From positions 172,932-236,931 of the forward strand of contig CAWCHM010000009.1 of NCBI GenBank assembly GCA_963795355.1: DNA of 64,000 bases, read 5' to 3'. This document shows positions 1 through 64,000 of this stretch, piece by piece. Position numbers and translations under genes: made by a program. Source of the DNA: an uncultured Acidobacteriota bacterium (GTDB lineage: Bacteria; Acidobacteriota; Terriglobia; Acidiferrales; UBA7541). How positions within the stretch are numbered: the stretch's first letter is position 1; each line of letters begins with the position of its first letter. The notes beneath the pieces are model-generated. The model was not told the DNA's origin. It saw nothing but the letters and a program-made list of their open reading frames with translations, and did not search any database.

Positions 1-683
1 CACACTCCAAATCTCCACATCCAGATCCGCCACCACGCCTCAGCCCTCACCGCTTGCAGCGTATCGACTTCTTCCGCCAGCAAACATCCGAGCAGCCACA
101 CCGGCAGCAAAATCGCCGCCGTCCCCAACGGACCGTAGTCGTGCCACGACAATGCACGCACATGCGTGGCCGCCACTCCCACGCTTACAGCAAACGCTGC
201 CGGGATCACGCGGTCCCAGCTAACGATGCGCCGCAATCGCCGCAACAACGGATACACCGCGTAATAAATCTCTTCGCACAACAAACTCCACAGCGGCGAC
301 TGCCACAAAATCGAATGCTCGCCCCAAAACACAAATCGCTGTCCCACAAATCGATATACTCCGACCGCCGCCGCGACCGGAATCACAATCCGCGTGTACC
401 GCCGCAAATAATAGCGGCCCACCTCCATCTTTCGATCGCCGCGATACGGCAAGTGAATGCAAAATCCCGAAATCACAAAAAACACAATGACCGCCGGCGT
501 CCCAAACACAATCGACTGCCACCCATGCACTACAAATCGCCCAACGCGCGTCGTTTCATCCACGCCCGCAAACAGCGGAAACGTTTCGAAGTGCCCGATC
601 GTCACCCACAGCGCCAACACGAACCGCAACGCATCCAGCACCGCATATCGCCGCTGGCCCTCCGGTTTGTCGAACGTGCGCAT
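1..683 (-). CDS. Acyltransferase family 3 (OafA-like) membrane protein, truncated by the window edge
   Basis: Not in the ORF track because it runs off the edge. My minus-strand translation from ATG 683 (AGGA RBS) reads MRTFDKPEGQRRYAVLDALRFVLALWVTIGH...VFFVISGFCIHLPY...LRRYTRI...WSLLCEEIYY, which contains the AT3 motifs LDxLR, FFVISGF and WSLxxEExYY. Confidence 0.85.
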   Translation of the reverse strand, partial: MRTFDKPEGQRRYAVLDALRFVLALWVTIGHFETFPLFAGVDETTRVGRFVVHGWQSIVFGTPAVIVFFVISGFCIHLPYRGDRKMEVGRYYLRRYTRIVIPVAAAVGVYRFVGQRFVFWGEHSILWQSPLWSLLCEEIYYAVYPLLRRLRRIVSWDRVIPAAFAVSVGVAATHVRALSWHDYGPLGTAAILLPVWLLGCLLAEEVDTLQAVRAEAWWRIWMWRFGV

Positions 684-689
684 CAAGTC

Positions 690-2738
690 CTATTTCGAAG
701 TCACGGCTGGAACAGCATAGTTCGCGTATTGCTCCGTTCGCTCTCCGCTCAGTCGCGAAGCTAGCAGCGACTCTGCCCCTGCCTTAGCTTCTGCGGTGCC
801 CACGCGAAGGATGCAGTGCGCATGATTTTGCTCGCAGCCCTGCTTGCAAGGCTCAGTCGCGGATTCCGGCTGAAGCACGCGATGCTCGCTCGTCCACGGT
901 CCGAATCGCAGCGGGGAATTCTCATGATTCGCATCGCCACTCTTCGGATGGCATGAAATCTCGAGCACCGCGCTGCCCGCCGCTGCCGCCAAATGCATCG
1001 GCCCAGAATCGTTTGCCACCGTCAGCTGCGCCTTCTCTAAGAGCGCGCCTGTCTGTCGAAGGCTCAGTCCGCCGCAAAAATTGATCGCCCCAGGAACTGC
1101 CTGCTTGACGCGATCGCCGCACTGAACATCTTCCGGCCCTCCAACGACGACGATCCTCGCGCCATGCTGTGCTTCGAGAAATCTCCCCATCTCCACAAAT
1201 CGCGCTAGCGGCCATCGTCGCCGGCGATGAGCAGCACCCACGCCCAGCGCAATGATCGGATCGTTCGCAGATACTCCGTTCAATTCAAGCATCCTGCGAA
1301 TCGTCTCGCGATCATCGGCCGATAACCAAAGCTCCAAACATTTTTCGCGGACCGCCCCACCCGCAAATCGCAACAAATCCAGGTTGCGCTCGACCTCATG
1401 TTTCACCGTTGAATCACGGATCGCGTGCGTCAACAGCAAATCGAATCCTCGATTCACTTCGCTCTTCGAAGCGGAAACGTCCTCCGAGTAAGCAACACGC
1501 TGTCTGGCGCCGCTGAAATTGGCGAGATAAGCCGAATGATACAGGTCGGCGTCCCAGCGCGGGATCAAAGCAAGATCAAATCGATTTCCTCGAATCTGGC
1601 CTCGCGAAAACCGCAGCGCCTCCAGGACTCGCCCCAAATTTACCGTGGTTCCGCAAAAAGACAGCTCCGCTCCCAGAACGCGATTCACATACGGACATTG
1701 TTCGACAAGATTGAGGAGCTTAGGGTCGACAACGAAGGTTATTCGCGCTCCCGGGTTCGACCTGCGCAATTCGCGTAGAAATGCGCTCGTCAAAACAAGA
1801 TCGCCGATGCTGTCCTGTCGAATGACAAGAATATTCGCCGCGTTTCGCACGGATGCTTCCACGTCGCGAGTGTTGTCGCCGCGACTGGTGCCGCCATAAA
1901 GCAGCGCCTTCGAATAAATCCTGGTCATTCGCGGCGAGATCATCGCTCGGGTGGCGCTCGCCGCTGTTCGCCTTGCAAACCGCACCGGCGCTCGATAAAC
2001 CGCACTCACGGATGAGGAAGCAAAACTACTCTTTGAAATCAGGGCCGGAAAATCGACCCGCGCGGTGCCCTTGCGGACCGCGTACGCGCAATCCGACACC
2101 AATGTCGGCTTCTCGATCTTGTCTCGAAAGAATTCGTCGACCGCTTTCATCGCACCGGGGCACGACGGCGCCGCATAGTCGTCGAACAGTATGATTCCGC
2201 CTGCGTCCAAGCGTGGATAGACGAATTCGCACGCTTCTTTCACACTGTGATACAGATCGGCATCGATGTGAGCGAAGCAAAAATGCTGCCGGCTCACTTC
2301 CTGCAGCGTGTCGGAAAACAATCCGGGATGGAATCGAAACGGAAATCCAGGAACAACATGACTCAGGCTCTCAGAGACCATCGCGGCACTCGTGTCCGAA
2401 AAATCGAACTCTTCGTGGGTATCCAGTTCTATCGTCGGAGGCATGCCTCCGAACGTGTCGAAGAGATGAACCGCCCGTTCGAGTCCAGCGCGCCGCAACA
2501 TCCAGCCGATTGCAGCCGCGCTGCCTCCACGATACACACCCATCTCAATTACTTCGCCGTCGCATTTCGACGCGGCCAACTTCACCAATTCCAGCACGGC
2601 CAAAATCCGCCGCGGATCAAGGAGCGAATGCAATCTGCACTGCTCGAGCGCTTTGAGACACTGAGCAAGATCCGGCGAGTAGCGAACAGAAAATTCGCTG
2701 ATCTCCCGCGGAGCGCTCGCTGGCTTTGCTCTCTTCAA
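690..2738 (-). CDS. Fusion of a TylF/MycF-type O-methyltransferase (N-terminal) and a GT9 heptosyltransferase-like glycosyltransferase (C-terminal)
   Basis: The N half has EMGVYRGGS, LFDTFGGMP, HIDADLY and FDDY. The C half has ILVIRQDSIGDLVLT, RRWP and VANDSGPMHLAAA. The start is probably TTG 2738, which overlaps the upstream TGA and follows a GAGGG RBS; the ORF track starts at 2765. Confidence 0.85.
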   Translation of the reverse strand: MKRAKPASAPREISEFSVRYSPDLAQCLKALEQCRLHSLLDPRRILAVLELVKLAASKCDGEVIEMGVYRGGSAAAIGWMLRRAGLERAVHLFDTFGGMPPTIELDTHEEFDFSDTSAAMVSESLSHVVPGFPFRFHPGLFSDTLQEVSRQHFCFAHIDADLYHSVKEACEFVYPRLDAGGIILFDDYAAPSCPGAMKAVDEFFRDKIEKPTLVSDCAYAVRKGTARVDFPALISKSSFASSSVSAVYRAPVRFARRTAASATRAMISPRMTRIYSKALLYGGTSRGDNTRDVEASVRNAANILVIRQDSIGDLVLTSAFLRELRRSNPGARITFVVDPKLLNLVEQCPYVNRVLGAELSFCGTTVNLGRVLEALRFSRGQIRGNRFDLALIPRWDADLYHSAYLANFSGARQRVAYSEDVSASKSEVNRGFDLLLTHAIRDSTVKHEVERNLDLLRFAGGAVREKCLELWLSADDRETIRRMLELNGVSANDPIIALGVGAAHRRRRWPLARFVEMGRFLEAQHGARIVVVGGPEDVQCGDRVKQAVPGAINFCGGLSLRQTGALLEKAQLTVANDSGPMHLAAAAGSAVLEISCHPKSGDANHENSPLRFGPWTSEHRVLQPESATEPCKQGCEQNHAHCILRVGTAEAKAGAESLLASRLSGERTEQYANYAVPAVTSK

Positions 2739-3457
2739 TTCACTTCCCTCTGTGCACAGACCCAAAAGCTGTACATCGCGTCCGGTCCATCGTCGCGTGC
2801 GATCACCTTGCAGTGATTCTGTTCAAGGGCCTTCCTGACGATCGCCGGCGTTGGCGTCCATTTGTGATCGCCTCCCACAAACGGCGACCCAACTTCCCAG
2901 ATCCCACAATCGGGATGCGGCAGATACAAGAAAACATTTCCTGCGTGCTTCACCTTCGAAATCCACTCGCGCAGTTTCTCTTCCCAGTCGGCGTTGTGCT
3001 CAAGACAGTGCGAGCTGAATACAAAATCCTGACTCTCGGCAGGAATTTCGTCGATGTTCGTGGCCGCTCCGGGACCTCTCCACGTGTCGACCGGAATCGC
3101 TCCGGGCAAGGGCCACAATCCTGCCCCGATGTCGATTCCACTTCCCTTGCAATACTTCAGAGCTTCCCGAAAAATCGCGTGACACGCGCCGCCCACCGTC
3201 AAGTAGTCCGGATAAAATTTCCCTTTGTATTCCCACCCTCCCGGCTTTCGCTTTGCTGATGGCTGTTGCAACAACTCTCGGTAGACTCGAAATATGTCCG
3301 GCGCATCGGATAGCGTTTCCAATGGCTGCGTCTTTGTCCTGCGCACCAGTTCCCTGAATCTAAGGAAATAGTGTGAAACACCATGCCGATCTCTTCGATT
3401 TTGACTTTCAACCTTCATGTTCGCCGGTACCCATCGATACGGTTCCTGTGCAAGCAT
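2735..3457 (-). CDS. Class I SAM-dependent methyltransferase
   Basis: GIDIGAG motif I and DFVFSSHCLEH. Alternative start at ATG 3418. Confidence 0.8.
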   Translation of the reverse strand: MLAQEPYRWVPANMKVESQNRRDRHGVSHYFLRFRELVRRTKTQPLETLSDAPDIFRVYRELLQQPSAKRKPGGWEYKGKFYPDYLTVGGACHAIFREALKYCKGSGIDIGAGLWPLPGAIPVDTWRGPGAATNIDEIPAESQDFVFSSHCLEHNADWEEKLREWISKVKHAGNVFLYLPHPDCGIWEVGSPFVGGDHKWTPTPAIVRKALEQNHCKVIARDDGPDAMYSFWVCAQREVN

Positions 3458-3487
3458 TTCTTCGTGATCTGTGAATTTTCCGCCGCT

Positions 3488-4710
3488 TCACCTGTTTACG
3501 TTAGGTTCGGCGGTGAAGGGCACGGGGAAATTCAAAATTCCGTTCCATCGGTCGTCCGGATGTTGGTGACTATCCGTCACTACACACAGTTCCGGCACGC
3601 ACTCATACGTATCCACCAGGTCGGATTGCTCCCAAAAACTGACGAACCAGCTGTAGAGTCCCGGTCGTAGCGGAAGTATCGGAAACGCGTGGCGAAGTTC
3701 GTGACGGCCGATTTCGAGCTTCAATCCATCGATCGCCCGGCCCCAGACGATTTCTCGGTTGTGGTTGTAGAGCGCCACACCATGATGTCCGTACCGGATC
3801 GGCGTGTTGACCTGCAGCGCAAACTTGATCGTAACTGGCCCGAATGATTCCAATTTGTGGCGGTTATCCGGCTCCGCTCCTTCGATTTCCCACCCGTAAA
3901 TTGTGCCGCCGTTTCGCTCTGCTTATTGACCGCGTCGGGCTGCCGATCGCCCCGCGCCATCGCCGCTTCATAAGCACTCACAACTTCATGCGCAGGCCCC
4001 ACCATACGAACAGCCCCGCCATCCACCCACACCACCCGGTCGCACAATCTTCGCATCTGGTTCATCTGGTGCGACACCAGCACCACCGTTCGTCCCGCGC
4101 GCGCCACATCTCCCATCTTCCCCAGACACTTCTTCTGAAAATTGATGTCCCCGACTGCCAGCACTTCATCCACTAGCAAAATCTCCGGCTCCAGGTGTGC
4201 CGCCACCGCAAACGCCAGCCGCACATACATGCCACTCGAATAATGCTTCACCGGCGTGTCGATAAACTTTTCGATCTCCGCAAACGCGATGATCTCGTCC
4301 AGCTTTCGGTCGATCTCGCGCTTTTTCATTCCCAACAGCGACCCGCTGAAATATGTATTCTCTCGCCCGGACAGTTCGCCGTGAAATCCCGTCCCGACTT
4401 CCAGCAGGCTCCGCACGTGCCCGCGAATCTCCGCATGCCCGGTCGTCGGCCGCGTAATCCGCGACAATATCTTTAGCAGCGTCGTCTTCCCCGCTCCATT
4501 CCGCCCGATCAGCCCCATGACCTCGCCCTCTTTCACTTCGAGCGAAACGTCCTTCAGCGCCCAAAACGACTCCTGCTTCGAACGCCGCAGTGCCGCCACT
4601 GGATTCCGCGCAAATCGCGTGATCGAGTCGCGCAGCATCCCGCGCGCTTCCACCGCCCCGCGCGAGTACCGCTTCCCCAACCCCTCCGCCGCAATCACCG
4701 CCGTCGCCAT
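3488..4710 (-). pseudogene. wzt: Wzt ABC ATPase with a C-terminal carbohydrate-binding domain, split by a 1-bp frameshift near 3892-3896 (real, or an assembly error)
   Basis: Walker A GRNGAGKTT, signature YSSGM and Walker B LLVDE lie in ORF 3721-4710. The frame of ORF 3488-3853 continues as FTG|WEIEG...LRPGLY...GILNFP, which looks like a Wzt C-terminal domain. The joined length is about 407 aa. Confidence 0.85.
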
Positions 4711-4742
4711 CCCGCCCCTTCACTCCCGCCCAGTTCGTTCCT

Positions 4743-4785
4743 GGGTGCCGCACCCTCAGTTTTTAGAGGGTGCGGGTTTTGACTT
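4743..4785 (+). repeat. REP-like hairpin, GGGTG-CCGCACCCTC family, copy 1
   Basis: Arms CGCACCCTC (4749-4757) and GAGGGTGCG (4766-4774), followed by GGTTTTGACT. A near-identical copy lies at 58917-58958. Confidence 0.75.
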
Positions 4786-4869
4786 TCCTTCGAGCGTCGT
4801 ACCCAAATCAACCTGTTCGAACAGTGCCGCCTGCATCTCCAAGAATCCAAATGATTTACAAATTACACT

Positions 4870-4898
4870 TTGACGACTTCAATAACATTCGATAGGAT
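4870..4898 (+). promoter_or_regulatory. Sigma70-like promoter with no cognate plus-strand gene (cassette A)
   Basis: TTGACG-N17-TAGGAT; both flanking genes are on the minus strand. Confidence 0.6.
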
Positions 4899-4980
4899 TT
4901 CGCTGTGAGCGCTACCCAAAGCGCCCGACGGAGTCACCCTCGCCATAAAAGCATTTCCGCGTTCGCTGCAAAAACTCCCG

Positions 4981-5068
4981 TAAGCCCTTTAAAATCACAT
5001 TCTTGCCTCAGGACGAGGCCTAACTCCCCTGGAATCACATTCTTACGAAAAAGCTACCGGGGGTACCC
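4981..5068 (+). repeat. Pair of 26-bp sites 40 bp apart plus a G-run (cassette A)
   Basis: TAAGCCCTTTAAAATCACATTCTTGC (4981-5006) and TAACTCCCCTGGAATCACATTCTTAC (5021-5046), then CGAAAAAG and GGGGGTACCC. Confidence 0.7.
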
Positions 5069-5076
5069 ACCCTTCT

Positions 5077-5988
5077 TCACACCCGATCCGCAACTGTTCC
5101 TTCCACCCGCTGGAAGAAAATCAATCCCGCAACCACCAGCAACAACACAACAACCGCCGAAACCGCCATCTGCGCGCCCGGAGGCTTTCCAACTCCCGTC
5201 AATGCCCAGCGGAATCCATCGATGACACCCGCCATCGGATTCAGCCCATACAGCCAGCGCCACCGCTCCGGCACCAGCGAACTCGGATACGCCACCGGCG
5301 ACGCCAGCATCCAGAACTGCACGACGAACGGAATGATCGACGCGACATCGCGATACAAAGCGTTCAACGCCGAAGTCCAGAGCCCGACACCGAGCGCGGT
5401 CGCCACGGCGAGCAGCAAGAACACAGGTAGCAGCGCCACGGTCGCCGGCGGATGGATTCCAAAACTCAACGTCAAAATAATCATCACCACGAAGCCGATC
5501 ACGAAATCGAGCAATCCCGAGCACACCGCGGCCAGCGGCAGTACGAGCCGCGGAAAATATACTTTGGTGATGACATGCTGATTGGCAACGACGATCGTCG
5601 TGCAGTTTTGCAGCGCCTGCGCGAAATATGTCCACGGCACCAACGCCGCAAAATAGAAAACTGGATACGGAAGTCCCTCGGAGGGCAGCTTTGCCAATCG
5701 CCCGAAAAAGATTGTGAAGACGCCCATCGTCATCAGCGGTTGCAGGATCACCCAAGCGACGCCGATCACCGTCTGCTTGTATCGAACCTTGACGTCGCGC
5801 CAGACGAAGAAATACAGCAGCTCGCGATATTCCCAAAGCTCGCGCAGCCGCAGCTCGAGCAGCCCGCGTGGCGGCTCGATCCTCACCGTCACAATCGCAT
5901 GCGCAGGAATCGGCAACGCTTCCGCAACAGCTTTCGCGGCGGCGAGAGCGCCATCGGCCGAAGACGGAGGTGTAGTGACTGTCGCCAT
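5077..5988 (-). CDS. wzm: Wzm ABC-2 type polysaccharide transporter permease
   Basis: ELWEYRELLYFFVWRDVKVRYKQT, six hydrophobic segments, RD...FWMLASPVAYP and NPMAGVIDGFR; adjacent to wzt. Confidence 0.92.
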   Translation of the reverse strand: MATVTTPPSSADGALAAAKAVAEALPIPAHAIVTVRIEPPRGLLELRLRELWEYRELLYFFVWRDVKVRYKQTVIGVAWVILQPLMTMGVFTIFFGRLAKLPSEGLPYPVFYFAALVPWTYFAQALQNCTTIVVANQHVITKVYFPRLVLPLAAVCSGLLDFVIGFVVMIILTLSFGIHPPATVALLPVFLLLAVATALGVGLWTSALNALYRDVASIIPFVVQFWMLASPVAYPSSLVPERWRWLYGLNPMAGVIDGFRWALTGVGKPPGAQMAVSAVVVLLLVVAGLIFFQRVEGTVADRV

Positions 5989-6188
5989 CAAAATCTCAAC
6001 GCGTTTCACCGCGCGAAAAAGGTCTCAAATGAGCTGGGAACTCTCGAAATAGGCTATCAGAGCCGCGCGAAATGCAATCGCCGGCGAACGCGTTTGTTTC
6101 GTGGAATGCGCTACCAAGTACTATTCGCAGTTTGAGTCTTTCGATGCGGATTTCATTCCGCTCAGTGCTCGACCGATTTTTTGAAAAG

Positions 6189-7754
6189 CTATTTGGCATG
6201 CATTTGCTCGATGTCGCGCTGCTCGATCTGCTGCATCAGGTTTGATCGATGAAACAGGTAGCCTTGCGCCTTCGCGACAATTTCTCGCGGCACGATTGCG
6301 AACTGGTTGTGAATCATCTCGCTCCACACGATCGGTCCGCGCGCTGGGACAAGATGCGTTCCCCACTGAAAGATGAACGCCATGTTCCACAGGATGAGAA
6401 GCGCAGCCGCAGCGCCAAACGTCGCTAACGCTATTCGCTGAGACGCAAAGAATCTCGCAGCGCGGCTGAAGAAAACAGCAAGGCCAATGATGAAGATCGG
6501 AGTCAGCGAAACGAAGAAGCGATTTCCGTACGAGGAGATCCCTGTCCAATCGGGATAGCACGCGATGAACACATAAAACGCGAGCATCGCCGCAAGGATC
6601 GCGCCTCCGACCCGCGGTTCGCGCAGCGCAAAGATCAAAACGCCGATGCACGCCAACGCAATCACCGGAGTCCACGAGACCAATCCGTGTTCCGACGAAA
6701 ACAGCACTGCGAGAAAATACGGTGAGCGCCACGCCCAGTCTTTCAGCGATACATAACCCGACTCGAACGGGTTTCCGTAAATCACGTAGCGCGACGCAAG
6801 CGTCGGGAACATACAAGCAATCATGACCAAACCGAACTGCACATGGTTTGTCACAAGCTGCGGCAAACTCGGTTGAGTCTCGTGCTCCAATGAAAATTGT
6901 CGTCGCAATGCGGCGAAATATTGCGGAACAGCTTCGACGATCAGGACCGCAAGCACCATCGCGTTTGGGTAATAGACGTTGAGCATCAAGCCTGCGATGG
7001 CCGCGAGCACGAACCATTGCGTCGTGCTACGTGTTTCACGGGTTTTGTGCCAATACCAGAGGAACAGCGCGACCACGAACGCGGAATGCGCGTGCGACCA
7101 CGACGGGTTAAAATACATGTAAACAGGCAGCGAACTCGCCCACCAGATCGCGACCGTCGCAAGAAAAGCCCAGCGCTCGCCGGCATATTTCGTCGCCAAA
7201 CGCATCGCTAACAGCAAGCCGAGGAATCCGTACACCGCGGTTCCCAGCGCCATCGCAAATCGATACGGCGCGGAGAATCCATCCGCAGCGACGTTCGAGC
7301 CAAAAGCGCGAGCGACGAGAACGCCAGCATGCGCCACGACCAGAAACGGCGCCCACAAAATCGCTGGACCGACGGTGAAGTGATTTTCGAGATGATTCGT
7401 CGTCGTGCGAAACACCGACTTCGGATTGCCGTTTTCGTCGAGGCGCGCGTCGCGGAAACTCGCATTGGCGGCGTTGTAATCAGGAGTGAAATCGAGATTG
7501 TGTTGGATCAGCACAGCGCGCGCGAACGCGTAGTAGCCGACTCCGTCTCCGCGCACCCACGGATTCATCAGCGCGAGCGACAGAAAGAACAGTCCGAGGA
7601 GCCAGCGATACGCGCTGCGCCGAGCAGGAGACTTCGCAGTTAGGGAGAATTCAACGTGAGAACGGAGAAATGCGGGAGAACTAGACTCCGCCGGAGACAC
7701 TTCTGCGGCAGTGGCCAGATGGGGCGCCGAAGCGGCTGAATGCGCGGGGGGCAT
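6189..7754 (-). CDS. Multi-pass GT-C fold (family 39/PMT-like) glycosyltransferase
   Basis: A TM segment followed by RGDGVGYYAFAR in the first loop, about 10-12 hydrophobic segments, and polysaccharide-locus context. Confidence 0.65.
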   Translation of the reverse strand: MPPAHSAASAPHLATAAEVSPAESSSPAFLRSHVEFSLTAKSPARRSAYRWLLGLFFLSLALMNPWVRGDGVGYYAFARAVLIQHNLDFTPDYNAANASFRDARLDENGNPKSVFRTTTNHLENHFTVGPAILWAPFLVVAHAGVLVARAFGSNVAADGFSAPYRFAMALGTAVYGFLGLLLAMRLATKYAGERWAFLATVAIWWASSLPVYMYFNPSWSHAHSAFVVALFLWYWHKTRETRSTTQWFVLAAIAGLMLNVYYPNAMVLAVLIVEAVPQYFAALRRQFSLEHETQPSLPQLVTNHVQFGLVMIACMFPTLASRYVIYGNPFESGYVSLKDWAWRSPYFLAVLFSSEHGLVSWTPVIALACIGVLIFALREPRVGGAILAAMLAFYVFIACYPDWTGISSYGNRFFVSLTPIFIIGLAVFFSRAARFFASQRIALATFGAAAALLILWNMAFIFQWGTHLVPARGPIVWSEMIHNQFAIVPREIVAKAQGYLFHRSNLMQQIEQRDIEQMHAK

Positions 7755-7945
7755 CGCGGGTTACATCTTACAGTAATAGGTTGTACTTTGAGTATATGCT
7801 AGCACCATATTTGTGCGCTGCTTCGCACGGGGAGAAAAACGCCAAAACAGGCCGGAGGTCTAGAGGTCGTGCCTGGACGCGCTGAAGCGACGCCCCTGCC
7901 CATGCGTTGAGCGCGATCGTTTGTCGCGAGGGGCGCGACGCGGAC

Positions 7946-10678
7946 TTATTCGTGGCGCAGGGCGACGATAGGATCGACGCGGCTTGCGCGGCGCGCTGGA
8001 ACGGATGCGGCGAGGATTGCAGAAGCAGCAAGAATCAGGGCTGCGGCGCCGAGGATAAGCGGATCGTAGGATTTGACTTGATAAAGTTGGCTAGCGAGGA
8101 AGTACCCGCCGGCTAGAGCAGCTGGAATGCCTATCGCCAAGCCCAAGCCGACCTGAAACAGCGCGGAGCACAGCACCAAGCCGAGCACGTTTCCCCGGTC
8201 GGCGCCGAGCGCCATCCGAATGCCAATTTCATTGGTTCGCCGAGCGACTGTGTAAGCCGTCAGTCCGTACAGCCCGAGGCACGCAAGAATCAACGCCAGG
8301 ACCCCGAAAAGTTCAGTAAGCCGTGCAATCAGCCGTTCCTGATTGAAGTTAAGCGCCACCTGCTCGCCGAAACTTTGCACCCTCAGAACCGTGACGCGAG
8401 GGTCGACGCCGGCGATCGCCTGCCGCACTGCTGGCTCGATGCTCTCGGGCCTGCCGGCAACGTGCAACTGGATCGAGCTGACCCATCCGCGCAGCGGCTC
8501 TCCCGGCGGCACCTGGAGCAGGGGCCAAAAAAACATCGCGTACGCGGGACCGCGTGTGTCCTGATATTTCGTATCTTCGACGATGCCAACGATTTCAAAG
8601 TCTCCGCTGTGCTTCTCATCGCCGTCACCGAAATGCTGCCCGAGTGCGTTTCCATTTGGAAAGAACCTGCGCGCGAACGCCTCGTTCACAACGGCGGCGC
8701 GCGGGGCACCAGGCTGGTCTCGTTCGTCGATCACGCGGCCTTGCAACAGTCGCGTGCCGATCGTCTCAAAGTAGTGAGGCCCGACACGCAGCCACGAAGG
8801 AGGATTACCGGAAAAGTCGGTCGGTTTGCCTTCGATGTAGACCCAGTCGCTCCAATTGTTTCCTTCCATCGGGCTGTAGGTCGAAAGACTGGCGCTGATG
8901 ACGCCGGGAACCTGAGGGAGTGCTGTTTCCAACCGTTGATACAGCGCCGGAAGTTTTTCGTCGGTATAACCTGCGGCTTCGGGATTGATGAGACTTACGA
9001 TGAGGCGACTGTCGGTGACGAACCCGAATTGCTGGCCTTCAAGATTTCGCAAGCTGCTGGTGAGCAATGCCGCGCCAACCAGAAGCACGATGGACATTGC
9101 AACCTGCACGACTATCAGAGATTTCTGAAGAGTCGAAGATCTTTCACTTCTCTCGCGACCCGCTCCGCGCAAAGCGTCCGCGGGATTGGACCGCGACGTC
9201 ATCCACGCTGGAGCGATTCCAAACACGATCCCTGTGATCAGCGACAAGCCAACGGCAAATAAAAGGACGGGCAGAGAAGGCCGAGTGCTGATCGGAACGT
9301 AGTGGGCACCGCGAAATGCGAGGAGCAAGAGCGCATGGCCACCCACGTAGGCCACGTAGAGGCCGGCGAATCCGCCGACGAGCGAGAGAAGCACGCTTTC
9401 GGTGAGCAACTGCTGCATCAGCCGAAGTCGAGTGCCGCCCAGCGCGAGCCGCACGGCGGTCTGCGATTGTTTGGCCGATCCGCGCGCCAGCAACAGGTTG
9501 GCGATGTTGGCGCAAGCAATCAGGAGCAGCAGTACGGAAAGCGCGGCCAACAGCCGGAATCCCAGCGCATAGTCTGTTTGCAGTTGCTCGATGCCCCGCG
9601 CCGCGGGCGTCAGAACAATGTGCTGCCGCGGAATTTCACCCCAATCGCGCTTATCAAAAACCTCGCGATGGCTGTTGAGCCATTGTTGCAACTCAACGTT
9701 GAGTTGCGCCTGAACCGACGCCGGTGTGAACTCGCTTTTTAGTCGACCGATGACGTAAAGCCACTCGGGATTGGGGCTCTCCAGGCGCCACTTTTCCGGC
9801 TCCCCGGCCAACGGCAGCCAGAAATCCGGAGGGTCGCTGCGCAGAGTGTCACCATAGAATTGCGGCGCCGCGACACCAACGATGGTGTAGGGCACGCTAC
9901 CAATATTCACGCTTGAGCCGATTACCGCGGTATTGAGTCCGAAACGTTGTTGCCAGGCGCGATAGCTGATCACCGCGACGCGGGGCGCGGTTTGCGAGTC
10001 GTCCGCGGGACTCAGCAACCGGCCAGCGGAGGCCGGAAGACCAAACATCTGGAAATAATTCCCCGAGACGAACTCGCCTTTGTAGGGCTCAGCAGCCGGG
10101 TCACGAGGACGGCGAACACTCAAGTCGGAAACGTACGATTCGAAAGCGGCGAGGTGCTCGAACTGGGGCGTGTGGTCTCGTAGATATAGGTAGAGCGGAT
10201 AGGAATACAGGACAAAGCTACCGTCGTTCTGCGTACCAATCATCACGCAGCAATTGTTGGTGTCGCCGAGGCGATACAACTGCTTGGGATTCTGGACCGG
10301 CAGCCGCTGGAGCATTACGGCGTTCACTAGCGTGAAGATGGCGGTGTTTGCGCCGATGCCTAAGGTCAAGGTGAGGATGACGACAGCGCTGAATCCTGGA
10401 GATTTGCGCAGAGATCGTGCGGCAAAGCGAATGTCGCGCCAAAGGCTCTCTGCGAAAAACTCCCATGTAGCGGAGCGAACTACTTCGCGCGCGATTTCGA
10501 CGGTGCCTTGTTCCAAGCGAACGGCACGTAGGGCATCTTCGCGGCTCATGCCTTGCTTCAACTTTTCCTGTGCGGCCATTTCCGCGTAGGCGCTTAGCTC
10601 CTCAGACAGCTCGCGATCGACCTGTTCCTTGTGGAACAGCGAACGAAGCCCGCGCGATATCTTTCGCAGCAGCGCCAT
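7946..10678 (-). CDS. ADOP-family duplicated orphan ABC permease (MacB/FtsX-like)
   Basis: N-terminal 'EELSAY...ALRAVRLEQG' leader, DIRFAARSLRKSPGF, two MacB/FtsX halves (IACANIANLLLAR and RRTNEIGIRMALGA), and the C-terminus RVDPIVALRHE. Confidence 0.93.
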   Translation of the reverse strand: MALLRKISRGLRSLFHKEQVDRELSEELSAYAEMAAQEKLKQGMSREDALRAVRLEQGTVEIAREVVRSATWEFFAESLWRDIRFAARSLRKSPGFSAVVILTLTLGIGANTAIFTLVNAVMLQRLPVQNPKQLYRLGDTNNCCVMIGTQNDGSFVLYSYPLYLYLRDHTPQFEHLAAFESYVSDLSVRRPRDPAAEPYKGEFVSGNYFQMFGLPASAGRLLSPADDSQTAPRVAVISYRAWQQRFGLNTAVIGSSVNIGSVPYTIVGVAAPQFYGDTLRSDPPDFWLPLAGEPEKWRLESPNPEWLYVIGRLKSEFTPASVQAQLNVELQQWLNSHREVFDKRDWGEIPRQHIVLTPAARGIEQLQTDYALGFRLLAALSVLLLLIACANIANLLLARGSAKQSQTAVRLALGGTRLRLMQQLLTESVLLSLVGGFAGLYVAYVGGHALLLLAFRGAHYVPISTRPSLPVLLFAVGLSLITGIVFGIAPAWMTSRSNPADALRGAGRERSERSSTLQKSLIVVQVAMSIVLLVGAALLTSSLRNLEGQQFGFVTDSRLIVSLINPEAAGYTDEKLPALYQRLETALPQVPGVISASLSTYSPMEGNNWSDWVYIEGKPTDFSGNPPSWLRVGPHYFETIGTRLLQGRVIDERDQPGAPRAAVVNEAFARRFFPNGNALGQHFGDGDEKHSGDFEIVGIVEDTKYQDTRGPAYAMFFWPLLQVPPGEPLRGWVSSIQLHVAGRPESIEPAVRQAIAGVDPRVTVLRVQSFGEQVALNFNQERLIARLTELFGVLALILACLGLYGLTAYTVARRTNEIGIRMALGADRGNVLGLVLCSALFQVGLGLAIGIPAALAGGYFLASQLYQVKSYDPLILGAAALILAASAILAASVPARRASRVDPIVALRHE

Positions 10679-10687
10679 GGCGAATCT

Positions 10688-11020
10688 TTACGACGCCTCC
10701 AGGATTCTGGCGATGGCCGCCACTTTGCTGTTCCATTCGCGGGTTTCGTCGTTCAGTCGTTTTCGTCCCTTTTGCGTCAGGGAGTAGTACTTCGCTCGCC
10801 GGTTGTTTTCGGTGGGCTGCCATTCGCCATCGATGAGGCCGTCGCGTTCGAGCCGTTGAATCGCGAGAAACAGCGAACCTGCGTTGAGGCGAAAGACGCC
10901 TTTGCTGATTTGCTCGATGCGGACGGAGATGCCGTAACCGTGCATGGGTTCGAGGGCGAGAGTTTTGAGAAGGAGCATGTCGAGCGTGCCCTGGATGAGA
11001 TCGCTTGGCTTTTCCGGCAT
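10688..11020 (-). CDS. PadR-family transcriptional regulator, acidobacterial type
   Basis: DLIQGTLDMLLLKTL...HGYGI...GSLF...RRAKYYSLT; directly upstream of the ADOP permease. Start taken as ATG 11020. Confidence 0.93.
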   Translation of the reverse strand: MPEKPSDLIQGTLDMLLLKTLALEPMHGYGISVRIEQISKGVFRLNAGSLFLAIQRLERDGLIDGEWQPTENNRRAKYYSLTQKGRKRLNDETREWNSKVAAIARILEAS

Positions 11021-11030
11021 TCGGTGGTTT

Positions 11031-11081
11031 CCTCTTGGTTGACAGTAGGAGGATACGCTTCTCCTACTGGTTGTCAAGAGG
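11031..11081 (-). promoter_or_regulatory. Sigma70 promoter overlapped by two inverted operator-like motifs (likely PadR autoregulation)
   Basis: Minus-strand TTGACA (11077-11072)-N16-TATCCT (11055-11050). The motif CTCCTACT-N6-CAAGAGG occurs twice in opposite orientations (11031-11051 and 11061-11081). Confidence 0.65.
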
Positions 11082-11107
11082 AGGGGTAGATCGGTGAGTG
11101 CTGGAAG

Positions 11108-11165
11108 GACTTCGGGGCCGAAGCCCCTGTTTTTGGCGGTCTATCGTGGGACTTGAAGGTCCCAC
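11108..11165. repeat. REP-like double hairpin
   Basis: GGGGCCGAAGCCCC and GTGGGACTTGAAGGTCCCAC palindromes between the epimerase stop and padR. Confidence 0.5.
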
Positions 11166-11179
11166 CCCCCAAAGAGCAT

Positions 11180-12187
11180 TTAGACGGCGGAGTTGGCGGC
11201 GGCGCGGTGGGGCACGGCTGGTTCGGCCTTTTGCTGGAAGAAGGCGGCGACGCGGTCGATGATTTCATTGAGGTTGGTGCGCGGGCGGAATCCGGTCAAC
11301 CCTTCGAGCTTATCGACGCAGGGGACGCGGCGCATCATATCTTCGAAGCCGGGTTCGTAGGCTTTGTCGTAGGGGATGTATTCGATCGACGAGCGGCTTG
11401 AAGTGCGCTGCTTGACGCGATCCGCCAGGCCTTCGATCGTGACCTCTTCCGTGTTGCCGATGTTCACAACTTCGCCGATGGATTTTGATGTGTCGAGCAG
11501 TCGCAAAAGCGCTTCGACGGTGTCGCGAACATCGCAGAAGCAGCGCGATTGTTTTCCGTCGCCGTAAATCTGGATGGGAGTGTTGTCGAGCGCGGATTTG
11601 ACGAAATTGGGAAGCACCATGCCGTAGCGGCCCGTCTGGCGCGGCCCGACCGTATTGAAAAAGCGGACGACGATGACGGGGAGATGCTTTTCCTTCCAGT
11701 ACGAAAGCGCGAGAAACTCGTCGAGCGCCTTGGATGCGGCGTAACTCCAGCGGCCTTTCGTGGTGGGCCCGAGAACGAGATCAGCGTCTTCATGAAACGG
11801 CACGTTGGTATTCTTGCCGTAGACCTCGGAAGTGGAAGCGGTGAGGACGAGCTTCTTTTTCTTGTTGGCGGCTTCGAGAATCATCTGCGTGCCATTGACG
11901 TTGGTTTCGATGGTGCGGACGGGGCTTTCGACGATCAGCTTCACGCCGACGGCCGCCGCGAGGTGAATCACCGCATCGGCGTCATCCACGAGCTCGGCGA
12001 CAAGCTGCTTATTCTCGATGTTGTCGAGGTGATATTGCATGCGGTCGAAGGATTTGAGATGGCGGATGTTGTCCATGCTGCCGGTGGAGAGATTGTCGAG
12101 CAGCACGACGTTGTCGCCGCGATCGAGCAGGCGCTCTGCAAGATGAGAGCCGATGAAGCCGGCACCGCCAGTAATCAGAAATCGCAG
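11180..12187 (-). CDS. NAD-dependent epimerase/dehydratase (extended SDR), CTG start
   Basis: The frame extends upstream of the ORF-track start to CTG 12187: LRFLITGGAGFIGSHLAERLL (GxxGxxG), ASTSEVYG and YAASK. GGAGG RBS lies 5 nt before the CTG. Confidence 0.88.
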   Translation of the reverse strand: MRFLITGGAGFIGSHLAERLLDRGDNVVLLDNLSTGSMDNIRHLKSFDRMQYHLDNIENKQLVAELVDDADAVIHLAAAVGVKLIVESPVRTIETNVNGTQMILEAANKKKKLVLTASTSEVYGKNTNVPFHEDADLVLGPTTKGRWSYAASKALDEFLALSYWKEKHLPVIVVRFFNTVGPRQTGRYGMVLPNFVKSALDNTPIQIYGDGKQSRCFCDVRDTVEALLRLLDTSKSIGEVVNIGNTEEVTIEGLADRVKQRTSSRSSIEYIPYDKAYEPGFEDMMRRVPCVDKLEGLTGFRPRTNLNEIIDRVAAFFQQKAEPAVPHRAAANSAV

Positions 12188-12259
12188 AAATCCCTCCGCA
12201 ACCGACCAGAATGAAAACTACACGGAAATCATTGCACCGCAACAGGGAAATAATAAAAG

Positions 12260-14635
12260 CTAAAGCTGTTGAATATCGTCGTCGTGCTCGCGATGGCGAC
12301 GGTGAGAACCGTGCGCCGCAGATGCGGCAAACGCGGCTTCCGGCTCGTTCTGCTCGCTGTCGCCCTCCGAATGCGAATCGGAGCCGGAATCCTGCGGTCC
12401 ATACCCGTAGGAATACGGATAGTAGCGATAGGAGTAGTAGTAGTCGGGAGCGCTGGAATCGACCGCGTTGAGAACAACGCCGAGCAGGCGGCAGTTTACG
12501 CTCATGAGCAGGTCACGGGTTCGCGAGAAGGCTTCCTTGGGAGTCTCGCCGCTGCGGACGACCATGACTACGCCGTCGGCCTTAACGGAGAGAATCACGG
12601 CGTCGGTAGCGGCCATGACGGGCGGCGTGTCGATGACGATGAATTTAAATTTGGTGCGCAATTCGGTGATCGCGTCGGCGAACCGGTGCGACGAAAGCAG
12701 GTCGGCTGGATTGGGGGGCAGGGGACCCGTCGGAATTGCGGACAAATTTGGAATCGCGGGATGCTGCACGGTGACGAGATCGAGGCTCGAAACGCCGGCG
12801 AGATACGAGCTGAGGCCCGCGTATTTATTTCCGTTGAGATTGAGCAGGCGGCCAACGCCCGGCTTGCGAAGGTCGGCATCGATGAGCAGCGTGCGGTCGC
12901 CAAGTTGCGCTAGCGTGACAGCTAGATTCGCCGCCGCGGTGGTTTTGCCTTCGCGGGGCAGGGCGCTGGTGACGAGAATCACCTGCGGCGGATGACCCGC
13001 TTGCGACAGCAATAAGGCGGTGCGAAGGGCGCGGAATGCTTCGGACATCTGCGACTTCGGCAAATGCTGCGCGACAAGCTCGACGTGGCGCGAGTGACCA
13101 TTGCCGAGCGAATCTGCCAGCGAGCGCCGGCGAGGTGCATCGCCCTCGGAATCCTGGAACGCCGGTACGACTGCGAGCGACGGCAAGCGTGAAAGCGTCT
13201 CGATGTCGTCGGGCGTCTTCACGGTGTTGTCCATATATTCACGCAAGACGGCAAGGCCAATACCGCCGACCAGACCCACAAGAAGCGCAAGCGTGACGTT
13301 GCGCGTTTTCGCGGGGCGCGCAGGACTTGACGGGATCATCGCTGGATCGACGACGCGAATGTTCGAGGACTGCAGCGCCGAGGAAATGCCCGCTTCCTTC
13401 AGTTTGGTAAGCAGCCCGTCGTAAAGCGCTTTATCGGCTTCGGCGTCGCGCTTGAGGATGTTGTACTGCACCATGCGCTCGGACATCAGGTTGGCTTCGG
13501 ACTTCTGTTGATCGAGCGTGTGGTTGAGGAGCTCTTCGCGTTGCTGGGCTTCGTGAAATTCGCTACCGAGGCGCGCGACGACAGCTTTTTTCTCGCGCTC
13601 CAAGTTCTGATCGATTTCTTTGAGCTGCGACTGAAGGCGCTGAACCTTTGGGAAATTTGGGCCGTATTGAGCCAGCGCTTCGGCGTATCCCCCGTTGAGA
13701 TCGGCACGGCGCTTGAGGAGATCCTGCACGGTGGCGGAGTCGCGAATCTGCGGCACGATGTCGGCATCGCCCTGCTTCGCGAAGTCGTACATCGACTGCT
13801 TTTTCATGCGATCGCTTTGCGCGTCGATGAGCTGGCGATTGAGTTCGGAAAGGCGCTGCGTGGTGATGTTCTGCTTGTCGTCGACTTCCCAAATCTGATT
13901 TTTGCGCTCGTAATCAAGGCGGGCGTCTTCAGAATTTTTAACTTTAATTTTCAGTTCGTCGAGCTGATCGGTGAGCCAGGTTGTGGCCGCGGTGGTGGCG
14001 TCGTAATGGCTGCGGCGATTCTGGTCGATGAAGTTGCGAATGTGCGCGTTGACGACCTGCGCGGCGAGCTCGGGAGTGTTGGCCTCGTAGTTGATATCCA
14101 TCAGGCGGCTGTTGGGCACGCGCTTGACGCTGAGTGAACCGAGGAACGCGCCGAGTTCGGGCGGCCGCTTTTGATTGGCGAGGCTGCCAGTGGCGATCGC
14201 GTCGGACTGCGAATCAGGGCCCCCGACGCCCGAGAGAATGCCGGAGCGGATGGTCTGGAGCGCCAGCGTTTCGCTGGTCAAAATTTTGGATTGCGTCTCG
14301 ATGTAATTTTCGAGATCGAGCATGTAGTCGTAGGAGTCGGTGCCCTGGAACGGGAGGATGTTGGCGTTCTCGCGGCCGAGTTCGATGCGCGTTGTCGCGA
14401 CGTACACGGGCTGCATACGGAATGTGGCGATCGAGACGATGGTGACCACTGCGAGCATGAAGGAAAGAATCAGCCACTGATGCTTGCGGAGAATGAGCAG
14501 GTAGTCCCAAAGGTGCGGTTCTCGCGCCGGCAGGTCCCACGCGGGACGCATCGCCGCGGGCTGCTGAGGAACGATGTCGACCGTCGCCACGCTGGCGGGC
14601 ACGTCGCGCGAAAGCATGTTGAATTCGTCAGCCAT
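12260..14635 (-). CDS. wzc: Wzc-type polysaccharide co-polymerase / BY-kinase
   Basis: Two TM segments flanking a coiled-coil periplasmic region; SALPREGKTT, LIDADLRKP and IVIDTPP; Tyr cluster DYYYSYRYYPYSYGY. Confidence 0.92.
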   Translation of the reverse strand: MADEFNMLSRDVPASVATVDIVPQQPAAMRPAWDLPAREPHLWDYLLILRKHQWLILSFMLAVVTIVSIATFRMQPVYVATTRIELGRENANILPFQGTDSYDYMLDLENYIETQSKILTSETLALQTIRSGILSGVGGPDSQSDAIATGSLANQKRPPELGAFLGSLSVKRVPNSRLMDINYEANTPELAAQVVNAHIRNFIDQNRRSHYDATTAATTWLTDQLDELKIKVKNSEDARLDYERKNQIWEVDDKQNITTQRLSELNRQLIDAQSDRMKKQSMYDFAKQGDADIVPQIRDSATVQDLLKRRADLNGGYAEALAQYGPNFPKVQRLQSQLKEIDQNLEREKKAVVARLGSEFHEAQQREELLNHTLDQQKSEANLMSERMVQYNILKRDAEADKALYDGLLTKLKEAGISSALQSSNIRVVDPAMIPSSPARPAKTRNVTLALLVGLVGGIGLAVLREYMDNTVKTPDDIETLSRLPSLAVVPAFQDSEGDAPRRRSLADSLGNGHSRHVELVAQHLPKSQMSEAFRALRTALLLSQAGHPPQVILVTSALPREGKTTAAANLAVTLAQLGDRTLLIDADLRKPGVGRLLNLNGNKYAGLSSYLAGVSSLDLVTVQHPAIPNLSAIPTGPLPPNPADLLSSHRFADAITELRTKFKFIVIDTPPVMAATDAVILSVKADGVVMVVRSGETPKEAFSRTRDLLMSVNCRLLGVVLNAVDSSAPDYYYSYRYYPYSYGYGPQDSGSDSHSEGDSEQNEPEAAFAASAAHGSHRRHREHDDDIQQL

Positions 14636-14638
14636 AAA

Positions 14639-15748
14639 TCAGGGCACCAACCGGTAGATCAGGACGCCAGTCGCGACGGCAGACGCGATTTCGGCGGCGC
14701 GAATCGTGGCTTGTTTCGCGGCGCTGCGTGGGATGTACAGAATGTCGGACGGGCGAAGCTGCACGTCTTCGGCTTCAAACTTCATTACTTTTTTCAGATC
14801 GACCTCGACTTCGCGCTGCTGGCCGGTGCCGTCCTTGCGGACGATGACGGCGTGATCGGATTTCGCGGTGCGTTCGAGACCACCGGCAAGAGAGAGGATT
14901 TTGAGCGTCGAAAGCTGGGCGCGGTCGTTGGTGACGGTGTAGCCGCCGGGCTTGGAGACGGCGCCAAGAACGTAGACGATGCCCGCGTGCGGAACGGTGA
15001 CGACGTCTCCGGGCTGAATCACCACGTTGTTCGACATGTCGCCGGCTTCGAGGATCTGGCTCAGGTTGACGGTGATGGTGTTGACGAGCGGGAGAGGAAT
15101 TTGTGGCGGCTCGGCGGACTTTTCGGCTGACGCGTCGTTGCTCGCGGGCGCAGCGGACGCCATGTCCTGAGCTGTGTCGGAAGCGTCCTGCAAAGCGTCG
15201 CGCTCGGGGCGCGTGACGATCACGTGATCCGCCGCGTCGGGCGTGATGCCGCCGGCCTGCGCGAGAACATCGATCAAAGTGACCTGGCGGTCGGCCTCGT
15301 AAACCATCGGGTGCGCTACGGCACCGACGATCGTGATCGGGCGGCTCTTCTTTTCTTTGACGGTGACGCTGACTTCGGGATGCGAGATCAGGCCGTTGGC
15401 CTCGAGGACTTCCGTAATTTTGCGCTCGGTCTGAATTTCGTTAAGGCCCGCAACGTGAAGGCGAACGGGCACGAGTGGCATGCCGATGGTACCGGTCTGG
15501 CTGACGCGCAACTCGCGCGACATTTCGGGGACGTCGAAGACTTGCACATTGACGAGATCGCCCGGACCGATGACGTAGTCGCTCGGCGCTGAACTTCGAG
15601 GGGACGTCGCCGCGAGTGAACGCAGGCGCTCGTTCGCTTTGTCGGATGTCTCCACACTCTGCGCGCGGAGGGAGGGGGCCGCATGCAACATCAAGAAACT
15701 GGAAATGGCGAGAGACAGAGCCAAGGCGCGCAGGCCGTTTGGCTGCAT
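14639..15748 (-). CDS. wza: Wza-type polysaccharide export protein (Poly_export plus SLBB domains)
   Basis: YVIGPGDLVNVQVFDVPEMS, ITIVGAV, YVLGAVSKPG and LRPSDILYIP; adjacent to wzc. Confidence 0.88.
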   Translation of the reverse strand: MQPNGLRALALSLAISSFLMLHAAPSLRAQSVETSDKANERLRSLAATSPRSSAPSDYVIGPGDLVNVQVFDVPEMSRELRVSQTGTIGMPLVPVRLHVAGLNEIQTERKITEVLEANGLISHPEVSVTVKEKKSRPITIVGAVAHPMVYEADRQVTLIDVLAQAGGITPDAADHVIVTRPERDALQDASDTAQDMASAAPASNDASAEKSAEPPQIPLPLVNTITVNLSQILEAGDMSNNVVIQPGDVVTVPHAGIVYVLGAVSKPGGYTVTNDRAQLSTLKILSLAGGLERTAKSDHAVIVRKDGTGQQREVEVDLKKVMKFEAEDVQLRPSDILYIPRSAAKQATIRAAEIASAVATGVLIYRLVP

Positions 15749-15808
15749 AGGATTATAAGACCCCCCAATGTTGATTACACAGTTAAAAGGCCAAAGTCAA
15801 CATCGATT

Positions 15809-17077
15809 TCAACGTTGGTGTCGATTTGGTCGAGGGGGCAGATCGCTAGGCGGGGATGGAATAACCGCGGATGTGGCCAAATGCGCGGTTAGAAGGAAGA
15901 AGAGGGCATTGGCAGGGATATGGAGGTTGAAATCGACCAGACTATGTACCAGAAAGGCACTACAGCCGAGGAGGCCGGAGAGGTGGAGAGAGGCGGCGAA
16001 CGATTTGTCGATTTGCAAAACCTGACGGAGCGAGATGAAAAAAAGCACACCGAGGAACCATGCGCAGCAGACGCCACCGGCGATTCCGGTTTCGGCGAGC
16101 TCTTCGAGGTAGTCGTTGTGCGTGTGGTTGACGATTTTTCCGTCGTATTGCGTCTCGTAGGCGGGAAAGACGGTTTGCAGCGTGCCGAGGCCGGTCCCCG
16201 TGTATTTGTGGTCGAGAAAGATGCGCCAGGTATCCTGCCGCATGGAAGCGCGCTTGCCGGTGGTGACTTCTAGATTTTGGAGCGAGGAGAAGCGGTCGAG
16301 CACCTGCTTGACGCCGAGCCAGGAGACAAACAGGAAAGCGAGGAAGAGGACGAGGCCGCCGGCAAGGACATGGCGACCACCGGTGCGGCGCAGCAGCGAG
16401 ATCAGGAAGAGGAGGACGAGTTCGACGCCGAAGCTGACGACGCCCCCGCGTGAAGCCGAGAGGAAGAGCGCACCAATCGGCAGGAGCGCGCAGATCGCGA
16501 CGACGAACCAGCGTTCGCGGCGAACCTTACCAAGAATCAGTGGCACGAGGGAAACGGGGATGACGAGTTCAACGAAGCCGGCAAAGTGGTTGCGGTTGAC
16601 ATACGGGCCAAACGGGATGCCGCCATAACGCATCTCGCGGAACCAGTAGAGCTTCCCGTTGAAGGTGAGCTGCTGGAGGATGCCGAACGTCGACACCAGG
16701 AAACCGAAAATCATGACGAACCAGATGTACGCGCGCCAGTCGTCGGAATAGCGGAACGCTTGCGTCGCGAGAAAGAGGATGAGGATGTAGGCGACGAGGA
16801 GATTGAGCTCCATGCGCGTGTCGTAGGTGGAGGCGGTCGCACGGAAGAGCAATTGGCCGAGCGCGATGGCGGCCAGCAGAATCAGCGGCGGGAGCAGCGG
16901 CGAGATGTAGATGCGCTTTTCGTCATCGCTCTTGTCGAAGTAGAAGAGGAATGCCCAGAGGAAGAAAAGCAGACCGGCGCCGGTTTCGATGACGGCACGC
17001 GCCCAGTCTTCGACACCACCGTGAGCGAGCACGCCGAAAACTACGAGTGCACAGATGGAGAATCGGAGGAATTTCAT
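15809..17077 (-). CDS. O-antigen ligase / Wzy_C family membrane protein
   Basis: GPYVNRNHFAG, LSASRGG, GTGLGT and HTHNDYLEELAETG. True start ATG 17077 (ATGA overlap with the upstream stop). Confidence 0.85.
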   Translation of the reverse strand: MKFLRFSICALVVFGVLAHGGVEDWARAVIETGAGLLFFLWAFLFYFDKSDDEKRIYISPLLPPLILLAAIALGQLLFRATASTYDTRMELNLLVAYILILFLATQAFRYSDDWRAYIWFVMIFGFLVSTFGILQQLTFNGKLYWFREMRYGGIPFGPYVNRNHFAGFVELVIPVSLVPLILGKVRRERWFVVAICALLPIGALFLSASRGGVVSFGVELVLLFLISLLRRTGGRHVLAGGLVLFLAFLFVSWLGVKQVLDRFSSLQNLEVTTGKRASMRQDTWRIFLDHKYTGTGLGTLQTVFPAYETQYDGKIVNHTHNDYLEELAETGIAGGVCCAWFLGVLFFISLRQVLQIDKSFAASLHLSGLLGCSAFLVHSLVDFNLHIPANALFFLLTAHLATSAVIPSPPSDLPPRPNRHQR

Positions 17078-18609
17078 GTGGCCGTACCCGGGGACTGGGT
17101 TGGCGACTTGGGAGTTGGATTTTTTGGCGGCGTGGTTGCCGGTGGTGGCGCGGGCGCTGGCTTCGTTGACGGCTGCGACTGGATCGTCGATTTCGGCTGC
17201 GTAGTAGTCGACGGCGGGGTGCGCGGCGCTTGGCTCGACGATGGCGTCTGTGTCGACGGAGTCGGAGCCGTGGTCGGAACCGCAACTGGAGTACTTGGCG
17301 GAGTCGCCGTGATGGGTAACGCGTTGGGCGCTGGCGTCAGTGCCACGTCGTCGATCCACGCAGTGCCGTGGATGCGGCTGCCGAAATCGTCGCTAGGCTT
17401 GCGGCTGATACAAACTCGCACCTGGCGCGAAGCGTCGCCGGTTGCGGTCCAAGGGATGCTGACCTCGGTCCATGGCTGCGTCCCGTGCACATCAGGAGTT
17501 TCAACGCTGGCATTGTGCGCGTTTTCGGTCCACTCGATACGGAATCGCACGCCCTGGTCGGTCGTAAGCGCCTGCGTACGTACCCACGCCGAAAATCGAT
17601 ATGAAGCGCCAGTCTCGACGAATGCGATGTGGCAAATTCCAGAAAAATCGACATTACGGCGTCCGTCAAAAATGAGCCGCAGCGAGCGCTCGCCCGAATG
17701 CTTTTCCTTCGCGTCAAACGACGACTGCACGCCAAGTGAAGCGGGCGCGTAGACCCACGAGAATCCACCCCCGTTGACGCCGGTCTCGAAACCGCCGTCC
17801 CAGAAGACGGACCCGATCGCATCGTTCGGCGGAGGAATCGGATTGGCCAGCGTCACAGCCTGCGTCCAGACGCGGTGTCCATCCTCGATGCGATGTGCCT
17901 GCACGAGCGAATCGGTGAACGGTATGACCTGCGACAACTCGATTCGCGGCGGTTGGAGCGCTCGCAGCTTCTCCCATACCGTCAGCGCCGGATCCATCGC
18001 GGCGTCGGCATCGAGTTCACGAATCGCATCGAGGTAAATCGGCGCTGCGGGCGGCAGTACATTTTCGATGATCGAGTTGATGTCGGGATCGAACCGCCAA
18101 GAGCGCGAGACCGCTTCGGCAGCTCGCTTCGGGTCGACGCTCACGGACTGGCGAATTTCAGCGAACGCAACCGGAATTTCATTCTGCCGCAATAAGAAAT
18201 TTCCGTAGCGCCACGCCACTTCCGCGGAAATCGGGTAAACCCGCTTCGCTTGCTGAAAAGCATCGCGCGCGGCCGCTGTGTTCCCTTCGGATTCGTAAGC
18301 CGCCGCGAGATCGAGCCATGTTGTCGCGGAATGCGGATCGAGCGAAAGCGCATTGCGATACGCGGCGACAGCGAGCGCTGCATCAGGCTCTTCGATGTTG
18401 TATTGCCAATAGCGTCCGAGCAGAAACCACGTCTCGGGATTGCCCGGCTCGAGCTGCACCGCACGTTCTTGTCCTGCACGTGTTTCCATCCCGGCGTAAT
18501 GCGCCGCGAGCGCGTTACGAGTGCTCGAGTAACCGAGAGCGGCGGCGAGGACTGCGGCGACGAAAAAAAGTGTGGCGCGCGCGATCGAGCTGGAGAGGCG
18601 CAGAACCAT
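17074..18609 (-). CDS. Membrane-anchored TPR protein with a CBM4/9-like domain and a Pro/Thr/Ser-rich C-terminal tail
   Basis: N-terminal TM segment and TPR-like helices (WFLLGRYWQY, WLDLAAAYE). DGGFE...YRFSAWVRT...WIDDVAL resembles a jelly-roll carbohydrate-binding module. The tail is about 85 aa and rich in P/T/S/Q. Confidence 0.7.
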   Translation of the reverse strand: MVLRLSSSIARATLFFVAAVLAAALGYSSTRNALAAHYAGMETRAGQERAVQLEPGNPETWFLLGRYWQYNIEEPDAALAVAAYRNALSLDPHSATTWLDLAAAYESEGNTAAARDAFQQAKRVYPISAEVAWRYGNFLLRQNEIPVAFAEIRQSVSVDPKRAAEAVSRSWRFDPDINSIIENVLPPAAPIYLDAIRELDADAAMDPALTVWEKLRALQPPRIELSQVIPFTDSLVQAHRIEDGHRVWTQAVTLANPIPPPNDAIGSVFWDGGFETGVNGGGFSWVYAPASLGVQSSFDAKEKHSGERSLRLIFDGRRNVDFSGICHIAFVETGASYRFSAWVRTQALTTDQGVRFRIEWTENAHNASVETPDVHGTQPWTEVSIPWTATGDASRQVRVCISRKPSDDFGSRIHGTAWIDDVALTPAPNALPITATPPSTPVAVPTTAPTPSTQTPSSSQAPRTPPSTTTQPKSTIQSQPSTKPAPAPPPATTPPKNPTPKSPTQSPGTAT

Positions 18610-18690
18610 TCCACGGTACTCTGCCTAAGTGTGGCGCGCGGATGCAAGCCGAAATTTACGAAATAGAAATTAAAGGTGAGGGGGTCAGGA

Positions 18691-18706
18691 TGCAGTTAAC
18701 CTGCCC
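18691..18706 (-). promoter_or_regulatory. Possible sigma54 -24/-12 promoter upstream of the TPR-CBM/ligase/wza/wzc genes
   Basis: Minus-strand GGGCAGGTTAACTGCA, with GG-N10-GC spacing. Confidence 0.35.
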
Positions 18707-18723
18707 AGCGTTAAAATCGCCAA

Positions 18724-20196
18724 TTACCCACCGTTTGAGGCACTGAACGAATCATCGCCGCGCCCGCGACGCCGCACATCGATGCCCAACCGTTTGATCT
18801 TCTGATTCAGAGTCGATAGCGGAATCATGAACCGCTCGGCAGCTTCCGTCTGGTTCCAGCCGGTACGCTCGAGCATGTCCACAATGATGCGCCGCTCGAT
18901 CTCGTCCATGATCTGAAAGAGCGAAGGTTGCGGGCGGTCGGCAGCGGTACGCGAACCCGGCTCACCCGACATCGGCGGCAAAAACTCCGAAAGTTGCAGC
19001 CGCACGCCGCGCACGATTTCCTTGCTGCGAATGCTGTCGGGCAACAGATCGACGTCAACGCGCTCCGTCGTCGACAACACCACCGCTCGCTCGACCACGT
19101 TCTCGAGTTCGCGCACATTGCCGGGCCAGTCGTAGTCCATCAAAAGTTTCAGAGCGGCCGGCGTGAACTGCCGCATCGTCTTGTTGTTTTCCTTGCAGTA
19201 GCGGTCAAGGAAATGCGCCAGCAACGAGGGCACATCTTCGCGCCGATCGCGAAGCGGCGGCAGCTTCAGATGAATGACGTTGAGACGGTGAAACAAATCC
19301 TCGCGGAAGCGCCCCTCGCGCACGAGGGTGATCAATTCAATGTTGGAAGCCGCGACGATGCGAACATCGACTTTAATCGTCTCGGTGCCGCCGAGCCGCA
19401 TGAACTCGCGTTCCTGAATGACGCGCAGCAGCTTCGCCTGCGTCTCGTGGCTGATGGTGGCGATTTCGTCGAAGAAAATCGTTCCTTGATCTGCGACCTC
19501 GAAAAGCCCCTTTTTCGACGCGATCGCGCTGGTGAACGCACCTTTTACGTGGCCAAAAAGCTGCGACTCCAACAGATCGACCGGAATCGACCCGGTATTC
19601 ACAGGAACAAACGCCTTGTCGGCGCGCGTCGAAGCCGAATGAATCGCCTTGGCGATGAGCTCTTTACCGGTTCCGCTTTCCCCGCTGATCAAAATCGTGG
19701 AGCGCGACGGTGCGACCTGTGCAACAAGATCGAACAGCGCCAGCATCTTGTCGCTCTTGCCGATGATGTTGGGAAAATTGAAGCGCTGCTTCAGCGCGCG
19801 CTTGAGCTGCACGTTTTCATCGCGCAGTCGCCGCGATTCGACGGCCTGGGCGACCTGCGCGAGCAATTCATCGTTCGACCACGGCTTCGTGATGTAGTCC
19901 ATCGCACCGCTCTTGAACGCGGCGCGCGCCATGTCGATCGATCCGTAAGCGGTGATGAGAACGACGGAAAGCTGCGGATCGCGGAGGCGAATTTCTCGCA
20001 ACAAATCGAGCCCGTTGCGATCGGGCAGACTGACATCGAGCAACAGCAAGTCGAAAGGATGCTCTTCCAGCTTGGCGAGGCCGCCGGCGCCAGTATCGGC
20101 GCTGGAGACGCCGTAACCTTCGCTGGTCAACAGCATTTCAAGGCCTTCGCGGATTTCAGATTCGTCATCGACTACAAGAATGGAGCCCTTAGGCAT
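18724..20196 (-). CDS. NtrC-family sigma54-dependent response regulator (receiver-AAA+-HTH)
   Basis: VVDDE, LLLDVSLP, GESGTGKE, GAFTSA, FFDEI, FREDLFHRL and a C-terminal Fis-type HTH. Confidence 0.95.
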   Translation of the reverse strand: MPKGSILVVDDESEIREGLEMLLTSEGYGVSSADTGAGGLAKLEEHPFDLLLLDVSLPDRNGLDLLREIRLRDPQLSVVLITAYGSIDMARAAFKSGAMDYITKPWSNDELLAQVAQAVESRRLRDENVQLKRALKQRFNFPNIIGKSDKMLALFDLVAQVAPSRSTILISGESGTGKELIAKAIHSASTRADKAFVPVNTGSIPVDLLESQLFGHVKGAFTSAIASKKGLFEVADQGTIFFDEIATISHETQAKLLRVIQEREFMRLGGTETIKVDVRIVAASNIELITLVREGRFREDLFHRLNVIHLKLPPLRDRREDVPSLLAHFLDRYCKENNKTMRQFTPAALKLLMDYDWPGNVRELENVVERAVVLSTTERVDVDLLPDSIRSKEIVRGVRLQLSEFLPPMSGEPGSRTAADRPQPSLFQIMDEIERRIIVDMLERTGWNQTEAAERFMIPLSTLNQKIKRLGIDVRRRGRGDDSFSASNGG

Positions 20197-23008
20197 GTAC
20201 CGCTTTCCTTACCGCGGGGAATTCGACGTGGAAAGACGTGCCCTTGCCGGGAGTGGACCGAACATCAATTTTTCCAGCGTGCTCTTTGATGATTCCGTAG
20301 CTGACCGATAGGCCGAGACCGGTGCCGCGACCGCTCGCCTTGGTGGTGAAAAATGGATCGAAGATGCGATGAATATGATCGCGCGGGATCCCTGCGCCGG
20401 TGTCGACGACTTCAATTTCCACGCTGCCGTTATGCGAGGCGGTGCGAACTTCGAGCATGCCGCCACTGGGCATCGCGTCGCGCGCATTCAGAAACAGATT
20501 CAGGAAAACCTGCTGCAGCTTGTTCGCAGAGCCGCGAACCGCCGGAAGCGTCGAGCCGAGCTGTTTGACGACCTGAATCTGCGAAGTCTTCAGGGGATGC
20601 GCCACGAGTGACAAGGTTTCTTCCACCACTCGATTGACGTCCAGATCGGCCAGTTCGGTTGCGCTGGTCCGCGAGAAATTCAGAAGATTATTGACGATTT
20701 CGCTGGCGCGGAATGTCTGCTTGACGATCTTTTCGATGATGCCCTGCCGCGGATCACCTTCGGGCATCTGCTTCGCCAGCATCTGAATGTAATTCGAGAT
20801 CACAGCCAACGGCGTGTTCACTTCGTGCGCGACGCCTGCGGCAAGCAAACCCAGCGAAGTGAGCTTCTCGGTCTGCGACATCTGCTCTTCCATACGCTCG
20901 CGCTGCGTCACGTCGTCGAAGAGCAGCAGTCGGCCGATGCGTTCGCCCGACTTGCTCACCAGCGGAGTGATCGAAACGTTGATCGTTAAAACTTTGCCCT
21001 GATGATGCAGCCTCTGTTTATGGATGCCGGTAATTTGTTCTTCGTCACCGCGCGCGGCGATCTCGAGCGCAAGTTCTTCCGGCAAAAGCGCGCGCAGTTG
21101 ATGGCCGACCGCTTCGTGGCGTGGAACGTTGAAAAGCTGCTCCATCCGCGTATTCCAGGATTCGACGATCCCGCCAAGATCGACCGCAAGAACGCCCACA
21201 TTCAACGACTCGACGATGTTTTCGCTGAAGTCCTTGAGCCGCGCGATCTCGAGCGCCTTTTGCTCCAGCGAGTTGTAAAGCTGCGCGTTGTCGAGCGCGA
21301 CCGCAACGTAGCCCGCGATCGTCTGCACCAGCTCGACGTCATCGCTCGAAAGAAAATCGCCATCGACCGTCTTGCCGAGTCCGAGCACCGCAACGGTGCG
21401 CTCGCGAATCCGGCACGGCACAAAGTAATTCAAATCGAGCTGCTCGAGCGTCTGGCGAACCGAGTCGCTGACGTCTCTCGCCGCGCGGGGCGACTCAAAA
21501 AAGAGCGCCCCACGGGCGAACTCGGGCCGGGCCGGCTCGAGGAAGCTAAGGTCCATGGGTTCCGACAGCCGCACTCCCATCGAGCGCGCCAGGCGTAATT
21601 GCCCGGGCTGTAGCGGATCTTCCATGAAGATCGCCAGCCGATCGACAAGCAGCGTCTGCGAAATGCGATCCATCACCGAGCCAAGCATCGGGTCGAAGCG
21701 AACCTCATTGGTCAAGGTTCGGCCGAATTCGATCAGCGTCCGCCGATAATCCAGCCGATCGCGGTAAAAGAATCGATCGAGTCGCGCCTGAATCCATTCG
21801 CGAAACGGTTGGAACAAAAACGCCGCGATAACGATGGCGATCATGCCGCCAACAGGCCCGGTTGTTTGCGCGTGCGAAATCTCAGCAATCAGCGCAATCA
21901 ATGCGAAGTAAATCGAAGCAATCGCCGCGGTCGCTGCCGTGTAGGCCAAACCGCGCTTGAAGATGATGTCCACGTCCATCAACCGGTAGCGGATGATGGC
22001 GTACCCAAAGCACAGCGGGATGAGCACCAGGCTCAGCGCGGAAAATTTCGTCCAGACGGGCGGCACGGCGTCGAGCACGAACGGAATCACATACATCAAG
22101 CCGAACGGAAGCGTGCCCGCCAGCGTTCCGAACGTCAGCCACTTCAATTGCTGCCGCAGAACGCCCGACGGCGCCTCGCGGAAGCTCTTGTAGAAAACGA
22201 TCGCCGCGGCGAGGAAGTAAATCGCGAGGTAGCTGTACTCGATCTTGTCCAGTAGGATCCGCGAACCGAGCCACGGCACGAATCCCAGCGCATTGAACGC
22301 GACACCCACGTGGAACAGAATCAGAAACGATGGCGGTCCGTAAACCAGCGCCAGCTTTGAGAACGATTTCGCCGTACCCTCGGCACGCTCCGGAAAGACC
22401 AGCGCGAAGTGAAATAGCAGCGCCGGCGCCAGCATCAGCGAAGCGATCTTCGCCCAGTAAATCTCATAGTCAAACGCGTCGAGCTTGCCGCTGTAGTGAA
22501 AAGAGAACAGCACGAACGAAACGAGGCAGAAAACGTAGAAGTGAATCGCGCGCGGCGCATTCCATCGGCGAATAAAAATAAATAGCCCGATGAACAGGTA
22601 TAGCAGCCCTACAACGCGCTCGTAATTCTCGATCGATGCAGGTTTTTCAGCGGGAACCGTGATCAGCGGGGTCTCAAACTCGCGGCCATTGCGGGTCAGC
22701 TTATAGCGAACTTGCGACCAGAGGCCCGCGCGCCACAGCCGCTTCGTGACCTGCACTTGGTTGTGCACCGGCACGTCGTTGATCGCGACCAAAATGTCTT
22801 CGGCGCGAATCCCGGCCCGCGCGGCTGGTGAATTCGGCGTTACCTTCCAGGCCTGAGCACCCGTAGTGGTGTCGAGCCAGGCCACGCCGTCATCCGGGAT
22901 CTCGTAAATCTCCCGTTGGCGGAAGCTGATCCAGGCGTAAATCACCGCAGTCAAGGTGGCCAATGCCAGGACCACCGCGCCTAGACTAACTCTGAGGTTC
23001 TGTTTCAT
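20189..23008 (-). CDS. Sensor histidine kinase with PDZ, multi-TM, GAF, PAS, HisKA and HATPase domains
   Basis: PDZ-like VTPNSPAARAGIRAEDILVAIND, about 9 hydrophobic segments, GAF ending ALDNAQLY, PAS IVESLNVGV...WN, H-box AHEVNTPL, and N/G boxes. Confidence 0.92.
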   Translation of the reverse strand: MKQNLRVSLGAVVLALATLTAVIYAWISFRQREIYEIPDDGVAWLDTTTGAQAWKVTPNSPAARAGIRAEDILVAINDVPVHNQVQVTKRLWRAGLWSQVRYKLTRNGREFETPLITVPAEKPASIENYERVVGLLYLFIGLFIFIRRWNAPRAIHFYVFCLVSFVLFSFHYSGKLDAFDYEIYWAKIASLMLAPALLFHFALVFPERAEGTAKSFSKLALVYGPPSFLILFHVGVAFNALGFVPWLGSRILLDKIEYSYLAIYFLAAAIVFYKSFREAPSGVLRQQLKWLTFGTLAGTLPFGLMYVIPFVLDAVPPVWTKFSALSLVLIPLCFGYAIIRYRLMDVDIIFKRGLAYTAATAAIASIYFALIALIAEISHAQTTGPVGGMIAIVIAAFLFQPFREWIQARLDRFFYRDRLDYRRTLIEFGRTLTNEVRFDPMLGSVMDRISQTLLVDRLAIFMEDPLQPGQLRLARSMGVRLSEPMDLSFLEPARPEFARGALFFESPRAARDVSDSVRQTLEQLDLNYFVPCRIRERTVAVLGLGKTVDGDFLSSDDVELVQTIAGYVAVALDNAQLYNSLEQKALEIARLKDFSENIVESLNVGVLAVDLGGIVESWNTRMEQLFNVPRHEAVGHQLRALLPEELALEIAARGDEEQITGIHKQRLHHQGKVLTINVSITPLVSKSGERIGRLLLFDDVTQRERMEEQMSQTEKLTSLGLLAAGVAHEVNTPLAVISNYIQMLAKQMPEGDPRQGIIEKIVKQTFRASEIVNNLLNFSRTSATELADLDVNRVVEETLSLVAHPLKTSQIQVVKQLGSTLPAVRGSANKLQQVFLNLFLNARDAMPSGGMLEVRTASHNGSVEIEVVDTGAGIPRDHIHRIFDPFFTTKASGRGTGLGLSVSYGIIKEHAGKIDVRSTPGKGTSFHVEFPAVRKAVHA

Positions 23009-23060
23009 CTAAACCGAACCGGCTCAATCGACTGGGCACACACACGTACCAAAGAATCGG

Positions 23061-23179
23061 TGCAAACCAGCTTCCAATGTTCTGTAGGACGGCTTGAAAA
23101 TAAACGCCTTAGGATCAATGACTTGATAAGCTGCCGACCCCGTCCATCCGAGGACATACACTTTATGGTAGGGGCCATA
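23061..23179 (-). promoter_or_regulatory. Candidate sigma54 promoter with an IHF-like site and an upstream palindrome
   Basis: Minus-strand TGGAAGCTGGTTTGCA (23076-23061, GG-N10-GC); ATCAA-TGAC-TTG at 23114-23125; TATGG-N6-CCATA at 23164-23179. Confidence 0.55.
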
Positions 23180-23205
23180 CAGCTTTTAAAACGATTGAAC
23201 CGTAA

Positions 23206-24960
23206 CTAAAACTGGACGCTCAACCCGCCTCGAAACGTCCGAAACGCCGGAACCAGCGTCGTTCGTCCGTCCGCCGAGTTCAGGGTAACGTACCCTTGCG
23301 CCAAAATATTGTCGCAATCCGCGATCGCCTGCCACCGGCCCAAGCCAAATCGCGGCAGGGTCTGGCGAATCCCGAGGTGAAGATATGGGTCCATCTGATA
23401 CTGCGCGGCGCCGTAGCTATCCACGCGGGAGATCGCATTCCCACTTACCCAGTTGTACCCTGCGACGACTTTAGTTCCCGAGCGCGGGAGCTTTGCCGTA
23501 ACCGAACCGCCCGCCGAGCTATGCATGGCGGTCTTCAACATCTCGCGCAAGGCGCCTACGGCTGCGTCGTCCGGGCTAAGCGCGCCGGCATAGGAATACA
23601 CCGCCGTAACCTCAATATTGTCGGACAGCTGTTCGCGGACGGCGACACGCGTCCCCCAGCTGTTCATCGAACCGCCGTCATAGGCGAACGCGTTCGAGAA
23701 GTAATCCTGCAGGTAATCGGAAGCCGGAAGGTCGCCACCGCGTCCATAAAGGGCGGTGTTGCGGTCGTCGTCGTGGAAAGCCGCGACTTGGACGTCGCTG
23801 TGCGGACCAAGCTTGCGTGTAGCTGAGATTTCTTCGTGCCAGCCACCTTCCAGCACGGGGCTGCCACCGCGCCAAAGCAGAGTTGGGAAGGAATCGAGCT
23901 CGCTGACCGCAGCGGCCAGATCGGCGCTTGCGTCGCGATCTTCGGGATCGAGCGGCGCCATCCCGCCAGGCTCCTCGGCAAAAATCACTGCGGCGCGCCA
24001 GGCATCCGAAATCTTGGCATCGAGTTCAAGGCGTGGGCGCAGCGACATTGCAGACTTGTCCAGCCCGACCATCACGTACTCGCCGCTATACAACATCTTC
24101 AGACGCTCGCCCAGACCGACCGAGCCGGCCTGCTGCATGCGCACACCACGGAACGTTTGTCCGTCAGGGCCAAGCTTCGCTTCGCGCAAAACCAACGTCG
24201 ATTGCGGACCCGACATCGAGCCCGTCGGCAACCAGATCGTCGCGATGCCGCCGCCGGGCGCATCGTCCATGTAATTCATTTGCCCCGCCATCAGGAGGCG
24301 AGCGGTGTGGCCAAGGCGCTGATCGTAAGCGAAAGCAGTCGCGGGCGCGGACGGAACACCGGAGGGCGAACCGGGACGCCGGGCGCCGTCGGTGAAATCG
24401 AGGCGCGCTTTCGGATGCGCCATGTGCGTGTCGATGACGCGGGTGTTCGACACAACATCAGCATTCGCTTCGTCCTCATCCACCCACTGCAATACCGGGC
24501 GAGTCGCGGACGCCGAACGCAGCACCCATTTCCAATCGTCGGATTCGATCGTTGTCGCCGAGGGAGTACGCCGCAGCGCATCGAGCGAAGCGAACATCGA
24601 TTCGAGCTGTACGCGCACCACCGTCGTTACATGCGGATTGATGCGAACGTGCTGCTCGATCGTCGGCAAAAATCCCGCGAGCGTGACGCGCACGGTGTAC
24701 ATGCCCGGGAGAACTTTGTCGCTGCGGAAAACGCCTTGCGTGTTGGTAAGGAAATCGACGGCGCCAATCGTGCCGGCCGTTTCCGAAATGAGCTGCACTG
24801 TCGCGCCCATCTGCGGAATGCCGCTCGTGTCATTGACTACGCCGGCTACTTTACCGGGAGATGCTTTGAATTGCTGTGCAGGGGTAACCGAAGCGCAGAT
24901 CGACAGACACGTCCCGGCAAGGAAAAATGCGCCGAGAATTCGGAGTCGTGTCTGCTTCAC
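23206..24960 (-). CDS. Exported protein with a carboxypeptidase-regulatory-like domain and a probable outer-membrane beta-barrel
   Basis: Signal peptide, GKVAGVVNDTSGIPQMGATV...PGMYTVRV, alternating beta-strand pattern and C-terminal GLSVQF. Confidence 0.7.
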   Translation of the reverse strand: MKQTRLRILGAFFLAGTCLSICASVTPAQQFKASPGKVAGVVNDTSGIPQMGATVQLISETAGTIGAVDFLTNTQGVFRSDKVLPGMYTVRVTLAGFLPTIEQHVRINPHVTTVVRVQLESMFASLDALRRTPSATTIESDDWKWVLRSASATRPVLQWVDEDEANADVVSNTRVIDTHMAHPKARLDFTDGARRPGSPSGVPSAPATAFAYDQRLGHTARLLMAGQMNYMDDAPGGGIATIWLPTGSMSGPQSTLVLREAKLGPDGQTFRGVRMQQAGSVGLGERLKMLYSGEYVMVGLDKSAMSLRPRLELDAKISDAWRAAVIFAEEPGGMAPLDPEDRDASADLAAAVSELDSFPTLLWRGGSPVLEGGWHEEISATRKLGPHSDVQVAAFHDDDRNTALYGRGGDLPASDYLQDYFSNAFAYDGGSMNSWGTRVAVREQLSDNIEVTAVYSYAGALSPDDAAVGALREMLKTAMHSSAGGSVTAKLPRSGTKVVAGYNWVSGNAISRVDSYGAAQYQMDPYLHLGIRQTLPRFGLGRWQAIADCDNILAQGYVTLNSADGRTTLVPAFRTFRGGLSVQF

Positions 24961-24966
24961 TTCGCT

Positions 24967-26718
24967 TTATCTCCCCGGAGCTGCTTTGGCGGTATTGGCG
25001 GCCGTCTTCGTTTCGGCTGGCGGCTTGATTGAGAAATCCGCGGTCTTGGAAATCGTCTTCTGCGTGTTTGCGTCGGTCGCCACGATTTCGAGCGAATACT
25101 TGCCCGGCGTGAGTGTCGCGAGCGGCAGCAGGCGTTCGATCGTGACCTGCTCGCCGGTCTGCTTCATCTCTTCCGACGTTTCCTTGAACTGCATGATCTG
25201 CTGGTCGCCCTTCTTCACCGTGTAGAGGAAGGTGGCGGCGGACTTGTGCGTCTTGTCGTCCTGCTTCAGGTTGTAAACCTGCATATAAATGCCGAGTTTT
25301 TCGTTGTTCATGAACGCGCCGTCGAGCCGTGGCACAACTTTGGTCGAGCCCAGCACGAACTGGCCGGTGCCGATCTGCTTCGATGGAACGTGCTCGAGCT
25401 TGCCGCCGTCCGCAACGATCAGCGAACTGGCTTCGAGCTTGTCGTCCTCAAAGCGCGGGACCTGCAGACGCGTGTTCACGACGCCGACGTTGCCGCTTTT
25501 CACGTCCTTGATGACGATGTCGAGCCGATAGAGGCCTGGACGCAGCGGAACGGCCTTCTGATAAATCGACTGGAGCTTCAGCGATTGCTGATAGAGGCTC
25601 TCCGGGAAGTCGCGGCTGACTGGATCTTCAAACGTCTGCACGACGCGGCCGGTCAGCGAGCTGACGCGACCAAAAACGTTGAGCGTCGCGGAATAGACGC
25701 CATCCTTGGAGTTGAACGAAAGCTGATTGTTCGGAACCTGAACCGTAATCGGAACCAACACGGTGTCGTTGGTCACCTTGACGTAGTCCGTGCCCCAGTT
25801 GAATTTCATCTGGTCGCGCACGATACGCGCGGTGACGATCGCCTCGAGGTCCTTATACTTCACTTCGGGCGGTTTGAATGCCTTGGAATACTGCTCGAGG
25901 CGGTTGAATTCGTCCATGCTCGACGGTGTTCCGCCAAGCGCGGTCGGCGTCGTCATGCCGTCGGCGCGCGTGAAGCGATCCGTCTTCGACGCCATGCCCA
26001 TTTCTTCCAGCAAGCTCAAGCCGGCGCCGGGAACGTGCAGCAACGCGTCCTTTTCGCCCGGGTCCATCGTCAGGTGATATTCACCCGAGCTCGATGGATC
26101 GACGAATTCCCAAATTACGTTTTCGCCGATGCCTTCCATGTAGCGATAACGCCAGGTTTCCCAGGGATACGTCGTGGTCGAACCGCCGCCTTCATCCATC
26201 GGACGGTCGTAAGTGCCGCCCGTCGGATGCGCTTCGATTTCGTCCGGCGCTCCCCACATGATGTACATGCGGCCGCGATCCGTTTTCCATCCCGGAATAC
26301 CCGAAGCGAAATGCTCGTTGGCATATGCGATGCGGCGATAGTGCTCTTCTTTGAAGTCGTTATCGGGCAAATCCGGATTCGCGCTGCGGCGCAGCCAGAA
26401 TTGCTCGATGAATTGTTCGCGCTCTTCGTTGGTCGCGAGTTGCAGGAAGGCTTGGCGCTCTTCCGGCGAAATAATGTAGATAACGTCTTCGTTCAGCCAC
26501 TGCTTGTAAGGAGTGTCGAGTTCCTTCAGCGTCTTCTTTAATTTTCTTTTTTGTTCTTTATCGAGCTTTTGCAGAGGGGGCGGAGCGGCGGTGGGATCGA
26601 CCGGCGCTTGCGCTTGAGGTTTGGACTCCCCTTGCGCTTGCATTGGCGGAGGTACACAAATGGAGAGAGAGAAAAGGACAGCAGACAGGGTACGGACTAC
26701 CCGAGACATGATTACCAC
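24967..26718 (-). CDS. GWxTD domain-containing exported protein
   Basis: YKQWLNEDVIYII...FIEQFWLRR...EEHYRRIAYANEHF...GWKTDRGRMYIMWG, plus a signal peptide and beta-rich C-terminal domains. Confidence 0.92.
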   Translation of the reverse strand: MVIMSRVVRTLSAVLFSLSICVPPPMQAQGESKPQAQAPVDPTAAPPPLQKLDKEQKRKLKKTLKELDTPYKQWLNEDVIYIISPEERQAFLQLATNEEREQFIEQFWLRRSANPDLPDNDFKEEHYRRIAYANEHFASGIPGWKTDRGRMYIMWGAPDEIEAHPTGGTYDRPMDEGGGSTTTYPWETWRYRYMEGIGENVIWEFVDPSSSGEYHLTMDPGEKDALLHVPGAGLSLLEEMGMASKTDRFTRADGMTTPTALGGTPSSMDEFNRLEQYSKAFKPPEVKYKDLEAIVTARIVRDQMKFNWGTDYVKVTNDTVLVPITVQVPNNQLSFNSKDGVYSATLNVFGRVSSLTGRVVQTFEDPVSRDFPESLYQQSLKLQSIYQKAVPLRPGLYRLDIVIKDVKSGNVGVVNTRLQVPRFEDDKLEASSLIVADGGKLEHVPSKQIGTGQFVLGSTKVVPRLDGAFMNNEKLGIYMQVYNLKQDDKTHKSAATFLYTVKKGDQQIMQFKETSEEMKQTGEQVTIERLLPLATLTPGKYSLEIVATDANTQKTISKTADFSIKPPAETKTAANTAKAAPGR

Positions 26719-27011
26719 CTCAACTTCCTGAACTCAGGGATTCTACTCCGCCCTTGCGTATGGCGTCAATCAGCGAATCTCCTGCGTTTTGTGACACTTG
26801 TCCCCTCTTTCAGAGTAGGATGCGGGCCATTTCCCGGGGTTGCCTGAGGAAACGCGACCTGTTCCTGAGTACGGGGAAAATAGCAGGACGGACTGGACGA
26901 AAGTTCGGTTTCACGTCGCGAATCGTACAGGGACCACCAAATTGTGCACCTGATTCGGGCTCGAATTCGGAATCGGGAAGAATTCCTTCGAAGAGTTGGC
27001 TTTCGCCCGAC

Positions 27012-27302
27012 TTACTGGACGCGCTGCTTCTGGGCGTCCCACCCTACCAGGGAGTCGAAGATGGCGAGCACGTGCCGCCGATATTCGACCATTCGGTGGA
27101 ATATGTCGCGGAGTTCGGGGTCGCGTTCGGCGTCGCGGTGCCACTTGATCATGACGGCCTGGGGCACTTCGATGTCGCGGCGCAGCTGCTCGGGCGAATG
27201 GCCGCGCAGGAACAGGCCATAGAAAAACGCCGCTTCCCGCTGGGGAAACGCGAAGTCTGTGGTGACTTCGGTTGGCACGACGACTTGGGCAATGGAGGCC
27301 AT
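27012..27302 (-). CDS. Small hypothetical protein (96 aa)
   Basis: Globular-looking sequence (FYGLFLRGHSPEQLRRDI) and co-directional with the GWxTD gene; start taken as ATG 27302. Confidence 0.7.
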   Translation of the reverse strand: MASIAQVVVPTEVTTDFAFPQREAAFFYGLFLRGHSPEQLRRDIEVPQAVMIKWHRDAERDPELRDIFHRMVEYRRHVLAIFDSLVGWDAQKQRVQ

Positions 27303-27666
27303 GAGAAAAGTGCAGTTTACAGAAAAGCTTCTCCGCGTCAAGTGGTACAGACCGCCAGGTGTGGCGTGGCGGACAAGGGCAATACCGCTGAGTTCCGAAC
27401 GCAACAGGCCCGACGGACAACCTGCAGGCAGATTAGATGATGCTTCCCGATTTGGGAATCAGAGAAAACCAGGGAGCGCCACCCCTCCTGCGCGGCCGGA
27501 AGCGTCGTGCAACGCCGAGGTTGCGACCCGATTCTAAGAGGCTTAGGATGTTGGTAGGTGGCCCAAGGTTTCAAAAACCCTGGTTTCGTGCCCATGGGTT
27601 CAAAGCCACGGGTTCTGGCATCCAATGAGTCTCGCACGACAGGCATCAAGAAGACGGTTCTCCAAA

Positions 27667-28344
27667 ATGGCTAAACAGTCTCTTGCAGGTCGAGGATTTG
27701 GACGGGTTTTCCGGCTGGGCGTGATGCGCGGGCTCCGGTCCGTGGAAGTGAACCCGGATGATTTCCGGAAGCAACTGGCGAACAAGCACGGGCTGTGGAT
27801 ACCCAACTTTTCGCGCATGCATGATGTGCCCCTGGAGCATCTGGACGCGATCGCCAAGAAGTTGATCCGCGATGCGGAGCGGTTGGCGCTGGCGGAAGGC
27901 GCGGGGCTCGGTCTGGGCGGCATGATGACCGTGATCCCCGACACCGGCTTGCTGACAGCGATTACCTTGCGGCTGATTCAGCGGCTGTGCCTGCTCTATG
28001 GGTTCGAGCAACGCGGCGTGGACGACCGGATGGAGTTGTGGCTAGCGGCAGCGACCGCGACCGGCGTTGATTACGGCAAGGATCTCGTCGAGAAGCAGAT
28101 GTTCGAGAAAGTTGCGCCAAAGATCGCGCAGCGGCTGGCGACCAAGCTCGGAGCCGAAGCGGCCGAGAAGTGGGTTGGGCGGATGATTCCGCTGGCGAGT
28201 TCGGCGATTGGCGGCGCGCTGAACTTTTCGTTTGTGCGGACGTGGGGATGGCGCGTGCAGAAGAATTTGCGCGAGCGGCACATTTCGACGCGGGCGGCGG
28301 GTGCTCGGCCCGTGTACGGCACCCCGAAACCGGTCCTGGTCTAA
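27667..28344 (+). CDS. EcsC-family protein
   Basis: EGAGLGLGG...LRLIQRLCLLYGF...IPLASSAIGGALN pattern. Confidence 0.75.
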   Translation: MAKQSLAGRGFGRVFRLGVMRGLRSVEVNPDDFRKQLANKHGLWIPNFSRMHDVPLEHLDAIAKKLIRDAERLALAEGAGLGLGGMMTVIPDTGLLTAITLRLIQRLCLLYGFEQRGVDDRMELWLAAATATGVDYGKDLVEKQMFEKVAPKIAQRLATKLGAEAAEKWVGRMIPLASSAIGGALNFSFVRTWGWRVQKNLRERHISTRAAGARPVYGTPKPVLV

Positions 28345-28413
28345 GTTTTTACATTTTGGGGTGACGGCGCTTCCGGGTTGAGGCGTCTAAATGAAACGGG
28401 GTGAGGTTCTGCG

Positions 28414-28917
28414 ATGCACGTTACCAAGATGTCGCGAAAAAAACTGATTCTGGGATTTGTGTCACTGCCGCTGATTGCGCTGGGCATGATGCTGCTGCCG
28501 CAGCACGCCGCGTCGACGGCAGCGCAAGACACTGGGCAGGACAGCCCGAAAGATCCGGTGCCCGCATATCACTCCGAAGTTCCTCCGGGCCCGATGCCCG
28601 CGACGCTGGCTCCTGAGACGTTCACCGACGCGACAGTGCAGAACGCCTATGCGCTGGCGGCGAAGATAAAAAAAGTTTTGTATCAGCAACCGTGCTACTG
28701 CTACTGCGATCGCCACGCCGGACACGGCAGTCTCCTCGACTGCTACACCGGCAAGCACGCTGCGGATTGCGGCGTCTGCCTGCGCGAAGGCCTGTATGCG
28801 TACGAGCAGACCAAGAAGGGCAAGACACCCGCTCAGATTCGCGACGGAATCGAGAAGGGCGAGTGGAAGACCGTCGATATGACGAAGTATCAGATACCTA
28901 TCACAGCCGCGAAGTAA
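28414..28917 (+). CDS. PCYCGC-motif-type exported Cys/His-rich protein (PCYCYC variant)
   Basis: Signal peptide, QQPCYCYCDRHAGHGSLLDCY and HAADCGVC. Confidence 0.75.
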   Translation: MHVTKMSRKKLILGFVSLPLIALGMMLLPQHAASTAAQDTGQDSPKDPVPAYHSEVPPGPMPATLAPETFTDATVQNAYALAAKIKKVLYQQPCYCYCDRHAGHGSLLDCYTGKHAADCGVCLREGLYAYEQTKKGKTPAQIRDGIEKGEWKTVDMTKYQIPITAAK

Positions 28918-29114
28918 CAATTCCGAGCGACGAACGCCGTGCTCTCGGAACCCTGTAGATACTCTTAGCAATCTCCAACTTTCGTAAGCTCTTTCGTTCC
29001 ATTTATTTCGATTTCGTTCTTCCGTGAGAAACCGTTTGCGCACCTCGCGCAGTCTAATCCGCGACAGCGAACGCGGATGCGGTGCGAATCTGCGAAAACG
29101 ATCGGAGAATCGGA

Positions 29115-29522
29115 ATGAGAATGCGCGGGCAAGTTTGGATGTGGACCCTGGGAATGGCATTGGCGCTTGGACTAGTAGCGGCGCCTTCGCGAGTGGCGGC
29201 CCAGGATAAGGATCACGTGGTTTCGCTCGACGAATTGAAATCGGATGCGGCCAAGCCGGCGCAAACGCGCGACGCGAACGAAGCGGAAGTGCGTCACCTG
29301 TTGCAGACGGAAGCTGGTCAGCAAGCGTTGAAGCAAGCAAAAGTCGACTACGCGAAGGTCGACAAGGCGATCAGCCAACTGAGCGACGACGATCTGGCAA
29401 CGGTGGCCGAGAAGTCGCGCCAGGCCGATCACGACTTCGCCGCCGGTGGATTGTCGCAGACGCTAATCATCGTGATCGTACTGATCGTAATTTTGATCGT
29501 TGTACTCGCTCTCGTTTTTTGA
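29115..29522 (+). CDS. Exported small protein with a very hydrophobic C-terminus (PA2779-like), paralogue 1
   Basis: Signal peptide ending VAA|Q, helical body, LSDDDL...DFAAGG, then a 23-aa I/V/L tail. GGAG RBS. Confidence 0.8.
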   Translation: MRMRGQVWMWTLGMALALGLVAAPSRVAAQDKDHVVSLDELKSDAAKPAQTRDANEAEVRHLLQTEAGQQALKQAKVDYAKVDKAISQLSDDDLATVAEKSRQADHDFAAGGLSQTLIIVIVLIVILIVVLALVF

Positions 29523-29618
29523 CGCTGGGGCCGCCACCTCGTTCGCGTCCTTGCGCCCTTCGGGCGATTAACGGCAGCCATTTTCAGAACGGGCACAAGC
29601 CCGACAGAAACTCTCTTG

Positions 29619-29677
29619 CGCCTCCTGAGCCGTTCGTACACTGAGATTCACCCAGTGGACGAATTTCTCAGGAGGCG
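29619..29677 (+). promoter_or_regulatory. Hairpin that sequesters the Shine-Dalgarno of paralogue 2
   Basis: CGCCTCCTGAG (29619-29629) pairs with CTCAGGAGGCG (29667-29677), which contains AGGAGG. Inner pairs are TTCGT/ACGAA and CACTG/CAGTG. Confidence 0.6.
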
Positions 29678-29682
29678 TTTTC

Positions 29683-30087
29683 ATGCAGACGAAAAAGATC
29701 ACGCGGTTCGCCACGATGCTGCTCGCCGCAGCCGTGACCGCGGGGCCGATGCTGGCGCAATCGCAAGCCGACAAACATGTCGTCTCGCTCGGTGAGTTGA
29801 ACAAAGACGCCGCGGGGCCAATGCAAGCGCGGCGCGCGAACGAAGCGGATATTCGTCAGCTATTTGCGACCGTCGATGGGCAGAAGGCGCTGAAGTCGGC
29901 CAACGTCGAATACGCGAAAATCGATAGCGCCGTAAGCTCGATGAGCGACGAAGACGTTGCACGCATCTCGAGCCGAGCGCGCGAACTCAATCGGGATTTC
30001 GCCGGTGGTAATTTGACGGACCACGATCTGCTGGTGATTTTGATCGTTGTGTTGATCGTAGTTATCTTGATTGTGGTGCTGCGCTAA
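29683..30087 (+). CDS. Exported small protein with a very hydrophobic C-terminus (PA2779-like), paralogue 2
   Basis: Signal peptide ending MLA|Q. The mature region is about half identical to paralogue 1 by eye. MSDEDV...DFAGG is followed by a 25-aa tail. Confidence 0.82.
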   Translation: MQTKKITRFATMLLAAAVTAGPMLAQSQADKHVVSLGELNKDAAGPMQARRANEADIRQLFATVDGQKALKSANVEYAKIDSAVSSMSDEDVARISSRARELNRDFAGGNLTDHDLLVILIVVLIVVILIVVLR

Positions 30088-30145
30088 GCCGGACGCGATA
30101 AGTTCGCGGTGTCGGTGTTGCCAGCGTCGAGCCGGTTCTGACACG

Positions 30146-30712
30146 ATGCGAACAATTGTTTTGTTGATTGCCAGCTCTCTTTCGGCCGCGGGAGTTTTTG
30201 CCCAAGCGGAAAACGCGGACAAAGCAGGCATCTGGCTCGAGGTTCCTTTCATCAAGCAAACGGTTGAAGGTTGCGGGTCGGCGTCGATTGCGATGCTGCT
30301 GCAATATTGGTCCGCGCACGGGACGCAGATTGCGCCGGAGCGCGCGGACGTGGATGCGATCCAGAAGCAGCTTTATTCGCGCAAGGGACACGGAATTTAC
30401 GCCTCGGACCTGGAAAAATATTTGCGTGAGTCGGGGTTTCGCGTGTTTGCGTTGCGCGGCGAGTGGAGCGATCTTCGCGACCACTTGTCGAAGGGCCGTC
30501 CGCTGATTCTGAGCATCGAACCGGGGAGTTCTCGCGCTCCGCTACACTATGTTGTCGCGACCGGGATGGATTGGCAGCGTGACGCGGTATTTGTGAACGA
30601 CCCGGCGCGCGGCAAACTTTTGCGCATCGAGAGAGCGGAATTCGAGAAAGAATGGCTGGCGACCAAGAATTATTTGTTACTGGCGGTGCCCGCCTCCGCG
30701 CCTGCGGAATAA
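30146..30712 (+). CDS. Stand-alone exported C39-family cysteine peptidase
   Basis: Signal peptide (GVFA|Q) and the triad motifs PFIKQTVEGCG (Q, C), PLHYVV (H) and VNDP (D). No ABC transporter domain. Confidence 0.88.
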   Translation: MRTIVLLIASSLSAAGVFAQAENADKAGIWLEVPFIKQTVEGCGSASIAMLLQYWSAHGTQIAPERADVDAIQKQLYSRKGHGIYASDLEKYLRESGFRVFALRGEWSDLRDHLSKGRPLILSIEPGSSRAPLHYVVATGMDWQRDAVFVNDPARGKLLRIERAEFEKEWLATKNYLLLAVPASAPAE

Positions 30713-32526
30713 TTCGTTTCGTTGTTTTGGTTTTTTTCCTTGTTGCGTCAAACCTTCTATTGAGCGGGTTGAGTTTCGCTCAGCAAGCTTCCTCTACTTC
30801 GGAATCGAAACCGAAAGATGGCGACGTAAAGTCGCCGCTACACGATGGGGAAAAAGAGTCGCGCGCGCACGATCGGGACCAAAAGTTGCCGGCACAAGAC
30901 CCTGCCAGGCTTGCGGACGCGCAAAAGGCGTTTGATGCCGGGCAGTATGCGGATGCGGCGCGGCTGGCTCAGGGCCCACCGAATCCATCGGCTGATCTGG
31001 ATTTTCTGGCCGGGCTTTCGCTCGCGAAGTTACAGCGGTGGCAAGAGGCGCGTGCGGCGTTCTTGCAAGGGCAACGTAAATCGCCGCAGCAGGCGCGGTT
31101 TCTCGTGGAGTTGGCCGGTGTCGACTACAAACTGAGAGATGCACGCGCGGCGAAGCGCGAACTGCGGGCGGCATTGAAGCTGGAGCCGAAAGATAGGTAC
31201 ACGCTGGAATTTCTCGGCACGCTTTATTTTCTCGACGGCAATCTGGAAGCGGCGCTGAAATATTGGAATGCGATCGACAAGCCTCGATTGCGAAAAGTTT
31301 CGGTCGCGCCGCCACCGACGCTCGATCCCGCTTTGCTGCAAAACGCGATTGGATTCAACGCTCCGCAAATTTTAACGCGCGACGCGTTGCTCGGCGCAGA
31401 AGCTCGGCTCAACAATTTGGGAATTTATCCGCACCGGCGTGAGGAGCTCGCTCCCGCGGGCGACGGTAACTACGACTCGACGTTTCACATGGCGGAGCGC
31501 AATCTTTGGGGCGACACCTGGTGGGAAGGCGCGCTGACGTGGCTGAGCGGATTGCCCTACGCGACGATTTATCCGCAGGTTTTTAATCTCGAACACGAGG
31601 CGATAAACGTAACATCGCTGCTGCGGTGGGATTCGGAGAAGCGGCGCGCGTTTGTCGATGGCTCGATGCCACTGCTGCATCAATCGAAATATCGGCTGCA
31701 TGTTTATTTCGATGGCCGCAACGAGAACTGGAATTTGACGAATACATTTTTCGGCGGCGGCCCGGCACTCAGCGATCTGAATGTGCGGCGGGTTGCGGGC
31801 GGCGCGGAGCTGCGCTCGGTGATGAACGGGCGCTGGAGCTGGAGCACCGGAATCGAAATCGCGAATCGATCGTTTCGGAATCTGACGCCGGAGGCGACGG
31901 CTTCGGCCGCGGGCAAAACATTTTTCACCGATGGCAATTCGGTTTCGTATTGGGGGCGCATCGATCGTTCACTGCTGCGATTGCCCGAGCATCGTTTCAC
32001 GATCGTTGGATCGGGCGAAGGACGCGTGGGTCGCGAATTCGCGACGGGCTTCAGATCGTACGGCGCGGTGCGCGGATCGCTGACGGCGCACTGGCTGCCG
32101 CAGGCTACCGGTGACGACTACGAGATGCTGGCTCGCGTGCGCGCGGGCGAAGCGTTTGGCGATATTCCTTTCGACGAGTTGTATCAGTTGGGCATCGAGC
32201 GCGATAACGATTTGTGGCTCCGCGGGCACGCCGGGACCGATGACGGGCGCAAAGGCGCGGCGCCGCTGGGGCGACGATATTTCCTGGCGAACTGGGAATT
32301 GGATAAGCGCGTTTACTCGAACGGGCTTTTTACGGTGAAGCTGGGGCCTTTCGTCGATAACGGGGCGATTGCGGATTCCTCGGGATTGTTTGGATCGCAG
32401 AAGTGGCTCTGGGATACGGGAGCGCAGTGCAAGATCCGTGTTTTGAGCAGCGTGACGGTGGTGCTGATTTATGGCCGCGATCTGCGCGGCGGCAAGAATG
32501 TGTTTTATGGGACAGCGTTGCATTGA
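30652..32526 (+). CDS. Protein with TPR repeats, a POTRA-like segment and an outer-membrane beta-barrel (Omp85/TamA-like)
   Basis: Signal peptide (LSFA|Q), four TPR-like units, AEARLNNLGIY (POTRA-like), and alternating strands (RWSWSTGIEI, YFLANWELDK, TVVLIYGRD). It overlaps the C39 gene by 61 nt; the start is uncertain. Confidence 0.65.
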   Translation: MAGDQELFVTGGARLRACGIIRFVVLVFFLVASNLLLSGLSFAQQASSTSESKPKDGDVKSPLHDGEKESRAHDRDQKLPAQDPARLADAQKAFDAGQYADAARLAQGPPNPSADLDFLAGLSLAKLQRWQEARAAFLQGQRKSPQQARFLVELAGVDYKLRDARAAKRELRAALKLEPKDRYTLEFLGTLYFLDGNLEAALKYWNAIDKPRLRKVSVAPPPTLDPALLQNAIGFNAPQILTRDALLGAEARLNNLGIYPHRREELAPAGDGNYDSTFHMAERNLWGDTWWEGALTWLSGLPYATIYPQVFNLEHEAINVTSLLRWDSEKRRAFVDGSMPLLHQSKYRLHVYFDGRNENWNLTNTFFGGGPALSDLNVRRVAGGAELRSVMNGRWSWSTGIEIANRSFRNLTPEATASAAGKTFFTDGNSVSYWGRIDRSLLRLPEHRFTIVGSGEGRVGREFATGFRSYGAVRGSLTAHWLPQATGDDYEMLARVRAGEAFGDIPFDELYQLGIERDNDLWLRGHAGTDDGRKGAAPLGRRYFLANWELDKRVYSNGLFTVKLGPFVDNGAIADSSGLFGSQKWLWDTGAQCKIRVLSSVTVVLIYGRDLRGGKNVFYGTALH

Positions 32527-32613
32527 TAGCGTTGGAGCGAGTGGGGCTTCGCGTTCGGTTCGGCGATGGTGTTGACGCCGGACGGAGCAAACCCCGCCCC
32601 TAGAAACCCGATG

Positions 32614-32697
32614 CCCCCCACCCCTTTTTTCGCAAGAATGTGAAAAGGAATGACTTAGACGCGACTCGCTTGCATGAATTTCATTCTAAAGGAGTTA
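32614..32697 (-). repeat. Pair of 26-bp sites 40 bp apart plus a G-run (cassette B, minus orientation)
   Basis: Minus-strand TAACTCCTTTAGAATGAAATTCATGC (32697-32672) and TAAGTCATTCCTTTTCACATTCTTGC (32657-32632), then GAAAAAAGGGGTGGGGGG. Confidence 0.7.
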
Positions 32698-32742
32698 AAC
32701 GAGACCGCTGGACTGGGAATATCAGCTGGAGGGCGACGGATG

Positions 32743-32784
32743 TTTACCTGCGAGAGTAGTACCATATAAGGTATAAGAAGTCAA
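32743..32784 (-). promoter_or_regulatory. Sigma70-like promoter with no cognate minus-strand gene (cassette B)
   Basis: TTGACT (32784-32779)-N17-TACTAC with extended -10 TG, followed by CAGGTAAA. Same layout as 59160-59201. Confidence 0.65.
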
Positions 32785-33066
32785 TTGGATTTTGACAGTT
32801 CGTATCTCCCATCAAATCCGGCACTTGGCGCAAAACGGTCGTTCGAATTCGATTGAAAGAGTTGAGGAGATTGCTACTGCGGCGGAACAAATTCGGGACT
32901 GAGTTGCGCGAGGCAATTGCCCCAGTCGTGCTCGATGACGATCGGTTCCAGAACCAGATTGGGGAGACGGGTGTGTCGGGGAGATGCTGGCGTGCGTCTA
33001 TATTTGCGGGGCGATGGGGTTGAGTGGGTGCATGTCGCGTTGGCCTGGGTGGGAGTTGTCCAAATC

Positions 33067-33094
33067 CCGCGATCTGTAAAACGATCGCGGCTAC
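33067..33094 (-). repeat. GTAG-tagged REP (CCGCGATC family), copy 1
   Basis: Minus-strand GTAG-CCGCGATC-N8-GATCGCGG; a second copy lies at 58992-59019. Confidence 0.75.
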
Positions 33095-33107
33095 AGGGTG
33101 GTGTTTT

Positions 33108-35159
33108 GTGATTCGGAGATTGATGGCGGTGGTGGGTGTGATGGTTTTTGTTTTGGTGGGAGGGCTGATGGCGATGGCGGGACCGCGCGGTGGGGCGGAT
33201 GCGCCGGGTTACTGGGGATTCGATACGAAGAATCTCGATCGGACGTGCAAGCCTTGCGACGATTTTTTTGAGTTTGCGATGGGCGGGTGGATGAAGGCGA
33301 ATCCGATTCCGCCGCAGTATCCGCGATGGGGATCGTTCACCGTGCTGCTGGACAAGAATCAGCAGAATTTGCGGACGATTCTGGATACGGAAGAGAAGAC
33401 GACCGCGAAGACGGGTTCGAACGAGCAGAAGATCGGCGATTTTTATGCGAGCTGCATGGACACGGCGGCGATCGACACGGCGGGCGCGAAGGCGATCGAG
33501 CCGGATATGGCGCGAATCGCGGCGGTGAAGAACACGACGGAATTGCAGGCGGAAGCGACGCGATTGCAGGAGAGCGGGATCAACGTGATGTTCCGATTCG
33601 GATCGCGACAGGATGCGAAGGATAGTTCGCAGGTGATCGCTACGGCAAGTCAGGGCGGACTGGGACTGCCGGAGCGCGACTATTATCTGCGCGACGACGA
33701 GAAGTCGAAGAAGCTGCGCGACGACTATCTGAAGCACGCGACGAAACTGTTTGAGCTGTTGGGCGACCCGGCGGACAAGGCAGCCGTGGAAGCAAGCGCG
33801 ATCATGGCGATCGAAACATCGCTGGCGAAGGCTTCAATGTCGAACGTGGATGTGCGCGATCCGCACAAAACGTACAACCGGATGACTGCGGAGGAAGCGC
33901 AGAAGCTGACACCGGATTTTTCGTGGAAGGCGTACTTCACGGAAGTGGGGCAGCCGGGGCTGAAAGAATTGAACGTCGGGCAGCCGGACTTTTTCAAGGC
34001 GCTGAACGCGGAATTGACGACTGTGCCGGTCGAAAACTGGAAAACGTATCTGCGGTGGAGGTTGGTGGATGTGACGGCGCCGGGGCTGTCGGAGCCGTTC
34101 GTGACAGAGGATTTCGATTTTCACGACAAGGATTTGCGCGGTGCGAAGGAAATTTTGCCGCGATGGAAGCGGTGTGTGCAGGCAACGGACCGGAATCTGG
34201 GCGAAGCGCTCGGGCAGGTCTACGTGGAGAAGTATTTCCCACCGGAGGCGAAGGCGCATGCGCTGGAGATGGTGCACAACCTGGTAGCGGCGCTGCACGA
34301 CGATTTGCAACAGCTGCCGTGGATGAGCCCGGAGACGCGGGCGCAGGCGACGGCGAAGTTACAAGCGTTTGGCGTGAAGATCGGGTATCCGGACAAGTGG
34401 CGGGATTATTCGGGGCTGACGATCGATCGCACGTCGTATATGCAGAACGAATTGCGAAGCGCGGCGTTTGAATTTCACCGGCAGGTGGAGAAGATCGGCA
34501 AGCCGGTGGATCGGACGGAATGGGGAATGACGCCTCCGACAGTGAACGCGTACAACCGCAGCAGCATGAACGAGATTGTTTTTCCGGCGGGGATTTTGCA
34601 GCCGCCATTTTACGACCCGAAAGCGGACGATGCCGTGAATTACGGCGGGATGGGCGCGGTGATCGGGCATGAGATCACGCATGGATTCGACGATCAGGGA
34701 AGCAAATTTGACGGGAAGGGGAATTTGCGCGATTGGTGGACGGCGGAGGATCAGAAGAATTTCAAGGAACGCGCGACATGCGTTTCGGATCAGTTCGACG
34801 GTTATGTCGTGGATGGGGATTTGCACGAAAACGGAAAACTGGTGCTGGGAGAAAGCATCGCGGACCTTGGCGGGCTGACGATCGCGTACGCGGCGTACGA
34901 GAAATCGTTGGAGGGAAAGCCGCGTCCGCCAGAGAAGGATGGGTTTACGCCGGAGCAGCGATTCTTTCTGGGATGGGCGCAGGTGTGGGGCGCGAACGAG
35001 CGGCTGGAGTATGCGCGGCTGCAGACGAATACCGATCCGCATCCATTGGCGAGATTTCGCGGGAATGGGCCGCTGTCGAATATGGCGGATTTCGCGAAGG
35101 CGTTTGGGTGCAAGAAGGGCGATGCGATGGTGCGGGAGAAGGTCTGCAAGATCTGGTGA
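33108..35159 (+). CDS. M13-family zinc metallopeptidase (neprilysin/PepO-like), copy 1
   Basis: PCDDFFEFAMGGW, GHEITHGFDD (HExxH), GESIAD, HP...RGNGPL and C-terminal CKIW. Start is GTG 33108 or ATG 33123. Confidence 0.95.
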   Translation: MIRRLMAVVGVMVFVLVGGLMAMAGPRGGADAPGYWGFDTKNLDRTCKPCDDFFEFAMGGWMKANPIPPQYPRWGSFTVLLDKNQQNLRTILDTEEKTTAKTGSNEQKIGDFYASCMDTAAIDTAGAKAIEPDMARIAAVKNTTELQAEATRLQESGINVMFRFGSRQDAKDSSQVIATASQGGLGLPERDYYLRDDEKSKKLRDDYLKHATKLFELLGDPADKAAVEASAIMAIETSLAKASMSNVDVRDPHKTYNRMTAEEAQKLTPDFSWKAYFTEVGQPGLKELNVGQPDFFKALNAELTTVPVENWKTYLRWRLVDVTAPGLSEPFVTEDFDFHDKDLRGAKEILPRWKRCVQATDRNLGEALGQVYVEKYFPPEAKAHALEMVHNLVAALHDDLQQLPWMSPETRAQATAKLQAFGVKIGYPDKWRDYSGLTIDRTSYMQNELRSAAFEFHRQVEKIGKPVDRTEWGMTPPTVNAYNRSSMNEIVFPAGILQPPFYDPKADDAVNYGGMGAVIGHEITHGFDDQGSKFDGKGNLRDWWTAEDQKNFKERATCVSDQFDGYVVDGDLHENGKLVLGESIADLGGLTIAYAAYEKSLEGKPRPPEKDGFTPEQRFFLGWAQVWGANERLEYARLQTNTDPHPLARFRGNGPLSNMADFAKAFGCKKGDAMVREKVCKIW

Positions 35160-35318
35160 GGGCGTGATGAAAACGAGGGTAGGCTAGGGTGCCACCGGGC
35201 GCTCGAGAATAACCTTTCGTTTTTGGCGGCTTAGCGTCTAAATAGCGACGGATTCGTGCGGTTCGGCCCAGGTCTGGGTCATCGGACAAATCAAATCGGA
35301 TTGTTGGTTGCGGACATG

Positions 35319-35343
35319 GGGCGCAGCGTCGCTGCGCCCGTAC
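35319..35343 (-). repeat. REP-like palindrome, GTAC/A-GGGCGCAGC family
   Basis: GGGCGCAGC-GTC-GCTGCGCCC-GTAC; other copies at 45349-45376 and, degenerate, near 59066. Confidence 0.7.
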
Positions 35344-35372
35344 ATGATTCGGCAGAAAGTTTGGAGAGAACG

Positions 35373-37436
35373 ATGATGCTGCGGCGGATGTGTGCGATGG
35401 CGGGGCTGGTGGTGGCGATTCTGGCCGGAACGACAATGGCGTTTGCCGGCGGGCAAGGCACGGCGGACGACAATGCAAAACTTGGTTTCAGCGTCGCGAA
35501 TATGGACACCACATGCAAGCCTTGCGATGACTTTTACAAGTACATCAATGGCGGATGGATGAAGAAGAATCCGATTCCGGCGCAGTATCCGGCGTGGGGC
35601 CCGGATCAAATCATGTTTGAGCGGACTGAGGCGCGGCTGCACGACATTTTAGAGGCGGCGGCAGCGAACAAGTCGGCGGCGGCGGATTCGAACGAGCAGA
35701 AAGTCGGCGATTACTACGCGAGCTGCATCGACACGAAAGCGATCGATGCGAAGGGGCTGAAGCCGCTCGACGGATATTTGCAGAGCATTGCAGCGATGCA
35801 CGACGGTGCGTCGCTACTGGAAACCGCGGCGCGATTGCAGGAGCAGGGCACCAACGTGTTGTTTGGGTATGGCTCGGATCAGGATTTTGCCGACAGCACG
35901 CAGGTGATCGGCGAGGTGCGGCAAGCCGGGCTTGGATTGCCGGATCGCGACTACTACACGCGCGACGACGACAAATCGAAGGAAATCCGGAAGCAGTACA
36001 TCGAGCACATGACGAAGATGTTTGTGCTGATGGGCGACGCGAAGGAATACGCGGCGAAGGAAGCGGAGACCGTGCTGGGGATCGAGACTTCGCTGGCGAA
36101 AGCTTCGCTGAATAACGTCGATCTGCGCGATCCGCAGAAAAACTACCACATGATGAGCGTGGCGGACGCGCAGAAGCTGACGCCGCACTGGAATTGGGAC
36201 GCGTATTTCCACGCGATTGGGAGCCCACAGCTGACCAAGATGAACGTGTCGCAGCCGGAATTTTTCAAGGCGATGAACGAGCTTCTCGCGAGCGTCTCGA
36301 TGGACGACTGGAAGACATACTACCGGTGGCAGTTGATTCACCGGTCGGCGCGGCTGCTGTCGGATCCGTTTGTGCAAGAGAACTTCGATTTTTCGGGGCG
36401 CGTGCTCGAAGGTACGACGGAGATGCGCGTGCGATGGCGGCGGTGTTCAGCGGCTGTGGACGACGGATTGCCGGAAGCGCTCGGGCAGATGTATGTGGCG
36501 AAATATTTTCCGCCGGCGGCGAAGGCGCGCGTGCTGGAGATGGTCCACAACCTGTTGGCGGCTTTGCACGAGGATTTGAAAGGCTTGGAATGGATGAGCC
36601 CGGAGACGAGGCAAGCCGCAGCCGAGAAACTGCAAGCGTTTGCGCTGAAGATCGGGTATCCGGACAAATGGCGCGATTATTCGAAACTGAAAATCGATCG
36701 CGAGTCATATGTCGGTAATGTGTTTCGCTCGACGGAGTTTGAAACCGCGCGCGACCTGGCGAAAATCGGCAAACCCGTCGATCACGCGGAATGGGGCATG
36801 TCGGCGCCGACGATCAACGCTTACTATAATCCGCAAATGAACGAGATCGTCTTTCCGGCAGGAATTTTGCAGGGCGTGTTTTTTGATCCCGACCGGGCGG
36901 ATTCGTATAACTACGGCGCGATTGGTTCGATCATTGGACATGAAATCACGCACGGGTTCGACGATCAGGGAGCGCAGTTCGATCCCAAGGGAAATCTGAA
37001 GAACTGGTGGACCGAGAAGGACCTGAAGAATTTTCAGGGTCGCGGGGAGTGCATTGCGAAGCAATTCGACGGATTCGAAATCGAAAAGGGGTTGCACGAA
37101 AACGGGAAGCTTGTCGAAGGCGAGAGCATCGCGGACCTCGGTGGGCTGACGATTTCGTATGCGGCGTTCGAAAAATCGATGCCGCCGGGCATTGCGGGTA
37201 AGACGAAGGATGCGAATGGATTCACGCCGCAGCAGCAATTCTTTGTGGGATATGCGGCGGTGGCGGCGATGAATTTGCGGCCAGAGTATGCGCGGTTGTT
37301 GGCGAATACCGATCCGCATCCGTTGCCGGAATTTCGCGTGAATGGGCCGCTTTCGAATATGGAGGCGTTCAAGAAGGCGTTTGGATGCGAGAAGGGGCAG
37401 CCGATGGTGCGGGAGGATGTTTGCAAGATTTGGTGA
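35373..37436 (+). CDS. M13-family zinc metallopeptidase, copy 2 (tandem paralogue)
   Basis: PCDDFYKY, NAYY, GHEITHGFDD, GESIAD and CKIW. Start taken at MMLRR, near a GGAG RBS. Confidence 0.95.
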   Translation: MMLRRMCAMAGLVVAILAGTTMAFAGGQGTADDNAKLGFSVANMDTTCKPCDDFYKYINGGWMKKNPIPAQYPAWGPDQIMFERTEARLHDILEAAAANKSAAADSNEQKVGDYYASCIDTKAIDAKGLKPLDGYLQSIAAMHDGASLLETAARLQEQGTNVLFGYGSDQDFADSTQVIGEVRQAGLGLPDRDYYTRDDDKSKEIRKQYIEHMTKMFVLMGDAKEYAAKEAETVLGIETSLAKASLNNVDLRDPQKNYHMMSVADAQKLTPHWNWDAYFHAIGSPQLTKMNVSQPEFFKAMNELLASVSMDDWKTYYRWQLIHRSARLLSDPFVQENFDFSGRVLEGTTEMRVRWRRCSAAVDDGLPEALGQMYVAKYFPPAAKARVLEMVHNLLAALHEDLKGLEWMSPETRQAAAEKLQAFALKIGYPDKWRDYSKLKIDRESYVGNVFRSTEFETARDLAKIGKPVDHAEWGMSAPTINAYYNPQMNEIVFPAGILQGVFFDPDRADSYNYGAIGSIIGHEITHGFDDQGAQFDPKGNLKNWWTEKDLKNFQGRGECIAKQFDGFEIEKGLHENGKLVEGESIADLGGLTISYAAFEKSMPPGIAGKTKDANGFTPQQQFFVGYAAVAAMNLRPEYARLLANTDPHPLPEFRVNGPLSNMEAFKKAFGCEKGQPMVREDVCKIW

Positions 37437-37469
37437 TGTAGGTTTCCTACGTCGCTGAAATCGAAGAGA

Positions 37470-37547
37470 GATTCCTCCACTGCGCAAGCCGACGCGTTCG
37501 CAGGAGCGAACGCGAAGAAAAAGCGTCGGCTTGCTCCGCTCGGAATC
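37470..37547. repeat. Nested palindromic intergenic element (REP/MITE-like)
   Basis: Outer arms GATTCC/GGAATC; 12-bp arms GCAAGCCGACGC (37484-37495) and GCGTCGGCTTGC (37523-37534); inner hairpin CGCGTTCGC-AGGA-GCGAACGCG. Confidence 0.7.
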
Positions 37548-37562
37548 ACAGTCACATAAACG

Positions 37563-37598
37563 AAGGGCGCGACGGTTGAGGTCGCGCCCTTTTGTTTT
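37563..37598 (+). terminator. Intrinsic terminator between the convergent M13 and TonB-dependent receptor genes
   Basis: AAGGGCGCGAC/GTCGCGCCCTT 11-bp stem followed by TTGTTTT. Confidence 0.75.
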
Positions 37599-37645
37599 AT
37601 TGTGCCGCTTTTGGAATCGCCGTGGCGATTGAGATTGTGTCGAAG

Positions 37646-40600
37646 CTAGAAGAGGAACTTCAGGCCGAGTTGGATGTGGCGGGAGCCGCCGGAGCCGATG
37701 ACGGGGTTCGAGGCCCAGACATCGGGCGTTGCGCGCGCGAGGCCGAGGCTGCTGCCCGACAGGTTTTTGCGGATCGAACCGATCGAGTAGATCGGGTGAT
37801 TGAGTACGTTGAAGACTTCGCCGCGGAACTGGAGCTTGAAGCGTTCGCCAAGGTTCCAGGTTTTGCCGAGCGAACCGTCCCAATCGGCGAAGCCAGGACC
37901 GCGGAAGAGGTTGCGGCCCATGTTGCCGAAGGTGCCGATCGCATTGGGATACATGACCGTACCGTTCTGAACGTAGCAGCCTTCTTCTTCGACAAGGCTT
38001 TCGAGCAAAGCGGGCGTGTTGGCGGCCGAAAGGCACGATGAATACGCAGCGTCGCCCGGTTCCACAAACGGAATCGGATTGGTCTGCGACCACTTGATGT
38101 TTTTCGGGCTGCCGAGAATATTCCAGCGGTCGTTGCCCGCGTTGTTGAAGCCTTCACCAGTGCCGGTGAAGTCGGAACTGGCGTCGTAAAACTCCATCGG
38201 ATAGCCGTCCTGGACGGTGACGAGGCTGGTAACTTGCCAGCCCTTGCCCATTTGGAGCGGCGCCTTGAAGCCGGGGATTTCGTAGGTGGCGGAGAACGTA
38301 AAGCGATGACGAATGTCGTAATCGCTGCTGGCGCGTTCGGCCGGGAAATCGAAGCTATTTTGCGGCACGTCCGCGAGGTTGGTGGTTTCAGCCGCCGTAT
38401 CGATTGCGTGCGCGTAGGTATAGCCTGCGAGCAAGTACAGACCTTTGGAATATTTCTTGGTCAGGGTGACCTGCAAGCCGTGATAGATCGAACTCGACTG
38501 GTTGCCGAGGGTGTTCACGAAGCCGAGGTATGGAAAGCACGGGCCGCCAGTCCCGAGGCCGCCGAGCGCGACCGGGCAATTGGTCGAGAACGGACGGGCG
38601 GGCTGGTAGCAGGGCGTGTTGTCTGAGAACGAGGAGTAGCAACCGGTCGCGGGATCAGTGGCGATCGCGGGATTCGGCTGGTTTTGGTCGACGGTACTGT
38701 AGAGCTTGACGCCGCGATTGCCAACGTAGGCGACTTGCAACAGCATCGTGGGGCTGAGTTGTTGCTGGATGTTGAGGTTCCAGTTCAGCACGTAAGGCGT
38801 GTGGAGATTGGGGTCAACCGCGAAGACCGTGCAGGGAACCTCGGTGCTGCACGAGGCTGCACCTGTACCGGTGACGGGGAAGATTGGGCCAGCCTGGTTC
38901 CAATTGACGAGGCTCGGATCGGCGCCGGAAACCAAGAAGGTGTTGAGATTTCCAGAGCCCGGAACGGTCGTGCCGTCGGGAAGAATCTTGGGCAGACCGC
39001 TGGGATTGAGATTGAGTCCACCGCCGCCGAACATGAAGGTACGGATCGAAGGCTGAATGAAAATCATGCCAGCGCCGGAGCGCACGACCGTCTTACCGGT
39101 GCCGAAAACATCCCACGCGACGCCAAGACGCGGCGAAACGTTGTTGTAATTCGTCGGATAGAGCTGGCCGAGGCCGTGCCCGACCTGAACGAGGCCTTGC
39201 GTCGGGTCGAAATTGGCGAGCAGATTGTTTTTCTCTGTGATTGGGAAGGTGATGTCGTAGCGTACGCCAAGGTTGATGGTGACGTGGCGCGTGATGCGGA
39301 AATCATCCTGCGCAAAGAAACCATACGACTGCATGCTGACGTTGCGCGCGGGCTCGCCGAACTGGAGGCTCCAGTCTTCGACATTACCGGTGAGAAAGTC
39401 AGTGAGGCTGTTGAATTCGATGCGACCGCGACCTTCGGTTGCGCGGAGATAGTCCACAGCGCCGTTGCTGAAGACGCCGCCGAAGCGGAATGTGTGTTTC
39501 CCGTGAATCAAAGAAACGGTGTCGGAATAATTTTCAGTGTGGCTCGGATTCGTCCAGAGCGGCCAGCTGGAATTGCCTCCGAGGTAGTCGAAGTCTTGGG
39601 TGTTGGTGTCGATGCGTGGCAAACCGAAGAGGCGTGGGTCGGTGATGCCGGTGTTCAAGCCATATGCCGATGCTGGGGTGTTGGAATCGACGGGCACTAT
39701 TTTTTCGTAGAAGCGGTTGTAGCTGAAGCGCGCGTCGTTGGTCCAAACGGAGTTCGGTGTGAGGGTCCAATCCACGCCGAAAACATGCGTGGTTGGCTTG
39801 GCGGTGGTGAGCCACTGTGGGCGCAGCGCGTCGGTGTCCTCTTCGATTTCGTTCGAGTTCGCATAGATATAGCGGACCGAAATCGTGTTTTTGTCGTTGA
39901 GGTGATAGTCGGACTTGACGACGAGATTGTCTTCGCGATTCGTGTTGTTGAGGTCGTAGTTGATCGCGGACGGATCATTCGGATCGAATGTGAAGCCGGG
40001 GTTCTTAGGAAAGAGGCTCAGGAGCTGCAGGCTGAGCGGATTGCAGGCCGCAGGGCAGCCGGCAGCAGCTTCGGCATCGGGGATGCTGTACTCGGTCGGG
40101 TCGATGCCGCTGGAGGCCGTGAGCGGGTTGCCGATCAGCGACGACGTTGCAGGCGTGAACACACTGAACGGGTTGCCGACTTTGTCGCGCACGCCTTCGT
40201 AGTTCGCGAAGTAGAACCACTTTTGCTTTTTGATCGGGCCGCCGATGGAAGCGCCAAACTGGTGCAGCAACAGCGCGGAAAAGGGCTGTGGCGTCGGATT
40301 GAAGTAGTTGCGCGCGTCGAATGCGGAATTGCGATGGAAGTAGTACGCGCTGCCGTGAATGTCGTCGGTGCCGGACTTGATGCCGATGTTGACGACCACG
40401 CCGGGTTTGGCGCCGAACTCGGCCCCCGGCTGTTCGGTGGTGTTGAATTCCTGCATGGCGTCGAGCGGGAGCGTGCTGGCCGGCGTGCCGGAGATGCCGG
40501 CGTCGTTCATGACGGTTTCACCGTAGTAGGCGTCGTTGTCGGTCGCGCCGTCGATGATGAAGTTGTTGTCGTCTGGGCGATTGCCGTTGGACGTGAGCGT

Positions 40601-41134
40601 GTGGAAGCCGCCGCCCGGATCGCGCTGCACGCCGGGGTGAAGCGGGAGCAAGTTCTGGAAGTCGCGGCCCTGGAGCGGCAATTCGTTGATCGCTTTGTTG
40701 GAGAGGACGCCGCTGAGGACGGCGTTGCTCGCTTCGGTCAGCGGAGCTTCGTCTTTGACTTCGACAACCTCGGTAATCGAGCCGATCCTCATGTGGAAGT
40801 CGATCTTGAGATCATTGCCGACTTCGATCTGCACGCGTTCGCGGACGACTTTGGTGAAGCCGGGCGCTTCGACAGTCATCGAATAAAATCCGGGATCGAT
40901 GCTTGGCGCGGAATAATCGCCCGTCGAGTTGGTCTGAAGCCTGCGGCTCACGTGCGTCGCGAGATTTTCGATATTGATCGTCGCGTTGGGCACCGTGGCG
41001 CCTGTCGAATCGGTGACCTGGCCGCTGATGCGGCCTTGCGCGGTCTGTGCGAATGCGCCTGGCGCGGCGAATGCTAAAGCCGCAACCAGCATTGCGAGAA
41101 GCGAAAAGACGAAACACTTGCGTTGCCGAACCAT
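37646..41134 (-). CDS. TonB-dependent receptor, Oar-like, with a carboxypeptidase-regulatory N-domain
   Basis: Signal peptide, GRISGQVTDSTGA, INELPLQGRDF, NFIIDGATDND, IKSGT, FDARNYF, NLGVRYD and C-terminal QLGLKFLF. Start ATG 41134 follows a GGGGAG RBS. Confidence 0.93.
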   Translation of the reverse strand: MVRQRKCFVFSLLAMLVAALAFAAPGAFAQTAQGRISGQVTDSTGATVPNATINIENLATHVSRRLQTNSTGDYSAPSIDPGFYSMTVEAPGFTKVVRERVQIEVGNDLKIDFHMRIGSITEVVEVKDEAPLTEASNAVLSGVLSNKAINELPLQGRDFQNLLPLHPGVQRDPGGGFHTLTSNGNRPDDNNFIIDGATDNDAYYGETVMNDAGISGTPASTLPLDAMQEFNTTEQPGAEFGAKPGVVVNIGIKSGTDDIHGSAYYFHRNSAFDARNYFNPTPQPFSALLLHQFGASIGGPIKKQKWFYFANYEGVRDKVGNPFSVFTPATSSLIGNPLTASSGIDPTEYSIPDAEAAAGCPAACNPLSLQLLSLFPKNPGFTFDPNDPSAINYDLNNTNREDNLVVKSDYHLNDKNTISVRYIYANSNEIEEDTDALRPQWLTTAKPTTHVFGVDWTLTPNSVWTNDARFSYNRFYEKIVPVDSNTPASAYGLNTGITDPRLFGLPRIDTNTQDFDYLGGNSSWPLWTNPSHTENYSDTVSLIHGKHTFRFGGVFSNGAVDYLRATEGRGRIEFNSLTDFLTGNVEDWSLQFGEPARNVSMQSYGFFAQDDFRITRHVTINLGVRYDITFPITEKNNLLANFDPTQGLVQVGHGLGQLYPTNYNNVSPRLGVAWDVFGTGKTVVRSGAGMIFIQPSIRTFMFGGGGLNLNPSGLPKILPDGTTVPGSGNLNTFLVSGADPSLVNWNQAGPIFPVTGTGAASCSTEVPCTVFAVDPNLHTPYVLNWNLNIQQQLSPTMLLQVAYVGNRGVKLYSTVDQNQPNPAIATDPATGCYSSFSDNTPCYQPARPFSTNCPVALGGLGTGGPCFPYLGFVNTLGNQSSSIYHGLQVTLTKKYSKGLYLLAGYTYAHAIDTAAETTNLADVPQNSFDFPAERASSDYDIRHRFTFSATYEIPGFKAPLQMGKGWQVTSLVTVQDGYPMEFYDASSDFTGTGEGFNNAGNDRWNILGSPKNIKWSQTNPIPFVEPGDAAYSSCLSAANTPALLESLVEEEGCYVQNGTVMYPNAIGTFGNMGRNLFRGPGFADWDGSLGKTWNLGERFKLQFRGEVFNVLNHPIYSIGSIRKNLSGSSLGLARATPDVWASNPVIGSGGSRHIQLGLKFLF

Positions 41135-41542
41135 CGTGGACTCCCCCTGAAAAGCGATTGAGTTCTTCGGTACTTCCTTGGACTGACTCACACACCGACG
41201 CGTGAGCAGTGCTCCGCCACAAAAAAACTGAAACATTTGTTGAAAAGGAGGCTTACAAGCCGGATTCGAGTGTTCCGGCGGCGACCAAGACGCTGACCTG
41301 CGTCACGGCAACATTGCGGAAATTGTCAGACACGCGCCCACCCTCCTGAGCAACCATGCACCAAATTCCGTTGGCGCGAGTATGCGAGACGCGTTATGAG
41401 GTGTCAATCTTGAAAACTCTGACTCGTCATCCGCTTGATACGGGGCGACGGCTTTACGATTCCATTCACGCGCGCGACTTGACCGCCACGAGAAAAACGT
41501 TTACGACTCTGTGCTGAGAAATCTGCGTTCGGGAGAAATTGG

Positions 41543-42556
41543 ATGAACCGGTTCAGAGTGGTACGAACGTTGATGATTGGCGCGAGTTTTCTCTCGCTGT
41601 GTGCGATGGTCGCGCCTCGCGCCACCGCGAAATGGCGGTACACGCGAACCGGAAGCCCAACCGACATCGCCGTGGTACCGCGGACGGGTTATGCGTTGAT
41701 GGGCGGCGGTGCCAAACAGGATCCCGCGTTTCACTTTTTGTGCGAGCGCACCAATGGCGGTGATTTTCTGATCTTGCGGGCGAATACCGATGACGAATAC
41801 GCCCAGGGCGTGAACAAAGAAATCTTCGCAATGTGCCACCTGAATTCGGCGGCTACCATCGTTTTTGAGGAGCGCGAAGACTCCGACGATGAAACGCTTG
41901 TGCAGATCATCGACCACGCCGAGGGAATTTTCATCGCGGGCGGCGATCAATCGAATTATCTGCGTTTCTGGCAGGACACGCCGGTGCAAGCGGCGCTCAA
42001 CAAGCACATTGCAGCGGGCAAACCTATCGGAGGCTCGAGCGCTGGGCTTGCAGTGCTGGGAGAATTTTCCTTCTCGTCGATGATCGACACGATCCACTCG
42101 CCGGAGGCGCTCGCCGATCCTTACTCAAACAAAATCACGATATCGCGCGAATTTCTGAAGATTCCTCTATTGACGGGGATCATCACCGATACCCATTTCG
42201 CCACGCGCGATCGCATGGGACGGCTGCTCGTTTTCATGGCGCGTATTCTGCAAGACGACTGGGCGAAACAGGTGCGCGCGATCGCTGTCGAAGAAAACGT
42301 GGCTTTCCTGCTCGAACCCGACGGCAGTGGCAAGGTCGTGGGCGAGGGATCGGCCTATTTCCTGGAGGCGAAGCGTCCGCCAGCGGTCTGCCGCCACAAT
42401 GAGCCGCTGAAATTTGACGGCGTCTCGGTGCGGCGCTTGGGAGATAAGGGAACGTTCAACGTGAAGAGTTGGAGCGGGAATGACGGCGATACGTATTCGC
42501 TCTCGACGCAGGCTGGCGAGTTGACACCGAGCGGTTCGGACCACGGAATCTATTGA
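41543..42556 (+). CDS. Exported cyanophycinase-like serine peptidase (S51)
   Basis: Signal peptide, LMGGG, GIFIAGGDQSNY, GGSSAG (catalytic Ser) and DTHF...RMGRL. Confidence 0.85.
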   Translation: MNRFRVVRTLMIGASFLSLCAMVAPRATAKWRYTRTGSPTDIAVVPRTGYALMGGGAKQDPAFHFLCERTNGGDFLILRANTDDEYAQGVNKEIFAMCHLNSAATIVFEEREDSDDETLVQIIDHAEGIFIAGGDQSNYLRFWQDTPVQAALNKHIAAGKPIGGSSAGLAVLGEFSFSSMIDTIHSPEALADPYSNKITISREFLKIPLLTGIITDTHFATRDRMGRLLVFMARILQDDWAKQVRAIAVEENVAFLLEPDGSGKVVGEGSAYFLEAKRPPAVCRHNEPLKFDGVSVRRLGDKGTFNVKSWSGNDGDTYSLSTQAGELTPSGSDHGIY

Positions 42557-42566
42557 TTTCGCAAAA

Positions 42567-43397
42567 TCAGAAGCGAAACGAAAAGCCGGCCACGATCTGC
42601 AAGCTGCTCTGCCACTCGCCGAACATGTGCGTGCCGAGATAATCCGCTCCACCTTTCGCCGAGATCACATTGTTGATCGCGTAATCGACGCCGCCACCCA
42701 CCGTGATTTCAGCTCCGTTCTGCCCGCCGCTCGCCGTTTGCGGAATCAGATGTACGCCGCCGAGGAGTGCGTGAGCCCAAGGCTCAAGGCGGCCATGGCC
42801 GAACGAAAACTTTGGGCCGGCGCCGTAGCTGAGGTAACGAAAATGTTCGTTTGCGAAAACGGGCGGCGCGAAAGCGGTTGTGATCGCTCCTTCGATCGCC
42901 ACCCATTCTTTCCACCAGTATGCGAGGGATGAGTTGAATCCCGGCGCGCTGGCGTAATAGACCGATGAGCGAAATCTTACGAGCGCGAAAGCCAGGCCAA
43001 GCTGCCATTTGTTTGGATTTTCGTTGTAATAGTAGGGCTTCGGTTTTGGCTTTGATGCCGGGAAGGCGGGCTTCGCCGACCACGCGGGATTCGCTTCCGC
43101 CATAGGCGAAGACGCATCGAGCGGCGCGAAATGGGTGTAAGCAGCCAGATTGCCCGGATCGGAAATCGTTAGCGAAAAGGACGAACGATGGTCGAGCGGC
43201 GCTACCGCCATAAGCGAAGTATCTGTAAGGGGAAACTGTGCCGTCGTGAAGAACGGTTCCGGCGCCACGGTAAAAACGGGCCCAGCGTCTGGAGCGAGCG
43301 AAGCGGTTTGATTTTGCCCGCGCGCAAGTCCGCAAACCAAGGACGATTGCATCGACAGCGCGACGGCAAACGAAAACCGCAAGACGAAACTATTCAC
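42567..43397 (-). CDS. Small outer-membrane beta-barrel protein
   Basis: Signal peptide, low-complexity linker, about 8 alternating strands and C-terminal GFSFRF. Confidence 0.7.
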   Translation of the reverse strand: MNSFVLRFSFAVALSMQSSLVCGLARGQNQTASLAPDAGPVFTVAPEPFFTTAQFPLTDTSLMAVAPLDHRSSFSLTISDPGNLAAYTHFAPLDASSPMAEANPAWSAKPAFPASKPKPKPYYYNENPNKWQLGLAFALVRFRSSVYYASAPGFNSSLAYWWKEWVAIEGAITTAFAPPVFANEHFRYLSYGAGPKFSFGHGRLEPWAHALLGGVHLIPQTASGGQNGAEITVGGGVDYAINNVISAKGGADYLGTHMFGEWQSSLQIVAGFSFRF

Positions 43398-43565
43398 AGA
43401 TGTGTGTGCCCTCAGCGGCCTTGGGCTAGCTCTTTAACTACGGTAAACACACCCGTGCGGTGAATGTTTATTTTCTTTCGTTGTGCTGCGACACCCGCAA
43501 CAGCGCGAAGAAGCGGCGCAAGTCATGCGTTATGTGGCTCGCGCCAACCGTGTGAAGCTTCGCGG

Positions 43566-43937
43566 CTACCGGCCGTGACGTAGATAATCGTCGGTTTTAT
43601 TCAGCCAGTCAGCGCGTGGCGGATTGAACACGTCGAGATCGATGGTTTCCTCGAGCGCCCACGCCTCATGCGGCATGTTCGGCGGGATACAGAGAACTTC
43701 GCCCGCGCGCACGACGACTTCCTTGCCGTCGATCGCAAATTTCAGAGCGCCTTCAAGAATGTAGGTGACCTGCTCGTTGTGATGCTGGTGCAACGGCACG
43801 TGCGCGCCCTTCTTCATCAGCACACGCGCGAGCATCACCTCATTGCCAACGACCATTTCGCGGTCGATCAATGGATTCAATTTCTCGCGCTCAACTTCTT
43901 TCCATGGAATGTATTTGAAGCTCCCAGGCGTGCTCAT
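43566..43937 (-). CDS. Cupin domain protein
   Basis: PLHQHHNEQVTYILEG...IPPNMPHEA. Confidence 0.9.
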   Translation of the reverse strand: MSTPGSFKYIPWKEVEREKLNPLIDREMVVGNEVMLARVLMKKGAHVPLHQHHNEQVTYILEGALKFAIDGKEVVVRAGEVLCIPPNMPHEAWALEETIDLDVFNPPRADWLNKTDDYLRHGR

Positions 43938-45271
43938 TTGGATCCCCCATACAGTTTTGCGGCGTTGTCGTGCAGATACATATGCGCGATTTCCATTGCT
44001 TTCGCCTCGGTGTAAGCACCCTCCGAGACGAGTTCCGCGAGCGCGGCGGCCAGCGCCGTGCGCGTGCTGCGCGCCGACAGCCAGAAGCTTTCCTCCGCTC
44101 CAAGCGCGTCGTTGAACGGAAACGCGTCGGACGCGTACATCATTTTTTCCGGGAACATCGTCACAAGCTGCTTCAGAACTTCCTTGAATTGCGACGGGTA
44201 CAGGAATTCCGATTGAAACGACGTGTCGAGATACACGTTTTTCACCGCGGTGAACAGCGCAGCTTCCTTGTAATACGGCCAGCCACCGTGAAGGAGCACG
44301 AATGTCTGGTCTTTGTAGCGCGGATCGCGCAAAACGTTTTCGAGGTTCATGACTTTGCCGTTGTTCAGGCTGAAGTAGTCGCCGATGCCGACGGCGCTGT
44401 GAATGTGCGTCGCGATGTGCAACTTGCCCGCCTGATTGATGAGCACACGGAAGATGTAATCCTGGAAAACGTTGTATTCGTCGAGCGTTGGTACTCCGCC
44501 CGCGTGATATTTCGCGTAAATTGCTTCGGCGGTTGCGCGGGGAGGATCCGTGAAATAGAGGGAGCGGAAGTATGCTGCTTCGAATTTCATCGCTACGCCA
44601 CCGCGCTTCTCGACGTTGTCGGTCATCGTGCGGCGGATGAAATCCTCGTAGCCCGCGAGATCGGCGGGAAGTCCCTCGACGCCTTCCATCTTTTTATAGC
44701 GCGAGAGCATTTTTTCCTGGAGCGGGATGTAGACGCCCATATCAGGCGTGCTCGCCGTTCGTTCGCTGTTGTCGAACGGATAGAAAAAAGAATCAACGAA
44801 GAAAACCCAGTGGAAGCGCTTGGGATCGAGATACGGCGCCATCATCGCGCGGTTGGCAAGAACGGTCTCGGTGTTCAGCTTGTCGAGAATGGAATCGAAA
44901 TATTTTGTGTCGCCGGCCGCTTCGGCCGCTTTCGATTTGTCGGCGAGCCATTTCAGGTGCTCGGGGGAAAAATCGTTGTAGGGATAGCCGAGCATCTGCT
45001 TCGCGGCGGTAATGAATTCCGGATTGTCGGCGCGCGTGCGCATGAAATCAGTCTCGCCGGGCACCGCCGCCATGGCATCGACATCGCTGTCGTCGCCGAA
45101 TCCTGGGTGAGCATGATTGTCGTAGAGCGGAATTTTTTCGATTTGCGGGAGCAGGCGGTCGTAAATCTTCTGCACGTCGGGGCCGGGGAGGGGCCGCGCC
45201 TGTGCGCCCGCTGTCGTTGCGACGAAGAGTGCGGCGAAGAGCGTTAGCGTAAAGTGAATCAAATGTTTCAT
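43934..45271 (-). CDS. Exported amidohydrolase-family protein (FluG/NodGS N-domain-like)
   Basis: Signal peptide, DNHAH, HIHSAVG, LLHGG and YASDA; its stop overlaps the cupin start. Confidence 0.75.
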   Translation of the reverse strand: MKHLIHFTLTLFAALFVATTAGAQARPLPGPDVQKIYDRLLPQIEKIPLYDNHAHPGFGDDSDVDAMAAVPGETDFMRTRADNPEFITAAKQMLGYPYNDFSPEHLKWLADKSKAAEAAGDTKYFDSILDKLNTETVLANRAMMAPYLDPKRFHWVFFVDSFFYPFDNSERTASTPDMGVYIPLQEKMLSRYKKMEGVEGLPADLAGYEDFIRRTMTDNVEKRGGVAMKFEAAYFRSLYFTDPPRATAEAIYAKYHAGGVPTLDEYNVFQDYIFRVLINQAGKLHIATHIHSAVGIGDYFSLNNGKVMNLENVLRDPRYKDQTFVLLHGGWPYYKEAALFTAVKNVYLDTSFQSEFLYPSQFKEVLKQLVTMFPEKMMYASDAFPFNDALGAEESFWLSARSTRTALAAALAELVSEGAYTEAKAMEIAHMYLHDNAAKLYGGSK

Positions 45272-45348
45272 GCGAGTCGGCTCCGGGCTGGATTGGCTGT
45301 GGCCTGAGACTGCGTCGACTTCATCGAGCATGCCGTAACTTTACAAGT

Positions 45349-45376
45349 GTAAGGGCGCAGCACGCTGCGCCCTTAC
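45349..45376. repeat. REP-like perfect palindrome
   Basis: GTAAGGGCGCAGC-AC-GCTGCGCCCTTAC. Confidence 0.75.
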
Positions 45377-45413
45377 GACAAAATCGTTTCGACCGATCTT
45401 CTTTGCAGCCGAA

Positions 45414-46598
45414 CTAACGTGCAACCGCCGCGCGCCACCGTGTCGACACGCGCTCGATCCGATCCAGCGCTTCTTCCAACAGATTGCGCGCGCTTACCAG
45501 CGAGAAGCGCAGATAGTTTTTGCCCGCCGGACCGAAAGCGGCGCCAGCAATTCCGGCAACGCCAGCCTCTTCCAGCAGCAGACGCTGGACTTCCTCGGCC
45601 GGTAGCCCTGTGTCTTCGATATTCACCCAGGCATAGAACGCGCCATCGGGCGACAGAGCGCGAAACCCCGGAATCTGGTTGAGCTTCGTGACGAAGAGAT
45701 CGCGGCGCTTGCGATACTCCAGCACCATCGCGTCCACGGCATTCGTCGAGTCCGCCAACGCTTCGATGGCAGCAATCTGCGAAAATTCGGCGGTGCACGT
45801 GAACGTGTTGAGCACCAGCAAATCGAGCGCGTCGATAAACGCCTTCGGCGCCACCGCGTAGCCCAATCGCCAGCCGGTCATCGCGAACGATTTCGAGAAC
45901 CCATCAATAATAATCGTGCGTTCCTTCATTCCCGGCATGGCGTAGATCGACTTGTATTCGCCATTGAAAAGAATGCGCGCATATATTTCGTCAGCGATGA
46001 CCCACAGATCGTGTTTCACTGCGAGTGCCGCGATTTGCTTCAGCGTCTCTTCGCTAAAAACTGTCCCGGTCGGATTGTTCGGCGAGTTGAAGATGAGCGC
46101 TTTCGAACGCGCCGTAATCTTCGACGCGATCTCCGCGATATCGGGCTGAAACTGATTCTTTTCCTCTAAATAGAACGGGACGGCCTTGCCGCCCAGCCCG
46201 CGCGTGAACGACGGATAGATCGGAAAGCTCGGATCGGGATACAAAATTTCGTCGCCCGGCTCGATGAGCGCCATCATCGTGAGCGATAGCGCCATCTTGC
46301 ATCCGGGCGCGACCAGAACTTCGTCGGACGAGACGTTCAGGTGCCGCGTCCGCTTGAGGTACGCCGCAATCGCTTCGCGCAATGCCGGAACTCCGCGCGG
46401 CGAAACATACCGATCGCGTCCCTCCGCAACCGCGGCGCGAACCGCATCGACCACCGGCGCGGCCGGATGAAAGTCGGGCTCACCGAGCTCGAGATGAATG
46501 ATGGAGCGGCCCTGTTTTTCGAGCTCTTTGGCACGCGAAAAAACCGCCAGCGCGCCTTCGCCGTTCAATTGTGAAACACGTGATGCGAGTGACTTCAT
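45414..46598 (-). CDS. PLP-dependent class I/II aminotransferase (aspartate-aminotransferase-like)
   Basis: GEPDF, NSPNNPTG, ADEIY and GFSKSFAMTGWRLGY. Confidence 0.93.
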   Translation of the reverse strand: MKSLASRVSQLNGEGALAVFSRAKELEKQGRSIIHLELGEPDFHPAAPVVDAVRAAVAEGRDRYVSPRGVPALREAIAAYLKRTRHLNVSSDEVLVAPGCKMALSLTMMALIEPGDEILYPDPSFPIYPSFTRGLGGKAVPFYLEEKNQFQPDIAEIASKITARSKALIFNSPNNPTGTVFSEETLKQIAALAVKHDLWVIADEIYARILFNGEYKSIYAMPGMKERTIIIDGFSKSFAMTGWRLGYAVAPKAFIDALDLLVLNTFTCTAEFSQIAAIEALADSTNAVDAMVLEYRKRRDLFVTKLNQIPGFRALSPDGAFYAWVNIEDTGLPAEEVQRLLLEEAGVAGIAGAAFGPAGKNYLRFSLVSARNLLEEALDRIERVSTRWRAAVAR

Positions 46599-46613
46599 GG
46601 CGAAAGAATCCTA

Positions 46614-47165
46614 TCACTTTGAGGCAGGAAGTGGTGTCACGGGAATGTGCAGGCCATCGATGAATCGCGGGAACATTTCGAACGCCGCCGCCGTCAGAAA
46701 CAGTTCAACAAGCTCGGTATCGGCGAACTCTTTCTTCAACTCGGCGTAGAACGCATCATCCACTTCCTGTGGACCGCGATGCAGTCGGTCGGCAAGCCGA
46801 AACCCCAGCTTCTCTTTGCCGCTATACGGTCCCTTTTCGAAATCCGGCACGCCCGCAATCTGCTCCTCACTCGCGCCTTTTTTCCGTGCTGACGAATTGT
46901 GCGCCTTGATCGCGTATTCCGATTGCATCAGTGTCGAAATCCGGACGGCGACGAGTTCCTTGTACCAGCCCTTGAGCGCGCCATCGCTCAGCAGCGCTTT
47001 CAAGAATCCCGCCATCGCCACTGCGATGCCTTGATTGTACGAGAGCACCTTGAACATATTCGGCACAACGCCTCGTTGTGCGAGCAGCGCGTCGTAGATC
47101 GCCTGGGTTTCTGGTGTGACCGATTCTCTTTCCAGCAGCGGGATGCGAGGTGTCGTGGCGGACAT
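46614..47165 (-). CDS. Carboxymuconolactone decarboxylase/AhpD-like protein with no cysteine
   Basis: GVVPNMF...KELVAVRIS...EY...H...GASEEQI...EKLGF...LVELFL pattern. ATG 47165 follows an AGGAG RBS. Confidence 0.8.
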   Translation of the reverse strand: MSATTPRIPLLERESVTPETQAIYDALLAQRGVVPNMFKVLSYNQGIAVAMAGFLKALLSDGALKGWYKELVAVRISTLMQSEYAIKAHNSSARKKGASEEQIAGVPDFEKGPYSGKEKLGFRLADRLHRGPQEVDDAFYAELKKEFADTELVELFLTAAAFEMFPRFIDGLHIPVTPLPASK

Positions 47166-47195
47166 GGAGTCTCCTGTGAAGGAAAATCTTGGCAC

Positions 47196-47225
47196 AAAAA
47201 ACAAGGGGCGCAAAGTCGCGCCCCT
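47196..47225 (-). terminator. Intrinsic terminator after the TonB-dependent receptor
   Basis: Minus-strand AGGGGCGC-GACTTT-GCGCCCCT followed by TGTTTTTT. Confidence 0.7.
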
Positions 47226-47258
47226 CGCGTTCAACTACATGTTGTAAAGCTCGATCGC

Positions 47259-50200
47259 TTAGAACGAGTACCGCAGCGAGAACTGGATCAATCGCGGCGT
47301 TCCCACGGTGCTGGTGATCTTGCCGAACGGACTGTTCGTCACACCGATGCTCTCCACGTCAACAAACGCCGGGTTCGCGAAGTTGGCATGATTCCAGATG
47401 TTAAAGAAGTCGGTCGTGAAGCGAAGCGCCTGCCGCTCGGTGATATGAAAGTTCTTGATCAGCGAGAAGTCGAAGTTCGCTTGGCCCGGTCCACGGTACG
47501 TGTTGCGTCCAAGGTTGCCGAAGTTGGTCGTGCAGAAGTTCGAGTTCGGGAAGATCGTCGGATCCGGTTGGTTCGGGTCGCATTCCGTCGGATACAGCAG
47601 CGGAGCCGGCGCGAATGCCGCTGGATTCAAGTACCCATTGACGCGCGTGCCGATGCCGCCATGCGAGTAGCTGCTCGATATCGTCGCACCCGACGCGAGG
47701 CTTCCGCCCGTCACACCCGGAGCCGAGCCCCCGCCAAGGAAACCCGTGCCCGCAGCCGAATCGATCACCGAGAATGGCAAGCCCGATTGAACGATCGTAA
47801 TGCCGGCCACGGCCCATCCGCCGAGCGCCTTGCGTTTCCAACCTTCCGCCGACTGGAAGAACGGCAGGTCGTATCGATAGCTGATCGCCAACCGGTGGGT
47901 GCGGTCGAAGTCCGACAAGCCGCGCGAATCCTGCAGCGTCGATTCATCGTTCCACGCGGTATTGAACGCCGTGTTCCCGCTCGACGTCGCATCGGTCGAA
48001 CGCGAGAACGTATACGCCGCCTGGAAATATCCCGCGTTCCAGCGGCGCGACATTGTTGTCTGCAGTGAGTTGTAGTGCGAGTACGCATCGTTGGCAAACT
48101 GCTGGAAGCCGTTGTAGCCGTTGATGCCTTGCGCGCGCGAACGTGCAATCGCATTGGCGAAGGTGTTCGTCGTGATTGACTCGCCGCCCACGACCACCGG
48201 ATTATCCGGCGTCGCGTTCTGCGATTGCAGCGCATCGCGCGTTTCGCGCAGGTGAACGCCGTGCGTGCCGACGTAACCGATTTCGAGCACCCATTGCTTG
48301 CCGAGCGCTCGCTGCACCGTCAGGTTCCACTGTTGCGTGCTCGGAGTTACGAAGTGTCGCGGAACGGTCAAGCCAAAGATGCCGAGCGTCTGGAGCGGAC
48401 CCGGGCAACCTGCGCCGGTCGCCGTTCCATAGTTCGCCGCCTGCGTGGTGTCGCCGCCGGGGAAGCCCTGAAAAACGTTCAAGCACGGTACAAAGTTTGG
48501 ATCGAGCGTGCCTGCCTGCGGCAGCGCGTTCGGGTTGGGATTCGGGCAGCCCGGTGGAGGCGTCGCCGAAAAGAATGAGCCAAGGCAACCTGGTGAGCCG
48601 CCGCCAAACGTCACGGGCAAAAATGGCGGGTTGAATGAAAGTTGGTCGGCCGTGCCCACGTCTTCCCGGACGTAATAGATGCCGAAGCCTGCGCGGATCG
48701 TCGTGGTGTGATGACCAAACAAGTCATACGCCAAGCCGATGCGCGGCCCGAGTCCGGTCGCGTAGTTATTGTTGAACGTGGTGCCGTTCGCATCGCCGGT
48801 CAGGCCTGTCACGTTGAGCTTGTTCACGCAGCTCGGATAGACGAAGGGGAACGTCCCCGCGTTGGCCAGCGACGGATCGAGATTGCTGATGTGGCAGGCA
48901 TCGTCGTGGAACGCGCCAAACATTTCAGCGCGCAATCCAAGGTTCAGCGTCAGGTTGCGGCGAATCTTCCAATCGTCTTGCGCGAACACCGCGTAGTTGT
49001 TCGACCGGTATTTGTGAGTCGAAAGACCGCCGCCGCCGAAACTGAACTCCGGCACGCCGAGCAGGAAGTTCTGGAAGTCGGTGTTGCCGTCCGGCGTGTT
49101 CGTGAAGAACAACTCGCCGTTGAATACCTGCGGAAAATTCTTGTCGAGGTTGACATGCGTGAACTCGCCGCCAAAACGGAAAACGTGCGCGCCCTTGACC
49201 CAGCTCACTGTGTCCACAAAGTTGATGTTGTTCTGATTCTGCGACTGGTTGCCGAACGGCGCTGGCCCGAGTTCGAAACCTGAGCTTTCGAAAAAGAATC
49301 TGTAGATCGAATCGGTCAAGCTGTTCGTCGGACGATCGATCCCCAGGTCAGCCGTCGTCACCGGCGGCTCGTTATTCAGGTCGTCATTGATATGCACGAG
49401 CCCGAAGCGGAACTCGTTGACGAGCGTCGGCGAAAAGAGATGCGTCTCGCCGATATTCAGGAAGCGCGCGTGTACCGGCGTGTCGAATGGGAAGTTGAGC
49501 GAGCTCGAGCTGACGGCGCTGGCCAAAGTCGACCCCAGCGATTCCTGCAAGTCGCCGCCGCCAAACGGGAGAAGACTCTCGGAGTCCGAGAAGAAGAACC
49601 GCACCGACAGCTTGTCCTGGCCGCCGCGGAATTCGCGGTCCCAGTTCGCGGTGAACTGATCGTCCGTATATTTACCCGGCTTGCTGACTGCGAACGCGCC
49701 CGTCGCCGGATCGCCGCTCGGGATCAGAAAGCCGCCCGGCTGCGCGCCGAACTGGTTGCCCTGAAACTGCAACAGCTTGAGCACCACTGGATCGATCGCC
49801 GTCGTCGTGTTGCCGAAAAACGCCTGCGAGATCGCCGCTTCCGAGCGGTCCGCGGGCAACGTCGGAATCGTCGTACTGATAAATGTGCCTGGCGAAAGTC
49901 CGCTGCGCTGCCGCGTACCCTGATAATTCACGAAAAAGTAGCCTAGCTTTTCCTTCACCACCGGCCCGCCGAGGCTGCCGCCAAAAATGTTCTGCTTCAC
50001 CGACGGCCGCGCCAGCCCTTGTTGATTCAGAAAGAAGTCGTTCGCATTCAGCACATCGTTGCGGAAAAATTCATACGCATCGCCATGGTACGTTTTCGTG
50101 CCCGACTTCAGGATCGCGTTGACGTTGCCGCCGCCGTTGCGCCCCTGACTCGCGTCGTACAGCGACGTCTGCACCTTGAATTCTTGAATGACGTCCGGAT

Positions 50201-50855
50201 TCGGCAGTGGCACGTACGTCGCCTGCGCCACGTTGTAGTCCGTCGCGCTGATGCCGTCGATCAGGTAATTGTTGTTGTCTTCGCGCTGCCCGTTGACGAA
50301 CAACTTGGCGGAGCCGCGTCCCAGTTGCGCTGCTGCATTCAAATCACTCTGCGCGCCGGCCGACAGCGTCAGCAGTTGCTGATAGTTCTGTGTCGCCAGC
50401 GGCAATTCGCGGACCGTCTCGGTACCGATCGATTGCCCCGTCGTCGCGTTCGACGTTTCGACACTGGTCACCTGCGCCGAAATCTCCACCTTCTCCGACA
50501 CCGAGCCCGGCTTCAGCGGGATCGTCACCCTCACCGTTTCCGTGACGTGAACCTCGATGCTCTCGCTCTTCGCCTCGGCGAAGCCCGACTTGTTCACCAC
50601 CACCGAGTACGTCCCCGGCGGCAGCAGCGTCACGATGAACGACCCGTCCGCATTCGTCTGTACTTTACGCGCCAGGGCTTCGGTGCGCTGGTCAATCACC
50701 TGTACCTCCGCGCCCTCCACAGCCGATCCCGTCGTGTCGTTCACGACGCCGTCGATAGCGCCCGTCGCGCCTCCCTGTCCGTACGTCCGGACTCCGGCCA
50801 GTGCGCACGCCACAAAAAACACCGCGGCCAGTAATAATCGAGACATCCCCCTCAT
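47259..50855 (-). CDS. TonB-dependent receptor, Oar-like, with a carboxypeptidase-regulatory N-domain
   Basis: Signal peptide, GAIDGVVNDTTG, ELPLATQNY, NYLIDGIS, LKSGT, LNANDFF, NLGLRAE and C-terminal QFSLRYSF. Confidence 0.93.
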   Translation of the reverse strand: MRGMSRLLLAAVFFVACALAGVRTYGQGGATGAIDGVVNDTTGSAVEGAEVQVIDQRTEALARKVQTNADGSFIVTLLPPGTYSVVVNKSGFAEAKSESIEVHVTETVRVTIPLKPGSVSEKVEISAQVTSVETSNATTGQSIGTETVRELPLATQNYQQLLTLSAGAQSDLNAAAQLGRGSAKLFVNGQREDNNNYLIDGISATDYNVAQATYVPLPNPDVIQEFKVQTSLYDASQGRNGGGNVNAILKSGTKTYHGDAYEFFRNDVLNANDFFLNQQGLARPSVKQNIFGGSLGGPVVKEKLGYFFVNYQGTRQRSGLSPGTFISTTIPTLPADRSEAAISQAFFGNTTTAIDPVVLKLLQFQGNQFGAQPGGFLIPSGDPATGAFAVSKPGKYTDDQFTANWDREFRGGQDKLSVRFFFSDSESLLPFGGGDLQESLGSTLASAVSSSSLNFPFDTPVHARFLNIGETHLFSPTLVNEFRFGLVHINDDLNNEPPVTTADLGIDRPTNSLTDSIYRFFFESSGFELGPAPFGNQSQNQNNINFVDTVSWVKGAHVFRFGGEFTHVNLDKNFPQVFNGELFFTNTPDGNTDFQNFLLGVPEFSFGGGGLSTHKYRSNNYAVFAQDDWKIRRNLTLNLGLRAEMFGAFHDDACHISNLDPSLANAGTFPFVYPSCVNKLNVTGLTGDANGTTFNNNYATGLGPRIGLAYDLFGHHTTTIRAGFGIYYVREDVGTADQLSFNPPFLPVTFGGGSPGCLGSFFSATPPPGCPNPNPNALPQAGTLDPNFVPCLNVFQGFPGGDTTQAANYGTATGAGCPGPLQTLGIFGLTVPRHFVTPSTQQWNLTVQRALGKQWVLEIGYVGTHGVHLRETRDALQSQNATPDNPVVVGGESITTNTFANAIARSRAQGINGYNGFQQFANDAYSHYNSLQTTMSRRWNAGYFQAAYTFSRSTDATSSGNTAFNTAWNDESTLQDSRGLSDFDRTHRLAISYRYDLPFFQSAEGWKRKALGGWAVAGITIVQSGLPFSVIDSAAGTGFLGGGSAPGVTGGSLASGATISSSYSHGGIGTRVNGYLNPAAFAPAPLLYPTECDPNQPDPTIFPNSNFCTTNFGNLGRNTYRGPGQANFDFSLIKNFHITERQALRFTTDFFNIWNHANFANPAFVDVESIGVTNSPFGKITSTVGTPRLIQFSLRYSF

Positions 50856-51286
50856 GATTCCCCCTAATCGCAGACCGGATTTACGGTCGCCTTGATTGGA
50901 CTTGAGTGGACCGCTGGAACGATGACAACCGACCAAATCGTTTTGCGGTCTATGAACTGGTTCTCTTACAAGGACACTACGTGAACGTTCGTGGGCTCAG
51001 TTCCGACAACACGAACACTGAGTAACGTGGACAACTCGCGGATTCTTCACAACACCACCCCTGCAATGAAACTAGCGTTCCGCCCCATTGCCTGTCAAGC
51101 CGACAGCCGTGAAACCTTTCGCTTTGTCTTATCCATGTCTCATTGCAGTCCCAAATCGCCCCGCCCCTTGACGCCAGCGTCCCCGTCCCCGAGTATGTAG
51201 GAAGTCCAGGTTGGCGCTGCAGGGCTGCAACGCGCGGTGTCTAATCCGTCTCACAGTTAGCAGTGTCCCCAATAGGGGGTGACATT

Positions 51287-52987
51287 ATGTTTTCCCGTAC
51301 GATCCGCTTCGCATCCTTTTCTGTCGGTCTCTTCGCGCTCTTCCTCCTCGCCACTCTCTCCAGCGGTCCGTCCGCTCGCGCCGATGCCAGTCACATCCGA
51401 ATTATTCGCATCAGCTACGTCCAGGGCGACGTGCGTCTCGCCCGCGACGTCAAAGGCGACCCGCTCGCCGGCGCCGAAAACATCATCTGGGAGAACGCCG
51501 AACTCAATCTCCCTATCCGCCAGGGCTTCGTCATCTCCACCGAGAAGGGCCTTGCCGAAGTTGAGTTTGAAAACGGCTCGCTCGCGCTTATCGGCGAAAA
51601 CACCGTTCTCCAGTTCTTCGACCTTTCGCTCGAAGACGGCTCCAAGACCACGCGTCTTGTTCTGCGTCAGGGCACCGCCACCTTCTCTATCAATCCGAGC
51701 AACGGCGACTATTTCAGCGTCACCGGTGGCGATTTCAGCGTCGAAGCCGACGGCCACTCCGCCTTCCGCGTCGACAACTTCGACGACGGCAGCCGAGTCA
51801 ACGTCACCAAGGGCCGCGTCAACGTCCTGCGCAAGAAGGGCTCGACCATTCTGGACAAAGGGCAGACCTTCTCCATGAAGGCCGACGATCCAAAGAATTT
51901 CGACATCGCGACGAATACTTCGGCGGGCGATGCTTTTGACAAGTGGGCTCAAAATCGCATCAGCGCTGAGTACAACGGCACCGCCGCCGCTCAGCAATAC
52001 GTCAATTCGCCTGGCTACTCCTCCGGCCTCTCGAGCCTCTACACCTACGGCGCTTTCTATCCGTGCCAATATGGGAATTGCTGGCGTCCGTATGGATATG
52101 GCCTCGGCTGGTCACCGTTCGACAGCGGCTCTTGGGCCCTCGATCCCTCGATCGGCATGTCTTTCATCGGAAATCAGCCTTGGGGCTGGCTCCCGTACCA
52201 CTATGGCGGCTGGATCTTTGATCCCCTACACGGCTGGCTCTGGGCTCCCGGCGCCGGCGGCAATTTCATCAACGGCTATTCGCCCGTAACCGGCACATGG
52301 TTGCGCGGCAAGAACGGACCCATCGGCATCGTGCCGACGCATCCGCTCGATGCCCGTAGCAAAACTCCCCTGAATCTGACGCGCGGAGTCTTCCCCGTTT
52401 CCAACGGCACGATCGGTAAGCTCTCTCCCGTTCAGAGCGGCGAGCAATGGAAGACCGTGAAGTCAATTCCGACGAACACCGTCACGCCGCGTGTCGCATC
52501 CACGACGGCTCCCGCGCGCGTTGATCGCACGATGGCCGGTGGAAACTTCGCGGCGCGCAGCGTCACGCTTGGCAAGGGCTCGGCTCTTGCGTATGACGCG
52601 GCGGCGCATCGCTTCGTCAATTCCAGCGCTCCCGCCGCAACAAACGCCCGCGTTGGCGCGATGACTGGCTCACCAGCTGGCGCAATCAACTCTCGCAGTG
52701 CGGCACCGGCTTCCACGTCCGCGATGCGCGTTTCAAATCCCGGCGCGCGCCCGACGGCAGCTCCAGCTCGCAACTTCTCGACGGCCTCGCGTTCAATGGC
52801 GCCGCCATCGGCTCCCCGTTCCGGCGCCGCGTCCTTCGGTCGCGTAGGCGGCAATTCCGGCGGCGGGGCCAACAGTGGTGGACGCTCCGGCGGCTTCTCC
52901 GCCGCAAGCTCCTCCGCATCGCACGGTTCCTCCGCCCCGTCCGGCGGAAGCAGCGCCAGTGTAGGCTCCGGCGGTCGCGCCCACTAG
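51287..52987 (+). CDS. Exported FecR-domain protein with a W/Y/G/P-rich (DUF6600-like) region and a Gly/Ser tail
   Basis: RIIRISYVQGDV...GLAEVEFENGS (FecR-like), CWRPY...WSPF..GSW...WGWLPYHYGGW, and a low-complexity C-terminus. Confidence 0.75.
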   Translation: MFSRTIRFASFSVGLFALFLLATLSSGPSARADASHIRIIRISYVQGDVRLARDVKGDPLAGAENIIWENAELNLPIRQGFVISTEKGLAEVEFENGSLALIGENTVLQFFDLSLEDGSKTTRLVLRQGTATFSINPSNGDYFSVTGGDFSVEADGHSAFRVDNFDDGSRVNVTKGRVNVLRKKGSTILDKGQTFSMKADDPKNFDIATNTSAGDAFDKWAQNRISAEYNGTAAAQQYVNSPGYSSGLSSLYTYGAFYPCQYGNCWRPYGYGLGWSPFDSGSWALDPSIGMSFIGNQPWGWLPYHYGGWIFDPLHGWLWAPGAGGNFINGYSPVTGTWLRGKNGPIGIVPTHPLDARSKTPLNLTRGVFPVSNGTIGKLSPVQSGEQWKTVKSIPTNTVTPRVASTTAPARVDRTMAGGNFAARSVTLGKGSALAYDAAAHRFVNSSAPAATNARVGAMTGSPAGAINSRSAAPASTSAMRVSNPGARPTAAPARNFSTASRSMAPPSAPRSGAASFGRVGGNSGGGANSGGRSGGFSAASSSASHGSSAPSGGSSASVGSGGRAH

Positions 52988-53005
52988 TAAGATCCCAATC
53001 AACGC

Positions 53006-53035
53006 AAAGAAGGCCGCCTTCCGGCGGCCTTCTTT
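53006..53035. terminator. Bidirectional intrinsic terminator
   Basis: AAAGAAGGCCGCC-TTCC-GGCGGCCTTCTTT between convergent genes. Confidence 0.85.
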
Positions 53036-53124
53036 ATTTCTCACGTCGCATCAGCGGACATGTCGTGGAGGCGTTTCGTGGACTCGCCCCATGCTCTGAA
53101 TTCATTTGCGCGGGCCTGTTCGCC

Positions 53125-55149
53125 TCACCCCACTTCTGTGAACACATACTCATGCTGTCCATCGCGAATCGTCAGCGTCCGTTTCCCGCCCTTCTCCCCG
53201 ACGACGAACTCGAACCCTCCCACCGATGGATCAATCGTGATGAACGAAATGCTCCCATCGTCATTCTTGCGAGACGCCACAGTGCTCTTCCACTCTCCGA
53301 AATCAAACACCGTTCGCCCATCCGCGCTCTTCACATCGATATCGCCCAACTCCTTGCTGGTATATTTCTTCGCCAGCTTGGCCACTTGATCCGGAGCCGC
53401 CGGCACCACCAACCGCTCCCGAGCCTTCGCCAGTTCCGCCTTGTACTGCGCGGCCGAAGCTTCAACCTCCTTCTCCGCCTCCGGCTTTCCGTCAAACACA
53501 ACTTCCAACATCCGCCGTGACAACGGTCCCCGCAGATACACACCGGAATCCGAGTTCGTCAAAATCACCGCGGCAATTCCCGAATCCGGCAGCAGATACC
53601 AGTTGCTGTGGAATCCGGAGAGATCACCTCCGTGGCTCACCACCGGAACACCATACGTCTTGTCCACGATCACGCCCATGCCGTACCACGAGTCTTCACC
53701 CAGACTCACCTGTGACTTCTCGCGCATCACCAGATTTTCTTCCGACACCAATTTCTTTCCATCCGGCAACTTTCCCCGGTCCGCCTCCAGTTGCACGTAC
53801 TTCATGAGGTCCGCCGATGACGTCCATACCGCTCCCGCCGGGCGCGCCGGAATCACCGCATAGTTCAACGCCATGTCCGTCACCGCCGTCTTCCCATCCA
53901 CATCATTGCCGTGCGGCGACGCGTGATCCCCCGCTAGCGCCTTCGCGTAATTAAACGTCGTCACATTCATTTGCAGCGGATCGAAAATCAACGTCTGCAT
54001 CGCCTTGTCGTACGCCGCGCCCAATTCCAGATTCGGATACGCAACGTGTCCGCTGATGAATCCCGCTGCCGCCGCCATCAAATTGCTGTACTGAAACACT
54101 TCGCCAAATTTGCTCGTCGGTTGCATCGTTCCCAGCAACGTCAGCGCCGACTCCGGCGTCGCATTCTTGAACTCGAAGAGCCACTCCAGGTCCTGCCGCG
54201 GCAAACCAGTACAGGCGCAGATAAGATTCTTCACCAGTACCTTCTTCGTGGTCTCCGCATCGCCCAGCTTGAATTTCGGATACACATCCACCACCGGCTC
54301 ATCCCACTTCAACTTTCCCTGATCGACCAATCGCGCCATCATCAGCGTCGTCATGCCTTTCGTGTTCGACGCCGCCATGAACAGCGTGTTCTCATCCACT
54401 TTTTCCGGCTTGCCCAACTCGCGCACGCCAAATCCGCCGGCGAACACCACCTTCCCGTGATCCAGAAGCGCCAGCCCCACTCCCGGCACATCCAGCTGCT
54501 TCATCCCGTTCTGCACGAAGTCCGTCAACTGCGCGATTCGCGCTGTGTCCAGCGCATGCGGTTGCCGTCCGGCGAACGACTCCTTCTGATAGCCCTTCGG
54601 CCGCACCGTCTCGAAAATCAGACCGATCGGCGCGCCGCGCTTCTCTGCCGTCATGTCGGTCGCATCGAGCACGATCACCGTCCAGCTTTTTCCTGCGCGC
54701 AGCGCCAGCGCACCGATCGTGGCGCGCTCGTTTGGCGATGTTTCGTACTCCAGCGACTGCCGTTCTGCCCAGCCGTCCTTCGGCGCATTCGCGGTCACAA
54801 GTTTTACCGGATGCGTCTCTTTTCCTCGATACGCGACCCACGCGGCGGCGGCGGCCGCCTTAGCATCGGCTGCTTCACCGGCATCAAAGATCGCCACATG
54901 CGAGTCCGTCTCCGGCGGCGTGAGCACGACCACATTCTTCCCGGTCTCCATCGACCATCCCGCCGGCACCGTAAACGTCGTGCCTCCCGGCGAAGTCTTC
55001 CCGGTCTCCGCCGACACCAACTCCGCTTTGGATCGCGTCTCCTGAGCCGGCCCCGCGGAGCACGCGCTCATGCCTCCCGCCAGCGCCAACACCCACGCCG
55101 CTCGCCGCACAAAATTTCCGATGCCCATTCGCCCCGCGCCTTCGTTCAT
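53125..55149 (-). CDS. Serine hydrolase of the beta-lactamase/AmpC-like family with an N-terminal extension
   Basis: ASNTK (SxxK), FQYSN (YxN) and SHGG; possible lipobox MSAC. Confidence 0.88.
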   Translation of the reverse strand: MNEGAGRMGIGNFVRRAAWVLALAGGMSACSAGPAQETRSKAELVSAETGKTSPGGTTFTVPAGWSMETGKNVVVLTPPETDSHVAIFDAGEAADAKAAAAAAWVAYRGKETHPVKLVTANAPKDGWAERQSLEYETSPNERATIGALALRAGKSWTVIVLDATDMTAEKRGAPIGLIFETVRPKGYQKESFAGRQPHALDTARIAQLTDFVQNGMKQLDVPGVGLALLDHGKVVFAGGFGVRELGKPEKVDENTLFMAASNTKGMTTLMMARLVDQGKLKWDEPVVDVYPKFKLGDAETTKKVLVKNLICACTGLPRQDLEWLFEFKNATPESALTLLGTMQPTSKFGEVFQYSNLMAAAAGFISGHVAYPNLELGAAYDKAMQTLIFDPLQMNVTTFNYAKALAGDHASPHGNDVDGKTAVTDMALNYAVIPARPAGAVWTSSADLMKYVQLEADRGKLPDGKKLVSEENLVMREKSQVSLGEDSWYGMGVIVDKTYGVPVVSHGGDLSGFHSNWYLLPDSGIAAVILTNSDSGVYLRGPLSRRMLEVVFDGKPEAEKEVEASAAQYKAELAKARERLVVPAAPDQVAKLAKKYTSKELGDIDVKSADGRTVFDFGEWKSTVASRKNDDGSISFITIDPSVGGFEFVVGEKGGKRTLTIRDGQHEYVFTEVG

Positions 55150-55307
55150 CGCACCCACCTCACGAAACAGTGTCGACCGCACATACTCACCCCTACAGCG
55201 CCCCTAGTAAATCCGGACCGCAGCATTCTGGCAATCGCTTTCTTAAGAATGAAGTAGTCCCCGGTTGGTTCACACGACCGGCAGCTGCGTGCTTCATCGT
55301 TATTTCT

Positions 55308-62493: not shown

Positions 62494-64000
62494 TTACTTC
62501 TTCGCTTCGATTTTCTCCGGCAGCGAAAACGCGTACATCGTATCTCCTACCGGCACGATGATGTATTGCCTCCCCGCCAGCTCATAGGTCATCGGGCCGG
62601 CGACGACGTGCTCGCCGACGTTGAGATGCCACACCGTTGCACCCGTTGTCGGATCGAGCGCCAGCAAATTTCCCAAGTGATCCGCGGTGAAAAGCAGACG
62701 CCCCGCGGTCGTCAAAATCCCCGCGGTATCTTCACCTTCGCCGAGTTCATGATTCCAGACAACCTTGCCGGTCCGATAGTCGAGCGCGCGCAGCGTCGAA
62801 TCCATATATAGGTTGCGGTCGCGCCCACCCCAACCCTCGACCTTACCTTCGATCGTCCGATAGAAAACGCTGATGATCCGTCGCGCCATCACGTAAACCA
62901 ATCCGGTCTGAGGATCGAAGCTTGGCGACATCCAGTTCGTTGCGCCATCGGAGCCCGGCTCGACAAGAGCGCCGTCCGGGGTTGGCGTCGCTTCAGGCCT
63001 CGCGATCGGCCGGCCCTTTGCGTCAACGCCTTTCGCCCAAGTCTGATCGATGAATTCGCTCGTGGCCAGATGCTCACCCGTTGTGCGATCGAGCAGGAAA
63101 TAAAACCCATTGCGACTCGCCTGCGCTAGAAGTTTGCGCTGCTTCCCCTTGTACTGCTCGTCGAGAAGGATCGGGGTCTGCACCGCGTCCCAGTCGTGAA
63201 CATCGTGCGGCGACGGCTGAAATGCCCACTGCAATTTGCCGGTGTCAGGATTAAGCGCAACGATCGAGCACGTATAAAGGTTGTCGCCCTCGCGGCTGTC
63301 ACCCACGAGTACCGGATTCGGATTGCCCGTGCCCCAATACAAAAGGTTCAACTCAGGGTCATAAGTGCCGGTCAACCAGGTCATGCCGCCGCCGTGCAGC
63401 AACGCATCGGTGTTGGGCCATGTTTCCGATCCTGGCTGGCCGGGATCGGGCTCGGTGTACCAGCGCCATTGCACTTTGCCCGTGTCGGGATCGACGGAAG
63501 TCAACACACCACGAATGTCGGTGGAGTCGCCTGAAACGCCGGCGATGATGTGGTCTTTGACCACAAGCGGCGCCATCGTCGCGAAATATCCGAGCTTGTC
63601 GTCGGCAAGAACGATATCCCACACGACTTTTCCATCTTTTGCCGTCAGGCAAAGCAGGTGCGCGTCCGACGTCGTGAAATAAAGACGATCTTTGTACATC
63701 GCGACGCCGCGATGGCCGATGTGATCACCGGCAACTTTGCGCTCGAAGTGCCAGATGGGCTGACCGAAGCGTGCGTCGATCGCATAGATATTGTCAGGGA
63801 CGGTGAAGTAGAGAATGCCGTTCACTTCGAGCGAAGTCGCTTTGATCGCTTGCCCATGCGTGCGGTAAATCCACGCCAGCGTAAGCTGGTTCACGTTGCT
63901 CGCGTTGATTTGATCGAGTGGTGAAAAGCGTCTGCCTGAATAGTCACCATTGTATGTAGGCCAGGTGTCGGTCGCTTGCTTCTGAAGCAAAGCCGACGGG
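62494..64000 (-). CDS. PQQ-propeller dehydrogenase-like protein ('acido-empty quinoprotein' type), 5' end outside the window
   Basis: WPTYNGDYSGRRFSPLDQIN, repeated Trp-docking motifs (GKVVW, TGKVQW, TGKLQW), GGGMTW...YDP, GTGNP and HDVHDWD. Confidence 0.88.
   Translation of the reverse strand, partial: PSALLQKQATDTWPTYNGDYSGRRFSPLDQINASNVNQLTLAWIYRTHGQAIKATSLEVNGILYFTVPDNIYAIDARFGQPIWHFERKVAGDHIGHRGVAMYKDRLYFTTSDAHLLCLTAKDGKVVWDIVLADDKLGYFATMAPLVVKDHIIAGVSGDSTDIRGVLTSVDPDTGKVQWRWYTEPDPGQPGSETWPNTDALLHGGGMTWLTGTYDPELNLLYWGTGNPNPVLVGDSREGDNLYTCSIVALNPDTGKLQWAFQPSPHDVHDWDAVQTPILLDEQYKGKQRKLLAQASRNGFYFLLDRTTGEHLATSEFIDQTWAKGVDAKGRPIARPEATPTPDGALVEPGSDGATNWMSPSFDPQTGLVYVMARRIISVFYRTIEGKVEGWGGRDRNLYMDSTLRALDYRTGKVVWNHELGEGEDTAGILTTAGRLLFTADHLGNLLALDPTTGATVWHLNVGEHVVAGPMTYELAGRQYIIVPVGDTMYAFSLPEKIEAKK

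What the first reader, a model, noticed from the sequence alone, without database searches (positions are those of the whole stretch)
1..6009. TylF-GT9 fusion next to a CBM-bearing Wzm/Wzt: candidate new glycan capping/termination enzyme
Seen: an O-methyltransferase of the TylF type is fused to a GT9 glycosyltransferase through a basic, amphipathic linker. It is co-directional with a second methyltransferase, an acyltransferase-3 and wzm/wzt, and the Wzt has a C-terminal carbohydrate-binding domain. Established: in E. coli O8/O9a the WbdD methyl or methyl-phosphate cap ends chain growth and is read by the Wzt C-terminal domain. Inference: this fusion may add and methylate a terminal sugar that licenses export. 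I do not recognise this architecture among known terminators.
Basis: partly seen in the sequence, partly recalled or inferred. Interest (0 to 1): 0.6.

Follow-up and report, generated by a model that had tools for sequence, protein, structure and literature searches.

The report
Methyltransferase-glycosyltransferase fusion in glycan export cluster
A soil acidobacterium encodes one protein that joins a sugar-methylating enzyme to a sugar-adding enzyme, next to a glycan exporter that reads chain ends; the protein is real and conserved and plausibly makes the methylated end of a surface glycan, but that role is untested and the design varies a known theme.

Summary
A 682-691-aa ORF (window 2738/2765..690, minus strand) carries a TylF-type sugar O-methyltransferase, a basic 50-residue helical linker and a GT9 glycosyltransferase. 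About 45 protein clusters (45-81% identity) have the same architecture, and the reading frame is unbroken in 10 of 12 related loci.

The gene sits in a conserved Acidobacteriota operon: GT-C-like membrane protein, wzm, wzt, small methyltransferase, TylF-GT9, acyltransferase-3, a divergent GT-A glycosyltransferase and a double methyltransferase.

The correction concerns wzt. In this assembly its carbohydrate-binding domain lies in another frame, because one base is missing at 3893/3892. Orthologous Wzt are intact (405-433 aa). I could not test whether the frameshift is real or an assembly error.

The cap/terminator reading is plausible (about 0.45-0.5) but unproven. There is no coiled-coil ruler, other methyltransferases share the operon, and an unfused TylF+GT9 set occurs in a Wzx-type locus.

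This GT9 clade is also fused elsewhere to sulfotransferases, a pyruvyltransferase, other methyltransferases, GT2 and GT4. It therefore looks like a general "add a sugar and decorate it" module. I rate it a new variant of a known kind, of moderate interest.

The parts
690..2765 (-). TylF-GT9 fusion gene. The longest ORF is 691 aa from TTG 2765. The likely start is TTG 2738 (682 aa), overlapping the upstream TGA as TTGA.
   Evidence: A 100%-identical 682-aa protein, P0005, is on record elsewhere.
2073..2696 (-). TylF-type Mg-dependent sugar O-methyltransferase domain (residues 24-231).
   Evidence: PF05711 E 5e-24. AF2 model pLDDT about 90. Foldseek: SpnH TM 0.82, MycF, NovP. Invariant EMGVYRGG, DTF, HIDADLY and FDDY motifs.
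1863..2051 (-). Basic helical linker (helices 239-275 and 278-289, then disordered 291-301).
   Evidence: AF2 secondary structure. Net charge +5 to +12 in 27 homologues, muH up to 0.67, no TM segment.
747..1835 (-). GT9 (GT-B) glycosyltransferase domain (residues 311-673), with a C-terminal Cys/His cluster.
   Evidence: PF01075 E 1e-22. Foldseek: 3TOV TM 0.84, WaaF 0.79, WaaC 0.77. Invariant GD..., NDSGPMH, C605, C640, C644, H650, C651. Below the cut-offs of the LPS heptosyltransferase I/II/III equivalogs.
2735..3457 (-). 240-aa divergent class I methyltransferase ('MT240'), always directly upstream of the fusion.
   Evidence: Weak Methyltransf_11/23 hits. The relative in L060 hits Methyltransf_11 at 4e-12. 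Synteny.
3721..4710 (-). wzt ORF as assembled: NBD, then an out-of-frame tail downstream of the indel at 3893/3892.
   Evidence: ABC_tran E 9.5e-23. Translation. Indel located.
3488..3895 (-). Wzt C-terminal carbohydrate-binding-type domain, encoded in a different frame from the NBD.
   Evidence: Wzt_C E 3.5e-4. Intact orthologues score 27.7 bits, E 3e-6. The profile matches full-length Aquifex Wzt 8DKU.
4711..5076 (.). 366-nt wzm-wzt spacer carrying dispersed repeats, including a REP-like 42-nt hairpin.
   Evidence: Absent in L006. 114 blastn matches in the genome.
5077..6009 (-). wzm (ABC-2 permease, 6 hydrophobic segments).
   Evidence: ABC2_membrane E 1.6e-19..
6189..7754 (-). 521-aa multi-pass membrane protein with a weak PMT_2 (GT-C) signal, conserved directly upstream of wzm.
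   Evidence: PMT_2 E 2e-4. 8 hydrophobic segments. Synteny in L006, L038, L041, L051, L052. Atlas: an Acidobacteriota family, with PMT_2 on 15% of one cluster.
1..686 (-). 5' part of an Acyl_transf_3 gene (386 aa; continues below the window). Downstream lie a 304-aa GT-A-fold glycosyltransferase and a 606-aa Methyltransf_23+FkbM protein (L005 18459-19373 and 16503-18323, minus strand).
   Evidence: GT-A fold: AF2 pLDDT 86.8 and Foldseek hits all GT-A. Atlas name 'GT2 family'.

Best explanation
The protein is a bifunctional, membrane-surface enzyme of an ABC-transporter-dependent (Wzm/Wzt) glycan pathway in an Acidobacteriota bacterium.

Shown at domain level: the GT9 domain is a GT-B glycosyltransferase, and the TylF domain is a SAM- and metal-dependent sugar O-methyltransferase.

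Inferred mechanism:
- The GT9 domain transfers a sugar from a nucleotide sugar to the non-reducing end of a lipid-linked glycan.
- The TylF domain, tethered to it, then O-methylates a hydroxyl of that same sugar.
- The basic amphipathic linker holds the enzyme at the cytoplasmic membrane face.
- The methylated end is the probable ligand of the Wzt C-terminal domain, so the enzyme supplies (part of) the cap that ends growth and licenses export.
- The GT-A enzyme encoded downstream, with extra GT2/GT4 genes in relatives, would build the chain.
- The other methyltransferases and the acyltransferase would add further decorations.
- After export, the GT-C-like protein encoded beside wzm probably modifies or transfers the glycan.

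The sugar is unknown. ADP-heptose is available in this genome. 6-deoxyhexoses are also suggested, by the methyltransferase's relatives and by Gmd/reductase genes next to related GT9 genes.
For: - Domains, fold and catalytic motifs.
- One conserved polypeptide.
- Operon conserved in at least 10 loci, always with a long Wzt. Its C-terminal domain is homologous to the methyl-cap-binding CBD of Aquifex Wzt (PMC9445017).
- In a more distant acidobacterial genome, a standalone GT9 of this clade (43% identity) sits directly after a methyltransferase, in a wzm/wzt cluster whose Wzt_C scores E 3.6e-16, and is followed by Gmd and a reductase.
- The same GT9 clade is fused to other end-blocking or decorating enzymes: Sulfotransfer_1/3, PS_pyruv_trans, Methyltransf_11.
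- Precedent: WsaE, a methyltransferase fused to glycosyltransferase domains, caps a wzm/wzt-exported glycan with 2-O-methyl-rhamnose (PMC2943079).
- An RfaE-type heptose kinase lies among other GT9 genes on contig C8.
Against: - There is no biochemical or glycan-structure evidence.
- There is no coiled-coil ruler like those of WbdD, WbbB or ORF6-O7 (PMC11231755).
- Three other methyltransferase domains in the operon could make the cap.
- Unfused TylF plus GT9 (25% identity), with three more methyltransferases, occur in a Wzx/Wzz-type locus, where capping is not the export signal.
- The GT9 clade is also fused to GT2 and GT4, as in polymerases.
- GT4-GT9 fusions were not near wzm/wzt within about 8 kb.
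- All fusion-bearing loci are orthologous, so their synteny counts as one evolutionary observation.
- In this assembly wzt is frameshifted before its CBD.
Confidence: 0.48

Rival explanations
1. The enzyme adds and methylates an internal, repeat-unit or side-branch sugar. The GT9 domain would be part of the polymerase together with the GT-A enzyme. Any cap read by Wzt would be made by another methyltransferase (MT240 or the Methyltransf_23+FkbM protein).
For: - This operon has only two cytoplasmic glycosyltransferases, so both may be needed for the backbone.
- The split TylF/GT9 set in the Wzx/Wzz locus L060 has four methyltransferases.
- The GT9 clade is fused to GT2 and GT4.
- There is no ruler domain.
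- WsaE's glycosyltransferase domains are themselves polymerising (PMC2943079).
Against: - MT240 is frameshifted in two lineages that keep the fusion intact (L041/L064/L074 and L045/L051).
- The double methyltransferase is absent from the closest relative, L006. The fused TylF is therefore the only methyltransferase always intact beside the CBD-bearing Wzt.
Confidence: 0.33
2. The system makes no long polymer. A short lipid-linked, methylated oligosaccharide is built by the GT9 and GT-A enzymes and exported by Wzm/Wzt. The conserved GT-C-like protein then transfers it to a periplasmic acceptor (protein, lipid or the neighbouring EPS).
For: - The GT-C-like membrane protein is a fixed part of the operon, directly upstream of wzm.
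- The window and its closest relatives have a minimal glycosyltransferase set.
- Wza/Wzc/Wzy_C-type EPS genes lie just upstream in the window.
Against: - The GT-C assignment is weak (PMT_2 E 2e-4, no PDB match).
- Relatives carry extra GT2/GT4 genes typical of polymers.
- CBD-bearing Wzt are known from polymer export (PMC9445017).
Confidence: 0.12
3. It is an LPS-core-type heptosyltransferase with an attached methyltransferase. It modifies lipid A-core and is functionally unrelated to the neighbouring transporter.
For: The best named families are the LPS heptosyltransferases I, II and III. GT9 enzymes classically act on Kdo2-lipid A (established knowledge).
Against: - Scores are far below the equivalog cut-offs (79 bits against 185).
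- The genome has a separate core-type GT9/RfaE locus on C8.
- Synteny and translational coupling within the wzm/wzt operon are strict.
Confidence: 0.05
4. The fusion is an assembly or gene-calling artefact that joins two genes.
For: This assembly does contain frameshifts: wzt and a WaaF-like GT9 on C8.
Against: About 45 independent clusters of around 680 aa carry both domains. The frame is open in 10 of 12 loci from different projects. Linker length is conserved at 66-71 residues. The single-chain model is confident (pTM 0.75).
Confidence: 0.01

Closest known systems
WsaE of Geobacillus stearothermophilus NRS 2004/3a (S-layer glycan pathway)
   Same: An N-terminal O-methyltransferase domain is fused to glycosyltransferase domain(s) and encoded next to wzm/wzt. 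The methyltransferase methylates the terminal sugar added by the same protein and thereby caps the chain (PMC2943079).
   Different: WsaE has two rhamnosyltransferase domains and comes from a Gram-positive S-layer system. Here there is a single GT9 (GT-B) domain, a TylF-class methyltransferase and a basic helical linker. Sequence relatedness to WsaE was not tested.
WbdD (E. coli O8/O9a, K. pneumoniae O3/O5), and ORF6 of K. pneumoniae O7 / WbbB of O12
   Same: These are cap-installing modules (methyl, methyl-phosphate, Kdo) in ABC-transporter-dependent O-antigen synthesis. The cap is read by the Wzt CBD. Modules are distributed in variable multi-domain proteins (PMC3482155, PMC11231755).
   Different: Those terminators carry a long coiled-coil molecular ruler and unrelated methyltransferase/kinase or GT99 modules. 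This protein has only a 37+12-residue helix pair and no kinase.
MycF, TylF, NovP, SpnH (natural-product sugar O-methyltransferases)
   Same: Same Pfam family and fold, with the same SAM-binding and Asp metal-binding motifs. They methylate a sugar after it has been attached.
   Different: Those are standalone, soluble enzymes of macrolide, aminocoumarin or spinosyn pathways. None is fused to a glycosyltransferase.
GT9 enzymes: WaaC/WaaF heptosyltransferases, the Veillonella GT9 structure 3TOV, TibC
   Same: GT-B fold, TM 0.77-0.84. Conserved N-terminal GD motif and D(S/T)GPxH motif.
   Different: It is not an equivalog of heptosyltransferase I/II/III. It has an N-terminal methyltransferase and sits in a wzm/wzt operon rather than a core locus. 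Donor sugar is unknown. Similarity to TibC is weak (TM 0.46).
Aquifex aeolicus WzmWzt (8DKU/7K2T)
   Same: This is the closest solved relative of the operon's Wzt over NBD plus CBD. Its CBD binds 3-O-methyl-Man/Rha caps (PMC9445017).
   Different: CBD similarity is remote: Pfam Wzt_C is below threshold, and the cap-binding residues could not be mapped. In the window the CBD is out of frame.

Membership tests
TylF/MycF-type sugar O-methyltransferase (Pfam PF05711) | Profile match above the curated cut-off | tested here: met
   85.3 bits against a cut-off of 23.
TylF/MycF-type sugar O-methyltransferase (Pfam PF05711) | Class I methyltransferase fold like SpnH/MycF/NovP, with the SAM loop and the Asp triad (xDxDxY ... 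DDY) | tested here: met
   Foldseek TM 0.82 to SpnH. E74-G76-G80-G81, D103, D168/D170 and D195/D196 are invariant in 27 homologues and align to the same motifs in SpnH and MycF. The roles of these residues are from my own knowledge of MycF/NovP.
TylF/MycF-type sugar O-methyltransferase (Pfam PF05711) | SAM-dependent O-methylation of a glycosidically bound sugar | not testable with these tools
   Needs an enzyme assay.
Glycosyltransferase family 9 | Profile match above the cut-off and a GT-B fold like WaaC/WaaF | tested here: met
   81 bits against 22. TM 0.84 to 3TOV, 0.79 to WaaF, 0.77 to WaaC.
LPS heptosyltransferase I/II/III (TIGR02193/02195/02201 equivalogs) | Score above the equivalog cut-off | tested here: not met
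   79, 76 and 74 bits against cut-offs of 185, 135 and 170.
Glycosyltransferase family 9 | ADP-heptose as donor | not testable with these tools
   An RfaE-domain-I kinase is present in the genome, so the donor is plausible but unproven.
CBD-bearing Wzt (capped-glycan ABC exporter) | NBD and C-terminal jelly-roll CBD in one polypeptide | tested here: not met
   In this assembly a missing base at 3893/3892 puts the CBD in another frame. Orthologues are intact at 405-433 aa. Whether the shift is real could not be checked.
CBD-bearing Wzt (capped-glycan ABC exporter) | C-terminal domain homologous to Wzt_C | tested here: inconclusive
   Pfam is below threshold (20.8-27.7 bits against 30.4). However, the family profile aligns in one stretch over Aquifex Wzt 26-393 and gains 44 bits over the NBD-only chains. 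A related cluster, L096, reaches E 3.6e-16.
O-antigen chain terminators of the WbdD/WbbB/ORF6-O7 type | Cap-forming catalytic module encoded with a CBD-bearing Wzt | tested here: met
   A methyltransferase domain is present, and a long Wzt occurs in every locus with enough flank.
O-antigen chain terminators of the WbdD/WbbB/ORF6-O7 type | Extended coiled-coil molecular ruler | tested here: not met
   Only helices 239-275 and 278-289. Linker length is fixed at 66-71 residues.
O-antigen chain terminators of the WbdD/WbbB/ORF6-O7 type | The terminal modification stops polymerisation and is required for export | not testable with these tools
   Needs genetics and glycan chemistry.

The most novel reading that the evidence does not exclude
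This GT9 clade would be a widespread, ruler-less class of 'add-and-cap' terminators for ABC-transporter-exported glycans in soil phyla. One GT9 module installs a dedicated terminal sugar, and the fused partner (TylF or Methyltransf_11 methyltransferase, sulfotransferase, pyruvyltransferase) blocks it. That would give methyl, sulfate or pyruvate caps read by matching Wzt CBDs. It would also be the first role for GT9 outside LPS-core and autotransporter heptosylation.
Probability: 0.22. Interest if true: 0.7.

Novelty: new variant of a known kind. Interest (0 to 1): 0.45.

Why it matters
Capping enzymes set the length and the exported end-structure of O antigens and related surface glycans. The known examples come from a few pathogens and thermophiles.

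If this fusion proves to be a cap-installing enzyme, four things follow:
- GT9 chemistry would be added to the terminator repertoire.
- Termination would be shown to work without a coiled-coil ruler.
- There would be a simple rule for predicting glycan end-groups from genomes: the fused decorating domain names the cap.
- There would be a first handle on surface glycans of Acidobacteriota, an abundant and poorly cultured soil phylum.

If it is only a backbone or decorating enzyme, it remains an ordinary example of module shuffling in glycan assembly.

Tried and rejected
- Artefactual fusion: rejected.
- Orthology to WaaC/WaaF/WaaQ: rejected on equivalog cut-offs.
- WbdD-like ruler: rejected, as there is no long coiled coil.
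- TibC-like protein heptosyltransferase, considered because of the C-terminal Cys/His cluster: similarity is weak (TM 0.46), and the same Cys motif is in the genome's WaaF-like paralogue. Not pursued.
- Mapping the Aquifex cap-binding residues (Trp362 and others) onto this Wzt: the pairwise alignment fades before that region, so no conclusion.
I used the search for related loci, the genome search and the fetch from genomes instead.
- Mann, Kimber and Whitfield 2019 (Glycobiology 29:822), the survey of terminators and CBMs, is not held in the library. I could not check whether it lists GT9-linked terminators.
- Literature searches for TylF with GT9, or GT9 with O-antigen termination, found nothing relevant.
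- PDB sequence searches for the GT-C-like protein and MT240 gave nothing.
- The survey of 400 Acidobacteriota species genomes found no second full-length fusion.

Full report
**What is there.** The window is G000:C9:172932-236931 of a 5.6-Mb, 16-contig Acidobacteriota assembly. The nearest public locus is an uncultured Acidobacteriota MAG. All genes of the finding lie on the minus strand. In transcription order they are:
- a 521-aa multi-pass membrane protein with a weak PMT_2/GT-C signal (7754..6189)
- wzm (6009..5077)
- a 366-nt spacer
- wzt (4710..3721 as an ORF)
- a 240-aa divergent methyltransferase, "MT240" (3457..2735)
- the TylF-GT9 gene (2765 or 2738..690)
- an Acyl_transf_3 gene (686 to 474 nt below the window start)
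- on the same contig, a 304-aa protein without a Pfam match
- a 606-aa Methyltransf_23+FkbM double methyltransferase

The MT240 stop and the probable TTG start of the fusion overlap as TTGA. The acyltransferase starts 3-6 nt after the fusion's stop. This is therefore a tightly packed operon.

**The fusion is real.** Pfam gives TylF (85 bits) at residues 62-218 and Glyco_transf_9 (81 bits) at 390-601. The protein collection holds about 45 clusters of roughly 680 aa with both domains, at 45-81% identity, and a 100%-identical 682-aa protein from another contig. In 12 related loci from several projects the TylF-to-GT9 frame is uninterrupted in 10. One exception has a TGA at an invariant Trp inside the GT9 domain. 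The other is a frameshifted sister contig. At 50% clustering the whole fusion family collapses to essentially one representative. No second full-length copy was found in 400 sampled Acidobacteriota species genomes. It is thus a narrow lineage that recurs in soil and peat metagenomes.

**Structure.** An AlphaFold2 model built on 27 homologues is confident (pLDDT 84.8, pTM 0.75):
- methyltransferase domain, residues 24-231
- long helix 239-275 and helix 278-289
- a disordered stretch, 291-301
- GT-B domain, residues 311-673

Foldseek places the C-terminal domain with the Veillonella GT9 structure 3TOV (TM 0.84), WaaF (0.79) and WaaC (0.77). It places the N-terminal domain with SpnH (0.82), MycF and NovP.

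The SAM loop (EMGVYRGG), DTF, HIDADLY and FDDY are invariant and align with the same motifs of SpnH and MycF. The GD motif and NDSGPMH of GT9 are invariant too. The GT9 domain scores far below the cut-offs of LPS heptosyltransferases I-III.

The linker is basic in every homologue (net +5 to +12) and partly amphipathic. It has a conserved length of 66-71 residues and no transmembrane segment. It looks like a membrane-surface anchor or spacer, not a WbdD-type ruler.

**The Wzt correction.** The window's Wzt ORF ends in about 60 residues of low-complexity, out-of-frame sequence. A Wzt_C-like domain is encoded in another frame. Alignment with L006, L038 and L052 shows a single missing base between 3893 and 3892, in the Gly codon of QFTGWEI. 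Orthologous Wzt are intact at 405-433 aa.

Their profile aligns in one stretch with full-length Aquifex aeolicus Wzt (8DKU 26-393, E 9e-93). That is 44 bits more than the NBD-only chains score. Pfam Wzt_C itself stays just under threshold (27.7 against 30.4 bits). The Aquifex CBD binds 3-O-methyl-mannose/rhamnose caps (PMC9445017).

A second frameshift, in the genome's WaaF-like core heptosyltransferase, suggests an indel-prone assembly. I lean (about 60-70%, my judgement) towards an artefact.

**Conserved context.** tblastn of the window's proteins against all fetched loci shows the same order in L006, L038, L041, L042, L044, L046, L051, L052 and L053: GT-C-like, Wzm, Wzt(NBD+CBD), [variable genes], MT240, TylF-GT9, [acyltransferase], 304-aa protein. 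Fragments of this order appear on shorter contigs.

The 304-aa protein is a divergent GT-A glycosyltransferase. Its AF2 model has pLDDT 86.8, all Foldseek hits are GT-A enzymes, and the Atlas clusters are named GT2 family. More distant relatives insert FkbM and Methyltransf_23 methyltransferases, GT4 and GT2 genes.

MT240 is frameshifted in two lineages that keep the fusion intact. The double methyltransferase is missing in L006. The fused TylF is therefore the one methyltransferase always intact beside the long Wzt.

**The GT9 clade is a shuffled module.** About 980 representatives match at E<=1e-30. Most are standalone proteins of 380-450 aa that include the helical N-terminal extension. Multi-domain members carry the following:
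- Sulfotransfer_1/3, on either side of the GT9 domain
- PS_pyruv_trans
- Methyltransf_11
- GT2
- GT4

In acidobacterial genome G149 a standalone member (43% identity) follows a Methyltransf_23 gene. It sits in a wzm/wzt cluster whose Wzt_C scores E 3.6e-16, and Gmd plus a reductase follow directly. Conversely, in L060 an MT240-like gene, TylF, another methyltransferase, a GT9 (25% identity) and a GT2 are separate genes in a Wzx (Polysacc_synt_3)/Wzz locus. GT4-GT9 fusions had no wzm/wzt within about 8 kb.

**Interpretation.**
- Shown: a conserved single polypeptide with two apparently competent catalytic domains, in an ABC-transporter glycan operon whose Wzt family carries a CBD.
- Inferred: the GT9 domain adds a sugar that the tethered TylF domain methylates. 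The methylated non-reducing end is the cap read by the CBD.
- In favour: the WsaE precedent (PMC2943079), the methyl-cap specificity of the nearest solved Wzt, and the partners of the GT9 clade (methyl, sulfate, pyruvate).
- Against: no ruler, other methyltransferases in the operon, the Wzx-type split locus, and polymerase-like GT2/GT4 fusions.

I put the capping role near 0.45-0.5. Internal or repeat-unit decoration is near 0.33. A short exported oligosaccharide handled by the GT-C-like protein is near 0.12.

**Comparison and novelty.** It works like WsaE and, more loosely, like the WbdD/WbbB/ORF6-O7 terminators. It fails the coiled-coil criterion and shares no catalytic family with those terminators. 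No paper describing TylF+GT9, or GT9 in chain termination, was found. The key survey by Mann et al. 2019 could not be read.

Verdict: a new variant of a known kind, of moderate interest. Its main value is the broader pattern of GT9 "add-and-decorate" modules.

Noticed in passing
window 4711-5076: The 366-nt wzm-wzt spacer is absent from the closest relative, L006 (48 nt there). It contains a roughly 42-nt GC-rich hairpin element (CCGCACCCTC...GAGGGTGCGG) and a 70-240-nt element. The spacer gave 114 blastn matches in the genome, many of them to the hairpin region. These look like REP/MITE-like repeats inserted inside an operon.
   Followed up: partly
G000:C8:230570-231335 (outside the window): The genome's WaaF-like core heptosyltransferase is split between two frames near 'IGYATR | RGILLT'. 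It lies next to an RfaE-type kinase and another GT9 gene. This is a second frameshift in a glycan gene of this assembly, which hints at indel errors.
   Followed up: partly
L041 9284-9923; L064; L074; L045 187-821; L051 9388-10022: The MT240 orthologue is broken into two frames, at two different positions, in two metagenomic lineages. The adjacent TylF-GT9 gene stays intact in both. MT240 may be dispensable or decaying.
   Followed up: no
window 747-950 (GT9 residues about 605-651): An invariant Cys/His cluster (C605, H606, C640, C644, H650, C651) sits at the end of the GT9 domain. A similar CxxC...C...H.C motif ends the genome's WaaF-like paralogue. It may be a metal site. TibC has an iron finger, but overall similarity to TibC is weak.
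   Followed up: partly
P0081, P0130, P0156, P0232, P0212, P0223, P0137, P0182, P0145, P0170, L011, L013: Relatives of this GT9 domain (roughly 33-50% identity) are fused to sulfotransferases, a polysaccharide pyruvyltransferase, Methyltransf_11, GT2 or GT4, in either order. To my knowledge this family of modular glycan enzymes has not been described.
   Followed up: partly
L060 8133-13588: An unfused set (Methyltransf_23, MT240-like, TylF, Methyltransf_25, GT9, GT2) lies in a Wzx (Polysacc_synt_3)/Wzz locus. The link between TylF, MT240 and GT9 therefore also exists outside ABC-transporter pathways.
   Followed up: partly
window 11180-17359: Just upstream lie a sugar epimerase/dehydratase, a Wzc-type tyrosine kinase (791 aa), Wza (369 aa) and a Wzy_C/O-antigen-ligase-like protein (516 aa). 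A MacB-like 910-aa permease sits between them and the wzm operon. The two glycan systems are adjacent and co-directional.
   Followed up: no
L044 about 5471 (codon 596 of the tblastn span): A TGA replaces the invariant Trp of the 'RFxPW' motif in the GT9 domain of one metagenomic orthologue. This may be a nonsense mutation or a sequencing error.
   Followed up: no

Follow-up and report, generated by a model that had tools for sequence, protein, structure and literature searches.

A split C39 peptidase and TPR-POTRA-Omp85 module in a soil acidobacterium: a candidate barrel-coupled variant of the PA2778/PA2779 pair

The closest catalogued counterpart of the genes described here is the PA2778/PA2779 pair, named after the Pseudomonas aeruginosa genes and represented by NF033920, NF033919 and DUF6627. 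The pair is uncharacterised; the literature that we found mentions it only as a hypothetical gene or a candidate T6SS toxin. The PA2779-like small protein runs from a signal peptide through a helical domain and an [A/G][A/G]G motif to a C-terminal transmembrane helix, and its gene adjoins that of a secreted C39 peptidase, which in PA2778 is fused to TPRs. A second set of relatives, found in Vicinamibacterales and other Acidobacteriota and annotated 'C39 family peptidase', joins C39, TPRs, POTRA and an Omp85 barrel; the gene immediately upstream is PA2779-like. Omp85 proteins have a central part in building the outer membrane and in secretion, and they are considered to come in few architectures. 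No paper was found describing the four-gene module presented here.

The module lies in a 64,000-nucleotide stretch (the window) of contig CAWCHM010000009.1 from a soil acidobacterium, and consists of four tightly conserved, co-directional genes on the + strand: from their open reading frames, preA, preB, a stand-alone C39 peptidase gene and the gene for a barrel protein, D (Table 1). A sequence-only reading had proposed these four genes, each with a signal peptide; all are present, and the signal peptides were recognised by eye from a basic N-region, a hydrophobic core and an AxA/FAQ-type site. A GGAG stands 8-9 nt upstream of the preA ATG. The 5' end of the D gene overlaps the C39 gene by 61 nt, and overlaps of 55-61 nt occur in most related loci. 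The neighbouring genes encode EcsC, a CYCXC protein and two M13 peptidases (Pfam/NCBIfam scans). The genes, their domain make-up and their conserved motifs can be read directly from the sequence.

Table 1. Genes and domains of the module, in window coordinates
Feature	Position (nt)	Strand	Basis
preA, PA2779-family tail-anchored protein, 135 aa	29115..29522	+	ORF, NF033919, AF2 model
preB, PA2779-family paralogue, 134 aa	29683..30087	+	ORF, NF033919, motif coordinates
C39 peptidase (double-glycine-type, predicted periplasmic), 188 aa from MRTIV	30146..30712	+	Pfam, NF033920, ComA alignment, residue conservation
Protein D, TPR-POTRA-Omp85 barrel (modelled), 624 aa	30652..32526	+	ORF; MA..QLD start conserved in homologues
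TPR domain of D, aa 83-208	30898..31275	+	AF2, Pfam, NF033920 end, PDB TPR
POTRA domain of D, aa 212-279, single	31285..31488	+	AF2 elements, Foldseek alignment length
Omp85-type beta-barrel of D, aa ~300-624	31549..32523	+	AF2, Foldseek, motifs

The two small proteins are paralogues (42% identity), as had been supposed. Both have a signal peptide, a helical domain, a FAAG or FAGG motif and a 24-25-residue tail with an 18-19-residue I/L/V helix. In preA the signal peptide (aa 1 to ~29) is followed by HVVS (aa 34-37), four predicted helices, FAAG (aa 108-111, nt 29436-29447) and the tail GLSQTLIIVIVLIVILIVVLALVF (aa 112-135); in preB HVVS occupies aa 32-35, and FAGG (aa 106-109, nt 29998-30009) precedes the tail NLTDHDLLVILIVVLIVVILIVVLR. 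Both pass the NF033919 (PA2779_fam) cut-off of 40 bits, preA with 43.3 and preB with 40.2, and both score under the Pfam DUF6627 cut-off of 27 (15.8 and 17.7 bits, respectively). Together with the adjoining C39 gene they have the whole PA2779-family layout: signal peptide, small helical domain, small-residue motif and hydrophobic C-terminal helix. They differ from the catalogued pair in that there are two precursors here, with an N-terminal HVVS that is missing from the barrel-less type. The AF2 model of preA, of moderate confidence (pLDDT 65.8), is all-helical with a transmembrane tail, and has the motif as the linker joining the last soluble helix to the tail helix; no structural relative of this model was found. 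The tails are of low complexity, their length and I/L/V hydrophobicity being conserved but not their specific sequence, and those of preA and preB are distinct subtypes that both recur in relatives. Most genomes among the species-representative loci have a single precursor.

The third gene product begins with the signal peptide MRTIVLLIASSLSAAGVFAQ (assigned by eye) and matches PF13529 (Peptidase_C39_2; 8.5e-18, 65.7 bits) and PF03412 (2.1e-12, 47.4 bits). The catalytic set Q38, C43, H134 and D152, reported as intact in the sequence-only reading, is at least 97% conserved in 78 homologues, and the Cys, His and Asp align with the catalytic residues of the ComA peptidase domain. By these matches the protein belongs to Peptidase C39, a papain-like domain with a Gln/Cys/His/Asp set. 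Against NF033920, the equivalog model of the PA2778 family, it scores 44.6 bits, well below the cut-off of 150, and covers only positions 4-148 of 255, the N-terminal half; the TPR end of the same model (positions 194-255) matches D (E 0.041). Unlike PA2778, the peptidase here has lost or never had TPRs, and TPRs of the same kind sit on a predicted POTRA-Omp85 barrel encoded by the next, overlapping gene. The kinship with PA2778/PA2779 suspected at the outset is borne out by the NF033919 scores and by these matches to opposite ends of NF033920, and we rate the module as a putative split, barrel-coupled variant of this catalogued but unstudied pair.

Cleavage after a double glycine, which the sequence-only reading had invoked, fits the alignments less well. 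In close relatives the pre-tail motif is (D/N)F-A-A-G, with AAG in 199 of 207 and a true Gly-Gly in only ~15% of the 207. In the wider family, with its three architectures, the invariant element is [A/G][A/G]G, 3-8 residues upstream of the tail helix, and not a strict Gly-Gly. Most members have Ala instead of Gly at P2, and the position following the Gly varies, so the fit to a double-glycine site is loose. PCATs and class II bacteriocin leaders do share the C39 Q/C/H/D set and a Gly-ending motif after an LSxxDLxxL-like helix, but in the present module the peptidase is Sec-exported, the 'leader' has a signal peptide of its own, and the motif is near the C-terminus, upstream of a membrane helix. 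With a stand-alone, signal peptide-bearing C39 and no ABC transporter found within several kb (ORFs, Pfam scan, neighbour check), we reject a class II bacteriocin/PCAT cluster, in which C39 would be fused to an ABC exporter, the leader would lack a Sec signal and an immunity gene would be present, in agreement with the earlier view; scans of the neighbours with Pfam/NCBIfam likewise found no modifying enzyme.

A possible objection is that the 80-residue domain is itself a long leader (compare NHLP and Nif11) and that the ~24-residue I/L/V peptide released from it is the product, acting on membranes, as a bacteriocin-like pair of two peptides or as a small membrane regulator; the TPR-Omp85 protein might move it outward. 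To our knowledge, the part N-terminal to the GG site is a discarded leader in all studied C39 systems; furthermore, the LSxxDLxxLA helix conserved in precursors of the family resembles the leader consensus LSxxELxxI, the leader-like part is more conserved than the tail, and the two paralogues have distinct tail subtypes. We nevertheless consider this reading improbable, since the supposed leader bears a Sec signal peptide of its own and is predicted to include a folded domain, the low-complexity tails lacking specific sequence are typical of anchors, most genomes have one precursor only, neither an immunity gene nor an ABC transporter accompanies the module, and the released peptide would remain in the inner membrane.

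The AF2 model of D is confident (mean pLDDT 82.8, pTM 0.76) and shows four TPRs, one POTRA and an Omp85 barrel. After a long signal peptide (aa ~14-43) and a low-complexity linker, the TPR domain has eight helices, about four repeats, with pLDDT >90, and it matches Pfam TPR_16 and ANAPC3 as well as PDB TPR structures. The modelled POTRA has the order beta-alpha-alpha-beta-beta (E212-219, H226-233, H243-256, E263-270, E273-279), and the modelled barrel has 15 long strands plus a short first strand, which agrees with the Omp85 superfamily plan of a 16-stranded barrel behind one or more POTRA domains. The top Foldseek matches were TamA, BamA, Sam50 and CdiB (~1e-13 to 6e-11, with TamA and BamA at ~1e-13); the TamA and BamA alignments span 440-560 columns, exceeding the ~325-residue barrel. 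The L6-loop motif LRGH (aa 523-526) is a variant of (V/I)RG(F/Y) with His replacing the aromatic residue, and the inner-wall motif FVDNG (aa 567-571) fits (F/G)xDxG; conservation within the two motifs varies in homologue alignments, several positions being invariant or nearly so. PF01103 did not match D in the Pfam scan or in a whole-genome PF01103 search, and NF047779 matched it weakly (E 0.0028), so D is a divergent Omp85 member; PF01103 is present in its fused relatives. This clade is represented by only 651 representative clusters among 1.84 billion. The barrel that had been suspected in the large protein is thus, on a confident model of its fold, predicted to be of the Omp85 type with POTRA and TPRs.

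Other barrel systems were weighed against this model. We reject D as the housekeeping BamA, which has five POTRA domains: the D model shows one, the genome has three canonical PF01103 genes at other loci, and 43 of 61 relatives lack the module. Slam/type XI secretion, which combines TPRs with a 14-stranded DUF560 barrel, was rejected because the barrel matches Omp85 structures and not DUF560; TPR_Slam matches were weak and confined to C39-TPR relatives. Two-partner secretion (TpsB/TpsA, type Vb) likewise sets a dedicated Omp85 transporter gene beside that of the presumed cargo, and here too the POTRA may recognise an N-terminal element of the cargo. TpsB, however, combines two POTRA domains with an N-terminal plug helix, where the D model has one POTRA and TPRs in place of the plug; TpsA cargo is large with a TPS beta-helix domain, unlike the 135-aa helical precursors; and two-partner secretion involves no protease or membrane anchor. 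The single POTRA, the missing plug helix and the small helical precursors rule it out.

The sequence-only reading had also pointed to the Pseudomonas Fap amyloid system, in which a periplasmic C39 peptidase (FapD) works with an outer-membrane barrel (FapF) in the secretion of paralogous fibre subunits. The parallel is one of parts and superficial (periplasmic C39, outer-membrane barrel, paralogous small proteins). The barrel fold is Omp85 and not of the FapF type by Foldseek, the precursors, by prediction, consist of helices ending in a transmembrane tail and lack amyloid repeats, Pfam/NCBIfam scans found no Fap families, and the neighbouring genes are unrelated, none of them being fapA, fapB, fapC or fapE-like. 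We therefore abandon the analogy; a Fap-like functional amyloid or other filament system is highly improbable. The products that the sequence-only reading had envisaged, a filament, membrane peptide or toxin, find no support here.

Conservation of the genes together, on which the sequence-only reading had staked its proposal, is strong. All 15 loci of one set of relatives, and 76 of 77 species-representative loci, keep the order precursor(s)-C39-D. The genes flanking the module are conserved only within the genus. In a set of 61 relatives, D adjoins the precursor gene in each of the 17 genomes that have one. D itself is present in 18 genomes, 17 of them with a precursor and the last with D at the start of a contig; precursor and D are both absent from the remaining 43. 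The precursor, C39 and D families are genetically coupled.

Evidence that goes beyond the sequence-only reading comes from the fusions in other Acidobacteriota, whose domains and domain order are identical to those here and whose barrel is homologous to D (hhalign probability 97%). Two loci (L177 and L172) encode C39-TPR-POTRA-barrel as one polypeptide, and many of 410 homologues of ~650-730 aa combine PF13529, PF03412 and PF01103. Here, by contrast, the protein is split between C39 and TPR, the two genes overlap by 61 nt and D carries a signal peptide of its own; the precursors of the fusion systems have an AGG motif and a shorter spacer. C39 is present in six of the 98 full-length closest relatives of D, and the barrel tree requires at least four changes between the fused and the split state: fusion or fission of C39 and the barrel protein has been recurrent. 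In 17 of 20 loci sampled across the phylum, a PA2779-like gene lies directly beside a C39 gene; one of the remaining three has a precursor without an adjacent C39, and two were unmatched by the models used. No other component was shared as widely among the 20, and only the precursor and C39 pair appears to be universal across the wider family.

We propose that the four genes form one functional module, a split, Omp85-coupled PA2778/PA2779 protease-substrate pair in which the peptidase clips the anchors and D is the outer-membrane partner, and we hold this to be somewhat probable. Sec would export preA and preB; once the signal peptide is removed, the C-terminal I/L/V helix would hold them in the inner membrane, with the ~80-residue helical domain in the periplasm. 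The periplasmic C39 would then cut at the small-residue motif (FAAG/FAGG here) and free the helical domain from its anchor. D would be the outer-membrane docking or receiving partner, its TPRs corresponding to those fused to the peptidase in PA2778; most likely they bind the substrate's LSxxDLxxLA helix, the peptidase, or both, and the POTRA may take up the substrate's N-terminal HVVS strand by beta-augmentation. The tail plan (short motif, transmembrane helix, usually one basic residue) is that of LPXTG/sortase, PEP-CTERM/exosortase and GlyGly-CTERM/rhombosortase, and these C-terminal sorting systems also encode a dedicated processing enzyme nearby; their enzymes, however, are membrane-embedded transpeptidases or rhomboids rather than a soluble papain-fold C39, and their tags occur on many different cargo proteins rather than on one small protein family. 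Against our proposal stands its geometry: in the fusions C39 would be tethered at the outer membrane, while the proposed site is 3-8 residues from the presumed inner-membrane helix. The loose double-glycine match, the moderate precursor model and the PlpD scaffold precedent (PMC11116518) also count against it.

That precedent bears on what the barrel does. PlpD/FplA (patatin-POTRA-Omp85, formerly type Vd secretion) likewise have a single POTRA and an N-terminal non-POTRA module, and in PlpD the Omp85 barrel can merely hold a periplasmic enzyme domain without secreting it (PMC11116518). By analogy D may translocate nothing, and only anchor the TPRs and a recruited C39 at the inner face of the outer membrane, as a periplasmic proteolytic switch that releases or destroys an abundant, inner-membrane-tethered helical protein (e.g. 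an envelope tether, spacer or inhibitor). The single POTRA of D and the lack of a TpsB-like plug helix ahead of the TPRs in the model suit such a role, and a PA2779-family gene is listed among the strong constitutive promoters of P. stutzeri, as befits an abundant envelope protein (PMC10155442). Moreover, most PA2779/C39-TPR pairs occur without any barrel, and the family's core function therefore cannot be export. PlpD/FplA differ in that their N-terminal module is a lipase, here replaced by TPRs (plus C39 in the fused relatives), and in that a dedicated small substrate gene accompanies D; nothing points to a homodimer of D. Two observations speak for more than a scaffold: LRGH in L6 and FxDxG, two motifs associated with transport or insertion by Omp85 proteins, are largely conserved in D homologues, and the N-terminal strand-like motif of the precursors varies with the presence of the barrel (HVVS, QVVD or RVVD in barrel-coupled systems, PSKT in barrel-less ones), which suggests that the barrel side contacts the substrate. 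We regard a purely scaffolding barrel as rather unlikely, and as between passing the freed domain to the cell surface and only stationing the machinery at the outer membrane we lean slightly towards the hand-over.

The module may represent an envelope processing or export pathway that has not been described before. In its fullest and still tentative form, which we would not bet on, it would be an unrecognised protease-gated Omp85 export route: the Sec-exported substrate would wait in the inner membrane on its C-terminal helix, an outer-membrane arm (inward: barrel, POTRA, TPR, C39), colinear with the substrate from N- to C-terminus, would capture it, C39 would clip at AAG, and the substrate would be threaded N-terminus first through the dedicated barrel to the surface.

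A divergent Omp85 clade is here firmly tied, at the level of the genes, to a cysteine protease of the double-glycine type and to a dedicated, tail-anchored mini-protein: the genes are fused in some lineages and overlap in others. The PA2778/PA2779 families thereby become accessible to concrete tests, and the split form is convenient for experiments, with peptidase, barrel and substrates as separate genes that can each be expressed or mutated alone. The module may reveal a new means of releasing or exporting envelope proteins; if the export route were true, it would be a new branch beside type V secretion and would give the PA2778/PA2779 families their first function.

The closest known system to the module is the PA2778/PA2779 pair of Pseudomonas aeruginosa, a C39-TPR peptidase with a small protein, and we conclude that the module is an Omp85-coupled variant of this catalogued, unstudied protease-substrate pair, with split genes and two precursors. 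The four co-directional genes described in the sequence-only reading do adjoin in one row (see table). The domain make-up of their products, the catalytic set of the C39 peptidase and the precursor motif are established at the sequence level, and the predicted folds are supported by modelling.

Features of the module, of protein D and of the flanking genes (window positions, or residues where marked aa)
Feature	Position	Strand	Remarks
584-aa protein	23206-24960	-	carboxypeptidase-regulatory-like N-terminal domain
GWxTD-domain protein	24967-26718	-	6 nt from the 584-aa protein gene
EcsC-family protein	27625-28344	+	Pfam PF12787, 4.6e-21; co-directional with module; syntenic within genus only
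CYCXC family (seleno)protein	28414-28917	+	directly 5' of module; NF041379 109 bits (cut-off 90); Pfam PCYCGC
preA	29115-29522	+	135 aa; GGAG 8-9 nt 5' of ATG
Hairpin, preA-preB gap	29617-29680	+	sequesters AGGAGG just 5' of preB ATG
preB	29683-30087	+	134 aa
C39 peptidase	30146-30712	+	188 aa, counted from MRTIV
Protein D	30652-32526	+	624 aa; 61-nt overlap with C39 gene
C39/D overlap	30652-30712	+	C39 stop 61 nt into D reading frame
Linker of D	30780-30895 (aa ~44-81)	+	charged, low-complexity; joins signal peptide to first TPR
TPR domain of D	aa 83-208		eight helices (AlphaFold2 model)
POTRA domain of D	aa 212-279		beta-alpha-alpha-beta-beta (AlphaFold2 model)
Barrel of D	from ~aa 300		15 long strands and one short (AlphaFold2 model)
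L6-loop Omp85 signature of D	aa 523-526		LRGH; conserved
Second Omp85 signature of D	aa 567-571		FVDNG; conserved
M13 metallopeptidase 1	33024-35159	+	neprilysin/PepO-like; downstream of module
M13 metallopeptidase 2	35256-37436	+	tandem paralog of the preceding

Both precursors pass the 40-bit NCBIfam cut-off of the PA2779 family (preA 43.3 bits, preB 40.2 bits), and they are 42% identical to each other. Each consists of a signal peptide, HVVS near the mature N-terminus, about 75 residues with four predicted helices, FAAG or FAGG, and a tail of 24-25 residues that holds an I/L/V stretch of 18-19 residues. Precursors of all three architectures described below keep the LSxxDLxxLA helix, the small-residue motif [A/G][A/G]G, and a spacer of 3-8 polar residues leading into the terminal transmembrane helix. 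Among 207 distinct close relatives, the motif is (D/N/E)(F/I)-AAG in 199, AGG in four, SAG in two and SGG in one, with 24-29 residues beyond it. A strict Gly-Gly site can be rejected: AAG is the invariant element and the residue after its Gly is variable, so that a true Gly-Gly occurs in only ~15% of these relatives. In the AlphaFold2 model of the precursor, which is of moderate confidence (pLDDT 65.8), the motif falls in the stretch that links the final soluble helix to the tail helix; no structural relatives of this model were found in the PDB.

Upstream of preA, searches for sigma-70 and sigma-54 consensus sequences found neither. In the hairpin between the precursor genes, GCGCCUCCUGAG pairs with CUCAGGAGGCGU; the preA-preB intergenic region (171 nt) has a folding energy of -68.8 kcal/mol (z-score -3.85 relative to shuffled sequences). 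This hairpin may set the preA:preB ratio, or may be a processing or stability element.

The C39 peptidase matches Peptidase_C39_2 (8.5e-18) and Peptidase_C39 (2.1e-12), and its catalytic Cys, His and Asp align with those of the ComA peptidase domain; Q38, C43, H134 and D152 are each at least 97% conserved among 78 homologues. It covers positions 4-148 of the NF033920 profile of PA2778-type proteins, the C-terminal end of which is matched by the TPRs of D, and in this window the split point is between C39 and TPR. An overlap of 55-61 nt between the C39 and D genes recurs in most related loci, together with a conserved MA..QLD start of D, which fits either an origin by fission from a single fused C39-TPR-POTRA-Omp85 gene or a tight coupling of translation.

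Protein D was modelled by AlphaFold2 from a 35-sequence alignment (mean pLDDT 82.8, pTM 0.76). Foldseek matched it in the PDB to TamA, BamA, Sam50 and CdiB (about 1e-13 to 6e-11 for these hits), and several positions are invariant across its two Omp85 signatures. The fold, the Foldseek matches and the motifs together bear out the earlier proposal of a probable Omp85-like barrel carrying TPRs, and D belongs to the Omp85 superfamily as a divergent member. It was not detected by Pfam PF01103, including in a genome-wide search, and a sequence search against PDB chains matched the TPRs only and not the barrel; a profile built from the POTRA and barrel regions of D matches just 651 representative clusters among 1.84 billion. 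Three canonical Omp85 genes lie elsewhere in the genome, and D is therefore not the housekeeping BamA. Within the linker of D, the part STSESKPKDGDVKSPLHDGEKESRAHDRDQKLPAQ lies opposite a gap in the 14 relatives of our alignment A1, with AlphaFold2 confidence below 50. In a few close relatives (loci L035/L103, at G001:C2:1319773-1321399, L093 and L104) D is found as two overlapping ORFs, reflecting either an assembly frameshift or a pseudogene.

Of 401 Acidobacteriota genomes surveyed, 50 have PA2779-family genes, and the 20 of these contexts that were examined displayed three architectures. In type (a), the commonest and that of PA2778, the precursor is accompanied by a C39-TPR fusion of about 320-400 aa; type (b), the window's own, has precursor, C39 and TPR-POTRA-Omp85; and type (c), of Vicinamibacterales and others, has the precursor with a single C39-TPR-POTRA-Omp85 protein of about 650-750 aa. 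NCBI labels the type (c) proteins plainly as 'C39 family peptidase'; they match D by hhalign at 97% probability over the TPRs, POTRA and barrel, LRGH motif included, and have 410 homologues, many with PF13529, PF03412 and PF01103 together. Such fusions show that peptidase, TPRs and barrel work as one machine. The split and fused forms appear to interconvert: of the 98 nearest full-length relatives of D, six have an N-terminal C39, and a tree built on the barrel region requires at least four changes of state. Only the precursor and C39 pair is widely common to all architectures. A possible fourth layout, at locus L158 (G280:C48), consists of precursor, stand-alone C39 (198 aa) and a TPR protein of 158 aa that is encoded separately; a barrel gene may yet follow, because the contig ends ~700 nt later.

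The neighbourhood survey proposed with the sequence-only reading found that precursor, C39 and barrel genes are conserved together. The order of one or two precursors, C39 and D holds at all 15 relatives' loci examined, and precursor(s)-C39-D at 76 of the 77 species-representative loci with upstream DNA; the representative records are mostly labeled Candidatus Acidoferrum/Acidiferrum or Terriglobia, with a few bearing other phylum names. Among 61 relatives, D adjoins the precursor in all 17 precursor-bearing genomes, 17 of the 18 D-bearing genomes have a precursor (in the exception D is at a contig start), and 43 lack both. The three families are thus obligately coupled genetically. Of the genus's 37 genomes, the window's own included, 16 have the module, which therefore behaves as an accessory unit, gained and lost whole. 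In another genome of the genus, all that is left of D is 57 residues of its C-terminus (locus L021, G029:C105:26597-26767; 60% identity, in-frame TAG), and a PA2779-like gene is lacking; the module seems to have decayed there.

A possible objection is that the module belongs to a larger operon with the EcsC, CYCXC or M13 peptidase genes. This we reject: these flanks are conserved within the genus only, and the three fused-type loci examined have no neighbor in common besides the precursor. The M13 metallopeptidases both have a signal-anchor-like N-terminus and are not conserved with the module beyond the genus.

In the mechanism that we propose, the precursors would be exported by Sec and then anchored by their tails in the inner membrane, where C39 would cut at the AAG motif or close beside it, freeing a domain of ~80 residues. 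The TPRs may be a binding site for the substrate, for the peptidase or for both, and the POTRA domain would take the N-terminal strand of the substrate. Precursors of barrel-coupled systems have a strand-like N-terminal motif (HVVS, QVVD, RVVD or HIAD), with PSKT there in barrel-less systems; this correlation suggests that the substrate N-terminus is contacted by the POTRA or barrel side. Read from the outer membrane inward, the order of the fused protein is barrel, POTRA, TPR, C39; suggestively, a substrate with an outward-facing N-terminus and a cleavage site at the inner membrane would be colinear with it. The colinear arrangement also poses a problem, that the protease would need to reach across the periplasm. 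The barrel may be either the exporter of the product or a mere anchor for the machinery, a role for which PlpD is a precedent (PMC11116518).

The module lacks the defining features of two-partner secretion, Slam, bacteriocin PCAT clusters, Fap and BamA. The parallel drawn earlier with the Fap amyloid system does not hold: the barrel has the Omp85 fold, the precursors are predicted to be helical, and the Pfam and NCBIfam scans gave no hits to Fap families. The earlier judgment that this is not a classical bacteriocin cluster stands, since neither an ABC transporter nor an immunity gene is present and all of the proteins have Sec signals. Our literature search found no paper on a C39-Omp85 system, DUF6627, or PA2778/PA2779 function. 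The mentions found were of PA2779 only as a hypothetical gene (PMC3985676), of PA2778 as no more than an untested candidate T6SS toxin (bioRxiv 10.1101/733030), and of a PA2779-family gene among listed strong constitutive promoters of P. stutzeri (PMC10155442); TPR goes unmentioned in a survey of Omp85 architectures from 2014. Overall, the original observation of the gene set is confirmed, and its interpretation as a dedicated processing and export pathway is supported in part. Because its genes are split, this locus would be a convenient one with which to begin the study of cleavage and export.

Follow-up and report, generated by a model that had tools for sequence, protein, structure and literature searches.

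Two small genes lie side by side in the stretch of DNA analysed here (the window, 64,000 nucleotides from an uncultured Acidobacteriota bacterium), and both encode a protein in which an acidic box and a pair of glycines precede a hydrophobic tail. Are these glycines the end of a bacteriocin-type leader, a processing site of another kind, or a structural hinge? A first-pass annotation had read the layout as a stretched double-glycine leader, whose cleavage would either release a 23–25-residue aliphatic peptide or free a helical domain of some 85 residues from a membrane anchor.

The residue layout is as described in both proteins. Small protein A (29115–29522, forward strand, as for all genes below; 135 aa) comprises, from its ORF sequence, a signal peptide, a helical periplasmic domain, and a C-terminal membrane helix; the ATG at 29115 is the best choice of start on alignment to homologues beginning MRMRGK. 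Its Sec signal peptide (29115–29201), predicted by eye as MRMRGQVWMWTLGMALALGLVAAPSRVAA followed by Q, has a basic N-region, a hydrophobic core, and a probable V-A-A cleavage site. A search of the upstream region for sigma-54 and sigma-70 promoters returned none above chance. Protein A reads L89SDDDL94-(16 aa)-G111G112-LSQTLIIVIVLIVILIVVLALVF, with the LSDDDL box at 29379–29396 (positions −23 to −18 of the family alignment), D-F-A-A-G-G at 29433–29450, and a 23-residue aliphatic tail, read as a membrane helix, at 29451–29519. The first-pass start of 29380 falls one base within the Leu codon at 29379–29381. The family-invariant glycine of protein A is G111 (29445–29447), the first of the pair, and a family-wide cut site would thus lie after DFAAG, one residue upstream of the GG–LSQ bond.

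Small protein B (29683–30087; 134 aa) is a paralogue of A (42% identical) and reads M87SDEDV92-(15 aa)-G108G109-NLTDHDLLVILIVVLIVVILIVVLR. Sequence and family alignment place its MSDEDV box at 29941–29958 and its D-F-A-G-G, a candidate C39 cut site or helix C-cap, at 29995–30009; here the second glycine of the pair alone is invariant (G109, 30007–30009). The 25-residue tail (30010–30084) consists of a polar spacer, NLTDHD, then 18 consecutive Ile/Leu/Val residues and a terminal Arg. An AlphaFold2 (AF2) model of B predicts helices at 36–62, 64–72, 77–86, and 89–107, a loop at 108–112, and a membrane helix at 113–133, and helix 4 thereby ends in the motif, with a loop after it—the geometry of a leader helix plus GG. 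Neither a Foldseek search of the PDB with the modelled small domain (pLDDT 69; best E = 3.6) nor a profile search of PDB sequences gave a meaningful match.

By their sequence, the two ORFs belong to the PA2779 family (NF033919, at 43.2 bits for A and 40.2 bits for B against a cut-off of 40; Pfam DUF6627-like), and a whole-genome scan for this family found just these two genes. The accompanying features of the family are present, namely a signal peptide, a membrane helix, and a C39 gene directly downstream. Acidobacterial homologues already bear the NCBI names 'PA2779 family protein' and 'DUF6627 family protein', and, with 909 clusters at 50% identity, the module occurs widely among soil Acidobacteriota.

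Motif frequencies were taken from 130 representatives with a C-terminal membrane helix, drawn from those 909 clusters. Within the box, L(−23) is found in 91%, S(−22) in 71%, D(−21) in 83%, E/D(−19) in 96%, and L(−18) in 83%. Closer to the site, the DFA triplet that the first-pass annotation had singled out is indeed conserved—D(−5) 80%, F(−4) 81%, A(−3) 79%—and is followed by A (88%) or G (11%) at −2 (A/G 99%) and by G(−1) in every representative. At +1 the conservation falls away steeply (A 33%, R 22%), and −7 is occupied by a polar residue (Q 70%) instead of Leu. The double glycine itself did not hold up: the annotation had allowed that a non-conserved GG would count against its proposal, and this is formally what was found, as −2 is Ala in about 90% of homologues and only the −1 Gly is invariant. 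A cleavage site nevertheless remains plausible, given that glycine. The 201 related loci contribute 225 small ORFs, of which 214 have the dipeptide AG, 10 have GG, and one has lost the glycine. This sole loss (NFAAAA, locus L087) occurs where the C39 gene is not adjacent, albeit as an anecdote. The residue at −2 switches between A and G even between close orthologues, and among close homologues of B it is G in 42/96 and A in 50/96. Read across the family, the true motif is D-F-A-[A/G]-G, usually six residues ahead of the membrane helix, and box and motif together are a family signature and not a chance pattern. The motif is kept in a distant CYCY-tail subfamily as D-V-[AV]-A-G and in an Azoarcus member as P-A-G-G (hhalign probability 96%), in which the gap between box and site is three residues shorter.

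What surrounds the motif is conserved in its own way. An aliphatic membrane helix forms the C-terminal part of all members, helix and polar spacer are conserved within subfamilies, and one subfamily adds a conserved DDCYCY tail, read as cytoplasmic. The N-terminal domain has near-invariant residues of its own (H32, V34, L39, and R50) and is therefore more than a leader.

The strongest evidence comes from the gene next door, of which the first-pass annotation made no use. It encodes a C39-like cysteine peptidase of 188 aa with its own signal peptide (30146–30712), recognised by Peptidase_C39_2 (PF13529; 8.5e-18, 65.7 bits) and Peptidase_C39 (PF03412; 2.1e-12, 47.4 bits), both above gathering score. 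Q38, C43 (30272–30274), H134, and D152 are present, and C43 aligns with chain residue 17 of the ComA peptidase domain, as H134 and D152 align with their counterparts; with both Pfam matches and an intact Gln/Cys/His/Asp set, the protein is a C39 family member. These four residues are kept in 190–192 of 193 orthologues, and the peptidase looks both active and periplasmic. The PA2778 model NF033920 matches only its N-terminal half (1.1e-11; 44.6 bits against a cut-off of 150; model positions 4–148 of 255), and the protein is hence not a PA2778 equivalog, with the TPR part sitting on the next protein instead. The second-best NCBIfam match, a weak one, is to the peptidase domain of an NHLP-type peptidase-ABC exporter. 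Selenocysteine was considered for these enzymes and rejected: the in-frame stops flagged within C39 hits of three genomes are not part of the gene, and an ordinary codon encodes the catalytic Cys.

Overlapping the peptidase gene by 61 nt, a third gene (30652–32526) encodes a 624-residue protein that sequence models barely detect as Omp85-like (NF047779, E = 0.0028). Its AF2 model (pLDDT 85.6) comprises TPR repeats (82–208), a POTRA-like beta-alpha-alpha-beta-beta unit (212–281), and a barrel (309–623), and the best Foldseek matches are BamA/TamA (E about 1e-13, probability 1.0). Taking a POTRA domain plus a 16-stranded barrel fold as the mark of the Omp85 superfamily, the modelled protein belongs to it and is a predicted outer-membrane protein.

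The order small gene(s)–C39–TPR-barrel recurs in 184 of 201 related loci in Acidobacteriota; among the remainder, one is rearranged and six are broken by contig ends. The neighbouring EcsC, CYCXC, and M13 peptidase genes are conserved in close relatives only. C39 and TPR-barrel form a single ORF at two loci (L112 and L205) and in five Vicinamibacteria-type genomes, and a C39-TPR protein without the barrel adjoins the small gene at L225 (NF033920 positions 2–239, 103 bits) and in Azoarcus, where RefSeq names the pair PA2779/PA2778. Across 301 genomes of the phylum, 27 hold both small and C39 genes, 4 the small gene only, 17 the C39 gene only, and 253 neither (Fisher p = 7e-23). Where the two are unlinked, their copy counts match (1:1, 1:1, 1:1, 2:2, and 2:2). 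Apparent exceptions were traced and set aside: genomes with the CYCY-tail subfamily, whose small genes have no C39 neighbour, hold matching numbers of C39-TPR-barrel fusions elsewhere; 'orphan' small genes are additional paralogues, and their genomes have a full module as well; and the loci lacking a C39 gene comprise the fusion at L112, L087, from which C39 has moved, and L063, in an incomplete 2.8-Mb genome. Vertical conservation, synteny, and a single copy characterise the module, which shows no polymorphic-toxin features. The small proteins and the next two genes are one functional unit; such context is proof of partnership, though not of a protease–substrate relation.

How might this unit work? 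Because the small proteins are Sec-exported, we infer that the four-helix domain (about 80 aa) is periplasmic, held to the inner membrane by the single C-terminal aliphatic helix. The last periplasmic helix, LSDEEL...DF, would dock on the peptidase much as the helix of a double-glycine leader does, and the peptidase would cut the D-F-A-[A/G]-G motif at its invariant Gly or beside it, some six residues above the membrane. The TPR/POTRA-barrel protein would then receive the freed domain, either to export it, to display it at the surface, or to have the barrel regulated by it, and a hydrophobic stub of 23–25 residues would be left in the membrane. To this sequence of clip, release, and hand-over we give about an even chance, and of the two outcomes first envisaged, a helical domain of some 85 residues freed from its anchor fits best. 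The module looks like an unstudied envelope processing system and not a classical bacteriocin leader. Its motif seems to behave like the P side of a C39 site, with −5 to −1 conserved and +1 free; canonical substrates nearly always have Ala at −3 and a hydrophobic residue at −4, and tolerate free variation on the P′ side (PMC6363468). A more far-reaching version, which we regard as unlikely, is an undescribed Omp85-based route of protein release or secretion, in which an anchored precursor is clipped by C39 at D-F-A-[A/G]-G and TPR and POTRA domains hand the four-helix domain on to the barrel, which exports it or assembles it at the surface. The clip would then be a variant of double-glycine processing that takes place in the periplasm and in reversed register.

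Several features speak against cleavage, and the main rival reading takes the motif as a hinge only. The small protein would then be a permanent inner-membrane-anchored partner of the C39 and TPR-Omp85 proteins, its glycine capping the helix and allowing a kink, and the peptidase would have its substrate elsewhere; this we consider somewhat unlikely. As roles for such a partner, adaptor, inhibitor, receptor, or trans-envelope tether come to mind. Glycine is favoured immediately after a helix C-terminus, and an invariant Gly closing a helix ahead of a membrane helix is also expected of a structural C-cap or hinge; the AF2 model of B, with helix 89–107, loop 108–112, and then the membrane helix, agrees. 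The motif departs from the canonical rule, since G(−2) and G/A/S(−1) are reversed to A/G at −2 and a fixed G at −1, and from canonical spacing, since 11 more residues separate the LSDEEL box from the site than in known substrates and this distance differs from lineage to lineage. The conserved membrane helix, spacer, and DDCYCY tail suggest that the anchored end matters. Fused or lipoprotein peptidases would, moreover, be tethered to the outer membrane and hard-pressed to reach a site about six residues from the inner membrane, hence an extended linker would be needed. A hinge leaves unexplained, however, why D(−5), F(−4), A(−3), and A/G(−2) are kept at about 80%–99% beside a free +1, and why the motif resembles the V-A-G-G end of C39 substrates; nor does the conserved module encode any other substrate, and the copy numbers of the small and C39 genes go in step.

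The bacteriocin-like reading takes the long N-terminal part as leader and the 23–25-residue aliphatic peptide as product, for instance a membrane-active one exported via the barrel. The order of long conserved N-part, Gly site, and short C-part would suit it, as would the weak peptidase match to an NHLP exporter and the comparable length of NHLP and Nif11 leaders, which reach 70–83 aa (PMC2887384). Membership of the Nif11/NHLP leaders is, however, not borne out: five family members matched none of TIGR03798, TIGR03793, or Pfam Nif11 at E ≤ 10, nor anything of the kind in Pfam as a whole. The spacing differs, too, from the rule of G(−2) and L(−12)xxxE(−8)L(−7), with Ala in 88%–95% at −2 and the box at −23 to −18. 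The expected context of hypervariable core, peptidase-ABC exporter, and modifying enzymes is replaced by EcsC, CYCXC, TPR-Omp85, and M13 peptidase genes; no ABC exporter, modifying enzyme, or immunity gene was found nearby. The supposed core is a conserved type of membrane helix, not hypervariable and without Cys/Ser/Thr enrichment, to which the CYCY subfamily adds a cytoplasmic tail, and since the precursor has a Sec signal peptide, the cut tail would simply stay in the producer's own inner membrane. We judge this reading very improbable. Still less credence goes to a toxin–immunity pair, with C39 as antibacterial effector and the small protein as immunity factor. A TraDIS screen of the Pseudomonas aeruginosa H1-T6SS floated PA2778 as a candidate toxin beside a small protective gene (preprint 10.1101/733030), a candidate left there without follow-up, and C39-family toxins do exist, such as StbD-CT, which cleaves GyrB and ParE at Gly-Gly sites (10.64898/2026.05.07.723447). 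Sec signals on both proteins and the lipobox on the Azoarcus peptidase are not the layout of T6SS cargo, however, and neither repeated fusion of the peptidase to a housekeeping-type Omp85 barrel nor the single-copy, vertical, syntenic character of a module lacking polymorphic-toxin features is in keeping with such a pair.

To our knowledge, C39 peptidases are understood almost solely as cytoplasmic domains of bacteriocin exporters, and for periplasmic C39 enzymes such as FapD we know of no identified substrate. The present family provides a candidate substrate that is genetically linked to the peptidase one to one and has a sharply delimited candidate site, and ties a periplasmic C39 enzyme to an Omp85-type barrel barely visible to standard sequence models. 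If cleavage is true, a periplasmic C39 recognition rule would be defined, the PA2779 and PA2778 families would gain a function, and a new use of Omp85 might come to light; if it is false, the motif simply serves as a conserved cap to a helix of a partner protein tethered to the membrane. Literature on PA2779, PA2778, and DUF6627 comprised passing mentions only, and searches on C39 with Omp85/POTRA or with periplasm/TPR returned FapD and a CDI toxin but nothing on the module.

The closest known relatives are the PA2779/PA2778 pairs (NF033919/NF033920; DUF6627), such as that on plasmid pAZKH of Azoarcus sp. KH32C, found in a plasmid collection; a word-based homologue search for proteobacterial members had returned almost nothing. 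The small protein has the same layout there, with C39 directly after it, and its x-A-G-G or x-A-A-G motif is common to the Azoarcus and window proteins, which align AGGNLT on AGGNLT in the hhalign comparison (96% probability). The window differs in that its small gene is duplicated and that TPR repeats sit on the POTRA-Omp85 barrel protein, whereas in the PA2778 type they sit on the peptidase itself. The Azoarcus peptidase is a lipoprotein (LAAC lipobox) without a barrel gene, while that of the window is a free periplasmic protein of 188 aa.

With canonical double-glycine leaders (Nif11, NHLP, and class II bacteriocin), L(−12)xxxE(−8)L(−7)..V(−4)A(−3)G(−2)G(−1) (PMC6363468; PMC2887384), and the C39 domains of the peptidase-containing ABC transporters ComA, LahT, and PCAT1, the window shares a peptidase with the Cys/His/Asp triad and small proteins with an acidic L-S-D-E-E-L box, a hydrophobic −4, Ala at −3, a small −2/−1 pair at a helix end, and a variable P′ side. 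The leader likeness noted at first thus stands in part: both half-motifs are real and conserved, yet about 11 extra residues separate them. The site is A/G-G and not G-G/A/S, position −7 is polar, no ABC transporter is involved, and the C-terminal part is an anchor instead of a peptide product; enzyme and substrate would both be Sec-exported and meet in the periplasm.

A signal peptide ahead of a GG site had been thought unusual, a judgement tempered by FapD, a Sec-exported C39 protease that is required for secretion via an outer-membrane barrel and whose catalytic activity is needed in the periplasm (PMC5557850). Like the window, the Pseudomonas Fap system encodes together a Sec-exported C39, Sec-exported small proteins, and a dedicated outer-membrane barrel. 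FapF, however, forms a trimer, with a 12-stranded barrel and a coiled coil, in contrast to the BamA/TamA-like TPR-POTRA-Omp85 barrel, and Fap substrates are built of Asn/Gln-rich amyloid repeats and lack a C-terminal membrane anchor, in contrast to the helical, repeat-free small proteins of the window, to which they have no sequence relation. By barrel type and small proteins alike, the module is not a Fap amyloid system.

The tail layout also has a parallel in C-terminal sorting signals. In LPXTG/sortase, PEP-CTERM/exosortase, and GlyGly-CTERM/rhombosortase systems, a short signature motif precedes a spacer and a membrane helix, after which comes a short and frequently basic terminus, and the processing enzyme comes from the same genome or operon. 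The small proteins of the window carry this layout on an exported protein, but their motif would lie outside the membrane, and the putative enzyme is a soluble, periplasmic, papain-like C39 peptidase in place of a membrane transpeptidase or rhomboid. Whereas sorting systems serve many different proteins, the cargo here would be one dedicated small protein.

The two small ORFs, encoding protein A (29115–29522; 135 aa) and protein B (29683–30087; 134 aa), are co-directional paralogues sharing 42% identity, and on profile evidence both are members of the PA2779 family, which is catalogued yet uncharacterised. Scores against NCBIfam NF033919 ('PA2779 family protein') lie just over the curated cut-off of 40 (43.2 bits for A and 40.2 bits for B), and B also gives a sub-threshold match to Pfam DUF6627. 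Close homologues belong to 'Candidatus Acidoferrum' and further Acidobacteriota, with NCBI names on related proteins including 'PA2779 family protein [Terracidiphilus]' and 'DUF6627 family protein [Vicinamibacteria]'. Among 1.84 billion representatives, a profile search returned 909 clusters at E ≤ 0.001. A whole-genome scan found A and B to be the only PA2779-family genes in the 5.6-Mb genome. For protein A, comparison with homologues favours a start at the ATG at 29115 over the GTG further upstream, at 29082.

Each protein begins with a typical Sec signal peptide, followed by a polar region of ~80 aa and an acidic LSD[DE][DE][LV] box; D-F-A-(A)-G-G lies 15–16 residues past this box and leads into an aliphatic tail of 23 or 25 residues, predicted from the sequences to be an inner-membrane anchor. 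The residues that the first-pass annotation had quoted for both proteins are all present in the ORFs, although the start coordinate it gave misses the codon boundary by one base, falling within the codon. Modelled by AF2 (pLDDT 69), B has helices at 36–62, 64–72, 77–86, and 89–107, a loop at 108–112 (GGNLT), and a membrane helix at 113–133; neither fold search nor profile search returned a solved relative. The two paralogue types, compared in the window and in 24 two-copy loci, are stable, and the closest relatives retain both together. In type A, the membrane helix follows G-G almost immediately and the protein ends in ...VF; in type B, a polar L[ST]D[HR]D spacer intervenes and the C-terminal residue is Arg or His.

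Immediately after B lies a C39 peptidase gene (30146–30712), the 188-aa product of which has its own signal peptide, matches Peptidase_C39_2 (8.5e-18) and Peptidase_C39 (2.1e-12), and aligns to NF033920, the PA2778 model, over its N-terminal half only. Residues C43, H134, and D152 align onto the positions of the ComA peptidase domain known as its catalytic Cys, His, and Asp, and these residues, together with Q38, are retained in 190–192 of 193 orthologues. The next gene (30652–32526) shares 61 nt with the peptidase gene (30652–30712) and encodes a TPR-POTRA-Omp85 protein, the high-confidence AF2 model of which (pLDDT 85.6) places TPR repeats at 82–208, a POTRA-like unit at 212–281, and a beta-barrel at 309–623, with BamA and TamA as top Foldseek matches (E ~1e-13, probability 1.0). 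The peptidase is PA2778-like yet fails the NF033920 equivalog model because its TPR half now sits on the barrel protein. From the predicted topology, the periplasm would contain the helical domain of the small protein and the peptidase as well as the TPR and POTRA parts.

In 201 loci drawn from a wide range of Acidobacteriota lineages, the order small gene(s), C39, TPR-barrel is found in 184, with one small gene copy in 177 loci and two in 24; all three genes are present but rearranged at a single locus, six loci are truncated at contig ends, and the rest depart from the pattern. Upstream of this module in the window are genes for EcsC (27625–28344) and a CYCXC (seleno)protein-family member (28414–28917), and downstream are tandem M13 (neprilysin-type) metallopeptidase genes (33024–35159 and 35256–37436). 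Synteny with EcsC, CYCXC, and M13 is kept only in close relatives (20–35 of 41 loci) and is missing from the 160 more distant loci; the conserved unit therefore consists of exactly the small-gene, C39, and TPR-barrel types. Among 301 genomes sampled evenly across the phylum, 27 hold both small protein and peptidase and 253 hold neither (Fisher p = 7e-23), the small protein alone occurring in 4 and the peptidase alone in 17. Where small genes appear as 'orphans', the same genomes hold a full module elsewhere.

The partners are also found in other arrangements. One Terriglobia genome encodes a 594-aa in-frame peptidase-TPR-POTRA-Omp85 fusion (L205:1465–3249, the same place as L112:4360–6144), and in five Vicinamibacteria-type genomes (loci L220–L224), the small gene is unlinked, C39-TPR-barrel fusion ORFs reach ~690–760 aa, and small genes and C39 genes occur in equal numbers (1:1, 1:1, 1:1, 2:2, and 2:2). 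A third layout, in locus L225 and in Azoarcus, lacks the barrel, the small gene preceding a C39-TPR gene. On plasmid pAZKH of Azoarcus sp. KH32C (NC_020548.1; L227:3875–4834), the RefSeq 'PA2778 family cysteine peptidase' CDS begins at locus position 4088, but the frame stays open upstream of this position and there encodes both the catalytic-Cys motif QEDYQCGPAA and a lipobox (LSLAAC), so that the start appears to have been annotated too far downstream. Five single-contig genomes of one genus (G101, G161, G183, G213, and G273) carry 2–5 small genes but a single matching C39 gene; the peptidase gene and the small gene closest to it are ~4–10 kb apart and, in the two genomes checked for this (G213 and G273), on opposite strands.

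Conservation centres on a single glycine, numbered −1. The double glycine pointed out in the first-pass annotation does not persist in homologues, but a broader motif is kept very strongly, as is the DFA it noted before (A)GG. Among 130 representatives having a C-terminal membrane helix, −1 is always Gly, −2 is Ala in 88% and Gly in 11%, −3 is Ala in 79%, −4 is Phe in 81% and otherwise Leu, Val, or Ile, and −5 is Asp in 80%; the upstream box reads L(−23) 91%, S(−22) 71%, D(−21) 83%, E/D(−19) 96%, and L(−18) 83%. Conservation drops sharply at +1 (A 33%, R 22%), and the uncharged stretch begins six residues after the Gly in 99 of the 130. In small ORFs from the 201 loci, the dipeptide is AG in 214 of 225 and GG in 10. 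In the 96 closest homologues of B, −2 toggles freely between Gly (42) and Ala (50) while −1 is constant. In A, the first of the two glycines is the invariant one, which sets the family register as DFAAG|G.

The only one of the 225 without the Gly (L087:3974–4375) reads NFAAAA, and the C39 gene of that genome (L206:1498–2055) lies outside a module, isolated among unrelated genes—a suggestive but single case. Six proteins of one sub-clade (P0088, P0090, P0097, P0100, P0346, and P0351) carry a three-residue insertion duplicating the site (F-[AS]-[AG]-G-[RKN]-A-G-S-LSDRDL), and thus each has two consecutive x-G units. More distant relatives also retain the motif. The PA2779-like protein of L225 has Q-A-A-G-N. 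In Azoarcus sp. KH32C, the protein that RefSeq annotates as PA2779 carries M-P-A-G-G-N-L-T, which hhalign matches residue for residue to F-A-G-G-N-L-T of B (96% probability); the Azoarcus protein has a helix 4 shorter by three residues, and hence the 'x16' spacing is lineage-specific. A Vicinamibacteria-type sister subfamily (L211–L219, e.g., L213:5001–5447; proteins P0248–P0361) with weak DUF6627 matches keeps D-V-[AV]-A-G, in the form D-V-[AV]-A-G-H. Its small gene does not adjoin the peptidase gene, and its membrane helix is followed by a conserved acidic, aromatic, Cys-containing tail (...DDGYYDDCYCY), predicted to be cytoplasmic.

Characterised C39 substrates bind with −1 to −3 extended and −4 to ~−12 helical, hydrophobic residues at −4, −7, and −12 fitting into a groove; −3 is nearly always Ala, and the P′ side is unrestricted (PMC6363468). 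The classical double-glycine logo is [DE]-L-[ST]-[DE]-x-[DE]-L-x-x-[VL]-x-G-G (PMC2887384). The motif of the small proteins is shaped like the P-side of a C39 site, with F(−4), A(−3), A/G(−2), G(−1), a free +1, and a position at the end of a helix; the peptidase would therefore most likely cut at or beside the invariant Gly. Such a cut would detach the domain of ~80 aa from the membrane anchor, after which the TPR-POTRA-Omp85 protein may take it over; to C39 cleavage with domain release at this candidate site, we give about an even chance. Several features call for caution: −1 is the fixed position and −2 the variable one, whereas the canonical rule fixes G at −2 and allows G/A/S at −1; −7 is Gln, the acidic box lies three helical turns farther from the site than in known substrates and at a variable distance, and fused and lipoprotein versions of the enzyme are anchored at the outer membrane and so remote from a candidate site beside the inner membrane.

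An invariant glycine ending a helix ahead of a membrane helix is also what a structural hinge would be expected to look like, so the small protein may be a partner in which the invariant Gly is purely structural, a possibility we hold to be rather unlikely. That the product is the hydrophobic peptide itself seems improbable, as there is no exporter or modifying enzyme nearby and no variable core, and the stub would just stay in the producer's own membrane. A toxin-immunity pair, an idea arising from a P. aeruginosa TraDIS screen, is similarly doubtful given that each of the two proteins is a Sec or lipoprotein substrate and that fusions of the peptidase to an Omp85 barrel recur.

With respect to known systems, identification with Nif11/NHLP leaders, the type that the first-pass annotation cited for comparison, was rejected for A and B, each defining feature tested being absent. 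A literature search found no publications on the split layout, in which C39 is a free periplasmic protein encoded beside a separate TPR-POTRA-Omp85 protein, on C39-TPR-barrel fused variants, or on the small-protein motif. Compared with PA2778, the window peptidase is separate from the TPR repeats, which sit on the barrel protein. FapD, an active Sec-exported C39 protease, is needed for secretion via a dedicated outer-membrane barrel, its own substrate being not yet known (PMC5557850), and offers a published precedent for the pairing of a periplasmic C39 peptidase with an outer-membrane barrel.
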